Shown here: positions 1-64,000 of the stretch, one piece after another
Numbering within the stretch: position 1 is the stretch's first letter
How the letters are laid out: every line of letters starts with the position of its first letter
NCBI GenBank assembly: GCA_038087875.1
Contig: CM075993.1
Coordinates: 11,410,001 to 11,474,000 of the forward strand
Length of the DNA stretch: 64,000 nt
DNA from: Malacoraja senta
Lineage: Eukaryota
Direction: 5' to 3'
Program-made: the position numbers and the translations under genes
Notes under the pieces: model-generated
Told to the model about the DNA's origin: nothing
Databases searched by the model: none
The model's input: the letters and a program-made list of their open reading frames with translations, nothing else

Positions 1-379
1 CCCTGACAGGCCAATCCATCCCAACAGTATTCAATACAGTATCTCTAATATATTTAATGCAGGATTTGTGCATTCTTTGAAAAGGAAACCATGTAATTCC
101 CAAGTCTGTGGTCTAAATCAAATAAACACTTCCAGTATGGTTTGTGGAAAATTAAAGCAGGCATTAGGCGAGGTTTGCCAGTATTAACAGTTTAGATGCT
201 GCAGTGATCCGATGTTGCATGGCTCTGGGCTGGAGAGCAGTGTCCTTTTACATAAAAGGTCTGATGCAAGGTCAATGAGCCGAATCCCACACTGTTGTAC
301 AGGCTATCTCCAGGTTACGAGTGCCGAATTAAGGTCAGCCCTCATATTGAATTGAATTGGAATTGAAAGATACATCATG

Positions 380-615
380 GAATCAGCCCCTACTGTCCAC
401 TGAATCCACATTGATCACTCGTTCACACTAGTTCTATGTTATCCCACTTTCTCATCCATTCTCTGCAGACGAGGAGCAATTAACCTACAAATTTGCACAT
501 CTTTGGGATGTGGGAGGAAACCGGAGCACTCGGAGGAAACCCACAAAGTCACAGGCAGAACAAAACCCTAGTGACAGCACCCGAGGTCAGGATCAAATCT
601 TCCACTCTGGTACTG
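380..615 (-). mobile_element. HE1/V-SINE-type tRNA SINE, degenerate
   Basis: Reverse V-domain gggaggaaaccggagcactcggaggaaacccac and B-box remnant. Confidence 0.8.
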
Positions 616-1875
616 AACGAGCTCCCATTATATTATTAAATTCAAAAGTTCAATTTGCTTTCATTTGTTCGCTCCTATGAACATCAGAACTAGTTTCATT
701 TCCCTCTCTCCACTTCTAGTAATTGTTTTTATCTATGTGCTTTTGATGCCATTCGTTACAATAATGTGACGGTATTGTGACCATAATGAATGATCTTTGT
801 GTACTTTTGAACAATATAAACATGGACATCTGTAAAAACAGTGCCAATTCTTTAGCCAGGGAGAGGCCATATTGCCATCATCTTGTATACATTTGTGAAG
901 CTAATGTCAATCTGAAGAAGACTCCTCACGTGAAACAATATATTTCCATTTCGCTCCAAAGATGGTGCCTGACCCACTAAGTTCCTCCACCACTTTTGTT
1001 CAAGATTCCAGCACCTGCAGCCTCTGGTGATTCCCATTATCACCTTCTTTACATATAATATTCCAACACTGGCAACTATTGTGTCACTTCCTGCCAACCA
1101 CAGTTCAGCAGGTGCATCCACCTTCACCCTCCCTTTATGCAGCTTCATCTGCCTTCTTTTCTTCTCTTCTCTCCCCTGTCCCACAATCCATCATTCACCA
1201 GCCTATGCATCCAAATTCCACCCCATCCCCTCTCCTACTTGGCTCCAAATGCTCGTCATGTTTCAGCCTTTCCAGGTCCACCATTCATCTCTCGCCACTG
1301 TCTCACCACAAGCTCTCTCCTCTTTATACGGGCTCTCTCCATACTTGAACCTGAAGCTGGATTTCCACCCCAAAATTTGACCGTTCCTTTCCATTCACAG
1401 ACGCAGCTCAACTTGCGAGTTCCTCCAGCGGACTGTTGATACAATGAAGCTATACAATATCTATATAACTAAAGGTCTCATCTTGACCACTTCCTGTCTG
1501 CGCTGTATATTGATTTTAGAATAAACGCTACCATATATCGTTATGATTTTTGGCCATTTTACTCAGTCCTCCTCCGCTGACGCAGCCCCAAGGATTTTTC
1601 CGATTGATGAAAAATAAAAAAGTTATGAGTGTTTAAAAAATCTTGAGATTAACTGATTGGTCCTCTCGCCTGTCAATCACCACGATGAAGGTAATGTCCC
1701 TTCCGGGGGGGGGGGGGGGGAGCTGGACTATAAAATCCCGGATGCCTGGATGTGAGTCAGTCACTCTGGAAGATCGCGAGGGAGAGTCCACAACTGTGCT
1801 TCTAAACTGTGAATCAACTGAACTGTGAGTCTGCAATGTACTTGCCCTTAATGACAATGCAATGAGTTGTTTAGC

Positions 1876-2030
1876 AATTTGGTGGCCTGCACTCTGCTTG
1901 AAATGCTATGAAATTGAATTTGGTGGCCTGCACTCTGTTTGAAATGCTATGAAATTGAATTTGGTGGCCTGCACTCTGCTTGAAATGCTATGAAATTGAA
2001 TTTGGTGGCCTGCACTCTGCTTGAAATGGA
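1876..2030. repeat. 41-bp tandem repeat (about 3.7 copies) inside the Helitron
   Basis: aatttggtggcctgcactctgcttgaaatgctatgaaattg repeated. Confidence 0.9.
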
Positions 2031-2049
2031 ATTTCAAGGAATAGCCATG

Positions 2050-2303
2050 AGTGAACTACCAGCCCACCAGCCCTGTGTGACTGAGCTGCCAGCCCACCAG
2101 CCCTGAGTGACTGAGCTGCCAGCCCACCAGCCCTGAGTGACTGAGCTGCCAGCCCACCAGTCCTGAGTGACTGAGCTGCCAGCCCACCAGGCCTGGGTGA
2201 CTGAGCTGCCAGCCCACCAGGCCTGAGTGACTGAGCTGCCAGCCTACCAGGCCTGAGTGACTGAATTGCCAGCCCACCAGGCCTGAATGACTGAGCTGCC
2301 AGC
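2050..2303. repeat. 30-bp tandem repeat (about 8 copies) inside the Helitron
   Basis: gtgactgagctgccagcccaccagscctga repeated head to tail with no spacers. Confidence 0.95.
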
Positions 2304-2519
2304 ACAATAACCCATTCGGCCCACAATGTCCATACTAGCCCTCTGGAAACCAGTCCCTTTGGCCCACAACACCCATACCAGCGCTCCAGAAAGCTCCCCC
2401 CCCCCCCCCACTGGCCACCAATATTGGAATTGGTGGAGAGGTGGAATATTGCGTTGGGGGACTAGCCCTCCCGTGTGAACATGGGACCCGATGGGTCCCA
2501 CTTAGTCTAGTATTATTAT

Positions 2520-3080
2520 AATGTCATACAGCACGGAAACAGGCCCTTCAACCCAGCTTGCCCAGGCAGACCAAGGTACACCAATTACACTAGTCCCACC
2601 TGGTGCGTTCAGGCCATATCCCTCTAAAACTTTTGTATCCATGTACTTGTCCAAATGTTTTTTATGTGTTGTTATAGTTTCTGCCTCAACTACCTCCTCT
2701 GACAGCTCATTCTATATACCTACTCTGAATTTAAGACTGCACCTACCCACTACAAGAAATGAAGCTGAAAGTATGGTCTTTTTGCCAGGGTAGGGGAATT
2801 AAGAACTAGAGGGCATATGTTTAAAATGAGAGTGGAAATATTTAATAAGAACCTAAGGGGTACCTTTTTCACAGAGGGTAGTGGGTATATGATACGAGCT
2901 GCCAGGAGCAGTAGTTCAGGCAAGCATAATAACATTTCATATGTGATGGACAAGTGCATGGATAGGAAAGGGTTAGAGAGATATGACCAAGCATGGGCAA
3001 GTGGGACTAGCCAAGATGGGGTATCTATTTCGGCATGGACTAGTATGGCCAATGGGCCTGTTTCCATGCTGTAGAACTCT
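2520..3080. mobile_element. Two CR1 LINE 3' fragments in opposite orientation
   Basis: CR1 ORF2 C-terminal remnants (RG..FK, RGTFFT) and the 3' UTR motif gggcctgtttccatgctgta. Confidence 0.7.
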
Positions 3081-3344
3081 AATTGCGTAAAGAATCAGAG
3101 AATGGGACAATTATACATTTGTTGAAACTGTGGCAGCCTGTACTCCAGCCACTCCAGACTCCAGACAGCACACTGCTTTTGTTACCACATACAGCGTTAG
3201 CTCACCGGCCCAGTACTACTGCCACCTACTGACAATTTCCCAGGCATTGTTGTGTCTTGTACCTTGGCCAGAGGTAAGCAGCAAACTCACAGAGAACAAA
3301 GTGAGCCCAGTCAATACCAGTGACACGAATGGGCATCAAAACCG

Positions 3345-4211
3345 GAGGGCGGCGGCGCGGATTACTGCAGCGGCCCCTACAGCCTGTCTGTCTTTTTTTT
3401 ATTTTTGTCTAGTTAAATGTAGTTGTTTGTGGGGTTTTTTTGTACTGTATTAATTGTGTATATGTGGGGGGCCGGGGGGGGAGGGGGGAGGGGGAAACTG
3501 AAAAAAAATCTATTCCCTGCACGGGAGACCGGACCTTTTCCGTCGGGTCTCCGTTGTCGTTGGGGCCTAGCTCCGTGGAGCGGCCTCCGACCGGGACGAC
3601 CTGGGGGCTCCAGTCGCGGAGCCTGCGGAGCTGCGGACTCACCATCGTGGGGCTGGCTGGCCTCGGAGCGCGGGGAGCGGTGGTGACTCGTTGCTGCTCA
3701 CTCCGGAGCTCCAGCTCCAGCTGCAGACCAAGGACTGGGACATCGGGAGCTCGCGGGTCCGGGTGAGAGACCGCTTTCCGGAGCTCCCGCAACGCAACTT
3801 CTCCAGCTCGAGTCACGGGGTTGGAACGACCCGGAGCGGGGCCGTAAATCGCCCGGTGCGGCTTTAATGTTAAAGCCGCGAGACATTCCAGCGCCCGCCG
3901 GGGCACCAACTTTGTGACTTTTGGGCCCGGAGCGAGGCCGTACACAGCCCGGCGTGGCCTCAACGGCCGTGGGACTTAACATTGCCCGCCTGGGGCTTCA
4001 ACATCGGGAGAAAGATGGTGCAGGGGAGAGAAATGACTTTGCCTTCCATCACAGTGAGGAGGAGATTCACTGTGATGGATGTTTTTCTGTAAATTGAATT
4101 GTTTGTGTGTCGTGTAGGAATTGTTTTGTTTGTATGGCTGTGGAAACGGAGTTTCGTTTGAGCCTCTTTGAGGTTCAAATGACAAGAAATAAAATCTAAA
4201 TCTAAATCTAA
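3345..4211 (+). mobile_element. GC-rich non-coding retroposon with Rex1/Babar-like tail (copy A)
   Basis: Highly similar to 53455-54186. Ends in aatgacaagaaataaa(atctaa)n. Confidence 0.7.
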
Positions 4212-4556
4212 GAAAGAAACATACATGTGGGCTCATCTCTTTCCAGAGCATGGCTGTGAGATCAGTGCGCTATCACTGGTGCTGGCCATTTAACCTCCCT
4301 TTGAGCCTGGTTACATCAGATTAATTCGTTGTCAAAGGGTTCAATGTAATTTCTTGTTTACATGAACCTCACAGAGTAATCAGTATACACGGCAATGATA
4401 CATATGACAATAAATACAATGCCAAATGCAAAGCAGCAGAATGGTGCAAGATTGTAGTGCAAATTCTGAGTTGTTCAGAACAACATAAGAAGTGAATGAA
4501 GTAGAGTTACGCGAAATGGTACATGGCAACACCTTCTCGAAGAGGGTGTTAAAGAG

Positions 4557-4842
4557 GTTTAGATTAGTTTAGAGATACAGCCCCGGCCCACCGGGTCCGC
4601 GCCGACCAGCGATCCCTGCACATTAATACCATCCTACACACACTAGGGACAATTTTTACATTTACCAAGCCAATTTACCTGCATACCTGTACGTCTTTGG
4701 AGTGTGGGAGGAAACCGAACATCGCGGAGAAAACCCACGTGGTCATGGGAAGAATGTACAAACTCCGTACAGGCAGCACCCATTGTCGGGATCGAACCCG
4801 GGTCTCCGGCGCTATAAGACAGCAACTCTACCGCTGCGCGAT
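4557..4842 (-). mobile_element. HE1/V-SINE-type SINE
   Basis: tRNA B-box, V-domain and (ctaaa)-type tail in reverse. Confidence 0.85.
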
Positions 4843-5049
4843 GATTGTTTCAGGAGTCTGGGAATTTTTTTTCTCCAAAATCTGGATGTCCAGGCTTTCA
4901 TAGAGTCATAGAGAGTGGAAACAGGCCCTTCGGCCCAACTTCCCCACACCAGCCAACGTGTCCCATCTACACTAGTCCCACCTGCCTGCATTTGGTCCAC
5001 ATCCCTCTAAACCTGTCCTTGCAAACTCCTGTATCTTTTTCTAGAAGGT

Positions 5050-7080
5050 AAAAGAGAGAAAAGGGAATGGTCAGGGAGCAGGCATGCATGCCAATCCTTC
5101 CAGCCTTGTTGTATCACTGTGCCATGAAGATGGAGTGAAAGCCTGTGGTGGACTGGGTTATGATCACCACTCACTGCAAGTTCAGTCAGTCAAGAGCAGA
5201 AGTTGCCGTACCAGGATGAGATGTACCCTACTGTGCATCTGTAGAGGTTTGCATGTCAAATGTTTTCAAATCCACAAGAAAGTAAATGCGTTGATGTGCT
5301 TTCTTGATCACCACATCTGTGTGAAGGAACCAGGTAAGGTTGTTGGTGAACTGGATGCTTGGGAACCTGAAACTGTCAAGCATATCTACAGAAACTTCGT
5401 TGACTTCATCCTCTCGCTTTCACATGTCAATTTCTTCTATTTTACATCTAGAGTTAGTTTAGTTTATTGCCACGTGTACCGAGATAAAGTGAAAAGCTTT
5501 AGTTGCGTGCTATCCAGTCAGCGGAAAGACAATACATGATTAAAATCCAGCCATTTACAATGTATAGATACATGATAAGGGAATAACGTTTAGTGCAAGG
5601 TAAATCCAGCAAAGTCCGATCAAGAATAGTCCCAGGGTCACCAATGAGATAGATAGTAGTTCAGAACTGCTTTCTGGTTGTGGTAAGATGATTCAGTTGC
5701 CTGATAACAGCTGGGAAGAAACTGTCCCGAAATCTGGAGGTGTGAGTTTTCACACTTCTATACCGTTTGCCTGATGGGAGAGGGAAGAAGAGCGGCCAGG
5801 GTGCGACGTCCTTGAATATGCTGCTGGTCTTGCCGAAGCAGCGTAAGGTATAAATGGAATCATTGGCATAAAATTCTTGCAGTCTTGGATGGAGCTGTTC
5901 CTAAACCAAGCTTGTGATGCATCCTGATAAAATGCTTTCTATGATGCACCTGTAGAAGTTGGTGAGAGTTGAAAGGGACATGCCAAACTTCCTAAGGAGG
6001 TATAGGCGCTGGTGTTTTTTTGGGTCATTGCTTCAATATGGGTGGTCCAGGAGAAATTGTTGGTAATATTGACCCCTAGGAATTTGAAGTTTACAACCAT
6101 CTCTACTTAAGCAGCATCAATGAGTACCACTATGCTTCCTGAAGTCGATCACTATCTCCTTTGTCTTGCTGACATTGAGAGAAAGGTTGTTGTCACGATA
6201 CCAGGACACGAGGTTCACAATCTCCTTCCTGTACTCCGTCTCATCATTATTTGATATCCAGCCCACAATGGTGTCGTCTGCGAATTTGAAAATTAAATTA
6301 GATTTGTATATGGCTGCAAAGTCGTGGCTGTACAAGGAGTAAAGAAGGGGTCTGAGCACCAGTGTTGAGGATTATCGTAGAGGATGACTTGTGCCCTGTC
6401 CTCACTGATTGGGATCTATTTGCTGACGTTAAGGACTAGATTGTCATCACCATGACACAAGTTTCTCAATCTCTTTCCTGTACTTTGTCTCCTTGTTGTT
6501 GTAGATCCGACCGACAACAGAGGTATCACTTGCAAACTAAATGATCAAGTTGGTGTTGGATTTGGCTACACAGTCACGTGTAAGGGACTAAGCACACAAC
6601 TCTGAGGAGCACAAGTGTTGAGGGTCAGGCTGAGGGTGCACTATTTTCAATGTTTCTAAATATCATGAACAATTCTAATGTGCTCTGCCAGTCAAGAAGT
6701 CCAGACGCCAGTTACAGATGGAGGTGCAAAGATCAAGTTCTGAGGTTTAGAGAAGAGTTTATTCAGTGTTATGGTGTTGAAGGTTGAGCTATAGCCAATG
6801 AAGAGCACCCTGACATAGGCATACTTATTGTCAAGGTGATCCAGGGCAGCATGTATTGCATGAGAGCAGGCATCCTCAATGCAGCTATTTTTCCTGTACG
6901 TGTATTGCATGGGCTCGAGGTTGTCCAAAACACTGGCACAAATGTGGGACATTGTGCATCTTTCAAAGCACTTCACTATGGCCGATGTTAACGCTAATGG
7001 CAGTAATCATCACGGCAGGTCCCTTTATTGTTCTTGGTGACTGGAATGATGGAGGTTTTCTAGAAGCAGATGTGGGACAG
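5050..7080 (-). mobile_element. Rex1/Babar LINE RT and 3' fragments, several pieces
   Basis: ORF remnants PLLYSLYSHD..KFADDT..LSLNVSKTKEIVIDFRK and MKCFER..YVRVLFI.YSSTFNT. 3' tail (gtgg)caataaactaaac near 5450. Confidence 0.85.
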
Positions 7081-7717
7081 ACTGTGGTCCCCTTACCTTG
7101 TTGCTCCTCCCAAGTACATCAGCTCACAACTCTCTGATCAGACCCGCTCAATAGTCAATAGTGCCTTATTTATCACATATGCAACTGCACAGTGAAATTC
7201 ATTTTTGTATATATTACACATGTGGGCGCCGCCATTTTTGCTGCCATTATTCAAAGTTCAAAGTCCAGTCGGTCCGCGCGCTCGATGTACTGGAGCAATT
7301 TCCACGTACCGACATCTCTCCTCTCCTCACCCGCCCATCTTTGTGTCCTGGGGGTGCTTCCTGCGGCCTACCTGAAGGGGCAGGCATTACCCTGGTTCAC
7401 CCTCCTACTGGCCTTTGCTCCTCACATCCGACCGCTAGCCAACATTCGAAAGCCGTTGCCCTCACTGTCAGCCACACGGTCATTTTGCTGTCGACAGACT
7501 TTGTCTCTGGACTCCAAGATTTAAGGAAGGAGTGAGTCAGAGTTTGGCTGTTTCAAAGTCCGAGCAGCCTTGGCTGTAAAAATCCCAGACTCCACGACCA
7601 CAGGTTGCTGCATCAGAGGATGCACACAATATATCACCAAACACCACTGAGAAATCAGTGGCTGAAGATAGAGGTGTTTTGTAACCTGCACAGACCCATC
7701 GTCAGTCTGTAAACCAT

Positions 7718-7985
7718 AGGGCAGCACGGTGGGACAGCGGTAGAGAGGCTGCCTCACAATGCCAGACCCGGGTTCGATCCTGTCTGTACAGATTGTACGT
7801 TTTCCGTGACCTGCGGGGGTTTTCTCCGAGATCTTCGGTTACCTCCCACACTCCAATGACGTAGGTTTATTGGCTTCGATAAAAGAAAATTGTAAATTGT
7901 CCCTAGTATGTAGGATAGTGCTAGTGTACGGAGACTTGGTGGACCAAAGGGCCTGTTTCCGCACTAAAGTTTAAAAGTCTAAAGT
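7718..7985 (+). mobile_element. HE1/V-SINE-type SINE
   Basis: gggcagcacggtgg...ggttcgatcc head, V-domain and CR1-like tail. Confidence 0.8.
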
Positions 7986-9237
7986 ACTGAAAAAGAAGTC
8001 AGCGTCTTGATTGAAGAATGTGCCTTGTCCTGTGCATACATTTTTCCAATATTCTCTTTTCTCGCTGCATCAATGCAAATGTACACTCTAATCTAATGTA
8101 TCACATACTCTGCACTCCAGAATGCTGGAGTGAGCTTTATTTAGCGGCAATGAGATAACATATTGCTTGGCCGCTTGGGAGCATGCAAGGTAACATTCAT
8201 TCAGTGAAACAGTGCCAAAGGTGCAGTCACACTGTATTTATAACCCACTAGATTCACGCCTGATGTCATGCTTGTGGAATGCATGAAAATGTGTTTTAAT
8301 GAGTACATTTTAATGCACATGCATGGCACAATTTTGCTGGGAAGCTCTGATTTTTTCTGCTTATTACAAGTACAAGGAACATAACCTGAGACGAGTAATG
8401 TTGCTCGTGAACAGCCAGCCTGTGACTCCAGCCCAGTTGTAGGTATCAGACACAGGGCCCAACATAGTTTTAGAGCAAAATTCCACAATGTGAACAGCAT
8501 GATTGAATGATCTTGTTGAAAGATGTCCAACTGGTAAATGTGACTGCGGCCAACTAAGATAATCACACATGAAATACCAGAAAGCTCCAAGTCATTCAAA
8601 AAAAATAAACTTTGAGTGTTGGTATGTACACAGGCAGACAACCAAAACCCTAAGCCAAACATCTCACAAAGCCTTCCTATCTTTCCGACATCACCACTGT
8701 TATGCCTTTCCTGAGAAGCTGTCCCATTGACGTCATTAACCAAGCAGCTTTCACACTTCTAACGCCGTTCACAGTTTTGTTGAAACAGAGCAGATGTTGG
8801 AGGTTGAAAGGAAAAAGGCTGCAGATGATGGAAATCTGAAATAAAATCAGAAAATGCTGAAAACTCTCAGCAGATTAGGCAGCATCTCCTTTATTGTCTC
8901 AGTGTTTACAGCATTTTCAGCTTTTTATTCACCTATTACCAACCAGAAAGCAAACCTCAGCTACTATCTACCTCATTGGAGACCCTTGGACTATCTTTGA
9001 TTGGACTTTACTGGACTTTATCTTACACTAAATGTTATTTATGTTATTCCCTTTATCATGTATCTGTACACAGTGGATGATTGTAATCATGAATTGTGTT
9101 TCCGCTGACTGGTTACCATGCAACACAAGGTTTTCACTGTAGCTCGGTACACGTGACAATAAATTCAACTCAACTCAAACTTTATTTCCGATGTTGAGAG
9201 GGAACAGACCAGAGATTTTCTGAGGCCAAGAGAATGT

Positions 9238-9420
9238 TTAAGAAGGAACTGCAGATGCTAGAAAATCAAAGGTAAACAAAAATGCTGGAGAAACTCAGCG
9301 GGTGAGGCAACATTTTATGGAGCGAAGGAAATAGACAACGTTTCGGGTCTGAAGAAGGGTTTCAGCCCGAAACGTTGCCTATTTCCCTTCGCTCCATAGA
9401 TGCTGCCTCACCCGCTGAGA
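9238..9420. mobile_element. Penelope-like pseudo-LTR fragment with inverted arrangement and hammerhead motif
   Basis: About 9295-9347 is the reverse complement of about 9366-9420. CTGAAGA-stemloop-GAAACGTT at 9349-9376. Confidence 0.8.
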
Positions 9421-10481
9421 ACTGAGAGAGATTAGTTTAGCAACGCCTGTCTTCTGCTGAGTCATCCCGTCAAAGTCAGGCCTTATTTGCTCATCACTAA
9501 TATATAAAAAGGCTAGTGGCAGATTTTGGGTTAGGACAGTGGCATATTTACCCAAGGTCCTGTCACACAGTTCCCAAGTTCAGGGTCCAATCCCGGAATG
9601 CTGTGAGGCAGGAGCTCAACCAGCTACACGACCGCAGATTGGAGCTGTGAGGGCAAAGAGCCTGCAGAAGATGGCTGTAATACCCATTATATCCTTGTAC
9701 GTGTACATACTTGGCCAATAAACCTATTTATAAACTTATTCATTATAGACCAATGGAGCTCAGACCATGGAGCCAATCTACAAGAAATATCTTCACTTCA
9801 CAAGACATATACAGTAAATGGTAGGGCACTTAAGACAAAGAACAGAACAGGACAGCACAACCAATATGCAGCACAGAACGCCACAGGAGATCCTTCATCC
9901 CTGTGGCTATCAAACTGTACAATTCCTCCCCCTTCTGTCGTGGGGTAGACTGACTCCGCCCCCCTCCCCCCCCATTTGCACATCCCCAATCCTTTCCACT
10001 CGTCACTTTAATTTCATGTTTCATATATTTTGTGTTTTATGAATGTTGGCAGATCAATTTCCCTCCTGGAATCGTACAAGAACAAGCCCTTTGGCCCATG
10101 GTATCTGTGCCGAATATGATGCCATATTAGTTTCCACATAATCCATCTCCCCCCCCCCCCCCCCCCCCCCCATTCCCTGCCTATCCAAAAGTCCCTTAAA
10201 TCATATCTGTCTCAATACCCCTGGCAATGCATTCCAGGCACTCACCAACGTCTATGTAAAAAAGCTTTCCATTTTACTTCGGAGTCACGTGACTGACTAC
10301 GTGAAGAGCCCGCCAGGGCGCATGCGCGACATATCGCTAGCGCAATTGAGAGCGACAGGCGGGGGGGGGGGGGGGGGGGGGGACGCTCCCCGCAGCGGTA
10401 GCTTAAAACAGAGACCTACAGGTAAGTTTCTTACTCTGAGGTCGTTTTTTCGTGTGTCTTTCTGTTCCAGGAAGGACAACG

Positions 10482-12557
10482 ATGGACAGGACCCGTACCA
10501 AGTCCAAACAGGCCGCTAAGAAACTGGCTGAGGAGGACCGCGGAAGTACCGGGAGCCAGCAGCGGCCGACTGCAGCATCGCAATCTTTGCGATCAGCGGT
10601 CTCTGTCCCGGCACCTGTGCAGCCTGGGTCGCCACAGGCTGACACGAACGGCAATAGATGGGACACGCTCATGGACTCCGATGTGTCGGGCCATGAGCAA
10701 ACCCCACCGGCAGACAGCGACAGTAGTCGCATTTTTTCACTTTTTTCACTTTCATTTTTTCACTTTTTTTTAATAGTTTCAGTGTGTCCAGTGTCTCGTC
10801 CGTTGGAGTAATCTACTTTTTAAATGTATGGTGAATGGGAGTAACTATATTCTAGGTCCCTACCTGGTCGGTGAGGCAGCTTTTTCTCCGGGCTGCCCCG
10901 TCGACCGGTCCTCGTGGCCTACCAGCGGGCATGGAGCGCCGTTTCCTGACGGGGACCGCCCAGCACCTCGGCTTCGGTGGCGGCACAGCGCTGGAGCGCT
11001 ATCGCTGAGCGGAGCGCGCGATGCCTTGCCTGGGTCGCCGCGCTGGATCGGCGCGCTGGAGCTCCAGTGAGCTGTGACCGCCGAGCTCAACACCTCCGGG
11101 CTGCGGGTCTGCGGAGAGGATCGGGCGGCGCCGACTTTAACATCGGGAGCCTGGGAGCTCCAAACCGGCGCGGCCTTGTCGGCTTCGGAAGCCGCGGCCT
11201 CCGGTAAGGAATGCGGTCGTTCCAGGTGGCCCAGCCGCTGAAAGGACTCTCCCGACGCCGGGGCAACAGCACCCGGTGAGAACGGCCAGGAACATCGGGC
11301 CTCCGTAGAGGCAATAGCGGAGGCCTCAATAGGCCTGACTTTGGGGAGAACTGGGGTTGGGGACTGGACATTGTGCCTTCCCCCACAGTGGTAACCATTG
11401 TGGGGGGATGATTTTTTGTGTGTACTGTCTATGTTAGACTGTGTCCAAGATGGCGGTCGGAAGGGAGAGTGGACGCTGGCGCGGTTTAGCTGCCGCTGCT
11501 CTCTCTTCACATTTTGTTTCTGAATTTTTTTGTTGTTGTTGTTTTTTGGATCGAATTTCTGTCTTTAATTTGTGTATTGGTGATGTCTTTATAACTTATT
11601 TTTACTCTGATTATATGTTTCTTTGTTAAAATTTTGTAAGGTGTCCTTGAGACCTTTGTATAGGCGCCCATAAATAAAATGTATTATTATTATTATTACA
11701 CGTCTGGAGCGGCTGGTGGAGCAATTGCTTCACCGTGACAAACTCCGTGAGCAGGAGTCAAGTCACTAAGGGCTTCCGAGGAAGCCCATGGCAGTACCTT
11801 TTTCAGGGTGCACAATGTATCTCCCTCGACAGAGGGGAGCATCGGGAGTCATTTCTGGGCTGACTCCGAACAAGGGTTGGCTGAAGAGACTTCAAGTGTG
11901 CTGAGGGTGCCAGAAGAGAAGATGCTGGGCATGGTGAAAAAGTTTGCGGTGCCTCCACAGTCAGGGCAGCCGCTGAAACAACAACTAGCAGCCAGCATTG
12001 ACTACCTATCAACCCATCAATTACAAGAACAGGCAGTTAATGAAACTACTGCAAAATACCTGGCACCAGGGAACTGTACTTCACTGAATGTCCCAGTAGT
12101 GAATCCCTCCATCTGGGGACATATTGGTGCAGGTGTAAGGGCACAGGAGGTACAAATGCAGAAAATCCTTAAACTTTTAACAACTGGGATTACAGCATTT
12201 GCCCGGTCAGTGGATGACACGGAAATGACAGAGGCGCAGCAAGATACGCTGGCGATGCTCTGCAATACTCAGTTTGAGATTAACTGTTTCCGTAAGAACT
12301 CCATCTGCCCAGCCTTGAACCCCAAATTTGCGGCTCTGTGTAAGACCAACACCACACCGCCGCCAATTTTGTTATTTGGGGGCAACCTGTCCAAACAGGT
12401 TAAAGACCTGGATGAAGAGGCGAAAGCCGGCGGGCTCATCAAGGCATCGGGGAAAATACCTCGGCGACAGCACCCCTACGCATCCACCAGCAGGCCACGT
12501 CACATCGAGCTGGTGAAAGCTCGAAGGCCGCAGCTCAAGGACAAAGGTCTTTTTTAG
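10482..12557 (+). pseudogene. DIRS gag-like ORF1, interrupted by an insertion and a frameshift
   Basis: MDRTRTKSKQ...SDSSR (10482-10730) rejoins in frame with TRLERLVEQLLHRDKLREQ (11698 onward). It continues in ORF 11808-12557 (P.NC..L.VP.VNPSIW motif). Confidence 0.75.
10732..11697 (+). mobile_element. GC-rich non-coding retroposon with L2-type tail (copy A), nested in DIRS gag
   Basis: Highly similar in reverse to 44561-45525. Tail tgtaaggtgtccttgag...aggcgcccataaataaaatg(tat)n. Confidence 0.8.
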
Positions 12558-12689
12558 ACCGCGGCCCAGAGCGACCTTCGTGGAAGATGCGCCAACCCGA
12601 ATACCAGCACCTCAATCGGCCAAGAAGCAGAAGAAAAAGAGATGAACACCCCACTGGTAACCATGGAGGTAGGTGGGTCTGGATCCTCG

Positions 12690-14592
12690 CAGGACTTAGC
12701 GGGTGCAATGGGTACACTTGTTGGTGGTGGGTTACACTGGTTTAGTGAGGCATGGAGATCAATAACCTCTGATTCTTATATACTGCATAGTGTTCATGGG
12801 TATGAAATTGAATTAGAAAACAACGCCTTCCTCCGGTTCAGCATGCGCCCATCAGATCATTTATTCTATCACAACAAGAGAAGTTGGATGGTAATGCTGA
12901 AATTAAGAGGTTTATACTAAGGGTGTAATTGACAGATCTCAACATGAGTCTCAAGAATTTGTGTCAAACATGTTCACAAAAAAGAAAAAGATGATGGATG
13001 TCGCAGCATTATTGATTTAAGACAATTTAACACATTTGTGCAGTATACTCACTTCAAAATGGAAACCTTTGTCACGGCCAAACAATTGATTTCCGAAGGC
13101 TACTTCATGGCATGCATCGATTTAAAAGATGCATACTATTCGGTGCTCATACACAAGGATCACCGCCGATATCTGAAGTTTAACTGGATGGGGCAGCTTT
13201 GGCAGTACAAAGCACTACCTAATGGGTTGACCTCAGCCCCCAGATTATTCACTAAATTACTGAAACCAGCTATGGCGGTTCTTCGGAAACAAAAACATAT
13301 AGTCATGGCGTATTTAGATGACATACTAATCGTGGGTAAAACCTACGAATTAGCCTATTTAGCTGTTACAGCTACCATAGGTCTATTTCAGAAACTGGGG
13401 TTTATCATACATCCAGATAAATCAAAGTTAACACCATCCACGACTATGGATTATTTGGGATTCACCATTAATTCAGTTCACATGACTGTGACTTTACCTA
13501 GGGGAAAGGCAACTGAATAATGGAAGTTTGCAGCAACCTTGCTGTCATCAGTCAACCATCTATCAGACTAGTAGCAAGGGTAATTGGCAAAATCGTAGCT
13601 GCTTTTCCAGCGACACACTTTGGACCTTTGCACTATCAAACGTACAGAGAGCAAAGGTGCGAGCACTTAAACATCATGCTGGTCATTTCGATAGACCAAT
13701 GCAATTACCAACAAAAGCTATTTTGGAACTGCGATGGTGGACACATAACATTCGCCATTCCTACAGCTCCATTATTATTAGCAACCCGTCAGTTGTATTA
13801 CAGACTGATGCCAGCGCTCAAGGTTGGGGAGCCACCAACACCATCTCCAGTTGTGGGGCAGATGGGATGCGCATGAATCATCTTTGCTTTATACACTTGG
13901 TATAAATTATTTGGAAATGTTGGGAGCATTCTATGGTTTGAAGGCGTACTGTTCAAAAATGCATCATTTGCATGTTCGCCTGCAAATAGATAATACCACT
14001 GTGGTGGCTTATATTAATCACATGGGTGGAATCAGATCGATATCATGTGATGATCTTGCCAATTCAATCTGGCAATGGTGTATCCAGAGAAACATTTGGA
14101 TATCTGCTATTTACCTACCAGGTAAACTTAATTCAGTGGCAGACACCAGGTCACGGAAATTTAATGACAACACTGAATGGATGTTGGACCCCAAAGTGTT
14201 TGCAGATATCATAGCAAGATATGGAACACCAGATATCGATCTATTTGCATCTAGGCTTAACCACCAGTTGCCGACATATGTTGCGTGGGAACCAGACCCT
14301 GGGGCAGCAGCGATGGACGCATTTTCGCTGCACTGGGGAAATGTGTTTTTCTATGCATTTTCCCCCCTTCTGCCTCATCAGTCGGGTCTTACGCAAAATA
14401 CAACAAGACTCTGCGTCAGGTATTTTGGTAGTACCCGACTGGCCTACCCAGCCATGGTTCCCTGTGGTTCTCGACATGGTTTCAGAACCATGTATGGCCA
14501 TCACTAAAAGACCAGACTTGATGGTCCATCCTGTAACTGGCGAAAGTCATCCATGCCATGACAGGACTAATCTGTTAATTTGCAGAATTTGA
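12690..14592 (+). pseudogene. DIRS RT, RNase H and DNA adenine methyltransferase, frameshifted
   Basis: HFKMET, IDLKDAYYSV, LPNGLTSAPRLFTK, AYLDDILI; TDASAQGWG, INYLEM, QIDNTT, NSVADTRSR; IDLFASRLNHQLP, FPPF, VVPDWPTQPWF. Confidence 0.93.
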
Positions 14593-15562
14593 ATAGGCCA
14601 CTTCTGGATCTTGGACTGACGGACCGAACCATCAACATGATCGCGGCGGCACAAAGAGAGTCTACCAGAAAACAGTACCTAACTTACATCAGGAAATGGG
14701 AACGTTATTGTTCCAGGACTAATGTTGAGTATAACTCAGCCACTGTAACTAATGTCCTGGAGTTCCTGGCTAACCTTCATTTTGATGAAAGGCTTAGCTA
14801 CAGTGCCATCAACCGCGCCAGGAGTGCCCTATCCACCTATTTGTGGCGGGGATTTGACCACCATTCACTGGGGTCTCACCCCATGGTTTCCAAACTAATG
14901 AGGGGTATATTTAACTCGAATCCCCCTAGGGCAAGATACTCTAACATTTGGGATGTGAGTATTGTGTTGACGTTGCTTCGGGGTTGGTCACCAGCAACGT
15001 ATCTGTCCTGGAGAAACTTACCCTTAAATTGGTAATTCTGATGGCACTGGTCTCGGCCCAGCGGGTGCAATCGCTACACAAATTACGACTGGATTCGATG
15101 GCCAAAGGGACAAATGATATAACTTTTTATATTCATGAACTGGTAAAACAAAACAGACCAGCGTCATCAGGCCTTAAACTAGAGTTTCGGGCATACCCTA
15201 CAGATGTTCGCTTATGCGTTATGACACATCTGTTACTTTACATAGAACTATCAGCTAAAGTAAGAGACAAAGAATTGGCACTTTTAGTGAGCCACAAAAG
15301 ACCTCACAACAGGGTATCGACCCAAACAATATCTAGGTGGCTTTGACAGGTTTTGGGAGCTGCAGGGGTGGATACTGATATTTACAAATCTCATTCCACC
15401 AGGGCTGCAGCCACATCGGCAGCACGGCACATGGAGGTTCCAATGGATCACATCTTGGGTACGGCAGGATGGTCCAGGGAGAAGACCTTCCAAGAATTTT
15501 ATAATAAGCCAGTTGCTAAACCTGTGACTTTTGCAGATACTATTTTGAGTTCTGTTTTATAA
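14580..15562 (+). pseudogene. DIRS tyrosine recombinase with one frameshift and one internal stop
   Basis: N-terminal STRKQY..YIRKW and LSYSAINRARSALS. Catalytic motifs SAQRVQSL, HSTR and AGWS...FQEFY. Confidence 0.92.
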
Positions 15563-15954
15563 TACGCCCCGAAGGATAGGGGTCATTATTATAATTTGTG
15601 TTAATAAATCACTTATTGTTTCTTTTAACAATTGATTCATGTCTGGATTTGTTAACATACTTCCTCCTCAAGTCTACGACAGCAGGGTGTGAAGCATGGA
15701 CTCGTTCCGTGGCATGAAATCACAGAGCTTTAAAATCTTCACGTAGTCACTCACGTGACTCCGAAGTAAAATAGTAAGATTAAACGAGAACTTACCAGTT
15801 TGAAGTTTGATCTTTATTTTATTAGGAGTTACGTTGACGGATTACGTGCCCTCCACGCCCACCCTCTATTATAAAGGTCAGCTGGTATTATTGTTCTTAT
15901 CTTACTATGTTATTTTGACTACCGTATCTGTGATTTCACACCACTGCTTTGAAG

Positions 15955-16154
15955 NNNNNNNNNNNNNNNNNNNNNNNNNNNNNNNNNNNNNNNNNNNNNN
16001 NNNNNNNNNNNNNNNNNNNNNNNNNNNNNNNNNNNNNNNNNNNNNNNNNNNNNNNNNNNNNNNNNNNNNNNNNNNNNNNNNNNNNNNNNNNNNNNNNNNN
16101 NNNNNNNNNNNNNNNNNNNNNNNNNNNNNNNNNNNNNNNNNNNNNNNNNNNNNN
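15955..16154. other. Assembly gap (200 N)
   Basis: Run of N. Confidence 1.
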
Positions 16155-17224
16155 ATGGACAGACAATGTTTGGATTGGGGACTCTTCTTCAGACTTCTAT
16201 GGATAAGCCATTTCTGAATATTTAATCTACTAATGACTACTGATCTCATATTCATCATGGATCAGCCACCATTGCCTGTCCATTCCCATCAGAGATGCTG
16301 CCTGACCAGCTGAGTTCCTCCAGCATTTTGCTCATGATTCCAGCATCTGCAATCTGTTGTGTTTCTAAATGGCAGTATGACGCTGGGCCAGAGATGTCTT
16401 CCACAGTCACTGCGAGTCCCGTTTAGATGCAACATCACTGAAATCCCCCTTTTCCCAGGACAACACCCTCCATTAGGCTCAGTCCAGTGTTAAAATCAAC
16501 TATAGCCACAATCCAAATCCATTTGGCATCTTCCAGCCGTAATGCCTTGCGGCCCAGAACACATTTCTTCAGCAGACAGCTACAGGGAGGATATCCAGGG
16601 AACAGTGAGCCCACAAGTTCCGCTGTTCAGTTGTTCTGAACGCCAACCTTGCATATTAAGTGCTGGGCAGAAGCCAAGGTTGATTTCCATCACGGTCTAT
16701 TGCCGAGACCAAACATTGAAGAAATACTGAAAATAGCTTGGATTATAGAGACCAGTGGCAAAGTTGTCCACGGGAAGCCACTGGTTGTATCTGAATGTAG
16801 CAGAGGTGAGGCATGTGCGAGACCACTTACCTTCACACAGACCACAACATTATGCAGCTCAGTCACTGCTGACAGCACAGGAGCTGTGATCCACTCTGGA
16901 GGGAGACTTTTTTTGGCGCACGCTCCCGTTCCTGATGCGAGTCAACAGCACTTTGATCAACAACAGAGGAATGAGCGCTGATGGTCAGGCTGAAGGAGCA
17001 TACACCCTCTCCTCCATCTTAGGTAAGAGAGCCACGCACACACACACCCTGGACTTCATGCAGAGGGCCCTTTAAGGCTTGCAGCCCTGGTGTTAATCAG
17101 GGCAGGAATGCCCACTAAGTTGAATGTTGTTGGGAGCTGTGCATTTGCCACCAAAGACAACACTGTCACTCTGAACTCAGGCAGGCTCTCTGCACGGATC
17201 TTATATCCAGCTGCAGGGCAGATA

Positions 17225-18772
17225 AAGGTACAGGAATGGCTGATGGAGTTTAATGCAGATTAAAGAGCAGGATCTCAGAATACCCTTCAGGGTATAACCC
17301 TCCCATTAACCTCCCCAGAATGATGGGTCCTGGGGTGTGTTGTAGAGCAGAATGATCTAGTAGTGCAGTTCACAGCATCGCAGGTTTATAGGGTGGTAAA
17401 GGAGGATTTTGATACATTGGTCTTCACCAGTCAGAGTATTTAGTATAGCAAAGATAGAGACAAAATGCTGGAGTAACGCAACAGGTCAGGCAACATCTCT
17501 GGAGAAAATTATATTTAGTATGGAAGTTGGGATGTTATGTTACAGTTGTACAAGATGTTGGCGAGGCTGCATTTGGAATATTGTGTTTTGGTCACCCTGC
17601 TATATTAAGCTGGACAGGGTTTAAACTGCACTTTGACAATCAGCAAGGTAACAAGCCCTTTGGCCCACTGAGTCCATTGATTGCCCGTCCACTCTAGTTC
17701 AATATTATCCACTTTCTCATCCACTCCCTACACATTAGGGGGATTATTAATTAACCTACAAATCTGCACATATTTTGGATGTGGTTGGAAACCGGAGTAC
17801 TTGGAGGACACCCACAAGGTCACAGGGAGAGTGTACAAACTCCACACAGGCAGCACCCAAGGTCAGACTCAAACCTGGGTTTCTGCCGCTGTAAGGCAGT
17901 AGATCTACAACTGCGACATGGTGCCGCAGAGAAAGTGTAAGAAGATGTTGCCAAGACTCTAAGGCTTGAGCTATAGGGAGAAGTTGAGCAGGCTAGGAAT
18001 TTGTTCCATGGAGCACAGGAGTTTAAGGGGTGATATTATAGAGGCCTATAAAATAATGAGGGAAAGAGATAGGGTTAATGCACATGAAATGTATTTTTCC
18101 CACGGCAGGGGAATCAAGAACTGGAGAACATAGGTTTAAGGTGAGAGGGGAAAGGTTTAATAGAAATCTGAGGGGCAGCTTTTTCACAGACGGTGGTGGG
18201 TATATGGAATCACCAGCCAGAGAAAGTCATAAGTGACAGGAGCAGCATTAGGCCATTTGGCCCATCAAGCCTGCTCCGCCATTCAATCATGGCTGATTTA
18301 TCCCTCCCCCCTAGCCCCATTCTCCTGCCTTGACCCCATAACCCATGACACCTGTACTAATCAAGAATCTATCTCTGCCTTAAAAATAGCCATTGACTTG
18401 GCCTCTACAGCCTTCTGTGGCAAAGAATTCCACAGATTCACCACCCTCTGACTAAAGAAATTCCTCCTTCCTGAAGGAATTCTGAGGCTATGACCTCTAG
18501 TCCTAGACTCTACCGCTAGTGGAAACATCCTCTCCACATCCACTCTATCCAAGCCTTTCACAATTCGGTAAGTGCTTAGGCAAGTTACAATAACAACATT
18601 TATAAAGAAACTTGGACAGGTACATGGATAGGAAAGCCTTAAAGGGATACGGGCTAACTTGGATACGGGTACGGATACGGGGAAGGGGGATACGGGCAAA
18701 ATGGTGCATTTTGCTTAGCAAGGGTCAGCTGGGCTTGAGGACCTGTTTCCGTGCTGTATGGCTCCATGACTA
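17225..18772 (+). mobile_element. Degenerate CR1 3' region with nested HE1 SINE (about 17650-17925, minus) and a second CR1 3' end (about 18228-18570, minus)
   Basis: CR1 motifs such as KGLDRVDVERMFPL..ESRTRGHSLRI..RRNFFSQRVVNLWNSLP. Confidence 0.8.
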
Positions 18773-19109
18773 GATAAACCATGACTTTAACCTACTTCTG
18801 AAATTCCCAGACAAGCACATCGCATCTGTATTCATCATCAGTGACTGAAATACAATCAATCCTCCTGTTAGTTCTGGACTGGTTTGTTACACTTCACATC
18901 CAGCTGGAACCCTCTTGACCTTCCATATCTCCCAATCTCTGCTGCCTCCCTCACCAAGCTCACTTGCCTGCTCTGGCTCCCGTGGGCTTGATCTTGATTT
19001 TAAATCCAACCATGGTGTTATGCCTCCTATCTCATCCAAGTCCATCAGCATTGTAATCTCCTGCCTAGCTCCATCTAGTCCAGCTAAACCGAACAGAAGA
19101 ACACAACTG

Positions 19110-19327
19110 AAGATAGACAACAAAAAGCTGAAGTAAGTCAGCAGGTCAGGCAGCATCTCTGGAGAAAAAGAGGAATAGATGGCGTTTCGGATCGAGACCC
19201 TTCCTTAGACTTGACCTGAAACATCACCTATTCCTTTCCTCCGGAGATGCTGCCTGACCCGTTGAGTTACTTCAGCTGTTTGTGTCTCTCTTCGGTGTAA
19301 ACCAGCATCTCCTTTTCCTCCCTATAC
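19110..19327. mobile_element. Inverted Penelope terminal fragment with 12-bp flanking duplication
   Basis: Internal inverted repeat. agaacacaactg occurs at 19098-19109 and 19328-19339. Confidence 0.75.
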
Positions 19328-19446
19328 AGAACACAACTGTTGTGTACAGAGAGGGCTAGAAAACAGCATTATTTAGTCAGATTCATTTTTATTACTTTTA
19401 CTGGTCCCAGACTCACTAATTGCCTGGATTTTCTATTTCACTTGAA

Positions 19447-20232
19447 TCTCATTATGTCTATAAGAGTGTGTGTGTGTGTGTGTGTGTGATCTACTCGAAG
19501 AAACGACATGCTAATGGGAAGTTTTTTTACATTTTCCGGTAGAGATTTACCCCCTGGAGTCAGAAGTTGGCTTACCTGAAAATGTCCTGCTTTACTTCTT
19601 CAGTAATTAATAAAAATCTTCACAAATCCGATCCAACTTTCAATTTAAAACGCCTGTTTTTTGGGGGGGGTTTCGCTGATGACGTGACAATGGATCTGCC
19701 GTCTGTTCACGCTGCGACTGACGTCACCTCCCACCCCTCCCTCCACCCCTCGTGTTTAAAGTCGCCCTGTCGAACTCCCGAGAGCTTCGGTCGTTGAACG
19801 CTCGCGCCTCGGCTCGGGTTTCCCGAGTAGCATTTCGAGAACATTCTTCAAATCCTCACCAACTGTCTTTCTCACTTTGTGAACAAAGTGCTGACTTCCA
19901 AATCTTCAAAGATAAGAGTCCGATTGAACTTCATTGTTTTGGTTCAACTTCGAAAATTTTAATACACCAAATGTTGAATTTATTGTTCTTTAAAACACTG
20001 TACTTCTTAAAGATAACATTTAATTTCAAAGACCTTGTGGTTTTTAATGTGCGATTTTAACTCTCTCTCTCTCCCCCCTCTCCCTCTCTCTCCCCCCCCC
20101 CACTCTCTCTCTCCCTCCTTCTCTCTCTCCCCCCTCTCTCTCTCTCTCTCTCCTGGGGAGAGAGAGAGGGGGGAGGGAGAGAGAAAGGGGGGGAGAGAGA
20201 GGGGTAAGAGAGAGGGAGAGAGAGAGGGGCCA
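19447..20232 (+). mobile_element. Probable 3'-truncated non-autonomous Helitron-like element
   Basis: A|TCTCATTATGTCTATAAGA followed by a (GT)n microsatellite, an arrangement typical of animal Helitron 5' ends. No 3' hairpin or CTAG found. Confidence 0.45.
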
Positions 20233-22255
20233 CAAGTTAAATTGGGCCAAGGCAAATTTTGAAGGCATTACACAGCAACTTGCAAAGGCTGATTGGTTGA
20301 GGCTGTTGCAGGTAAAAGGATATCGGGCAGGTGAGAGGCCTTTACAAGTGAGATAGGAAAAGTTCAGGGCCAGCATGCTTACTGTTAGCGTGAAGGGCAA
20401 GGCGGCAATTTTAGGGAACCTGGCTATTAGAGATATTGAGGCCTTGCTCAGGAAAAAGGAGGCGGCATTTGTCAGGTTTAGGCAGCTGGGATTAATGGAA
20501 TCCCTTGAGGAGTATAAAAGTTGGAGGAATAGAGTTAAGAGAGAAATCAGGAACGGTAAAAAGAGGAAATTAATTTAAAAAAGGAGCTGTGAAAGTTGGT
20601 TTATACCAACTTTTAAAGTTGGTTTATACCAATAGATACAAAGGACACAAAATGATGGAGTAACTCAGGCAGCATCTCTGGAGAACATGATAGGTGTCGT
20701 TCCTGGTCGAGACCCTTCTTCAGACTGATTGTGGTGCGGGGGGTGGGGGGGGATATGGAAGCAAGAAAAACAAAACAGGACAAATCCGGGCTGGGAGCAG
20801 ATGACCTCAGGCAAGGAGGTTCCCTGATATGCCAATTGCTGGCTTGAGACAGTATGAGGAGTACATAGTTGCGAACTGTGGAATGGGTAAGGGAAAATCC
20901 TTAGAGAAAGTATATTGAGAGCAAAAGGATAACTACGGAAAGAATAGGTCTCCTTAAGGACCAATGTGGTCATCTATGCGTGGAGTCACAGGAGATTGGC
21001 AAGGTCTTAAATCAATATTTCTCGCCTCTATCTACCGTAGAGAAGGTAATGGAAACTGAGGAATTAAGGGAAATAAACAATAATGTATTGGAACATCACA
21101 ACAGAGACAGTTCTGCCTGTCTTAAAATCCATAAAGCCAGGACATTATGGAAGCTAGGAAATAAATTGTAGTGGCCAATTTCAGCCTACCAGGCAGAGAT
21201 ATTTGTATCATATTTGGCCACAGGTTAGGTACTGGAACACTGGAGTGGGGCTAATGTTGAGCTTTTAATGAAGAAGGGGTGCAAGGACAAGATGGGGGAA
21301 ACTTCAGACTGGTAACCCTAACATTAGTGGCAGAAAATTTAATGGAGAGGATTCTGAGGGACAGGATCTACCAACATTTGGAAAGGCAAGCGCTGAAGAG
21401 GGATAGTCAGCAGGGCTTTGTGCATTGGAATTCATGCCTCACGAATATGATAGTGTGTTTTAAAGAGATGACGAAGAGGACTGATGAAGGCAAGACAGTA
21501 GATGTTATCTACATGGACTTTTGCAAAGCCCTTGTGTAAAGGTGGCACACTGGCGCAGTTGGTAGATCTGCAGCCTCACAGCGCCAGAGATCCAGATTTG
21601 ATTCTGACTTAGGGTGCTGTCTGTGTGGAGTTTGCACATTCTCCCTGTAACTGTGTGGGTTTTCTCTGGGTGCTGCAGTTCCTCCCACATCTCAAAGACA
21701 GAGATTTGTAGTTAAATTGACCTGTGCAAATTACTCCTAATGCGTAGGAAGTGGATGCGTAAGCAGGATGAACGGGTGATCAACGGACTTGGTAAGCTGA
21801 AAGCTAGTTTCCCTGTTATATTTTTCAATTTAAAATTCAAGGTTCCCCACAGTAGGCCAGAAGAAGAGGGTGGATAGACTAGTTTTTTTTACCTGGAGCA
21901 TAGAAGGCTGAGTTAATAGGTGTATAAAATAATGATGGTTGCAGGTGGATGGTTAGCCTTTTTCTCCAGAGTAGGTGAGTCTAAAACTCAAGGGCGCAGA
22001 TCTAAGGTGAGTAAGGCAAGATTTAAAAAGGACCCGAGGGGCAAGCTTTTCACACAAAGGTAGTGGTATGTAAAATAAGCTGCCAAAGGAAGCTGTAGAA
22101 GCGTATACAATTATGACATTTAAAAGACATTTGGAAAGGTACATGGATAGAAATGGTTTCGAGGGATTTGGGCTAAATACAGGCAAATGGGACTATCTCA
22201 GATAATTATCTTGGTCAGCATGGACAAGTTGGGTTAACTCCATGCTGTAAAACTT
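20233..22255 (+). mobile_element. Degenerate CR1 ORF2 with nested Penelope terminus (about 20620-20880) and HE1 SINE (about 21541-21840)
   Basis: LNWAKANFEGI; EIGKVLNQYFS; NFRLVTLT..ERILRDRIYQHLE..DSQQGFV..SCLTN..VDVIYMDFCKA. Confidence 0.85.
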
Positions 22256-22962
22256 CAACAGTAGGGAAGTATACCTCCTGAGGGTACATCAGCTGGAACC
22301 ACTTAGCAAGTGTCCAACTGCACCGTCTTATCAGAGGCTCAGGTTAGACCAGAAAAACACACCTGGTGGGCCAGATGTTTCCAATGAGCCAGATGTTGTG
22401 CATCTTTCTATAATCTCTGAAGTCCTCTTTAAAAACCTCCCACAGCATATGAAATGCCCATTAAACCCTTCCTCAATGGTTTCCTTTATATAGTTACAAA
22501 TAAGCACACTGATTTTCGATGGTAGTTCTCATTAATTAGACATTAAGTTTTAGAGCAATTATTTGCAAAGTCTCGGCAAACTTCCACAGTCTACAATGCC
22601 CCAATGCTAACAAACTCCCACAGCTCACCGGGTTTGAGTCCAGACAAACTTTCAGAGCCCTAACTGCACCTGACCAGAGCCCACTAACTACCCCACAACC
22701 TTCCACTCCAAATCCCCAGCCCAGGCCACGTCCCAGGTACCACCAGAACCCCAAAACAGACAAACTCCCAAATCTCAGCCTAGCAGAGCTACTAAGTCCC
22801 AGTCCACTCCCTGACATGCCAATTCTGGATTCACCCAGCAGATCCAGCAGATCCAACAGTTCCTGCAGAAAGAGGAACAAGAAAATCCCACACCAGCACC
22901 AGAGATTATTGTGCCACAACTCTGACAAAGGATCTTTGAACTGTAACATTTACAGGAGACAC

Positions 22963-23171
22963 ATGTTATGGTGGGGATTGGATGTATTCCCAGAAATTGT
23001 CCGTACCACGAGGCCACGTCATCTGGCAACACATCAATAAACGCGAGCTGGAATTTTTTTCCATTATTTAGCTTTTCCCCCTATATAATTTCCGAGAGAG
23101 TTTTTTGGGTAGTGATTTGTGGCGAATTTCTTTTATCCATATGGTGTGAATCAGTTCCTAGTCCTTATACA
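22963..23171 (+). mobile_element. Possible LTR remnant with upstream proline-rich internal sequence
   Basis: Starts TGTTA, contains AATAAA, ends TACA, and is preceded by a purine-biased run. No second LTR or TSD was verified. Confidence 0.3.
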
Positions 23172-24139
23172 ATAGAACAGTGCAGCGAGGGAACAAACCC
23201 TTTGCCCCACAATGTCTGTGGAAACATGATGCCAAATTCTCCTCTGCCTGCCTGTGATCCATATCTCTCCATTCCCTGCAGATCCAAGTGCCTATCCAAA
23301 AGCTTCAAAAGCCACAATTGTATTTGCCACCAAAAACCACCACCCCACCACCTGTCTACAACTACCACCTGCATTTTGTTTCTCTCTCCACAGATGCTGC
23401 CTTACCAACTGAGATTTGCCAGTATTTTCTGGTAACATTTCAGATTTCCTGCATTTGCAGCTTTTTGATTTTTGAACTCCCATATCTCATTTTGTTTCTG
23501 TTCAAAAAGCCTCCTGGGCCCAGTCTGGCTGAACTCCCTTAGCCTTCCTCTGGGCATCAGCTGCCCCTGGCAGCTGTCTATCCCATCCCCACATAACACC
23601 TGGCAAGACGACAACAGACTGTCACAGAAACCTCCTCACAGATCACCCTCCATGAACCCAGCACTCATGCAAAAAACAAAGTGCCGGAAAAACTCGTTTC
23701 AATAGAGGGTTTCAGAAACGACTGCTGGTTTAAATCGAAGGTAGACACAAAATGCTGGAGTAACTCAGCGGGACAGGCAGCATCTCTGGAGAGAAGGAAT
23801 GGGTGATGTTTCGGGTCGAGACCCTTCTTCAGACTCAACTGGGTCAATAGAGGGAATGGACTTGACGTCTCAGGTCCTGTCATTTCTTCAGACTAATGGA
23901 ATGGAGGGAATATGGCAGGAAAAGAATGGTGGGGTGGGGCAGAGCCTGATATGAGACAGGTAGATACAGGTTAGAGGGGTGTGGTTTGCAGATGCGTGTT
24001 GGTGACAAAGGCTCAAAGTGAAAAGAAGTCAAAAGGTCAGATAAGGAAATGAGGAGAGGGAAGAAAATCGGAGTCGAAAGAGGGGGGGAAAAAGGAGATG
24101 GGGGTGATATCACCACCTGCCAGGTATTCCCGTCCCCAC

Positions 24140-24790
24140 CTCTATTCTTTTCACAGAGATTATCTCTACAATTCCTTGCTCCCCACCCCACACAATATGC
24201 CCCCTCCCTCGGTTATTTTTCCTGCAACAGCAGCAGATGTAACAGCTGTCCATACACCTCCTCTCCCATTTCCTTCCAGCGACCATAACTGACCTTCCTG
24301 ATGTGACGGAGGTACACTTGCATCTCTTGCATTCTCATCCTTTGAATTTAGTGCTCCCAATGTGGCATCTGCTCTATCGGCAAGACCAAGCACTGTTTCA
24401 TGGAACACTGGCCTTCTGTCCGCCATGGCCTTCTGGAGTTTCCAGTTGCTAACCATTTTAACCCTCAATCCCATCCAACACAAGCCTTCATCTTTGGCCT
24501 CCTCCACTGCCAGAGTGAGACCACAAGCAAACTGGAAGAACAGCACCACATACTTGGGTAACCAACAACCCAACGGTATTAATATAGAATTTTCTTAATT
24601 TCAAGTAATATCCCTTGCCCACCGTCCCACCCCTCCCCCATGCACAGATACCTCCCACTACCCCTGTCACACTGTCCTTTCCCATCCTCCTTCCGTACAT
24701 CTCCCATCTCCAAGTTCCCCATTTCCTTTTCCTCTCCTTTCTGCCCCGCTGCCGCTTTCCACCATATCCCTCCCTCGGGATTTACATTTC
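24140..24790 (+). mobile_element. Old Penelope-like (GIY-YIG) fragment
   Basis: FSCNSSRCNSCPYTS remnant, homologous to 54730-55477. Confidence 0.7.
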
Positions 24791-25113
24791 ACTCCTCGTT
24801 GTAATGTGAGGGTTAAACAGACTATGTCAGCTAAAATTAAGTTGTCAGCTATATTAGCAGCACAGCATTTCAAACCCTGCTTAGGAAAACAAGATGTTTT
24901 TTGAAGAATGCTTTGGCTAATTCAAAGGGACCATTATATCATGAGGACATCTGCGAGGTCACCAAGATATGCTTTGCTTTCCCAGAGTCATCCAAGACTC
25001 GCTTGATATCTGATGGGACACATAACTCATGCCATTATGGTACCAAGGAGGATAGCTAGTTTGACACATAATCACCTGTTGTTCTTGGAGATAAAAATCA
25101 TTATATAAATACA

Positions 25114-25440
25114 GGGCGGTTACGGTGGCGCAGCGGTAGAGTTGCTGCCTTACAGCGGATGCAGCGCCGGAGACCCGGGTTCGATCCTGACTATGGGTGC
25201 TGTCTGTACGGAGTTTGTACGTTCTCCTCGTGATCTGCGTGGGTTTTCTCCGAGATCTTCAGTTTCCTCCCACACTCCAAAGATGTACAGGTTTGTAGGT
25301 TAATGGGCTTGGTAAATGTAAAAATTGTCCCTAGTGGGTGTAAGATACTGTTAATGTGTGGGGATCGCTGGTATGCGCAGACCCGGTGGGCCGAAAGGGC
25401 CTGTTTCCGCGCTGTATCTCTAAACTAAACTAAACTAAAC
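25114..25440 (+). mobile_element. Full-length HE1/V-SINE-type tRNA SINE
   Basis: A-box tggcgcagcggt, B-box ggttcgatcc, V-domain, CR1-derived 3' end and (ctaaa)n tail. Confidence 0.92.
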
Positions 25441-26502
25441 CTGCTTCTACCATGAGAGCATGAGTTTCATCTTCGTGGCGAGAAAAGAGCTTCACCAAGG
25501 AGAGAGCGAGCTTGGTGACGGCAGACAGGAGACTCGAATACACAGAGTGGCGTGAAACCTGTTATTTTGTATTGTTATTATTGATAGTTAATAGTTTTTC
25601 TGTGCATTTACTTGTATTTTGCTTTAATTAATAGTTATTTGTGCTCTTCACCATGTGCTTTCTCCATTCATTGATCCGAATCCTTGAATCCTGCATATAT
25701 TTTGTTACACCCATCTTCTTTCCTTACCTGATGTCCTTTTGTTTCCTTTTCACCTCTGGCCTTTGTCACTATCTCCACCCATCTGCCAATCACCTCCCTC
25801 TCACCAGCACCCAACTATCACTTACCAGGCTTTGCCTCACTCCCATCTCTTTTCCAACTTTCTCTTCCCTACTCCATCAGTCTGGACTCAAAACGTTGGT
25901 CCATTTCCCTCCACGTGCTGTCTGATCTGTTGGGTTCTTCCAGCAATTTGTCCTTTTGCTCAAGAAACCAGCATCTGCAGTCTCTCATGTCTCCAATTCA
26001 CACAATGTCAAAAGTGATTCCACCTTATATAGTTCTTTGAGATTCAAATACTCATTCAATATATTAGAATGCATATTTCCAAAAAGGAAGAAATTAACTT
26101 ATGTATAATTATTCCGTAAATAGTTTATGTATTTACATATTAATACACAATCAACTGCTGAAAATTTGATTGATCTACATATTTTCTCAATCTCAGCAAT
26201 CTCCTCATCTGCTTTAGCTCCCCACGGTGAGCATTCCAGATATTTACGAGTCCCATCAATCATCCTCTCCTGGTCGTTCCTGGCCTCATTAGGCTACATT
26301 ATCATTGGAATAGGTTCCACGAGTCAAAATGAACCAGGAGAGATTTACTGATCGGCTCTTCCTCCCACACCCTGGGACCTGGTTCTGCGAGTGAAGGGAG
26401 TCTCAATGTGACAGGCAATCCTGGTAAAAAAATAACATGTGACACTGAAACATCACCAGACTGCAGTGAAGCTCAGTAAAACCAGTCGGTTTTTCACAAC
26501 TG

Positions 26503-26790
26503 TTTAGTTTAGTTTAGAGATACAGCGTGGAGACAGGCCCTTCGGCCCAAGTGCGAACCAACCAGTGATCACAAATACATTAGTTCTATCTTACACATGG
26601 GGACAATTTTACAGAAGCCAATCAACCTACAAACCTGGAAGTGTTTGCAGCAGGAAACAGGAGCACCCAGAGAAAACCCAAGTGGTCACAGGGAGATCGT
26701 ACAAACTCCGTACAGACAGCACCCATAGTCAGGATCACACTCAGGTCTCTGGCGCTGTAAAGCAGCTACTCTACGACTGTGCCAACTGTT
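26503..26790 (-). mobile_element. HE1/V-SINE-type SINE
   Basis: Same motifs as 25114-25440, in reverse. Confidence 0.8.
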
Positions 26791-26939
26791 GCCATCTTCC
26801 CCTGGGCCTGGCTCTGTCCATTCCAGTCATTCCCAAAGCCCAGAGACCTGCATCAACGCACAGTTGCTATTTCAACTACACACACTGTTATTTGGCAATC
26901 TGCCAAGCTGCTTCTCCAGAAGCATATGCTCTTGTCAGA

Positions 26940-28050
26940 TCAGATGATACCTTGTCAAAGACCTTACTAAAGTCCATGTGTAAATCACATCTACTGCCCT
27001 GCCCTCATCAATACACTTTGCTACCTCTTCAAAGAATTCCATCAGATCGGTCAGGCAGGACCTATCCTTGACAATGCCATGTTGGCTATCTCTGATTAAA
27101 TCCTGCCTTTCCAAATGATCATTCATCCTCTCCCTCATAATTTATTCCAATGTCTTCCCCACCGCTGACTTGTCCGGATAACAGGTTCATAGGTCTATAG
27201 TAATGTGCTGCTTTTTCTTGAAAATGGCAACCACGTCTGTCATCCTCCAGTCGTCAGAAGGTCATAATTAATAGGAGCAGAATTAGGCCATTCAGCTCAA
27301 CAAGGTTACTCCGCCATTCAAACACGGCTGATCTATCTCGCCCTCCTAATCCAATCTCCTGCCTTCTCCCCATAACCTGACACCCATACTAATCAAAAAT
27401 CTATCTATCTCTGCCCTAAAAATATCCATTGACGGCTTCCACAGCCATCTGTGGCAAAGAATTCCACAGATTCACCACCTTCTGACTAAAGAAATTCCTC
27501 CTCATCTCCTTCCTAAAGGAATATCCTTTAATTCTGAGGCTATGACCTCTGATCCTAGACTCTCCCACTCGTGGAAACATCCTCACCACATCAACTCTAT
27601 CCAAGCCCTACACGATTCGGAAAGTGTCAACGTGGTCCCTCCTCTTCCTTCTATCTAGCAAAGATTTAAAAATCTCAACCTGGGCCCTTGCAATCTCCTC
27701 CCTTACCTCTCACAGCAATCCAAGATAAATCCCGTCCAGCCCAGGGGATTTATGCATCTTTAAACTAAGTCATCTACTACCTCCTCTTTATTTATGGAGA
27801 CCTGCACTAGAGTTTCACCTTTTCCTTCAGTTCTCCATCTCATTTGTGAATACCAAAGATAGTATTCAAGCAGGACTTCACCTATACATTCTCCTGTTGT
27901 CCCTAACTGGTTCTTCCCTGGTTATTCTTTCTTCCTTAATATAGTTATAGAACACCTTCAGATTTACTTTAATCCAGTCAGTGATTATTTTAACCCTCTT
28001 TGCCTTCCCAATTTCCTTTTAAACTTCTCCCCTACACTTTTATTTTAACT
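26940..28050 (-). mobile_element. CR1 RT fragments with nested CR1 3' end (about 27260-27650)
   Basis: DHLERQDLIRDSQHG..RSCLTDL.EFFEEV..DEGRAVDVIY; RRNFFSQKVVNLWNSLP. Confidence 0.8.
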
Positions 28051-28074
28051 CTGACAGGCCACCCTCTCACTATG

Positions 28075-29060
28075 CAATGGTTTCGCTGAACACCTTCGCT
28101 CAGTCCACCTGGCCGGTTGCATCGTGGCTTGGTTCGACAACTTGAGTGCCCTGGAGAGGAAAAGACTACAAAAAGTAGTAAACACTGCCCAGTCCATCAT
28201 CGGCTCTGACCTCCCTTCCATCGAGGGGATCTACCACAGTCGCTGCCTCAAAAGGGCTGGCAGCATCATCAAGGACCCACACCATCCTGGCCACACACTC
28301 ATCTCCCTACTACCTTCAGGTAGAAGGTACAGGAGCCTGAAGACTGCAACGACCAGGTTCAGGAACAGCTACTTCCCCACAGCCATCAGGCTATTAAACC
28401 TGGCTCGGACATAACACTGAACTTTACTAGCCAATACTGTTATTTGCACTTTATCAGTATATTGACCATTGTGTATATATTTATAGAATGCCTTGTAGTA
28501 AATGCCTACTATGTTCTGTTGTGCTCAAGCAAAGCAAGAATTTCATTGTCCTACCAGGGACACATGACAATAAACTCACTTGACTTGACTTGACCTAACT
28601 GATCTCACGGTTGCTAAACACTTTAACTCCCCCTCCCATTCCCACACTGACCTTTCTGTCCTAAGCCTTCTCCATTGTCAGAGTGAGGCCAAACGCAAAT
28701 TGGAGGAATAGCATCTCATATTTTGCTTGGGCCGCTTACAACCCAGTAGTATGAATATTGATTTCTCTAAATTCAAGAAACCCCTGCATTCCCTCTCTCT
28801 CCATCCCTTCCCCACCCAAATCATTCCGGCTTTTCGTTCTCACCTAGCAAACAATTAACAGTGGCCTGTTTCCTTTATCATTGTTACTTTTTTGCTTATC
28901 TTTCATTCATTTGTTCTACATCTCTCTACATCATCGTCTACCTCTCGTTTCCCTCCGTGACTTTCAGTCTGAAGAAGAGTCTCGACCCGAAACATCACCC
29001 ATTCCTTTTCTCCAGAGATGCTGCCTGTCACACTGAGTTACTCCAGCATTTTCTGTCAAT
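28075..29060 (+). mobile_element. Penelope 3' fragment interrupted by a Rex1/Babar 3' end (about 28112-28593)
   Basis: FAEHLRSV...VAKHFNSPSH split by ERKRLQKVVNTAQSIIG..IIKDPHHPGH..LPSGRRYRS..TTRFRNSYFP with (acttg)n tail. Hammerhead motif at 28969. Confidence 0.85.
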
Positions 29061-29517
29061 CCTCCCTCTCATTTGTTCCCTATCTTTGTCACATGGTTCC
29101 TTTTTTCTCTTTGTCAAAGCCTAATTTCTTTCGAGAGTCAGGACTCCCTCCCTTTACGAGTTATCCCTGGCTTTCACCGTCATGGGAACATGATGGCCTT
29201 GAATTCTTGCTATTTCTATTTGAACGCTTCCCGCTGTGCTGATGTGAAATGAACAATCCCAGCCGTAAGTGCAGCTCATAAGGACACTGGCACGTGCGTG
29301 TTGATGTCAGGTGCCCGTCTTCCTGCATCCATCTCCAACTATAAGAGCAGCGTGTTCCGTGACATTTGCCAACTTCGCCAACTTCATCAACCTATCTGGT
29401 GAGGTGAGCAGTGGACCTGGTCACCTTCACTCGCGGGGTCAGTGATCTTGAAGTCCTCATGTAAACACGTTTTGTTTGTATTGGTGTGCACCCCAAAGAG
29501 TTCCCAGTCAGTACATA

Positions 29518-30618
29518 AGCCGGAGCTACACTCCAAACTTTCCGAGTTGAATGTGCCTGAACCCCTCTGTCTGTGGATCACCAGCTTCCTGACAGACAGG
29601 AAGCAGCATGTGAGGCTGGGAAAGCACATCTCGGACCCGCAAACCCTCAGCATAGGAGCGCCACAAGGCTACGTACTCTCCCCTCTCCTCTACTCTCTCT
29701 ACACCAATGACTGCACCTCCACTGACTCCTCTGTCAAGCTTCTCAAGTTTGCGGACAACACAACCCTGATTGGACTGATCCAGGATGGGGAGGAATCTGC
29801 CTACAGACAGGAAATGTCACAGCTGGCGTCCTGGTGCCATCGCAACAACCTGGAGCTCAATGCTCTTAATTGATTGTAGACTTTAGGAGCGCCCCCCTTC
29901 CCCTCACCCAACTCACCATCAACAACACCACAGTCACATCTGTGGAGTCTTTTAAGTTCCTGTGAACCATCATCTCCAAGGACCTTAAGTGGGGGGCTAC
30001 CATCGACTCCACAGTCAAAAAGGCACAACAGAGAATGTACTTCCTGCGGCAGCTGAGGAAGCACAATCTGCCACAGGCAATGATGGTCCAATTCTATACG
30101 GCCATCGTAGAGTCTGTCCTCACCTTCCCCATCATGGTTTGGTTTGGCTCAGCCACCAAGCACGACACCCGGAGGCTGCAGCGAATCGTCCGATCAGCAG
30201 AGAAGGTTATTGGCTGCAACCTTCCCTCCATTGACGAACTGTACACTGCAAGGGCCAGGAAGCGAGCGGGTAAGATCATCTCTGACCCCTCTCACCCTGG
30301 CCACAAGCTCTTTGAATCACTTCCCTCTGGAAGGCGACTCCGGACTGTCAAAGCTGCCACAGCCAGACATAAAAACAGCTTTTTTCCACGAGTAATAGCT
30401 CTACTCAATAACCAAAAATCTGTAGCCTCCTTTTGCTCTGGTATTTTATTTAATTCACATGTTTAATCAATAATGTTTTATTATTAATGTTTAATGTTTT
30501 ATGTATCATTCTTAACTGTCACTGTATGTCATGTTGTCACTTGTGGGCAGAGCACCAAGGCAATTTCCTTGTATGTGAATACTTGGACAATAAACGTATT
30601 CATTCATTCATTCATTCA
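29518..30618 (+). mobile_element. 5'-truncated Rex1/Babar LINE
   Basis: LCLWITSFLTDRKQHVR..GAPQGYVLSPLLYSLYTND..KFADNT; YFLRQLRK..SDPSHPGH..LPSGRR; tail aataaacgt(attc)n. Confidence 0.92.
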
Positions 30619-31037
30619 CTGGTTCTGTTCCAATGTCTGCATCTTTTCCTCCACCTGGGACTCGGAGACATTGTTTTGCCCAACAATAAACAGGATAGTC
30701 TACAGCCGAACAGATGTATGGGCCTCACATCCAAAGACTGGAATGTTAGACTGCCTAGAAGATTCTACAGACCCACTGGCACCATGCCAACATCATGCCC
30801 AGTAAATAGAGTAAGTTGCACCACACCCACCCCTGAAATATTGGTCACAATCATTTGCCAGTATTGTACAACGGAAGACTGTACTACAGAAAACAGGGAT
30901 GCTCTGGAGTCATTGAAACATCATACAACACCAAACAGGCCCTTCGGCCCATCATATCCATGTCGACCATCAGGTACCCACATACACCAGCCTTATTTAC
31001 CAGAATTGGTCTGTATCTGTGCCTCGGTCATCGAAAT

Positions 31038-32108
31038 ATTATTTATTTATTTTTTTGTATTTTAATTTTTTATTAGACGTATTTGCATATCATAGTCCAA
31101 CCCATTACAACCTTAAGTATCCAGGGTTCTGGGTACCCAGTTACCAAAATAGCTGGGGTCCTCCTTTATCGGTTACATATTAATGTTGCCTCTAATTATC
31201 TATTTATATTTATAGATAATAAAAATAAAGAAATAAAGAAAAGAAATTAGAAAAGTAAGATAAACTATCAATAATACAACTTAGGAGATAGGTCCATAGG
31301 TCAGAAAACGTAACTATTCATCTAGTCCTGGGTTCAGGTTTCAGTCAGGCCTCCGCGCCGGCCCAGTCTACCCCTTCAGATAATCTATAAATGGAGACCA
31401 TATTTTAGTAAATAATTCTGGTTTGTCAATTAAGACATATCTAATTTTTTCCAAATGTAAGGTCTCCGACATTTCCATAATCCACATCTTAATTGTGGGG
31501 GTTGCAGGATTTTTCCAAAATTTTAATATTAATTTTTTCCCAATTATTATACTGTAGTCAAGGAAATTTCTTTGGTTTGTTGTAAGTTTTAGATATTATT
31601 CTGATATGCCCAATATTATTAATTTAGGATCGGGATCCAGTTGAGTATTAACAACTACAGAGATTATTGTAAAAATATCCATCCAATAATTTTTAAATTT
31701 TATACAATTTACAAAGGTAAGGGTTAAATTAGCCGATGAGTGTTGGCATTTATCACAAATAGGAGAGATATTAGGAAAGATTCTATTTAATTTTGTTTTT
31801 GAATAATGCAATCTATGTAGTACTTTAAATTGTATTAAAGAATGTCTGGCATTTAATGAACATTGATGTATATGTTGTAAACTTTCATCCCAAATATCTT
31901 TTGTTATAGGTTGGGCTAATTCCTTTTCCCATGCTAATCTATATAATTCCGTCGACGGAGTCTCACTGTCTAAAAGAATATTATAAATATAAGATATTAA
32001 TTTACCTGTATTAGGGTGTTTATTCAAACATTCATCTAGAATCTCTGGTTCTCTAGTTCTGTATTCTTGTGTATGTGTTTTAACATAATCTTTAAGTTGG
32101 AAGTAATA
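31038..32108 (-). mobile_element. L1-clade LINE 3' fragment (ORF2 C-terminal zinc-finger region plus A-rich tail)
   Basis: AWEKEL..IW..IHQCSLNARHSLIQFKVLHRLHYSK.KL..IFP..SPICDKC; A-rich tail near 31040-31075. Confidence 0.85.
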
Positions 32109-32109
32109 T

Positions 32110-34620
32110 TATTTAAATGTTGTGAGAGTCCCTGCCTTCACCACCCCCTCCAGCCAACCTCGAGGGGAAACATTCTTCCCCATATCCCCACTAAACATTT
32201 AACCTTAAACCCAAGTTTTAATAACCTCTGCTATGGGGAATAGTTTCCCACTGCTGTCAATCCTAGCTATGCCACTCATCATTTTGTACTCTTCTATCAG
32301 ATCCTCTCTCATCCTCCTGAACTTCAAGAAAAAAAGCCCAGCCCTATCCAGTCTTTCCTCATAATGGAAATGCTCCAAACCAGGCAACATCCTGGTGAAT
32401 CTCCTCTGTACCTCCTCAAATGCAATTATGCCCTTCGTAGTGTGCAACCAGAACTACTTACAGTACTCCAGCCATGACCTAACGAATGTTTTATAAAATT
32501 ATTGCACAACCTCCCTGCTCTTACATTCTAAGGCCCAACTCATGAAGAAACCCATGTGGTTTCTTCACCACCTTATCTACCTGTGCCGGCACCTTGGATC
32601 CTTCGACTTGTACAGCAAGGTCCTTCTGCACCTCAATATTCACTAACACTTTTGCAAATAACAAAGAGTTGGGGAACTCATCATCTGTGGAGGGAATTAC
32701 ACAGACAACATTTTGAGTTGTGACCCAAAATGTGATCTGTTCATTTCCCTCCATAGATGCTGCCTGACCGAAAGTTCCTCCAGTGCTTTGTTTTTTTGTT
32801 GCAGATTCCTGCATCTACATTTCCTACAGCTGACATTGTTTTAATTTTAGTTCTCTTAATGTGCATCATCTTGCATTCATTAAATTTCATCTGCCATTGC
32901 TCTGCTCCTTACCAGTTGATCAATATCACCCTACGCCTATCCTCTCCATAGATGAACAATTTTCATGTAATCTGCATAAGTACTATTTGGATTGTTTTCC
33001 AAATCCAGATCTAAATAATTTATATAAAAAATAGTAGGAGTCCCAACACAGAATCCTGTGGTACATCACTAATAAGTGTCCTTCCACCATCCTCCTCTGC
33101 CTCCCATCCCCAAGCCAATATTGGATGCAAGCATGGGCTCTGACCTTTAGGCCAGTCTCCCATGTGGTGGAATCTCATCAAAACCCTCAATGAAATATAT
33201 ATAGTCTACATTAATTCTTCAATACGTTTTATTGTATCTTTGAAATTTAGGTTACCCCTCAGCCTCTTTAACTCCATGGAAAACTAGCCTATCCAATCTC
33301 TCGTTATAATTCAAGAACCCCAGTTCAGACATTCCCACAAATCCTTTCTGCACTCTATCAAGTTTAATCGCATCCTTCCTATGATGTGGTGACCAGAATT
33401 GCACACTATATTCTTTGTGTGGCTTGATCAGTGATTTGTAACATGACATCCCAATTCTTCAATGCCTCAGCTGATAAAGGCAAGCATACTTCTCCACTCC
33501 ATCTACCTACACCAATACTTTCAAGGAACTATGCACTTGAAACAAGGTCTCACTGTTCAATAATACTCCCCCAGGGCCCTGACATTTACTGTATATTTCC
33601 AAGCCTGGTTTAAAATCTCCAAAATGCATCACTTAGCACTTGTCTGAAATAAATTCCATCTGCCATTTCCTTGTTTATCAAGATCGTGTTGGAACCATGG
33701 ACAACACTCTTCACCGTCCACTATACCAGCAATTTTGGTGTCATCCACAAACTTACTAATCATGCCATCTACATTCTCTGCCAAATGATTTTGATGCATG
33801 AAGAAGAATAAAGGATCCTGTACTGATCTCTGCATCACACCACTGGTCACGGGCCTCCAATCTGAAAAATAACCCTCCACTACCACTCACTGCCTCCCTA
33901 CCACCGAGCCAATTTTGCATCCAGTTTCCTATCTCAAACTGAATCCCACGTGGTCTTAGCTTCTAGATCGTACTATGCAGCACTTTGTCAAAGGCCTTGC
34001 TAAACCCCATGCATACAAAGTTCACTGGCCCACCCATATCAATCCTCTTGGTCACCTCCTCAAGAAACTCTATCAAATAAATTGTACGCTATTTGCCTTG
34101 CACAAAGCCATGCTGACTATCACTAACCAGTCCTTGACTTTCCAAATGCAAATAAATCTTATCTTTCAGAACCACTGTAACCACAAATGAAAAGTTTACC
34201 ACCCTGTACTATCTGGCTTGTATTTGTAGCCCTTCTTAAATAAAGACACAACATTAGCCACCCTCAGGCTTCCAGTACCTGATCTGTGGCTAAAGAAACA
34301 CATTTCTCTGCCAGGGCCCCAGCAATCTCTTCCCTGGCTTCCCAAAGAATCATACGATACACTTGGTCAGCCACCATGGATTTATCCACCTTTATGCACT
34401 TTAAAGCCACCAACACCTCCTCCTTCACAATAGTGGTATCGTGAAGTGAATTGATGATTCCTTTCCTAACTCACAAGCTTCAATGTTCCTCTCCATGGTA
34501 AATCTGTCTACAGAATTGTTCCTCTTTTGCCTGTTGGCTGTTAAGAGACCTGTGCTATATTCCCAATAAAGTGATCCACCCCCACCCCCCTATTTTTGAA
34601 TTGAAGTTCTATCCATAAAA
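32110..34620 (-). mobile_element. Multiple degenerate CR1 fragments
   Basis: EEVQRRFTRMLPGL..YEERLDR; EYSVQFWSPH; SDWRPVTSGV.Q.SV..P..ISKFVDDTKI. Confidence 0.8.
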
Positions 34621-35839
34621 CTTTGTTTGATGCCCTTTGCAGGATATTCTGTCTCATTACTACACCTTGATCAGTATTACAATGGGACCTTCTCTTTTAC
34701 GTTCATCTCCTACCATCCCTGGAGATTCTATACCCAGAGTGTTAAGATGCCAGTCGCAACCTCTATTAAGCACATTTCTGTGGAGACACACACAATATAT
34801 TGCAGATGCTGGAATCTGGAGAACAAACAACATATTGGAGGAAGCTAACGGCTAGAGCAGAATTGTCATAGTTTCAGGTGGAAACCTTGCTGAGTGCAGC
34901 CACAGAATGACACTGCAGCTTCCCATTGGTTACACCGAAGAACAACTTGTACACATCGCATTCCATCCTCGTGTGATTCACATCCATGCCACCCATCATC
35001 CTCATCAATCCCCCACCACACCCCATTACAATACTGCTGATCTTACAATGACTGCCAGTGGGGGCTCTCCCTCCCCTGCACCAAGCGCCATGTGTGCCTG
35101 CTGTCACTCCAGGGCTGTCCTGGTCTTTTCCACCTTTTAAGCTGAGACCCTAAGATTTCTTGCCAAAAACATGTCATCACTTGACATGAGGCAACGACAT
35201 TACCATTCATCCAGGTGGACGATACATTCTGCTGCATTGGCTGCTATGCATACAGCTTCAGATGGCGCTAGCATTTATCCACTGCGACAAATATTGCCAT
35301 GACTAGTTGTTATATCTGCCATAAGGCTTGCTATGATTACTGCCAACATTACGATATGCACCTGATTACCAGAAGCTCCAGCTCCCTTCGACTCACACTA
35401 CATTCAACATCAATTTGGCTCCTTACAGTGATTTTAAATAATTTATCTCATACAAGTGCAAAATGATGCATTTTGGGGGAAGTTAAACCACAGTAGGAAA
35501 TACATAGTTGGCAGGGCCCTGGGGAATGTTATTGAAAAGTGAAACCTTGTGATAGAGGTTTTGAAACTACTCTTATTATTATTGATAGAGGTTTTAAAAT
35601 TACTCTTAATCATTCTGCGATTACTATATAATAGGTGGAGGCCTTTGAGGTGATTTACTACAAATTGACAGAGTCTCCACTTGATTGATATTATACAAGC
35701 CTAGTTAGCTAAGTGCAAAATGGGCTTAATATAAATTCATAAAATTTAGATTAAATTGAAATTTAGGTTTAACTCTGGTCAATGGGTTGAATTCCAGAAT
35801 TACACATTGAACACTGCAAAAGATTTTAATGAGCCAGTT

Positions 35840-36545
35840 AATATATCCAGAAGATAAGCACAAAAAGCTGGAGTAACTCAGCGGGATAGGCAGCATCTCT
35901 GGAGAGAAGGAATGGGTGACGTTTCGGGTCAAGACCCTTCTTCAGACTGGTTAGATAAGGGAAACGAGAGATATAGACGGTGATGAAAGATATGCAAAAA
36001 AAGTAATGATGATGAAGGAAACAGGCCATTGTAAGGTTAACTCATCCCTTCCCACACAATCCAGCCCCTCCCAAGGTACCTTCCCCTGCAACCACAGCAG
36101 ATGCAACACCTGTCGCTATACCTCCTCCCTCGACTGTCCAAGGACCCCAACAGTCCTTTCCGGTTAGGCAGAGGTTCACTTGCACCTCCTCCAAGCTCAT
36201 CTACTGTATCCGTTGTTCAAGATGTGGACTCTTATACATCGGCGAGACCAAACGCAGACTGGGCGATCGTTTCCAGGAGCACCTTTGCTCAGCCGGCATG
36301 AAGCAACCTGATCTCCTGGTTGTTGGACACTTTAATTCTCCCTCCAATCCTACACAGGCCTTTCTGTCCTCAGTCTCCTCCATTGTCAGAGTGAGGCTAA
36401 ACACAAATTGGAGGAACAGCATCTCATATTTCGCTTAGGCAGCTTACAGCCCAGTGGTATAACTTTTGATTTCTCTAACGAAGTAACCCTGGCATTCCCT
36501 CTCTCTCTCTCCATCCTTCCCCCACCCAAGTCGCACCAGCTTAAA
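35840..36545. mobile_element. Penelope-like element: inverted terminus (minus) plus GIY-YIG 3' fragment (plus)
   Basis: Reverse hammerhead motif at 35918-35945. GTFPCN..RC.TC..YIGETKRRLGDRF.EHL..LEEQHLIFRLGSLQPSG. Confidence 0.85.
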
Positions 36546-36624
36546 GTCATTGAGTCACAGAATCATATAGCATGGGAACAGGCCCAACTCGCCATGCCAA
36601 CCAAAATGCCTCATTTAATAGTTA

Positions 36625-38280
36625 AAGAGTCATACAGCACGGAAGCAGCCCCTTCAGCCCAACTTGTCCATGCCGACCAAGATGCCCCATCTAAGCTGGT
36701 CCCCTTTGCTCACGTTTGGCCCATATCCCTCCAAACCTGTCCTTTCCATGTATCTGTCCAAGTGTCTTTTGAATGCTGTTATAGTAACTGCCTCAACTAC
36801 CTCCTCTGCCAGCACGTTCCATATAACCACCAATCTCTGAATGAATCTATTGTATTACATCTTGCCACTCTCACCTTGAACCCCAAGTCCTCTTGTTTTT
36901 GATTCCCCTATCCTGGGTCAAAGACTCTGCGCATTCACCCTATCTATTCCCTTCATGATTTTATACACCCTATAATATCGCCCCTCAGCCTCCTTCACTC
37001 CGGATAAAGTCCTAGCCTGCTCAACTTCTCCCTATAGCTCAGGCCCTCAAATCCTGGTCAAATCCTCATAAATCTTCTATGCACCCTTTTCTAGCTTAAT
37101 GACATCCTTCCTGTAAATGGGTGACCAAAACTGAACAGAGTACTCAAGCATAGCCTCACTAACATCTTGTACAACTATAATATACCATTCCCAACTTCTA
37201 TACTTAATATCCTGACTGATGATGGCCAATGTACCAAAAGCTTTCTTGATCACCCTGTGATGCTACTTTCAGTGAATTATGTACCTGTACTCCTAGATCA
37301 CTCTGCTCAACAATACACCCCAGGGCCCTGCCATTCACTGCAAGGGTCCTGCCTTGGTTTGACTTCCCAAAATGCAACACCTCACACTTGACAGATGGCG
37401 CAATGGGCGAAGTGTTCGGCTGGCAACCGGAAGGTAGCCGGTTCGAATCCCGCTTGGAGTGCATACTGTCGTTGTGTCCTTGGGCAAGACACTTCACCCA
37501 CCTTTGCCTGCGTGTGAATGTGTGTGTGTGAGTGATTGGTGGTGGTCGGAGGGGCCGTAGGCGCAGATTAGCAGCCACACTTCCGTCAGTCTGCCCCAGG
37601 GCAGCTGTGGCTACAGAAGTAGCTCCCCACCACCGAGTGTGACTGAGGAGTGAATGAATAATGCGATGTAAAGCGCCTTGAGTATTAGAAAGGCGCTATA
37701 GAAATCCAATCCATTATTATTATTATTATTATCTGCATTAGCCTGAGCCCACTTCCCAGCTGATCAAGAGCTTGCTGTAATTATCATTTGCCAGTGTTTG
37801 GCCCATGGCACTCTAAGCCTTTTCTACCTTTCCAAATGTCTTTTACATGTTTTTATGGTACCTGCCTCAACTATTTCTTCTGGCAGCCTAAGTGAAAAGT
37901 TACTCCTCAGGTTCCTATTAAATCTTTTCCCTCTCATTTTAAACCTATGCCCCTCTAGTTATTGATTCCCGTACAATAGAAAAACACCTCTATGTACACC
38001 TCTAGAAGATCATCCCTCATCCTCCTGTGCTCCAAGGAGTAGTCTTAATCTGCCCAATCTCTCCTCATAGCTCAGTCCTGCAAGACCTGGCAACATTCCC
38101 ATTAAATCTTCTCAGCTCTCTTTCCAGCTTAATGGCATCATTTCGATAGAATAGTTACCAAAATTGAACACAATACTCAAAGTGTGGCCTCTTGTACAAC
38201 TGTAACAACTTCTACACACAACACTATGACAGATGAAGGCCAGCATGTCAAAAGCCTTCTTCACCACTCTATCTATCTAC
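36625..38280 (-). mobile_element. CR1 3' fragments hosting the SINE at 37390
   Basis: KCEVLHFGKSNQGRT..NGRALG..EQSDLGVQVHNSLKVASQ. Confidence 0.8.
37390..37730 (+). mobile_element. Full-length AFC-like CORE-SINE with L2-derived tail
   Basis: tRNA head (tggcgcaatgg; ggttcgaatccc), CORE-like gtgtccttgggcaagacacttcaccc, central gtcagtctgccccagggcagctgtggctac, tail tgtaaagcgccttgag...aaaggcgctatagaa..(att)n. It splits the CR1 sequence cacactt|atctgc. Confidence 0.85.
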
Positions 38281-40384
38281 AACCTGAAATGACTCAATCA
38301 CACCAACTCAGTCCATTGGGTTCAAGGATTTGCCTTCTACGTGAAGTAGGCTCCACAGGTGTTGGGCATGGAATGCCGCTGGGGCTGGGCTTGCATGTGC
38401 TCCAGCAAGGTGTGCAAGTGTAGTTGCTGCCCCATGGAGAGTGCAGTTGTGCATTCCAGCGACAACATGCACGGAATGGATATCCGAAGATTCTTCCCAT
38501 ACCAACTAGGCTCAGCAACTTCTGCAGAGGAACATGATAGGTTCTGACTGGATCACTGGCACTCAGGATAGAAAATCCAACCAATTCCTCCCACATCTGA
38601 CTGGAAATAATCAGCAGGTTGCATCTCAGCTTCTGATGCTTCAGAGGAAATAGTCCTGAGTCTGAAGACGGATTTCAACCCGAAACATCACCAATCTATA
38701 TTCTCCAGAAATACTGCCTGACCCACTTTGTGTCCAATTTGTTCAACCTTTGAATGTAATGTACTGGGATGTCCCACAAAAACAGCATTGGGAATATTGA
38801 GGCATAGAATACAGCCAGATGCGGATGAAGAAGTTAAAAAGAATTATGATTTCAGGGTAGCAAGGAATGTAGACCCTATGGCCTTATGGAAGTGTTGAGC
38901 GTTTTATGAGCTTAATGACAAATCAACAGTCCAGAGGCAAAACAGCTCTCCAGTTAGAAACTCTCTAGACTCAGCACCTCATCCACAAAGAATGAGACTA
39001 TGCCTCACTGAAAGGTGTACTGACCCCTCTTCCATAGACTCCACACAATACCTCAGAAACCACACTGTCGTCTTTCTGACTCTAGTGCCATCCCCTGACA
39101 TTTGTCCTCATTGATTGAGAAAAGGCACTGCTCCCTCACCATTGGAAATCCAGAGCAGAGCTACAGGTGTTCAATGGGGTGTGATTTATATACCCACAAG
39201 AACAGTGATGGGAATAGTGATAGGAACTTTAGTGTGTAGCCTGATGTGGGTGAAGAGGTTTATAAAGAGGGGTGACTGAAGGGTAACAAGGAAATCAGAG
39301 AATACAGGCTTATGGAGGTGCTGATAGTTTTTTGGTTCTATTACACTAATGACAAATCATCAGTCCAAAAGTAAACCGGCTCTCCCGTGAGAGGCCCTTA
39401 TAGGCTCAAGGTGTGACTCACTCTGACAGGTGTACACCCGACACTTCTCCACCATGCAAAATGTATAGGGAACTGCAGATGCTGGTTTATACACAATAGA
39501 CACAAAAGGCTGGAGTAACTCAGCGGGTCAGGCAGCATCTCTGAAGAAAAGGAATAGGTAGCATTCTTAGATTGGTGGCATTCAATATATGGCCTTTCTG
39601 CAGACTTCAGGTGATGAAACATCACCTATTCCTTTTCTCCACAGATGCTGCCTGTCCCGCTGAGTTACGCCAACATTTTGCGTCTACCTCTCCACCAGAC
39701 CCAACACAAAACACGGTTTTATGATCCCAGAACCCACATTCGGTCTGCCACCACCTTGCTCCTAGACCCATGCCCTGTCGTTTGTCCTCAGTAACTGAGA
39801 CAAATGCAGTGATTGAGAAAAGTTATTTGCCCTCACCATGCAACATTTTGTGCGCAGCACTGCAGAGTTTTAAGAGTTCAGAGCTACCTGCTACCTCACC
39901 CATTGGGGAGGGTGAAGCTGTCTGCAAACCTTTTCCTTCGGTCTGAAGAAGGGTTTCGACCAGAAACGTCACCCATTCCTTCTCTCCAGAGATGCTGCCT
40001 GTCCCGCTGAGTTACTGCAGCTTTCTGTGTCTATCTTCGGTTTAAACCACATCTGCAGTTCCTTCCTGCACATCTTTCCCTTCAGCAGATGGCAGGGACA
40101 GTATAAGCTGTACCTTTTAGACCAGAGAGAGAGGTGTGTGGATGGGGGACAGAGCGGCTTAGCCGGAGCTTCGGCCTCTCTATGCCCGGTTCCACACACC
40201 CGCCGCCAGCCGGGTGAGAGAGCGGACACCCGGTGCAGCCCTGCCTGTGCCGGCCGGGGCTGTCACCCAGCGCCGGGGCAGCTACAGTCTACAGACATCC
40301 CGGCCCGGCCCCGGTCCGCGGGCCTCTCCCCGCCCGCCCGCCCGCCTCACACAGCCCGATCCCCGGCCCAGTCTCGCCGCCTAC

Positions 40385-40412
40385 CTTTCATCGCCGAGCA
40401 CAGCACATGCAT
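40385..40412 (-). CDS. RORA: Alternative first coding exon of the same ROR gene (RORalpha4-like N-terminus MHVLCSAMK/A)
   Basis: Minus strand reads acaaccATGCATGTGCTGTGCTCGGCGATGAAAG|gtaggc: A at -3, phase-1 donor, ends in AMK+G like RORalpha4 MMYFVIAAMK/A. It lies in a CpG island, on the same strand and downstream of the microexon as expected. Confidence 0.8.
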
Positions 40413-40564
40413 GGTTGTGTTGTCCGGGTAGGTAGGGAGGGAGGGAGGCGGCACGGCCGGGCTGGGATCGCCTCCCCTCAGCAGCGCCGCGCCTCCCTCC
40501 GCCCTTCCCGCCGTGGCTGACAGCCGTTCCCGCGCGTGTCCCGCCCACCGCGCGCGGCCGCCAA

Positions 40565-40830
40565 GGCACCCGCGCGCACAGCCGTCAACCGCCGTCAGGC
40601 AGGTCGCGGGCACCCGCGCGCTCAGCCGTCAGCCAGGTCGCGGGCACCCGCGCGCACAGCCGTCATCCGCCGCCAGCCAGGTCGCGGGCACCCGCGCGCA
40701 CAGCCGTCAACCGCCGTCAGCCAGGTCGCGGGCACCCGCGCGCACAGCCGTCAACCGCCGCCAGCCAGGTCGCGGGCACCCGCGCGCACAGCCGTCAACC
40801 GCCACCAGCCAGCTGGCGGGCACCCGTCAA
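40565..40830. repeat. 44-bp GC-rich minisatellite, about 6 units
   Basis: Unit ccaggtcgcgggcacccgcgcgcacagccgtcaaccgccgycag starts at 40633, 40677, 40721 and 40765, with partial units on both sides. Confidence 0.95.
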
Positions 40831-41183
40831 CCACCGATGGGATAGGATGGCCGTTCCGCCGCTCGGGCCGCCTGTTCGCCACAAGACCGTGTGGCCACCC
40901 GCTCGCTCAGGTTTGGCCACCCGGGGATTGCGCCGGTGGACCGCGGGCACCCGTGTGTCGCCAGCCGTCAGGCCGCTCGGGCGACGACGCCCGTTGTACC
41001 CGGGGTTACGACGCTCGCCGCTAGACCGTGGGTTGCCCGGGGATTAGGCCGTTCCCCCACACCCCGAGTCTACGCCACCGTCCCCGGGCTCCAGCAGATA
41101 GCCCCAGCCTCCCTGCAACGGACCCACCCAGATCCGTTATTTACTAAACCTGCGTTATAAATTGTGAGAGGCCGTTACACTAG

Positions 41184-42190
41184 CAATGTTACAACATTTT
41201 GAGATTTTAAAAATCAAGCCTGCAATTTATCCCATCAGATAAAGCATAAAAAGAAGTTTAATTTGACACCTAATTCACTTTCATATCTTCAGTATTAAAA
41301 AAGTTATGGCCATTTTCATACTCGGAAATTAGCATCTTGTTCCCTATTGCTTTTCCATTGACTTAACACAAAAGCTGTGATCAAGGACAGTCAAAAGCCC
41401 ATAACGTTCTTAAAAATTAAGAGAACTGAATGAAATTTTCAGTTATTATAAATTGAAGCATTCTGAAACAAATATGAAACAATCTTACTTGGATGACCTG
41501 AAATTAAAGCATATAATTAGCTAGTTACCCAATTGTAGCTAATTACAAAATTCAAATACTAGATCTACATATCTATCCATTTCTTAAGAAAAAGTTAACA
41601 TTTTTAAAAAGCCTGTGTCCAAATAACATTCACACAAGAATTCACAATATAACATTATTTTTAAATCTCATTGCCATTAATTTATAGGCCAAATGGAAGG
41701 AATTTAGTGTTTAGTTCCTGTACATTAATGGGCATTTAAATCATCTTGCGAGTGGGATTTTGTGGAACGCGCTGGTTTGGAACGCTGCGGTTGCACTGAA
41801 TTAAACCCCAATATCAGCAGGAAAAATACTGCCGGTTGGTATATTTAAATTATCACATTTTCGCAACTTGAAATTTTTATGAAAAAATAAACGGCGTACC
41901 TTGCCTTGTCCCGTGCATGAAATCCGTCCCGTTGTCGGCGTTGACGGCATTTGAAGATGATTTTAATTTTACTTCAACAATTAAATTATAAAGCGCTAAT
42001 TTTAATAAACTTAATAAAACGGCAGTCGAAGTGATTTTTCTTTAGCAGCTAATTTACCTGACATACATCGATTTGAATAGGCTGCCGAAATATCGCATTT
42101 TAAACCCGCCCCCCTCTCAAAGGCGCCAAAGTCGCGCACACGGGCAGTGACAGAACTGCAGCGCCGCTGAAGGTAAGTTTTGTAACATAC
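41184..42190. mobile_element. Non-autonomous TIR DNA transposon of about 1 kb, superfamily unassigned
   Basis: ctag|caatgttacaaca ... ttttgtaacatac|ctag: short imperfect TIRs with CTAG on both sides (or a TA TSD with terminal G/C). AT-rich interior with no ORF. Confidence 0.7.
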
Positions 42191-43443
42191 CTAGTTTTAC
42201 AGCACGGTGTTGAGCACCGTCAGTTTATTTACTCCCAGTTAAGAAGAAGGCAAGATTGGGGATTGGGGATGATCAGCCATGATCACATTGAATGGCGGTG
42301 CTGGCTCGAATGGCCTACTCCTGCACCTATTGTCTATTGTCTATTAATTCTCCCACTGGCGCTGCATTCAGCGCGGATTGACTGAGAGCCATTCTGGGGT
42401 GCCAGCAACAGTTGGCTCTGAGAATCAGATAACGGATTCATGCTCACTCACTGTATTCCTGGTGAACCAGACCAGACTCAGTACCAGTGGTACATAACGG
42501 GACAGGAGGGGTATCGACCCAAAACGTTACCCATCCCTTCTCTCCAGAGATGCTGCCTGTCCCGCTGAGTTACTCCAGCATTGTGTGTCTGCCTTCGAGG
42601 ACACAATTAAAACCGTGTGTCCAGCCTCTGGTACAATTACAGAACACTGGACAGCCGCAACTGGACCACTGTGTCCCGTTCCGGGCGCCCCACTTGAGGA
42701 AAGCTATGGAGAGGGTGCAGAAGTGATTTACCAAAGGGTGTTTCAGGAATGTGGAGAGACTGGGGTTGCTCTTGGAATACAAGAGGTTGTGAGGGAATCT
42801 AATTTAAATTTATTAACGTTCTGGTCGAGACCCAACATCAGGTAGCATGTGTACGGAAGGAGCTGCCAGAGGAGGTAGTTGAGGCAGGTACTATAATAAA
42901 AGTTTAAAAGACATTTGGGCAGTTACATTGACAGGAAATGTTTGGAGGAACATGGAAATGAGTGTATCTGAGTGTTGCTTGCAGTGCCTGCATTTATTGC
43001 CCACCCCTTAATAAGCAAGTTCGGTATTCCGACTGCTCATGCCCAGGTCATAGGTCACAAGCCCTGCTTCTCCGCGCTGCCTGGGGGCGCCGCTCCCGAC
43101 GTCTCTGACCGCCCCAGGCGGGCACTCGGGAGGGGACGGGGATGGTCGAGTGCTGTCTGTACGGAATTTGCACGATCTCCTTGTGATCGTGTGGGTTTCC
43201 TCTAGGTGCCCCAGTTTCCTCCCATGTCCCAAAGATGTGCGGGGTTGTTGGTTAATTGGCCTCTGTAAATTGCCCCTAGTGTGTAAGGTGGAAAAATGAG
43301 ATAACGGGTGATCGTTGGTCAGCGTGGACTTGATGGATTTCCACGATGCATCTCTAAACTAAACAAAACTAATTACACATTGTGGATTTTGGACAAATGT
43401 GCATTTGATGGGTGTGTTTAGTTTACATAGATACATAGAAAAT

Positions 43444-45911
43444 AAGCGAGTTCGGTATTTCAAAAACGCAAGGAGTCATGGGATTTGTCAAAAGTAATTC
43501 GTCATCAAGAAAAAGCGAATGAAGCACTGGCTGAAGAAACTATAAATTCTTATCTTTATTCATAATTTATGTGTAAAAATATATTTAATCTGAGGAACTG
43601 GGGTGCCGTGTGGTCACATTATAGGAAATTTATGTATTCCAGACTAGAACACAACGATGATAGTTTCTGAGTCGAATTTCACTATTCTGCTAATTTCAAG
43701 GCAATGGAATTCTTTAGCCTCATCTATGAATATGAATGAGAAATGAAATTCTCGATTCCAGAGAGACTCCCATAAATGGTCAACTCCTCATCGCCCCAAA
43801 AGAACAGGTAGCGGGAGAGCGGGGTGTAACAGCAAGAGAGAGAGAGGGCAGATGCAAGTGGGAGACCAGGGAGAGCGCGCATACAGATCTGCGCCTCATC
43901 CGCAGCCAGGATCGAACCCGGGTCCCCGGCACCACAAGCGCTGCCGAACTGCCACTGAACCACACCCCCCCCCCACAAGTTTCCCATCCCTGCCCAGGAG
44001 GCGGCCGGAGATGTCCAGGGGGACCCTGGACTAACGGGACACCAGCGGCCCCAGGCCCACAGCCAGTGCGGAGAAGAAGCGCAAACCCCAGCTCAACTAC
44101 GCCTGTCCCACCGGGCCAACGGACAGCCCCAGACCGACGGGACACCGGCGGTCCCAGGCCCACAGCCAGCGCAGAGAAGAAACAGCAACTCCTGCCCAAC
44201 CCCGCTCCAACTCCCGAGGAACCCACTTCCCGACGGGACGGGGAACACCAGCCGCACCCAGCAGCCACCGGCCAACCCTCTCCAGCGCCGGCAAAAGTTG
44301 AGCACCAGCCATCAACGGGGATACACACAAAGTGCTGCAGCAACTCAGTTGGACAGGCAGCATCCCCAGAGAACAGGAATGGGTGACGTTTCGGGTCAAG
44401 ACCCTTCTCCAGAGATGTTGCCTGATGCGCCGAGCCACCGCAGCACCCAATGTGCATCCCCGCCGATGACCGGCACTCGGCCCCCGCTGGCACCAGGGGG
44501 CCAACCGACAGCCACTGGACAAGGAGGGAGGCGCAGCCGACGGTCCCCGGCCCACCGAGGAATAATAATAATAATAAATGTTATTTATGGGCGCCTTATA
44601 CCAAAGTCTCAAGGACACCTTACAGAGTTTAACAAGTAAGAAACATATAATCAGAGTAAAATAAATTATAAAGACATCACCAGTACACAAATTAAAGACA
44701 GAATTTGATCCAAAGACACAAAAAAAAATCAGAAACACAATGTGAAGAGAGAGCAGCGGCAGCTAAACCGCGCCAGCGTCCACTCTCCCTTCCGACCGCC
44801 ATCTTGGACACAGACTAAAATAGACACTACATATAAAAATCATCCCCCCACAATGGTTACCACTGTGGGGGAAGGCACAATGTCCAGTCCCCATCCCCAG
44901 TTCTCCCAAAGTCAGGCCTATTGAGGCCTCTGCTATTGCCTCTACGGAGGTCCGATGTTCCTGGCCTTTCTCGCCGGGTGCTGTTGCCCCGGCGTCAGGA
45001 GAGTCCTCTCAGCGGCTGGGCCACCTGGAACGGCCACTTCCATTGCTGTAGACCGCAGCTTCCGAAGCCGACAAGGCCGCGCCGGTTTGGAGCTCCCAGG
45101 CTCCCAGTGTTAAAGTCGGCGCCGCCCGCTCCTCCCCGCAGCCCGGAGGTGTTGAGCTCGGCGGTCACAGCTCACCGGAGCTCCAGCACGTCGATCCAGC
45201 GCGGTGACCCAGGCAAGGCATCGCCCGCTCCGCTCCGCGATAGTGCTCCAGCGCTGTGCCGCCACCGAAGCTGAAGGTGCTGGGCGGTCCCCGCCAGGAA
45301 ACGGTGCTCCACGCCCGCTGGTAGGCCACGAGGACGGGGCAGCCCGGAGAAAAAGCTGCCTCACCGACCAGGTAGGGACCGAGAAATAAGGTTACCCCCT
45401 TGCCCCTACATTAAAAGTCTAGTTCTCCTACAGACAGTAAACAAGACTAACTAAAACTACAAAAAAAAAGTGAATTAAACGGACGGCTGCTGATTAGTAG
45501 CTGTTCACCAAGATGGCTCCTCCTCCTCACTGGGAGCAGAGCCAGCGCCGGCTGCAGGTCCGGGCTGGCGCCCCGCCACCCCGGACAGGGACGGGATACG
45601 CGGGAGGGGACGGGAACGGCCCAGCAGCAACTCAACAGTGCCGGAGACCCGGGCCCGACCACGGACCCCGACCACACGCAGCAGCACAATTTTGCTCACT
45701 CACCGATACATAAAGCAATAAAAACAACAAAGGAACAATAAATACAACTAATTCATAGTTTGAAAGCAGTATTTTCATACCTTGAAGTATCAAAGTTGGA
45801 AAAAATGGATGAAATGAAGGTCTATATGTACACAGCTCCACTGGTTCCAGCAATGTTCATGCAGAGTGACCTTTGACCTGGGCATGCACAATCGGAATAC
45901 CAAACTCGCTT
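43444..45911. mobile_element. TIR element inserted at AT in a CR1 3' end, containing nested SINE, Penelope and L2-tailed insertions
   Basis: TIRs aagcgagttcggtatt (43444-43459) and aataccaaactcgctt (45896-45911) match at 15/16. Flanks rejoin as catagaaaAT|aggtacaggagtaggcc. Confidence 0.75.
44561..45525 (-). mobile_element. GC-rich non-coding retroposon with L2-type tail (copy B)
   Basis: Reverse-complement homolog of 10732-11697 with (tat)n tail at 44561-44576. Confidence 0.8.
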
Positions 45912-45977
45912 ATAGGTACAGGAGTAGGCCATTAGCTGCCCTCCAATCCATAGGAACTGATCCAGAATGGAAAATGA

Positions 45978-46922
45978 TCACCAATGCGTCCACAATACCA
46001 CCTTGAGTACCCTGGAATGTAGACCATCAGGCCCTGGGGATTTATCAGCCTTCACTCCCATCGGTCTACCCAACACCAGCTCCTGACTAATGTGAATTTC
46101 CTTCAGTTCCTCCGTCACCCTAGGTCCTCTGTCCCCTGGTACATCTGGGAGATTGGTTCTGTCTTCACTAAGGAAGACACAAACAAAGTAGCTGTTCAAC
46201 TTGTCTGCCATTTCCTTGTTCCCAATAATAAATTCACCTGTTTCTGTCTTCAAAGGACCCACATTTGTCTTAACTAATTTTTTCCTCCACATACCAAAAG
46301 AAGCTTTTACTATCCTCCTTTATATTCTTGGCTAGCTTTACTTACCTTCTGTTGCCTAATCCTCTGGCTTCCCGCTCATCTTAGCTATGTTATATATCTT
46401 TTTTATTTTTATACTGTCCTTAACTTCCCTTGTCAACCACAATCGCCTCTTACTCCCCTTAGAATCTTGCTTCCTCTTTGGAATGAAATGATCCTGCATC
46501 TTCCAGATTATTCCCAGAAATACCTGCCATTGCTGCTCCACTGTCATCCCTGCTAGGGTCCCTTTCCAGTCAACTTTGGCCAGCTCCTCCCTCATGCCTC
46601 CATAGTCCCCTTTGTTCAACTGCAACACTGACACCTCTGATTTTACCTTCTCCCTCTCAAATTGCAGATTAAAACTTATCATATTATGGTCACTAACTCC
46701 TAATGGTTCCTTTACCCTGAGTTCCCTTAACAAATCCGGTTCATTACACAACACTAAAACAGAATTGCCTTCTCCCTGGTAGGCTCCGGTACAAGCTGCT
46801 CTAAGAATCCATCTTGAATGCACTCTACAAACTCCCCTTCTTGGGGGTCCAGTACCAACCTGATTTTCCCAGTTTATCTGTATGTTGAAATCTCCCATAA
46901 CCACCGTAGAATTACCTTTGTC
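45978..46922 (-). mobile_element. CR1 ORF2 fragment (endonuclease C-terminus and tether)
   Basis: VMGDFNI..NW..EPLG.SDHNMISF..LNKGDY.GMREELAKVDW; EMADKLNSYF..KADKSPGPDGLHSRVLK. Confidence 0.9.
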
Positions 46923-47897
46923 ACATTTGCAATTCTACCGCTGCGCCAGCATGACGCCTTTGAAATGTTACAATGTTGTATGTTCCACTACACCTTAACT
47001 GATCATTACCCCCACAACACCCCCTGAAAACACAGTTAAATAATCTATCTCAAATGCCATTAGCATTTTGCAGGAGATCTCTAGTCAACTTTGCAACACC
47101 AGATCTCTTCTCTTTTACGAAGTTATACTTTATTTCTTGATCTCTGGATGAGGTGCACAGTAAGAAAGAGATGGACAGAAAAAGACCCTTTTTCGTGTTT
47201 CGACCCGAAACAGCACCTATTCCTTTTCTCCAGAGATGCTGCCTGACCCGCTGAGTTACTCCAGCTTTTTGTGCCTATCTTTGGTTTAAACCAGCATCTG
47301 CAGTTCCTTCCGACACAAGAAAGAGATGGACCTTGACACTCAGTACAACATGACAGCACAAACAAAGTAGAAAGATGATTAAACTGGTAGAGAGCATAAA
47401 AATCTGCCAGAAATGATCATCCTTCAAGACACAAGAAGCAGACCGCCTCTGATCTGAGGCTCTGCTGCAAGAAATAAAGATAGAGATCACATCCTCACAG
47501 CACCTGCAGGTTCACCTGACAAGGAGCTGAGAGGTGAAGCTCGAACTCTGTTTCATCCACACCCACACATAGTAACATAGAAAATACCTGCAGGAGTAGG
47601 CCATTTGGCCCCTCGATTTAGCACTGTCATTTAATATGATCATGGCTGATCATTCAGAATCAGTACCCCATTCCTCCTTTCTCCCCATATCCCTTGATTC
47701 CTTTAGCTCTAAGAGCTAAATCTCTCTCTTGAAAACATCCAGTGAAATGGCCTCCACTGCCTTCTGTGACAGAGAATTCCACAGATTCACAACTCTCTGG
47801 GTGAAAAAGTTTTTGCTCATCTCAGTCCCAAATGGCATACCCCTTTTGATTCCATGTCACCACTTGCAAGGGACTGAATTTCATAAAGACGTACCAA

Positions 47898-48790
47898 CTT
47901 TAGTTTAGTGATACAGTGTGGAAACAGGCACTTCGGCCCACCGGGTCAGTGCTGACCAGCGATCCTTGCATATTAACACTATCCTACACACGCTTGGGAC
48001 GATTTATACATTTACCAAGTCAGTATACCTACATACCTGTACGTCTTTGGAGTGTGGAAGGAAACCGAAGATGTTGGTAGAAAACCCAAGCAGGTCACAG
48101 GGAGAACATACAAACTCCGTACAGACCACCCGCATTTGGGATCAAACCCGGGTCTCCGGCAGCAACTCTACCCCTGCGCCAGTGTGCCGCCCAAGGGTTG
48201 CCTGGATGACATGTTTTTTCTTCATTGTTATAGATGATGCTCCCAGCACGGCAAGTAGAGAGTATTCCACCACATTCATCTCCTGTGCTGATAGCTGGTT
48301 GAAAGGCTCTGGGCTGCGAGAGCAGAATCACACCTACAGGATACTTAGTCTATGACCAGCTCTTGTAGCAACAATATATGCCAAGTCAGAAGAAGGGTCC
48401 CAACTCAAAAAATCGCCTGTCCATTCCCTCCACAGATGCTGCCTGACCCGCTGAGTTCCTCCAGCACTTTGTGTTTTTCTCAATATTCTGGCTTCTGCAG
48501 TTCCTGATGTCAGCCAACACTTTCTCTGGGCTTGAGGTGTACAGGAGACTGAACGTGTGAGAAAGAGCTGCAGGCACAACGGGTAGAGCTGATGCCTCTC
48601 AGCGCCAGAGTACCGGGTTTGATCCTGACTACGGGTGCTGTCTGTACGGAGTTTGTACGTTCTCCCCATGACCACATGGGATTTTTCCAGGTGCTCCGGT
48701 TTCCTTCCACACTCTCAAGACGTCCAGGTTTGTAGGTTAATTGGCTTCGGTAAAATTGTACATTGTCCCTAGTGTGTAGGATTGGTTATC
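47898..48790. mobile_element. Two HE1 SINEs (about 47898-48192 minus, about 48572-48785 plus) and a Penelope terminus (about 48385-48510)
   Basis: SINE B-box and V-domain motifs; gatgctgcctgacccgctgagttcctccagc. Confidence 0.75.
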
Positions 48791-49317
48791 CTACACTCTA
48801 AGTTGGTTATGGCACAGATCAATTCCTGCTCCAGCAATGTCCTGGATTTACTTCAATCTGGCTATTGCCACAACCGGTGACTAGATCTCCCGGCTGACCT
48901 TTCTGTCCTAGGTCTCCTCCGTTGTCAGAATGAGGCTAAACACAGATACACAGGAGGAACAGCATCTCATATTTTGCTTAGGCACCTTACAGCCCAGTGC
49001 TATAAATTTTGATTTCTGTAACTTCAAGTAACCCTGGCATTCCCTCTCTCTCCATCCCTCCCCCACCCAAGTCGCACCGGCTTCTCGTTGTCACCCAACA
49101 AACAAGCTAACAATGGCCTGTTACCTTTATCATCTTTATTTTTTTGCATATCTTACAATCATTGTGCTGTGTTCAATCACAGTAGAGTTACTGCCTTACA
49201 GTGCCAGGGTTCGATCCTGCCTGTGGGTGATGTCCGTACGGAGTTTGTATCTTCTCCCCGTGACTTGTGTGGGTTTTCTCTGGGTGCTCTGCTTTCCTCC
49301 CACATTCCAAAGACGTA

Positions 49318-50921
49318 CAGTGGCTTGCAAAAGTATTCATACCCCTTGAACTTTTCCACATTTTGTCACGTTACAACCACAAACGTAAATGTATTTTATT
49401 GGGATTTTATGTGATAGACCAACACAAAGTGGTGCATAATTGTGAAGTGGAAGGAAAATGATACATGGTTTTCAAATTTTTTTACAAATAAAAAACGGAA
49501 AAGTGTCGCCTGCAAAAGTATTCAGCCCCCCTGAGTCAATACTTTGTAGAACCACCTTTCGCTGCAATTACAGCTGCAAGTCTTTTGGGGTACGTCTCTA
49601 CCAGCTTTGCACATCTAGAGACTGAAATTTTTGCCCATTCTTCTTTGCAAAATAGCTCAAGCTCAGTCAGATTGGATGGAGAGCGTCTGTGAACAGCAAT
49701 TTTCAAGTCTTGCCAGAGATTCTCAATTGGATTTAGGTCTGGACTTTGACTGGGCCATTCTAACACATGAATATGCTTTGATCTAAACCATTCCATTGTA
49801 GCTCTGGCTGTATGTTTAGGGTCGTTGTCCTGCTGGAAGGTGAACCTCCGCCCCAGTCTCAAGTCTTTTGCAGACTCTAACAGGTTTTCTTCCAAGATTG
49901 CCCTGTATTTGGCTCCATCCATCTTCCCATCAACTCTGACCAGCTTCCCTGTCCCTGCTGAAGAAAAGCATCCCCGCAGCATGATGCTGCCACCACCATG
50001 TTTCACAGTGGGGATGGTGTGTTCAGGGTGATGTGCAGTGTTAGGTTTCCGCCACACATAGCGTTTTGCATTTAGGCCAAAAACTTCAATTTTGGTCTCA
50101 TCTGACCAGAGCACCTTCCTCCACATGTTTGCTGTGTCCCCCACATGGCTTGTGGCAAACTGCAAACGGGACTTGTTATGGCTTTTTTTCTTCTTGCCAC
50201 TCTTCCATAAAGGCCCGATTTGTGGTGTGCACGACTAATAGTTATCCTGTGGACAGATTCTCCCACCTGAGCTGTGGATCTCTGCAGCTCCTCCAGAGTT
50301 ACCATGGGCCTCTTGGCTGCTTCTCTGATCAATGCTCTCCTTGCCCGGCCTGTCAGTTTAGGTGGACGGCCATGTCTTGGTAGGTTTGCAGTTGTGCCAT
50401 ACTCTTTCCATTTTCGGATGATGGATTGAACAGTGCTCCGTGAGATGTTCAAAGCTTGGGATATTTGTTTATAACCTAACCCTGCTTTAAACTTCTCCAC
50501 AACTTTATCCCTGGCCTGTCTGGTGTGTTCCTTGGGGTTCATGATGCTGTTTGTTCACTAATGTTCTCTAACAAACCTCTGATGCCTTCACAGAACAGCT
50601 GTATTTATACTGAGATTAGATTACACACAAGTGGACTCTATTTACTAATTAGGTGACTTCTGAAGGCAATTGGTTGCACTGGATTTTATTTAGGGGTATC
50701 AGAGTAAAGGGGGCTGAATACTTTTGCACGCGACACTTTTCAGTTTTTTATTTGTAAAAAAATTTGAAAACCATATATCATTTTCCTTCCACTTCACAAT
50801 TATGCGCCACTTTGTGTTGGTCTATCACATAAAATCCCAATAAAATACATTTACATTTGTGGTTGTAACGTGACAACATGTGGAAAAGTTCAAGGGGTAT
50901 GAATACTTTTGCAAGCCACTG
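49318..50921 (-). mobile_element. Tc1/mariner DD34E transposon, Passport-like, full length (copy 1), inserted in an HE1 SINE
   Basis: TA|cagtggcttgcaaaagt...acttttgcaagccactg|TA. TIRs of about 210 bp with inner direct repeat tgcaaaagtattca at 49326 and 49511. Confidence 0.97.
49536..50542 (-). pseudogene. Tc1 transposase, frameshifted by a 13-bp deletion near 50190
   Basis: HTH region and [27 protein letters not shown] with 34 residues between the second D and E; ends KGGSTKY*. Confidence 0.96.
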
Positions 50922-51062
50922 TATAGGATTGTAGGCTAATTGTCTTGGTAAAATTGCAAATTGTCCCTAGTGTGTAGAATAGTGTTCGTGGATTGCTGAT
51001 CGCTGTGGACTAGGTGGGCCAAAGAGTCTGCTTCCACGCTGTATCTCTAAACTAAACTAAAC

Positions 51063-51565
51063 CTGGTTGAATGGTGCTGCAACAATAGCTTCAAGCTCAA
51101 CATCACGAAAACCAAGAAGCTAATCGTTGATTTGAGAAAGGTGAGCTGTCCTGGGCCTTGTGTATAGATGTGATGAAGAGCAAGGCGCACAAGATCCTCT
51201 ACTTTCTTTGAAGTTTAAGTAGATTTAGCATGCCTCCGAATATGCTAACAAACTTCTACAGATGCATTGTAGAAAGTATCCTGGTAGCATCATGGCCTGG
51301 TACGGCAATTCCAATGCATAGGAACGTAACAGCTGCAGAGAGTGGTTGACTCAGCCCGGTCCATCACGAGCACATCCCTCCCCACCATCAAACGCATCAG
51401 CACCTGCCGCTGCCTCAAGAAGGCGGCATCTATCAAAGGATCCCCACCATCCGGGCCGTGCCCTCTTCTCACTGCTACCGTCGGGCAGGAGGTACAGTAG
51501 CCTGAAGTCCCACACCACTAGGTTCAGGAACAGTGACTTTCCTACAACTATCAGGTTCTATCTGA
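51063..51565 (+). mobile_element. Degenerate Rex1/Babar 3' fragment
   Basis: KDPHHPGRALFSLLPSGRRYSSLKSHTTRFRNS.FP. Confidence 0.8.
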
Positions 51566-52679
51566 ACCGCACATCCCTAATCCTACCTCAGCAACGGAAC
51601 ACTGCGCGCCACCTCTTGCACTACCATGGACTTTTTCCTAATGTGTTTCTGCATTAGTGTTTTGTGGTGCAGTCTTTTCATTTCCCCCCAAACGCAAGAC
51701 CCAGCAGACTGTGGCATGGAAGGGGGTGTCCGCCGAACCGTCTCGTGCTTGTACCCCGAAAACCGGGCACTGAGGGGATGGTGCTGACGACGACGTACGT
51801 GACCGGTGAGGAGTGAGGCCGGTAGAAATGGAGAGGAGTCTGGCCTACCGCTCCATCGAGGTCGGCTGTGGGAGGCACTCGCGGGGAACAAAGGTGGATG
51901 GGACGTCGGTTTGCAGGTCGAGCCGCACGTTCAAGGGAGGGCGACGGCTGGAGGCCCGCAGCAGCCTGGGGCTCGCCTGGAACGGGCACTGCTCATACTA
52001 CCTAGAGTGTGGACTAGACTCTGAAAATGGTGCCAAAACATGGCACCTCTTGCACCTGGGATCAGTAAACTATTTCTGTACAATTTGCTAATCAGGGATG
52101 TACTTGGGTATAAAATGGGACTGTTTGTAAGAAAATAATTTGGCTGTGTGCTTGCACTTTGCACACGTGACAATAAAAGCATCATTGAACCATTTTCAAT
52201 GTTTTGTTTAATTTTTGTTGTGGGCCCGCGATGAAGCTGCAAGCAAGATTTTCATTGTGCCTGTGTGTTACTGTATTTGTTCACATGATCATAAACTCAA
52301 TGTGTAGGAAGGATCTGCAGGTGCTGGTTTAAACCGAAGATAGACACAAAAAGCTGGAGTAACTCAGCAGGATAAACTCTTGGTACTGGAACATTACGTC
52401 ACTTATGAACCCATGTCTCATTGTTGTCCCTGACTTGCATAGGCTGTTTCACTTGTTGGGAAGTTGTAGTCTCCCTTTCCCCTGACTCTCAGTCTGAAGA
52501 AAGGTGTCGACCCGAAACGTCACCTATTCCTTTTCTCACTCCAGCTTTTTGCGTCCATCACCTGTTGGGGAGTTGTGAATAGGCACAATGATTTGAGGGA
52601 ATAGAGCATATTCTGCACTCGGGCATTTTTCTCTTTGTGCTACAGGTTGTATTGTGTATGGCTTGATTCACAAGTTTTG

Positions 52680-53015
52680 GGAGTTGAATTAGGTCATTTG
52701 GCCCATCGAGTCCACTCCGCCATTCAATCATGGCTGATCTCTGCCTCCTAGTCCAATTTTCCTGCCTTCTCCCCATAACCCTTGACACCCGTTCTAATCA
52801 AGAATTTATCAATCTCTGCCTTAAAAATATCCACTGACTTGGCCTCCACAGCCCTCTGTGGCATTGAGTTCCACGGATTACCCGCTGACTAAATAAGTTC
52901 CTTCTCACCTCCTTTCTAAAAGTACGCCCTGTAATTCGGAGGCTATGACCTCTGGTTCTAGACTCTCCCACCAGTGGAAACATCCTTCCCACATCTACAC
53001 TATCCATGCCTTTCA
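52680..53015 (-). mobile_element. CR1 3' end
   Basis: DVGRMFPLVGESRTRGHSLRITGRTFRKEVRRNLFSQRV. Confidence 0.85.
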
Positions 53016-53454
53016 TTATTGTACTTGTGTTATAGTATAGTTTGACTGGATTGCACGCAAAGTATTTCACTGTATCTCAGTACATGTGACAATAATAAAC
53101 CAATACAAATATCAGAGACACAGCAAAGTTAATCGTAGAAGCAATAGCTGGTAATCCAGAGGGAGCCTCCGAATCCCATCACCTGCGTGAAAAGCAATCT
53201 TTGTGCTATATTCACGACACTCTGCACTAGTTTTGTCAAATGATTGCAAGACTTTGTTGAAACAAATGTAAAATCACAGGAACAGGTAGATATTTTGTAA
53301 TGTAACAGTGGGTCATAGAACATAGAATGGTACAGCACAGGAACAGGCCCTTCGGCCCACAATGTCTGGACTGAATATGCTAATTTAAACTAATCTCTGC
53401 CTACATGTGATCCATCCCTCCATTCCCTGCATATCCACATGCCTAACTAAAACT

Positions 53455-54186
53455 TTAAACTTTAAACTTTAAAAAATCTCTTCCCTGCACGGGAGACCCG
53501 ACCTTTTCCCTGTCGGGTCTCTGTTGTCGTTGGGGCCTAGCTCCGTGGAGCGGCCTCCGACCGGGACGACCTGGGGGCTCCAGTCGCGGAGCCTGTGGAG
53601 CTGCGGACTTACCATCGTGGGGCTGGCCGTCCTCGGAGCGTGAGGAGCGGTGGTGGCTCGCTGCTGCGGCCCGACTACGGAGCTCCAGCTGCAGCTGCAG
53701 ACCCGTGGACTGTGATATCGGGAGCTCGCGGGTCCGGGTGAGAGACCGCTTTCCGGAGCTCCCGCAACGCAACTTCTCCCGCCCGTGTCGCGGGGTTGGA
53801 ACGACTCGGAGCGGGGCCGTAAATCGCCCGGCGCGGTTTTAATGGCCGCGGGACATTCCAGCGCCCGCCGGGGGCTCCAACTTGGTGACTTTTGGGCCCG
53901 GAGCGAGGCAGTACACCGCCCGGCCCGGCCTCAACAACCGTGGGACTTAACATTGCCCGCCTGGGGCTTCAACATCGGGAGAAAAATGGTGCAGGGGAGA
54001 GAAAAGACTTTGCCTTCCATCACAGTGAGGAGGAGATTCACTGTGATGGATGTTTTTCTGTAGATTGAATTGTTTGTGTGTCTTGTAGGAATTGTTTTGT
54101 TTGTATGGCTGTGGAAATGGAATTTCGTTTGAGCCTCTGAGGTTCAAATGACAATAAAATCTAATCAATCAATCAATCAATCAATC
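53455..54186 (+). mobile_element. GC-rich non-coding retroposon with Rex1/Babar-like tail (copy B, 5'-truncated)
   Basis: Highly similar to 3500-4211, with (aatc)n tail. It splits the CR1 sequence cctaactaaaa|gcctcttaaa. Confidence 0.75.
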
Positions 54187-54729
54187 AAAAGCCTCTTAAA
54201 GGCCTTGTTGTATCTGCCTCCAGCACGTTCCAGGCACTCACCACGTGTAAAAAACTTGCCCCTCATATCTCCTTTAATCTTTGCCCCTCTGACCTTAATG
54301 CTGTGCCCTCCAGTCTTTGATATTTCCATCAATAATAAAAGGCTCTGCCCTATCTATGCCTTTCATAGTACTGTATACTTCTATCAGGTCTCCTCTAATC
54401 CTCTGATGCTCCAGAGAAAACAATCTCCAGTTTATCCAAACTCTCCTTATAGCTTATCCAGGCCTGCCACTGATTTTCCGGCAACTGGTGGTCTGCCTTC
54501 CTTTTTAATCTGGACATAATCCCTTCCAGGAAGCCCTCCCGAAAATGTGGCGCCGAGGCCAGGTGAGGAGGCCGATCTCGACTTCTCCGGGACTTCTGTG
54601 CCGATCGGCGGATCGAAGTTGCCCTCTGCAGCCAGGGCTTGGAACTTCATCCTGACCGGAGACGGCAGATCTGTTCCATGGCCAACTTTGCAGGTCGGTG
54701 TCTTGGAACATAGAACGGGCTGTGACCTC

Positions 54730-55724
54730 ATCTGAAATGTCCTCATTCTTCAGGGAACGGGGGTTCCCCTCCTCCACCATAGATGAGGCTCGCACCAGGG
54801 TCTCTGCCATACCCCGCAACACTGCTCTCTCTCCCCATCCCCCCACTCACAACAAAGGCAGAGTCCCCCTAGTCCTCACCTTTCACCCCACCAGCCGTCA
54901 CATACAACAAGTGATCCTCCGTCAGTTCCGCCACCTCCAACGTGACCCCACCACTCGCCACATCTTCCCATCTCCCCCTATGTCTGCCTTCCGCAAAGAC
55001 CGCTCCCTCCGTAACTCCCTTGTCAATTCTTCCCTTCCCTCCCATACCACCCCCTCCCCTGGTACTTTCCCTTGCAACCGCAAGAGATGCAACACTTGTC
55101 CCTTCAGTTCCCCCCTCCACTCCATTCCAGGACCCAAGCAGTCGTTCCAGGTGCGACAGAGGTTCACCTGCATCTCCTCCAACCTCATCTATTGCATTCG
55201 CTGCTCTAGATGCCAGCTGATCTACATCGGTGAGACCAAGCGGAGGCTTGGCGATCGTTTCGCCGAACACCTCCGGTCGGTCCGCAATAACCAACCTGAA
55301 CTCCCGGTGGCTCAGCACTTCAACTCCCCCTCCCATTCCGTATCTGACCTCTCTGTCCTGGGTCTCCTCCATGGCCACAGCGAGCAACACCGTAAATTGG
55401 AGGAAATGCACCTCATATTCCGCTTGGGCAGTCTACATCCTGGTGGCCTGAACGTTGAATTCTCCCAATTCTGCTAGCCCTGGCTGTCCCCTCCCCTTCA
55501 TCAGCCATCTGGTTGTCTCCGCCCCTCCCCCAACCCTCGGGCTCCTCCTTTTCCTCCTTTTCCTTTTTTCCTTTCTTCTCCCCACCCCCTATCAGTCTGA
55601 AGAAGGGTTTCGGCCCGAAACGTTACCTATTTCCTTCGCTCCATAGATGCTGCTGCACCCGCTGAGTTTCTCCAGCATTTTTGTGTACCTTCGATTTTCC
55701 AGCATCTGCAGTTCCTTCTTTAAC
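54730..55724 (+). mobile_element. 5'-truncated Penelope-like (Neptune-type) element with open GIY-YIG ORF, 3' hammerhead motif and 15-bp TSD
   Basis: Uninterrupted ORF to 55477: RGFPS..RVPLVLTFHP..CNRKRCNTC..NLIYCIRCSRCQLIYIGETKRRLGDRFAEH..HFN..GLN. TSD acgggctgtgacctc at 54715-54729 and 55725-55739. Confidence 0.93.
55594..55628 (+). ncRNA. Minimal hammerhead ribozyme motif in a Penelope pseudo-LTR (representative of several)
   Basis: CTGAAGA + aggg-tttcgg-ccc stem II + GAAACGTTA, with palindromic ACGT as minimal stem III. Confidence 0.65.
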
Positions 55725-56030
55725 ACGGGCTGTGACCTCTGTTGGCCCGGCAAAACGGATAATCCAGCAAGTCTCTGGAACCATGGCAGCTGTAAAAAAG
55801 GGTGGTGGACCTGTACTCTCTAATCCAGGCAGCATTCACTGAACCTCTTCTGCGCCCTCTCCAAAGCCTCCATTCCTGTAATTGTCAAGTGTATCAAGGA
55901 GAGGTTCAGGTAATTGCTCCGTGACATGGTGTTAGCCCTGCATGCTGAACATAGCAGGAACCCCCTTGCACATGAACAGCGAATGTAGTCCACACTCACG
56001 TATCTCCTGAAGAAACACCTGCTACCATTT

Positions 56031-56312
56031 GGGCAGCACAGTGGCGCAGCAGGTAGAGCTGCTGCCTCCCAGCACCAGAAACCTGGGTTTGGTCCTGACC
56101 TTGACCACTCTCTGTGTGGAGTTTGCATGCTCTCCCTGCAATGGCATGAGTTCCCACATCCCAAAGACGTGCGGGTTTGTAGGTTAATTGCCCTCGAGTG
56201 TGTAGTGAGTGGATGAGAATGTGGGATAACATAGAAGTAGTGTAAACAGGTGATCCATGGTCAACGTGGACTTGGTGGGCCGATGGGTCTACTTCCATGC
56301 TGTACACCTCCA
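56031..56312 (+). mobile_element. HE1/V-SINE-type SINE, degenerate
   Basis: gggcagcacagtggcgcagcaggtagagc head and CR1-like tail. Confidence 0.75.
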
Positions 56313-56379
56313 TCAGTCATTCAACCATTCAGTAACCAGGCAGGTAAAGTAGTCCCAATGCCCAGGTGCATATAAACAT

Positions 56380-56885
56380 TGTACAGAATGCAGCCGCTCG
56401 ACTCATTACCCACACCAAATCCTGGCACCACATCACCCCAGTTCTCAAAGAACTTCACTGGCTTCCCATTTCCCACTGGATCACCTACAAAACCCTGGTC
56501 CTCACCTACAAAGCCCTCAACAACTTGGCCCCCCCTTATCTCACTGACCTCTCCCCCTACCAACCCACCGGTCCCTCAGATCCACATCAGCTGGTCTCCT
56601 CTCCACTCCGAAATCAAACCTCTGCACTTTTGGAGGCAGAGCCTTCTCCAGGGCAGCTCCCAGGCTCTGGAATTCCCTCCCACAACTGGTCCGAAATTCT
56701 GAGTCCCTCACCATCTTCCAGTCCCGCCTCAAGACCCATCTCTTCACCTCTGCATACCCTTAGTCCCATGTTCCCCTCCCCTTTGCATCTCTGTCTTACT
56801 GCTCTATTTTGTTTTGTTTATTCTTGACTCTCAATGTAAAGCGACTTTGAGTCCTGAAAATCTATTATTATTATTATTATTATTG
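56380..56885 (+). mobile_element. L2 LINE 3' end
   Basis: VQNAAARLIT..HITPVLKELHWLPI...LTYKAL..LAPPYL; tail tgtaaagcgactttgag..(tat)n. Confidence 0.92.
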
Positions 56886-57061
56886 CATATTTATACTTTC
56901 ACCAACAAATGCATAAAACATCACTTTCAAATGTGAAAAAGGAAGCTTCAGGTGATCACACATCCAATAGCAAAATAGAAGTGTAGTTGGTCACATTATA
57001 TCTTCCAATTACCCTCTGCCTAAAATACAGAAGTAGTCTTAGATGTGGGCACCTTCCATCA

Positions 57062-57212
57062 CCAGTGCATGTTTGCACTGGAGTGCAGCTCCTCTGCATG
57101 CACAGGAGTGGAGCCCTCTGCATGCATTAGAGTGGAGCCCTCTGCATGCACAGGAGTGGAGCCCCTCTGCGTGCACTGGAGTGCAGCCCCTCTGCGAGCA
57201 CTAGAGTGCAGT
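57062..57212. repeat. TGCA-rich degenerate minisatellite, about 24-bp units
   Basis: gcactggagtgcagccctctgcat-like units. Confidence 0.8.
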
Positions 57213-57412
57213 CTATAACAACGAGCATCCATGTCTGTTCCCTGTGTACGGTCACGTGCATCGCTGCCTCTCCGGGGCTTTGGTGTGACCAGTGTGTGCC
57301 CAACTTCTGCCTCACCCACCAAACGCAGAGCTCAGTCCCTGCTGTCCACCACATGCGGCCATGCCGCTGGAAGCCAGAGTCAAACAGAGTGAGAATACTG
57401 ACTAGTACTTAC

Positions 57413-57442
57413 ATGTGTGCGTCTTCTTTGTGACGGATATGC
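57413..57442 (-). CDS. RORA: 30-nt phase-1/phase-1 coding microexon of a RORA-like nuclear receptor (equivalent to RORalpha1 exon 2)
   Basis: Minus strand reads ctttcttcctttcag|GCATATCCGTCACAAAGAAGACGCACACAT|gtaagt, with a canonical acceptor and donor. It translates to (G)ISVTKKTHT(S), matching recalled RORalpha1 GISVTKKTHTSQIEIIPC. The exact paralog is uncertain. Confidence 0.88.
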
Positions 57443-57514
57443 CTGAAAGGAAGAAAGCTGCAGGTCAGTACATTGTTCACAATATCTGCGTGATGACTCG
57501 TTAGATGGATAGAC

Positions 57515-57915
57515 TGCACTCCCGTGCACACGGGGGTGCACTCAAGTGCATGTCGGGGGTGCACTCAAGTGCATGTAGGGGGTGCACTCAAGTGCATGTA
57601 GGGGGTGCACTCAAGTGCACGTAGGGGGTGCACTCAAGTGCATGCAGGGGTGCACGATGCATGCAGAGGGCTACACACCATTGCAAGTAAGCGATGCACT
57701 TCAATGCATGCAGAGGGTCACACTCCATTGCATGCAGAGTTGCACTCCAATGCATGCAAGGTTGGCACCAGTGCTTGCAGAGGGCTCCAGCAATGAATGC
57801 AGAGGGTTGCACTCCAGTGCATGCAGAATGTTGCACTCCTAGTCTGCAGAGGGCTGCACTCCAGTGCATGCAGAATGTTGCACTCCTAGTCTGCAGAGGG
57901 CTGCACTCCAGTGGG
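57515..57915. repeat. TGCA-rich minisatellite (23-24-bp units), inverted relative to 57062-57212
   Basis: gggggtgcactcaagtgcatgta and gcagagggctgcactccagtgcat units. Confidence 0.85.
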
Positions 57916-58541
57916 CTACAACACTGCCAAAACAACTCAAATTTCACTGTTAAGTGACAATAAACTTGAACTTGAACTTTGGCACATCTGAATCAGGCGT
58001 TCTTTCACTTTGGCCTTTTAAAGTTCAGAAGGTGATCTCCCAGTTGATACTGACCGCTCAACACATCTTGTTTAAAACTATTCATCTGGTTTTGACAATA
58101 CTACTGCTTTTTCATGAAACAGTACAGCATGGGATGAGGCCCTTCAGTCCATGATGTCTGTGTCGAACATGATGCCAAATTAAACTAAACTCATGTGCCT
58201 GCACATGATCCATCTCCCTCCAGTCATGCGTATCCATGTTCCGAGCTAAAAGCCTCTTAAACACCACTATCATATCCACTATATCTGCCAACACATAACC
58301 CATATCCCTCCATTCCCTGCATATCCATGTGCATATCCAATAGACGTCACTATCCACCACCACCCCCGGCAGAGCATTCCAGGGCCCCACCACCCTCTGT
58401 ATAAAAAAGACATTCCCCACACATCTCATTTAAAATCTGCCCCTCTCACCTTAAAGTTATGTTCTCCAGTGTGTGACATTTCCACTCTTGGGAAAAGATT
58501 CCTCCTGCTTACCCCATCTATGCCTTTCATAATTTTATATA

Positions 58542-60066
58542 CAGTGGCTTGCAAAAGTTTTCATACCCCTTGAACTTTTCCACATTTTGTCACGTTACAA
58601 CCTCAAACGTAAATGTATTTTATTGGGATTTTATGTGATAGACCAACACAAAGTGGTGCATAATTGTGAAGTGGAAGGAAAATGATACATGGTTTTCAAA
58701 TTTATTTACAAATAAAAAACGGAAAAGTATCGCGTGCAAAAGTATTCAGCCCCCCTGAGTCAATACTTTGTAGAACCACCTTTCGCTGCAATTACAGCTG
58801 CAAGTCTTTTGGGGTATGTCTCTACCAGCTTTGCACATCTAGAGACTGAAATGTTCAAGTCTTGCCAGAGATTCTCAATTGGATTTAGGTCTGGACTTTG
58901 ACTGGGCCATTCTAACACATGAATATGCTTTGATCTAAACCATTCCATTGTAGCTCTGGCTGTATGTTTAGGGTCGTTGGAAGGTGAACCTCCGTCCCAG
59001 TCTCAAGTCTTTTGCAGACTCTAACAGGTTTTCTTCCAAGATTGCCCTGTATTTGGCTCCATCCATCTTCCCATCAACTCTGACCAGCTTCCCTGTCCCT
59101 GCTGAAGAAAAGCATCCCCACAGCATGATGCTGCCACCACCATGTTTCACAGTGGGGATGGTGTGTTCAGGGTGATGTGCAGTGTTAGGTTTCCGCCACA
59201 CATAGCATTTTGCATTTAGGCCAAAAACTTCAATTTTGGTCTCATCTGACCAGAGCACCTTCCTCCACATGTTTGCTGTGTCCCCCACATGGCTTGTGGC
59301 AAACTGCAAACGGGACTTCTTATGGCTTTTTTTCAACAATGGCTTTCTTCTTGCCACTCTTCCATAAAGGCCCGATTTGTGGAGTGCACGACTAATAATT
59401 GTCCTGTGGACAGATTCTCCCACCTGAGCTGTGGATCTCTGCAGCTCCTCCAGAGTTACCATGGGCCTCTTGGCTGCTTCTCTGATCAATGCTCTCCTTG
59501 GCCGGCCTGTCAGTTTAGGTGGACGGCCATGTCTTGGTAGGTTTGCCATACTCTTTCCATTTTCGGATGATGGATTGAACAGTGCTCCGTGAGATGTTCA
59601 AAGCTTGGGATATTTGTTTATAACCTAACCCTGGTTTAAACTTCTCCACAACTTTATCCCTGACCTGTCTGGTGTGTTCCTTGGGCTTCATGGTGCTGTT
59701 TGTTCACTAATGTTCTCTAACAAACCTCTGAGGCCTTCACAGAACAGCTGTATTTATACTGAGATTAGATTACACACAAGTGGACTCTATTAACTAATTA
59801 GGTGACTTCTGAAGGCAATTGGTTGCACTGGATTTTATTTAGGGGTATCAGAGTAAAGGGGGCTGAATACTTTTGCACGCGACACTTCAGTTTTTTATTT
59901 GTAAAAAATTTGAAAACCATGTATCATTTTCCTTCCACTTCACAATTATGCGCCACTTTATGTTGGTCTATCACATAAAATCCCAATAAAATACATTTAT
60001 GTTTGTGGTTGTAACGTGACAAATGTGGAAAAGTTCAAGGGGTATGAATACTTTTGCAAGCCACTG
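58542..60066 (-). mobile_element. Tc1 Passport-like transposon (copy 2); transposase 58760-59691 broken by three deletions; inserted in CR1
   Basis: TA-flanked, with the same TIRs and near-identical body as copy 1. Confidence 0.97.
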
Positions 60067-60296
60067 TACTTCTGTCAGCTCAGGTCGTGTACCAGCAGGA
60101 TGCTGCGTATCCTACCATTGAGCTCCTAAAGGAATTCAATGACTAGAAGTAAATCCTGAGTGAGTGAAAGACAAGTACAAATTATCAGTCCGAAAATTCA
60201 TTTTGCACATCTCCAAAAAATCAGATGATGTGCTATCCCAAGAATAATATTTCTGCACATAGCTCCAGTCTTTGAGCAAGTGATTGGAAACTTTAC

Positions 60297-60875
60297 AGTT
60301 TCAGTTTAGTTTATTGTCACGTGTACCGAGGTGCAGTGAAAAGCTTTTGTTGCTTGTTAACCAGTCAGTGGAAAGCAAATACATGATTACAATCAAGCCA
60401 TTCACAATGCACTGATACATGATAAGGGAATAACATTTAGTGTAAGATAAATCCAGTAAAGTCCGATCAAAGATAGTCCGATAGTAGTTTATGACCTGGT
60501 TGTGGGAGGGTGGTTCAGTTGCCTGATAACAACTGTCCCTGAATCTGGAGGTGTACATTTTCACACTTCTATACCTTTCTTTGCAATTGGATGTGTTTTT
60601 ATCTTGTTTTAACGTGTTTTGGATGCACTGATCAGGAGTAGCTCTCCTAATGTTATTGTATTTCTATGTACAATGACAATAAAGGCTTATTATTATTATT
60701 CTATACCTTTTGCCTGATGAGAGAGGGGAGACGAGGGAATGGCTAGGTTGCGACATCCTTGATTATGCTGCTGGCCTTGCCGAGGCAGCGTGAGATATAA
60801 ATGGAGTCAATGGAAGGGAGGTTGGTTTGTGTGATGGTCTGGGCTACGTCAACATTTCGCTGCAATTTCTTGTGC
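60297..60875 (-). mobile_element. Rex1/Babar 3' end with a second short tail nested near 60580-60700
   Basis: Homologous to 5450-5860; gtgacaataaactaaac tail. Confidence 0.75.
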
Positions 60876-61323
60876 TTATTTCAGTGATATAGCAAGGAAA
60901 CAGACACTTTGGCCCACCGAGTCTACGCCGGCCAGCGATTGGCGTGCCTTAGCACTATTCCACACACGCTAGTGATCATTTTACAACTTCCCAAAGCCAA
61001 TTAACCTGCAAACCTGCACATATCTGGAGTATGGGAGGAAACCGGCCGCCATACTTGACTCCTGAATTTACAGAGAGAAGTCCGTTTTTCTAACTGCTTC
61101 TCTCCAGCTTCGATTTCACTCAATTCCCATCAAAAGCAGAGTAGCAAGTATAATTAACCTGCGTTAAAACTTCCCTGGTTGGCAAATCAACAGTTCACTG
61201 AGTCTGAAGAAGGTGCTCGACCTGAAACATCGTCTGTCCACTCCCTCCACTGATGCTGCCTGATCCCATGAGTTAGAACGTAGAACACTACAGCAAGAAC
61301 AGTCCCTTCAACACACAGTGTCT

Positions 61324-61591
61324 TCCTGCCCCTTTTCCGGGGATATGTCCGTGCCCGGGTGCGGTTAGAAAGGGAATACGCCCTGTCCACGGGCACCCTG
61401 AGGGAGTTCCGGGACCGCTGGGCTCCGCAGGGTGTTGAATGTATCCTCAATAAGGATTGTATCATAGTTGTATAGTAGGTTATTATGGATATATGTTTGT
61501 ATTGTATTATGGTGGTGGGTTCTGGCTTGTTTTATTGTAGTGTAATTATTATTTTTAAAATAATTGAATACATTTTTTGATTTAAAAAAAA
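61324..61591 (+). mobile_element. Tx1-clade LINE 3' end with poly(A) and 11-bp TSD
   Basis: LPLFRGYVRARVRLEREYALSTGTLREFRDRWAPQG. TSD acacagtgtct at 61313-61323 and 61592-61602. Confidence 0.8.
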
Positions 61592-61889
61592 ACACAGTGT
61601 CTGTGCCGAATATTATGCCAAAACCATCACTTATCTACCTGCACTTAACCTATATCCCTTCATTTCCTACATATCATTGTGCCTATCCAATAGTCCCCGA
61701 AACAACTCTCGTATGTGCCCTCACTACCACCACGGCAACGCGTTCCAGGCACCCAACACCCTCTGTGTAAAATACTTGCTCCACACATCTCCTTTAAACT
61801 CTGCCCCACTCACCATAAAGCTATCCCCTCTAATATTTAATTTTTGCATCCTGTGAAAAGGGTTCTGACTGTCTACCCTATCTATGGAC

Positions 61890-62172
61890 TGTCCACCCAC
61901 ACAGTCCACACCGACCATCGATCACCCGTGCATTAGTACTATGTTATCCAACTTTAACATCCTACACTCGAGGGGATGTTTACAGAAGCCAATTAACCTA
62001 CAAACCTGCACATCTTTGGAGTGTGGGAGGAAACTGGAGCACCTAGAGAAAACCCATGCAGTTCACAGGAGAAGGTACAAACTGTACAGACAGCATCGGT
62101 AGTCAGGATCGAACCTGGGTCTCTGGCGCTGTGAGGCAGCAACTCTACCGCTGCACCACCATGCCGCCCTTG
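61890..62172 (-). mobile_element. HE1/V-SINE-type SINE within a CR1 fragment
   Basis: Reverse tRNA head and V-domain. Confidence 0.8.
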
Positions 62173-64000
62173 AATAACACACAGGGTGCTGGAGAACTCA
62201 GCAAAGTCAGGCTGCATCTTTGGAGGGGAGGGACAGACAACGTTTTGGGTTGAAACGTCCATATCCTCGACCTTCCACAGAGGCTGCCTGACCTGCTGAG
62301 TTCTTCCAGGACTTTGTGTGTTATAATTACTGCCAACAGTGGCTGAGCTAGTCATGTTCATGTACTTGGGTAATCTGGGTACAGCTGTACACTAGTGAAT
62401 GGTTTTAAGGAGGATTCTGCACAGAAGGGGAGGGTCATCATATGGTCATAAGGAATAGGAGTCGAATTAGGCCATTCGGCCCATTAAGTCTACTCCACCA
62501 TACAATCATGGCTGATCTATCTCCCCCTCCTATTCTCCTGCCTTCTCTCCATAACCTCTGACATTCGTACTAATCAAGAATTTATCTATCTCTGCTTTGT
62601 GCATCCAATATTTGTGGTGGTCATTTTTGGTGAGGGCAGAAGTGTGAACTATTATCTAGTGGTGGGACCAGTGGAGATGGAACATGTTGGCCAGTATGGG
62701 CAAGCTGGGCCGAAGGGCCTGTTTCCACACTGTATCACCCTATGCCTCTATGGTCAACACTCTTGCTTCTTGTTGTTTAAAGCTTGCAATAGAAGAAACT
62801 CTAGATAGTAAAATGAACCACAACCAAAATAAATGGGAACCTTGGAAAAGTGAATGCATAAAATGAGCTTCGATGGGGATGACAGAACATTTTGTGGAGC
62901 AGTGACAGGCTAACTGCAAGGACATTTGTAGGATACATTTGCTCAGTGTTGAGATGGAAGGGCAGATTTACCTGGGGAATTGGTTCAGAAAGCTGTTGTA
63001 TCAGACATATATTTTATAGAGTTATACAGGATGGAAACACTTCCTAAGTCTAACTCATCCATACCAATCAAGAGGCCGAACCAACCCTCATATCCCTCAG
63101 AATCTTTCTCATCCCTCAGAATCATTCTTACCGGTCCAAATATCTTTCAGACATTGTAATTAATCATGCCACTTCCTTTGCCAGCTTGTTCCACAAACCC
63201 ACGGGTCTTTGTGTAAAAAAACTTAGCTCTTCAGATTCCCTTTAAATCTTTTTTCTCTCACCTTAAGAGAGGGACGGCAGTTCGCAGGCTGGGCCTGTCG
63301 TGGGCAATGGAAGGGATTGGGAGCCGCTCTGGTACAACGAACCGGGACTTTGAACCCGATAAAATGGCGCCGGCATTATTATATGCAAAATTAATTTTAC
63401 TGTGGTAATGTTAAATTGCATATGTGACAACAAATATCCATTTATCCATTGATATCTATTGATATCCATAATATCCGATTATTATTTCATGTTTCATGTA
63501 CATTTCATGTTTCATGTATTTTGTGTTTTTTTGACTGTTGGAAGATCAATTTCCCTCCCGGGATAAATAAAGTTATATTAAATAAAGTATCCTGCAACTT
63601 TTATGCCCCTTATAATTTTATAAACCTCTGTAAAATCACCCCTCAGCATCCTTGGCTCCAGAGAAACAGTCCCAGCTTATCCAGTTTGTCCTTGTAATTT
63701 GTCCTCCAGACTGGGCGACATCATGGTGAATTTTGTTTGCATCTTTAGCTTAATCACATCTTCCCTGCGGTGTGGAGACCACGACTGCACACAATACTCC
63801 AAGTACAGCCTAGCCTCCATTTTGTACAACTGTAACATGATGTCCCGACTCCTACACTCACAGCTGTGGCCAAACAAGGTGAGAGCCAGCCATACGCCCA
63901 TTCACCATTCCGTCTACATTTAGTGATTCAGAGATACAGCACGGAAACTGGCCCTTTGGCCCACTTGAGTCCACGCCGACCAGCGATCACATCGTATACA

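Follow-up and report, generated by a model that had tools for sequence, protein, structure and literature searches.

The window analysed here (the whole stretch of DNA, 64,000 nucleotides) very probably lies in the 5' half of the RORA ortholog (NR1F1) of a skate-like batoid, and appears to be intronic apart from two very small minus-strand exons; the assignment links the DNA to RORA through the two encoded peptides (9 and 10 residues) and through skate proteins used as proxies. Both the gene and its layout are known, as the two-exon start of RORA is already annotated in three skate species. The original prediction had correctly picked out, in raw sequence, two tiny exons that belong to a known gene; no new ROR paralog results from it. 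The features discussed below are as follows.

57443..57460, minus strand: polypyrimidine tract and AG acceptor of the microexon
57413..57442, minus strand: probable RORA internal microexon, second exon of the alpha1-type isoform; 30 nt, phase 1/1, GISVTKKTHT(S)
57407..57412, minus strand: splice donor of the microexon, GTAAGT
40081..41210, no strand: CpG island (qualifying 200-nt windows), likely internal alpha4-type promoter
40565..40826, no strand: GC-rich 44-nt tandem repeat, 6.2 copies, inside the CpG island and upstream of the ATG
40385..40412, minus strand: coding part of the probable alpha4-type alternative first exon; 28 nt, MHVLCSAMK plus G, phase 1
40379..40384, minus strand: splice donor of the alternative first exon, GTAGGC
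1..40384, minus strand: probable intron, 3' of both exons and rich in repeats, in which no coding exon of ROR was found

The microexon follows a pyrimidine-rich acceptor sequence that ends in AG (...CAGCTTTCTTCCTTTCAG), and encodes GISVTKKTHT and the first base of the following codon. Its stop-to-stop frame comprises only 20 codons, hence the microexon would be missed by an open-reading-frame track, as had been noted in the original prediction; a search of solved structures with this 20-residue frame gave no match up to E = 10. Residues 10-19 of Rhinoraja XP_078285924.1 are identical to this peptide, and GISVTKKTHT is found immediately N-terminal to the DNA-binding exon in 66 of 534 collected proteins; Mobula and Narcine have GISITKKTHT, compared with GISVTKKTHT in skates and in the window. 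With both window peptides identical to those of skates, the DNA probably stems from a skate. The microexon peptide had been described as unchanged, and it is indeed identical in Chlorocebus RORA and in Rhinoraja isoform X1.

The alternative first exon is located 17,000 nt from the microexon, further down the minus strand, with its ATG at 40412 (start context ACAACCATGC); it is contained in a 93-codon stop-to-stop frame that has no in-frame methionine upstream. Its peptide MHVLCSAMK is exactly residues 1-9 of XP_055518717.1, XP_032870926.1 and XP_078285925.1. The 5' UTR runs toward higher coordinates. The reported pair of tiny minus-strand exons with canonical splice sites in phase 1, about 17 kb apart, is therefore present in the sequence. 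By chance, 2e-8 and 6e-8 exact matches to the two exon peptides are expected in the window when both strands are counted; since both peptides had been named from this same window, these figures bear only on the match to database proteins being non-random.

A CpG island surrounds the ATG exon (core GC 0.75; CpG observed/expected 1.00, compared with 0.48 across the whole window), with GC boxes at 40546 and 40504 and no TATA or CCAAT motif in 40413-41300. The island is likely the internal alpha4-type promoter. A promoter motif scan found no RORE-like site and no sense-strand hypoxia element; one short reverse-strand match was seen at 40538 and was not counted as evidence. The alternative first exon was also compared at the DNA level with contigs of four other organisms (four of 24 sequencing runs listed for 40100-41200, none of which is on record as RNA; this carries no information on expression). 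All four span about 40100-40557 (one of them 40119-40440), including the ATG exon and its flanks, and differ from the window by 7-14 substitutions and 41-60 gap letters each over 320-460 nt; none of the 40 substitutions and 12 indels listed, out of larger totals, falls within 40385-40412, which is suggestive of DNA-level conservation of the coding exon across these organisms. In three of the four runs, 112-114 nt of the 44-nt tandem repeat are skipped, which may be a true length difference or an assembly collapse.

Relatives were reached through a motif scan of metagenome contigs, which led to vertebrate ROR exons and to teleost RORA, and from there to named RORA proteins across jawed vertebrates; other ROR subtypes were drawn from a search of 50%-identity representatives (ten named). 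Five proteins from three skates start with MHVLCSAMK|AQIEIIPCK (Leucoraja X1 and X2, Amblyraja X1 and X2, and Rhinoraja X2). They are named ROR-alpha or ROR-alpha (A)-like, the RefSeq name being 'ROR-alpha(-A)-like' for the gene of two of the three species. Rhinoraja X1 has GISVTKKTHT followed by SQIEIIPCK; X1 and X2 have adjacent accession numbers and do not differ over the 460 residues that come next, so that a single skate gene uses both window exons, the isoforms being computational RefSeq predictions. These gene models bear out the proposed source of the exons, an ROR gene laid out like RORA alpha1/alpha4, and they dispose of the description of the gene as 'hidden', since both exons are present in them.

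For the phylogeny, 41 proteins were chosen from the 534 (approximately one per species and subtype) and their leaders were removed, which makes the tree independent of both window exons. The three skate proteins group together (99/99) and are nested successively in batoid RORA (100/99), chondrichthyan RORA (100/100) and RORA (100/99), and the chondrichthyan part of the tree matches the species tree. Holding the skates outside the 20 named RORA proteins costs 30.4 log-likelihood units and is rejected by the AU test (p-AU 0.011, a somewhat generous value, as the tested group was defined once a quick tree was known). Over the protein body, the identity of Rhinoraja to five named RORA proteins is 82-94%, compared with 56-63% to four RORC, RORA-like and RORd-type proteins. 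The NR1F phylogeny had been proposed together with the idea that the diverged leader could mark an RORA-like ohnolog; it does not support the paralog, as the identical leader starts skate proteins that are nested in RORA.

The characters of RORA are found together: a 30-nt phase-1 GISVTKKTHT exon ahead of the DNA-binding exon; downstream of it, an internal phase-1 first exon for a short leader that ends in AMK; both exons in isoforms of one gene (by proxy, Rhinoraja X1 and X2); and DNA-binding and ligand-binding domains that group with RORA (by proxy, the three skate proteins). That the locus is instead a chondrichthyan 'RORA-like' ohnolog, a probable RORC ortholog that has kept a RORA-like microexon, is extremely improbable. 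A second gene named ROR-alpha(-like) does exist in the elephant shark (V9KQC3/XP_007883515.1) and groups with RORC (95/88) on a long branch, a clustering also given as a preliminary result in PMC4690019, and Alligator RORC, like RORA, has a leader that ends in KKTHT; against this, V9KQC3 has a different leader, a QIEVIP exon and 56.6% identity to the skate protein, and the MHVLCSAMK proteins are of RORA type in all five cases found, the three in the tree nesting within RORA. The proxy proteins have neither the RORC-grouping body nor the RORC-type leader of such an ohnolog.

An assignment to RORB or to the fourth ohnolog RORd (NR1F4) has a near-negligible probability, even though a fourth ROR subtype is described, in passages of PMC5553892 and PMC6238376, as retained outside placental mammals. 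The RORd-type proteins compared, all from outside the cartilaginous fish, start with MR|AQIEVI and share about 56% identity with the skate protein; neither a body that groups with RORd or RORB nor an MR-type short leader was found in the proxy proteins. The tree holds no protein named RORB, and RORB was compared through solved ligand-binding domains only, where the Leucoraja protein scored far higher with ROR-alpha (475 bits) than with ROR-beta (352 bits) or ROR-gamma (286 bits).

In the six frames of the window, neither a DNA-binding nor a ligand-binding exon was found (best ungapped score 28 out of 159 for the 28-residue DNA-binding exon), and tblastn with six elasmobranch RORA proteins against the window returned only the two small exons at E < 0.01. 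A 200-N assembly gap at 15955-16154 is unreadable; the DNA-binding exon is expected inside this gap or to the left of the window. Seven of 14 long frames in the window matched in a Pfam scan, six of them to transposon families (reverse transcriptase, Tc1-type transposase, GIY-YIG) and one to ALKBH8_N, which adjoins a reverse-transcriptase fragment. Rfam gave no match within the window, and no neighbouring host gene was recognised there; the neighbours of RORA named in a passage of PMC11099308 are ICE2/NARG2 and ANXA2.

Such a transposon-rich window with an assembly gap, and without a receptor body within 40 kb downstream of the ATG exon, is what might be seen in a recent skate-lineage duplicate or in a detached, decaying copy of the RORA 5' region. 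We consider this very unlikely: the two exons are intact, as are their three splice sites and the CpG island, each of the four runs compared has one contig across the ATG exon, and there is one RORA-type gene per skate species among the matches listed. RORA introns are, in addition, normally long, the human transcripts spanning 95 kb (alpha4) and 732 kb (alpha1) according to PMC11099308.

With the orthologous RORA as the preferred reading, the skate gene models and mammalian RORA suggest how the two exons would be used. A distal promoter to the right of the window would start the alpha1-type transcript, in which exon 1 is joined to the 30-nt microexon and this to the DNA-binding exon, with the CpG-island exon passed over; the internal CpG-island promoter would start the alpha4-type transcript, with the MHVLCSAMK first exon spliced directly to the acceptor of the DNA-binding exon, too. 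Since each donor lies in phase 1, one acceptor can serve both (T+CT, Ser; G+CT, Ala). The predicted outcome is two receptors with shared DNA-binding and ligand-binding domains, distinct N-termini and separate promoters. In human, alpha4 begins within alpha1 and has 10 exons compared with 11 (PMC11099308, Table 1), and one exon fewer fits a single first exon that replaces two. ROR isoforms differ at the N-terminus only, by alternative promoters or splicing (passage of PMC3113563), and the N-terminal domain sets the DNA-binding specificity (passage of PMC11099308, citing Giguere 1994).

Both leader types occur in sharks, rays, teleosts and tetrapods, which upholds the proposal that the two-promoter layout predates the split of cartilaginous and bony vertebrates; the layout is confirmed as common to both groups, and the RefSeq models already imply it. 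A literature search, outside of which most subscription journals and supplements lay, found no report on RORA 5' exons in cartilaginous fish, on the window peptides, or on zebrafish rora isoforms.

The leader survey took in 15 of the 29 members of the largest elasmobranch cluster; a census picked by the AMK ending is circular for AMK, and an unfiltered census was also made. Elephant and platypus have MMYFVIAAMK as their leader, a teleost has MMYFVISAMK, and sharks have MMYFLCSAMK or MMYILCSAMK; among batoids, Mobula, Hypanus and Pristis have MMHFLCSAMK, Narcine has MRVWCSAMK and skates have MHVLCSAMK. A squamate leader has also drifted (MMCLVSAAMK), and the alpha4-type leader is thus variable among bony-vertebrate RORA orthologs, too. 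On these peptides, the diverged MHVLCSAMK reads as ordinary lineage drift of a short N-terminus that changes stepwise. As for the alpha1-type transcript, the leader exon that precedes the microexon in Rhinoraja X1 (MEVCGTLTK) was not found in the window (best score 25 out of 48). The usual alpha1 first exon is absent from the six skate proteins among the matches listed, and for this reason skates might have swapped it out; we regard this as rather doubtful, an annotation gap being the likelier cause.

The layout itself may be older than RORA. Alligator RORC resembles RORA in having a long leader that ends in KKTHT|S and a short MR|A leader on one acceptor, and differs from it by the microexon peptide GLAAMKKTHT, a QIEVIP exon, 63% identity and a separate clade. 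Because of these two Alligator leaders, and because RORd-type proteins start with MR|A, we lean slightly towards the view, based on peptides only, that the long leader with the KKTHT microexon and the short Met-Lys/Arg first exon predate the RORA/RORC duplication. If so, the RORA alpha4 promoter and the promoter of the short RORC isoform (gamma-t type) would be ohnologous counterparts, and the first six or seven residues would drift freely because they extend an ancestral start at Met-Lys. Such a shared origin of the RORA and RORC short isoforms, which we call likely, bears on the source of the Th17-type RORC promoter.

Among known systems, the elephant shark 'ROR-alpha-like' V9KQC3 shares with the skate gene the ROR family, a cartilaginous-fish host and an alpha-like name, but its leader has neither of the window peptides and its body falls with RORC. 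In mammalian RORA, the alpha1 microexon peptide (Chlorocebus) is identical to that of the window, and alpha4 (Loxodonta, platypus) has, as in the window, a short internal first exon that ends in AMK, whereas the mammalian leader is MMYFVIAAMK and the window's MHVLCSAMK is one Met shorter. The closest counterparts are the skate ROR-alpha models: in Leucoraja erinacea (XP_055518717.1) and Amblyraja radiata (XP_032870926.1), MHVLCSAMK is joined to the DNA-binding exon and is the same as in the window, and in Rhinoraja longicauda (XP_078285924.1 and XP_078285925.1) both peptides are present, one in each isoform, with no difference from the window in either peptide.

In Chiloscyllium plagiosum (bamboo shark; proteins P0212/P0239), one RORA model goes directly from exon 1 to the DNA-binding exon and keeps the reading frame; it lacks the microexon, which in the window is the 30-nt, phase-1 exon at 57413-57442 (minus strand). 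Sharks, Mobula and Narcine have the long first exon that is usual for alpha1, and it was found in none of the six skate proteins listed (P0283, P0340-P0343 and P0215); in Rhinoraja X1, the microexon is preceded by another leader, of 9 residues. The same front section of the ligand-binding domain is missing from one Leucoraja and one Chiloscyllium punctatum model (P0215, P0203).

In the genomic loci with ROR/HR3 exons (L001-L115), as read from translations only, intron-like sequence stops just upstream of the A-Q/H-I-E motif in both invertebrate HR3 and vertebrate ROR, and since it ends before the same motif in both, the acceptor position there appears to predate vertebrates.

The elephant shark protein V9KQC3 (P0534), ROR-alpha by name, clusters with RORC in the tree (support 95/88) and is a candidate chondrichthyan ROR-gamma ortholog; this orthology is treated as an unsettled question in passages of PMC6238376 and PMC4690019.

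The following repeats were located in the window:

about 10260-15780, plus strand, retroelement with RVT_1 (Pfam) in its reverse transcriptase
44561-45474, partial copy of this retroelement inside the RORA intron, 88% identical
49316-50923, Tc1/Sleeping Beauty-type transposon, copy 1
57074-57208, tandem array of 23-25-nt units, ~200 nt downstream of the microexon
57515-57913, tandem array of 23-25-nt units, ~70 nt upstream of the microexon
58540-60068, Tc1/Sleeping Beauty-type transposon, copy 2

The two tandem arrays, with the microexon between them, are related to each other. The Tc1/Sleeping Beauty-type family is recent; its two copies are ~96-98% identical and carry terminal inverted repeats of 215 nt, the transposase of copy 1 is broken across two frames, and ~66 nt are missing internally from copy 2. 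The frame at 54656-55477, with a weak GIY-YIG match under the Pfam cut-off, is likely a fragment of a Penelope-type retroelement; the stretch 36016-36902 is similar to this frame.

The retroelement at about 10260-15780 comprises a long upstream frame, the reverse transcriptase and more split frames, with inverted ends of 46 nt; a Pfam scan of its downstream frames gave no match. Its layout resembles that of a DIRS-type element.

Follow-up and report, generated by a model that had tools for sequence, protein, structure and literature searches.

Mutually inverted minisatellites flank a likely ROR-alpha microexon in Malacoraja senta and may form a tolerated RNA stem

Introduction

A 30-nt coding exon in the genome of Malacoraja senta lies between two minisatellite arrays that are rich in TGCATG and inverted with respect to each other, which raises the question of whether these arrays regulate the splicing of the exon or are tolerated beside it. 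The window analysed here is a stretch of 64,000 nucleotides (64 kb) of the assembly GCA_038087875.1 (contig CM075993.1, positions 11,410,001 to 11,474,000). A first-pass annotation of this stretch had proposed a repeat-built splicing switch, in which RNA pairing between the arrays loops out the exon or masks RBFOX sites.

Results

The microexon and its likely gene

The exon (Table 1), which we take to be the second exon of the ROR-alpha1 isoform, is conserved and likely belongs to the ROR-alpha gene, the gene name being our own attribution; CTGAC in the upstream intron is a candidate branch point by its motif. No other ROR exon motif occurs in the 64-kb window, and a PDB search with the 20-residue open frame that holds the exon returned no match. 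The encoded peptide likewise has no match in the literature searched or in one supplement of PMC5553892, and differences between ROR isoforms are described as confined to the N-terminus (in the available part of PMC4750502).

Table 1. Positions of the exon, the two arms and neighbouring features in the window
Feature	Position	Strand	Description
Left arm, downstream of exon	57062..57216		Minisatellite, about 6 units of 24-26 nt
Inner inverted homology, left side	57212..57230	plus	Non-repeat sequence, anchored alignment
Unique downstream intron	57217..57412	minus	GTAAGT donor, two GCATG pentamers at +49 and +57
30-nt coding exon	57442-57413	minus	Phase 1-1, peptide GISVTKKTHT, AG/GT splice sites
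Unique upstream intron	57443..57508	minus	Pyrimidine tract, CAG acceptor, branch-point-like CTGAC at -26
Inner inverted homology, right side	57494..57513	minus	Non-repeat sequence, anchored alignment
Right arm, upstream of exon	57509..57915		About 17 units of 21-24 nt, opposite orientation
High-copy dispersed repeat, end	57934..57980		Adjacent to the right arm, separate from the feature

The isolation of the exon in the window could mean that it is a captured, non-functional copy lying between repeat arms, with the real exon elsewhere. A second short contig of single-copy depth, which overlaps the acceptor and the start of the exon (~57431-57463) in organisms F and G and not in B (three of the related organisms compared below), can be cited for the same reading; it may be a paralogue, an allele or a chance overlap. 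Such a capture is nevertheless extremely improbable: in B the exon is covered by a single contig, none of the 40 of 84 variable places listed for the relatives is an exon substitution, the splice sites are intact, and very long flanking introns are what we would presume for a ROR-alpha gene.

Around the exon itself, the stretch holding the branch-point-like motif (57471-57464) is predicted to pair with 57402-57395, just past the donor, in a small hairpin enclosing the exon. This hairpin is no better than those of shuffled sequences (88/500), and the same holds for the fold of the unique middle (123/150) and for the duplex formed between the unique parts of the two introns (237/500).

Two arms related by inversion

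Repeat and inverted-pair searches bear out the first-pass claim of related arrays lying in opposite orientation on either side of the 30-nt exon. Tandem Repeats Finder places the left array at 57074-57208 (period 25, 5.5 copies) and the right array at 57515-57913 (period 23, 17.5 copies), and the arms begin 66 nt (upstream) and 196 nt (downstream) from the splice sites of the exon. Between 56000 and 59000 there are 68 inverted pairs, and most of the 25 listed link the left and right arrays, with an inverted arm-to-arm identity of 76-80% over 100-140 nt in several registers; the 18-bp reverse complement reported between 57172-57189 and 57851-57868 is exact. On the transcript the upstream tract is C-rich and the downstream tract G-rich.

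Identity among the units is 0.76 between the arms, compared with 0.79 within the left and 0.73 within the right. Read outward from the exon, both arms open with six non-unit bases, identical in the two, and then the start of a unit, and the inverted similarity runs for ~20 nt inward into non-repeat sequence, with a score reached by 19/3000 shuffles and 9/3000 random window pairs. The outer ends of the arms have nothing in common (anchored score 3, reached by 328/500 shuffles). This combination—units alike between the arms, similar inner flanks and unlike outer ends—points to a common source in a single inverted duplication or ancestral stem, and away from two independent arrays or a terminal-repeat transposon. 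The inner homology itself fits a selected stem and a relic of duplication equally well.

A single locus next to a dispersed repeat

Contigs from four sequencing runs (X1, X3, X15 and X20; organisms A, B, F and G) were aligned at 80% identity, with about 88-92% covered in each; X1 is possibly the source of the window itself, and the four compared are among 22 of the 23 runs listed that contain part of the stretch, under 7 organism labels. Both arrays occur at the same single locus in all four, and in X3 one contig crosses the left arm and the exon and extends through most of the right arm. Every array bin in X3 is at or below the flank depth of 24.2, as against 3,244 reached in the adjoining dispersed repeat; in X15 most array bins are at or below 30, and two, at 68-75, are raised by overlapping pieces. 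The dispersed repeat (bins 57925-58006), with a summed depth of 1,209-3,591 and many loose ends compared with ~10-37 for unique sequence, serves as an internal positive control for dispersed copies: at 57934-57980 it is 50-150 times deeper than the arrays, summed depth being distinct from copy number, some records having been filtered out, and copies diverged to below 80% identity being able to escape. Within the 64-kb window no other copy of the arrays was found (best E 0.34).

Flank-level depth in four runs, seen beside so deep a neighbour, excludes a young dispersed family, though not diverged cousins. The arrays are therefore not a genome-wide satellite—the possibility that the first-pass annotation had set against its own proposal—at 80% identity or above in the window and the four runs. 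Rfam gave no match at gathering score in the window; three weak matches to miRNA models (E 0.38-0.95) lie far below their thresholds and were taken as chance.

These observations also bear on whether the arms could be remnants left on both sides of the exon by a mobile element, of foldback type or otherwise, or by an ancient dispersed minisatellite family. Foldback termini are similar in being repeat-built inverted arms, the surrounding intron is rich in mobile elements, and filtered or more diverged copies would have escaped the alignment. This origin is all the same improbable, since no further copies occur in the window or in the four runs covered to ~90%, the arms match at their inner and not their outer ends, which is the opposite of terminal inverted repeats, and what they enclose is a host exon, splice sites included.

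Elsewhere in the window, two young copies at 49311-50925 and 58538-60073, ~96% identical over 1.2 kb and bounded by 215-bp terminal inverted repeats, carry transposase motifs by which we assign them, presumptively, to a Tc1/mariner-like family. Their terminal repeats also bracket the exon as inverted pairs (~7.6 kb apart, 96% identity), so generic inverted pairs around the exon are not rare. Overlapping ORFs at ~11750-15350, broken into several frames, presumably derive from a DIRS-type retroelement (reverse transcriptase, RNase H, recombinase), and those at 54656-55477 and 36016-36438 resemble Penelope-like elements at what we take to be their GIY-YIG end. From 24000 to 64000, 17/20 bins have a negative GC skew (cumulative -2.76), with mixed values before 24 kb, and an assembly gap of 200 N (15955-16154) lies far from the arrays.

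Variation among close relatives and an orthologue with no arrays

The relatives differ from the window by ~3-8% in the intron, and across this divergence the arrays keep their place and orientation in 4/4 runs; a look at other species, which the first-pass annotation had recommended, thus finds the layout common to the related organisms B, F and G. In the right arm a 69-nt block is absent from B, F and G, and blocks of 47 and 22 nt are absent from F and G; in the left arm 25 nt are absent from B only, and G has a go-back joint. The number of left-arm units differs in B, F and G and also between alleles, X1 showing a 33-nt skip in one contig plus a gapped allele. Overall, unit numbers change independently between arms and between species, and motif-bearing units are gained and lost from one species to another.

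Of the 40 variable places listed (from 84), 22 carry a difference from the window that B, F and G all share: 7 lie in ~322 array nt, 15 in 424 other intron nt and none in the exon (p=0.38, with covered lengths estimated from the listed pieces), and no pooled constraint on the arrays relative to plain intron is detected in B, F and G among the places listed. Taken singly, F shows lower divergence in the right arm than in the remainder (3.6% vs 7.4%, p=0.02), G does so marginally (p=0.07) and B does not (p=0.71), and the outer part of this arm has 1 and 2 differences in 96 nt in F and G; these tests count 35 nt beyond the arm in F and G, which are close kin, and use segments chosen post hoc.

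A more distant comparison comes from a metagenome scan with the exon pattern, which yielded four loci, L001-L004. Three of them (L001, L003 and L004) are chance matches, with no pyrimidine tract and an unrelated first half, and L002 is taken to be a host vertebrate contig. The exon of L002 encodes the same peptide, with 6/30 nt different, all at third codon positions (4 of the 6 within the 14 nt left free by the search pattern), and judged by these letters is a true orthologue. No tandem repeat and no comparable inverted arms occur in 2000 nt upstream and 325 nt downstream of it, a range that would take in the starts of both arms; GCATG is absent from the 325 nt downstream, and no (U)GCAUG motif occurs in 800 nt upstream. 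Because L002 has the exon with no arrays, the exon is likely older than the arrays, as seen from this one outgroup.

Predicted pairing of the arms in the transcript

Folding of the transcript predicts 111 arm-to-arm base pairs, with a longest perfect helix of 14 bp. The MFE is -422.8 kcal/mol, compared with -360.1 when arm pairing is forbidden (a gain of 63 kcal/mol) and -364.8 when one arm is flipped; in this equilibrium prediction the arm duplex beats local folds, and, since flipping one arm costs stability, orientation counts beyond palindromic content. Loop-out by RNA pairing, as first proposed, is thus upheld at the level of a model: the arms are complementary, and the exon is predicted to lie in the loop of the stem. 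Among 43 sampled folding windows, the one overlapping the arrays ranks second, and the plus strand folds more strongly still (-447.4), as any inverted repeat permits.

A fold z-score of -9.8 was set aside, because any inverted repeat beats shuffles and a repeat near 40.5 kb folds equally strongly. This repeat is a GC-rich tandem array of 44-bp units (40565-40826), whose surroundings fold as strongly as the arrays that flank the exon.

Read in the register of the window, the 13 listed array substitutions comprise 3 that keep their partner, 5 that break it, 4 in unpaired places and 1 wobble, a count drawn from the 40 of 84 variable places listed and from arrays whose tandem structure makes the register ambiguous.

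It is against this predicted structure that a selected loop-out, independent of RBFOX, has to be weighed, that is, a stem kept in order to set the level of skipping or to help define so tiny an exon between introns of great length. We consider it unlikely. The energy gained by arm pairing, the layout preserved in 4/4 runs and the few differences in the outer right arm of F and G would all agree with it, as would the finding that looped-out human exons are less included, and more so with stabler stems (reported in the available part of PMC8052449). The arms are, however, unequal in length and change independently, two shared changes in the inner homology (57220 and 57495) are not mutually complementary, pooled constraint is not detected (p=0.38), the arrays are absent in L002, and the strand that is not transcribed folds even better.

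TGCATG motifs and the palindromic unit core

The minus-strand (sense) TGCATG motifs of the arrays, 7 upstream and 3 downstream of the exon, lie at exactly the ten places named in the first-pass annotation. They form a local cluster (10 in 900 nt vs at most 2 in any other 900-nt window), and the TGCATG count across the whole window is ordinary (55 vs 52 +/- 8 expected). No preference for the transcribed strand is seen, the two arrays holding 14 antisense (plus-strand) motifs beside the 10 sense ones (4 and 3 in the left arm, 10 and 7 in the right). All ten sense motifs are one half of the palindrome TGCATGCA, which is the core of the unit, and, since this core is palindromic, every intact copy yields TGCATG on both strands; where a core is half broken in the window, 4 keep the antisense motif only and none the sense motif only. 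The UGCAUG motifs are, in consequence, likely a by-product of the palindromic core.

Measured from the splice sites, the sense hexamers are 204-430 nt away on the upstream side and 263-311 nt away on the downstream side. Counting the two pentamers of the downstream intron, (U)GCAUG occurs in both flanking introns (7 upstream and 3 downstream hexamers, and 2 pentamers at +49 and +57).

The two pentamers (57364-57352) are better sited for RBFOX than the arrays are, and one of them is altered in organism B (57356).

RBFOX binding requires single-stranded RNA. In the full fold, UGCAUG is predicted to be paired at 0.70-1.0 for 8/10 motifs and at 0.5 for the remaining two, which are among the three downstream motifs, and the 7 upstream motifs are predicted to be paired at 0.73-0.99 already before the downstream arm is transcribed. 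Masking is thus predicted with or without arm pairing, which makes a switch dependent on an open state less plausible. The pairing-dependent masking of RBFOX sites envisaged at the outset consequently finds no backing in the model, where the motifs are paired whether the arms meet or not and no clear open state appears.

A switch in which arm pairing masks the 10 RBFOX sites, and RBFOX in brain or muscle competes with the stem to alter inclusion, is for us distinctly unlikely. It draws on the density of the sense cluster, on the half-paired state of two of the three downstream motifs, on the RBFOX motif and position rule (described in the available part of PMC8373071), and on the looped-out, RBFOX2-responsive exon of GPR126 (PMC8052449, available part). 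In addition, both substitutions that fall within TGCATGCA palindromes in the relatives (57143 and 57658, among the 40 of 84 places listed) leave the sense motif intact, for which the chance is ~1 in 16. Set against it are the excess of antisense motifs and the derivation of all sense motifs from the palindrome, the distance of even the nearest ones (204 nt upstream, 263 nt downstream), the predicted pairing of the upstream motifs even without a partner arm, the coming and going of motif-bearing units between species, and the lack of arrays at L002. Of the repeat-built RBFOX switch first proposed, the complementary arms and the predicted loop-out therefore stand; the RBFOX part is not supported, given palindromic motifs that show no strand preference and lie 204-430 nt off, arm lengths that change independently, the pooled comparison (p=0.38) and L002.

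Discussion

The reading that we favour, with somewhat better than even confidence, is a lineage-specific inverted duplication, expanded by slippage, which forms a tolerated RNA stem and serves no selected tissue switch. Here the mechanism by which the arrays originated, their neutrality and their effect on splicing are what we infer, and the stem is a prediction. A short TGCA-rich segment would have undergone one local inverted duplication onto both sides of the older exon, after which the two arrays would have grown and shrunk separately by slippage. In the pre-mRNA the arrays may pair in an imperfect stem, predicted at ~110 bp, that holds the exon in its loop; the effect of this stem would be passive and tolerated, amounting at most to some extra in-frame skipping (with 10 residues lost) and to a substrate for ADAR. 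The UGCAUG motifs would then be a by-product of the palindromic core and, according to the predicted fold, mostly buried in double-stranded RNA. What speaks against such neutrality is that the arrays keep their place and orientation in 4/4 runs, that the right arm is comparatively little diverged in F and, marginally, in G, and that both palindrome substitutions in the relatives leave the sense motif untouched.

A bolder reading, which we regard as a long shot, is that this copy-number-variable, lineage-born minisatellite pair tunes, like a dial, the splicing of a nuclear-receptor microexon of deep conservation. Both the stem and the RBFOX sites would come from the palindromic unit, and gain or loss of units would thereby shift the strength of the one and the number of the other in step. 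ROR-alpha is reported at the promoter of A2BP1 (RBFOX1) in human neurons (PMC4750502, available part), so that such a dial could close a feedback loop.

Several known systems resemble the locus in part. Exons looped out by complementary intronic regions are gathered in the PCCR catalogue, for example exon 24 of GPR126, where one arm carries an RBFOX2 site (as given in the available part of PMC8052449). As in those cases, complementary sequences in both flanking introns enclose an exon and an RBFOX motif overlaps the stem; in contrast, the catalogued pairings are short, conserved and non-repeat, with knockdown data, whereas the arms here are variable minisatellites, found in one clade as far as seen and known from sequence alone. 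RBFOX-regulated cassette exons with RNA bridges, such as ENAH (Lovci et al., cited through the available parts of PMC8052449 and PMC10790352), likewise have UGCAUG on either side of a small, frame-preserving exon. In such bridges, however, the stem brings a distant site near the exon, while the motifs of this locus lie within the stem, show no preference for either strand and were not found at the L002 orthologue.

Inverted pairs of Alu or other repeats flanking exons are associated with skipping, circular RNA and A-to-I editing (reviewed in PMC7404189, available part). The arms share with these an imperfect, repeat-derived duplex around an exon that arises without design, and differ from them in being a locus-specific tandem repeat placed 66 and 196 nt from the splice sites. 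An exon of 30 nt is likely too short to circularise alone. Complementary AC/GT tracts at intron ends in fish and lamprey (Lin et al.) and GC-rich stems around skipped exons (Miriami et al., both cited through the available part of PMC7404189) resemble the locus in that tandem repeats give the pairing, C-rich upstream and G-rich downstream on the transcript; yet each AC/GT pairing spans a single intron, and such tracts are found throughout a class of introns, whereas the pairing described here joins 24-nt units, spans an exon and is confined to one locus. All four kinds of arrangement (loop-outs, bridges, inverted Alu pairs and stems of simple repeats) have thus been described before, and what is unusual here is the closeness of the arms together with their locus-specific unit. 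Neither this locus nor a pair of UGCAUG minisatellites is described in the literature searched (mostly without subscription papers).

The arrays are real, locus-specific and common to close relatives, and, if functional, they would act as a repeat-built exon loop-out. If they are neutral, they offer a tidy example of how inverted repeats arise beside exons and are tolerated, and they warn against taking the number of UGCAUG motifs in palindromic repeats as evidence of RBFOX control. If, on the other hand, they alter inclusion, they would be a natural polymorphic test of how a stem and RBFOX sites supplied by one unit come to regulate an old exon; as the arrays already vary between alleles and species, a test of such added regulation would be straightforward.
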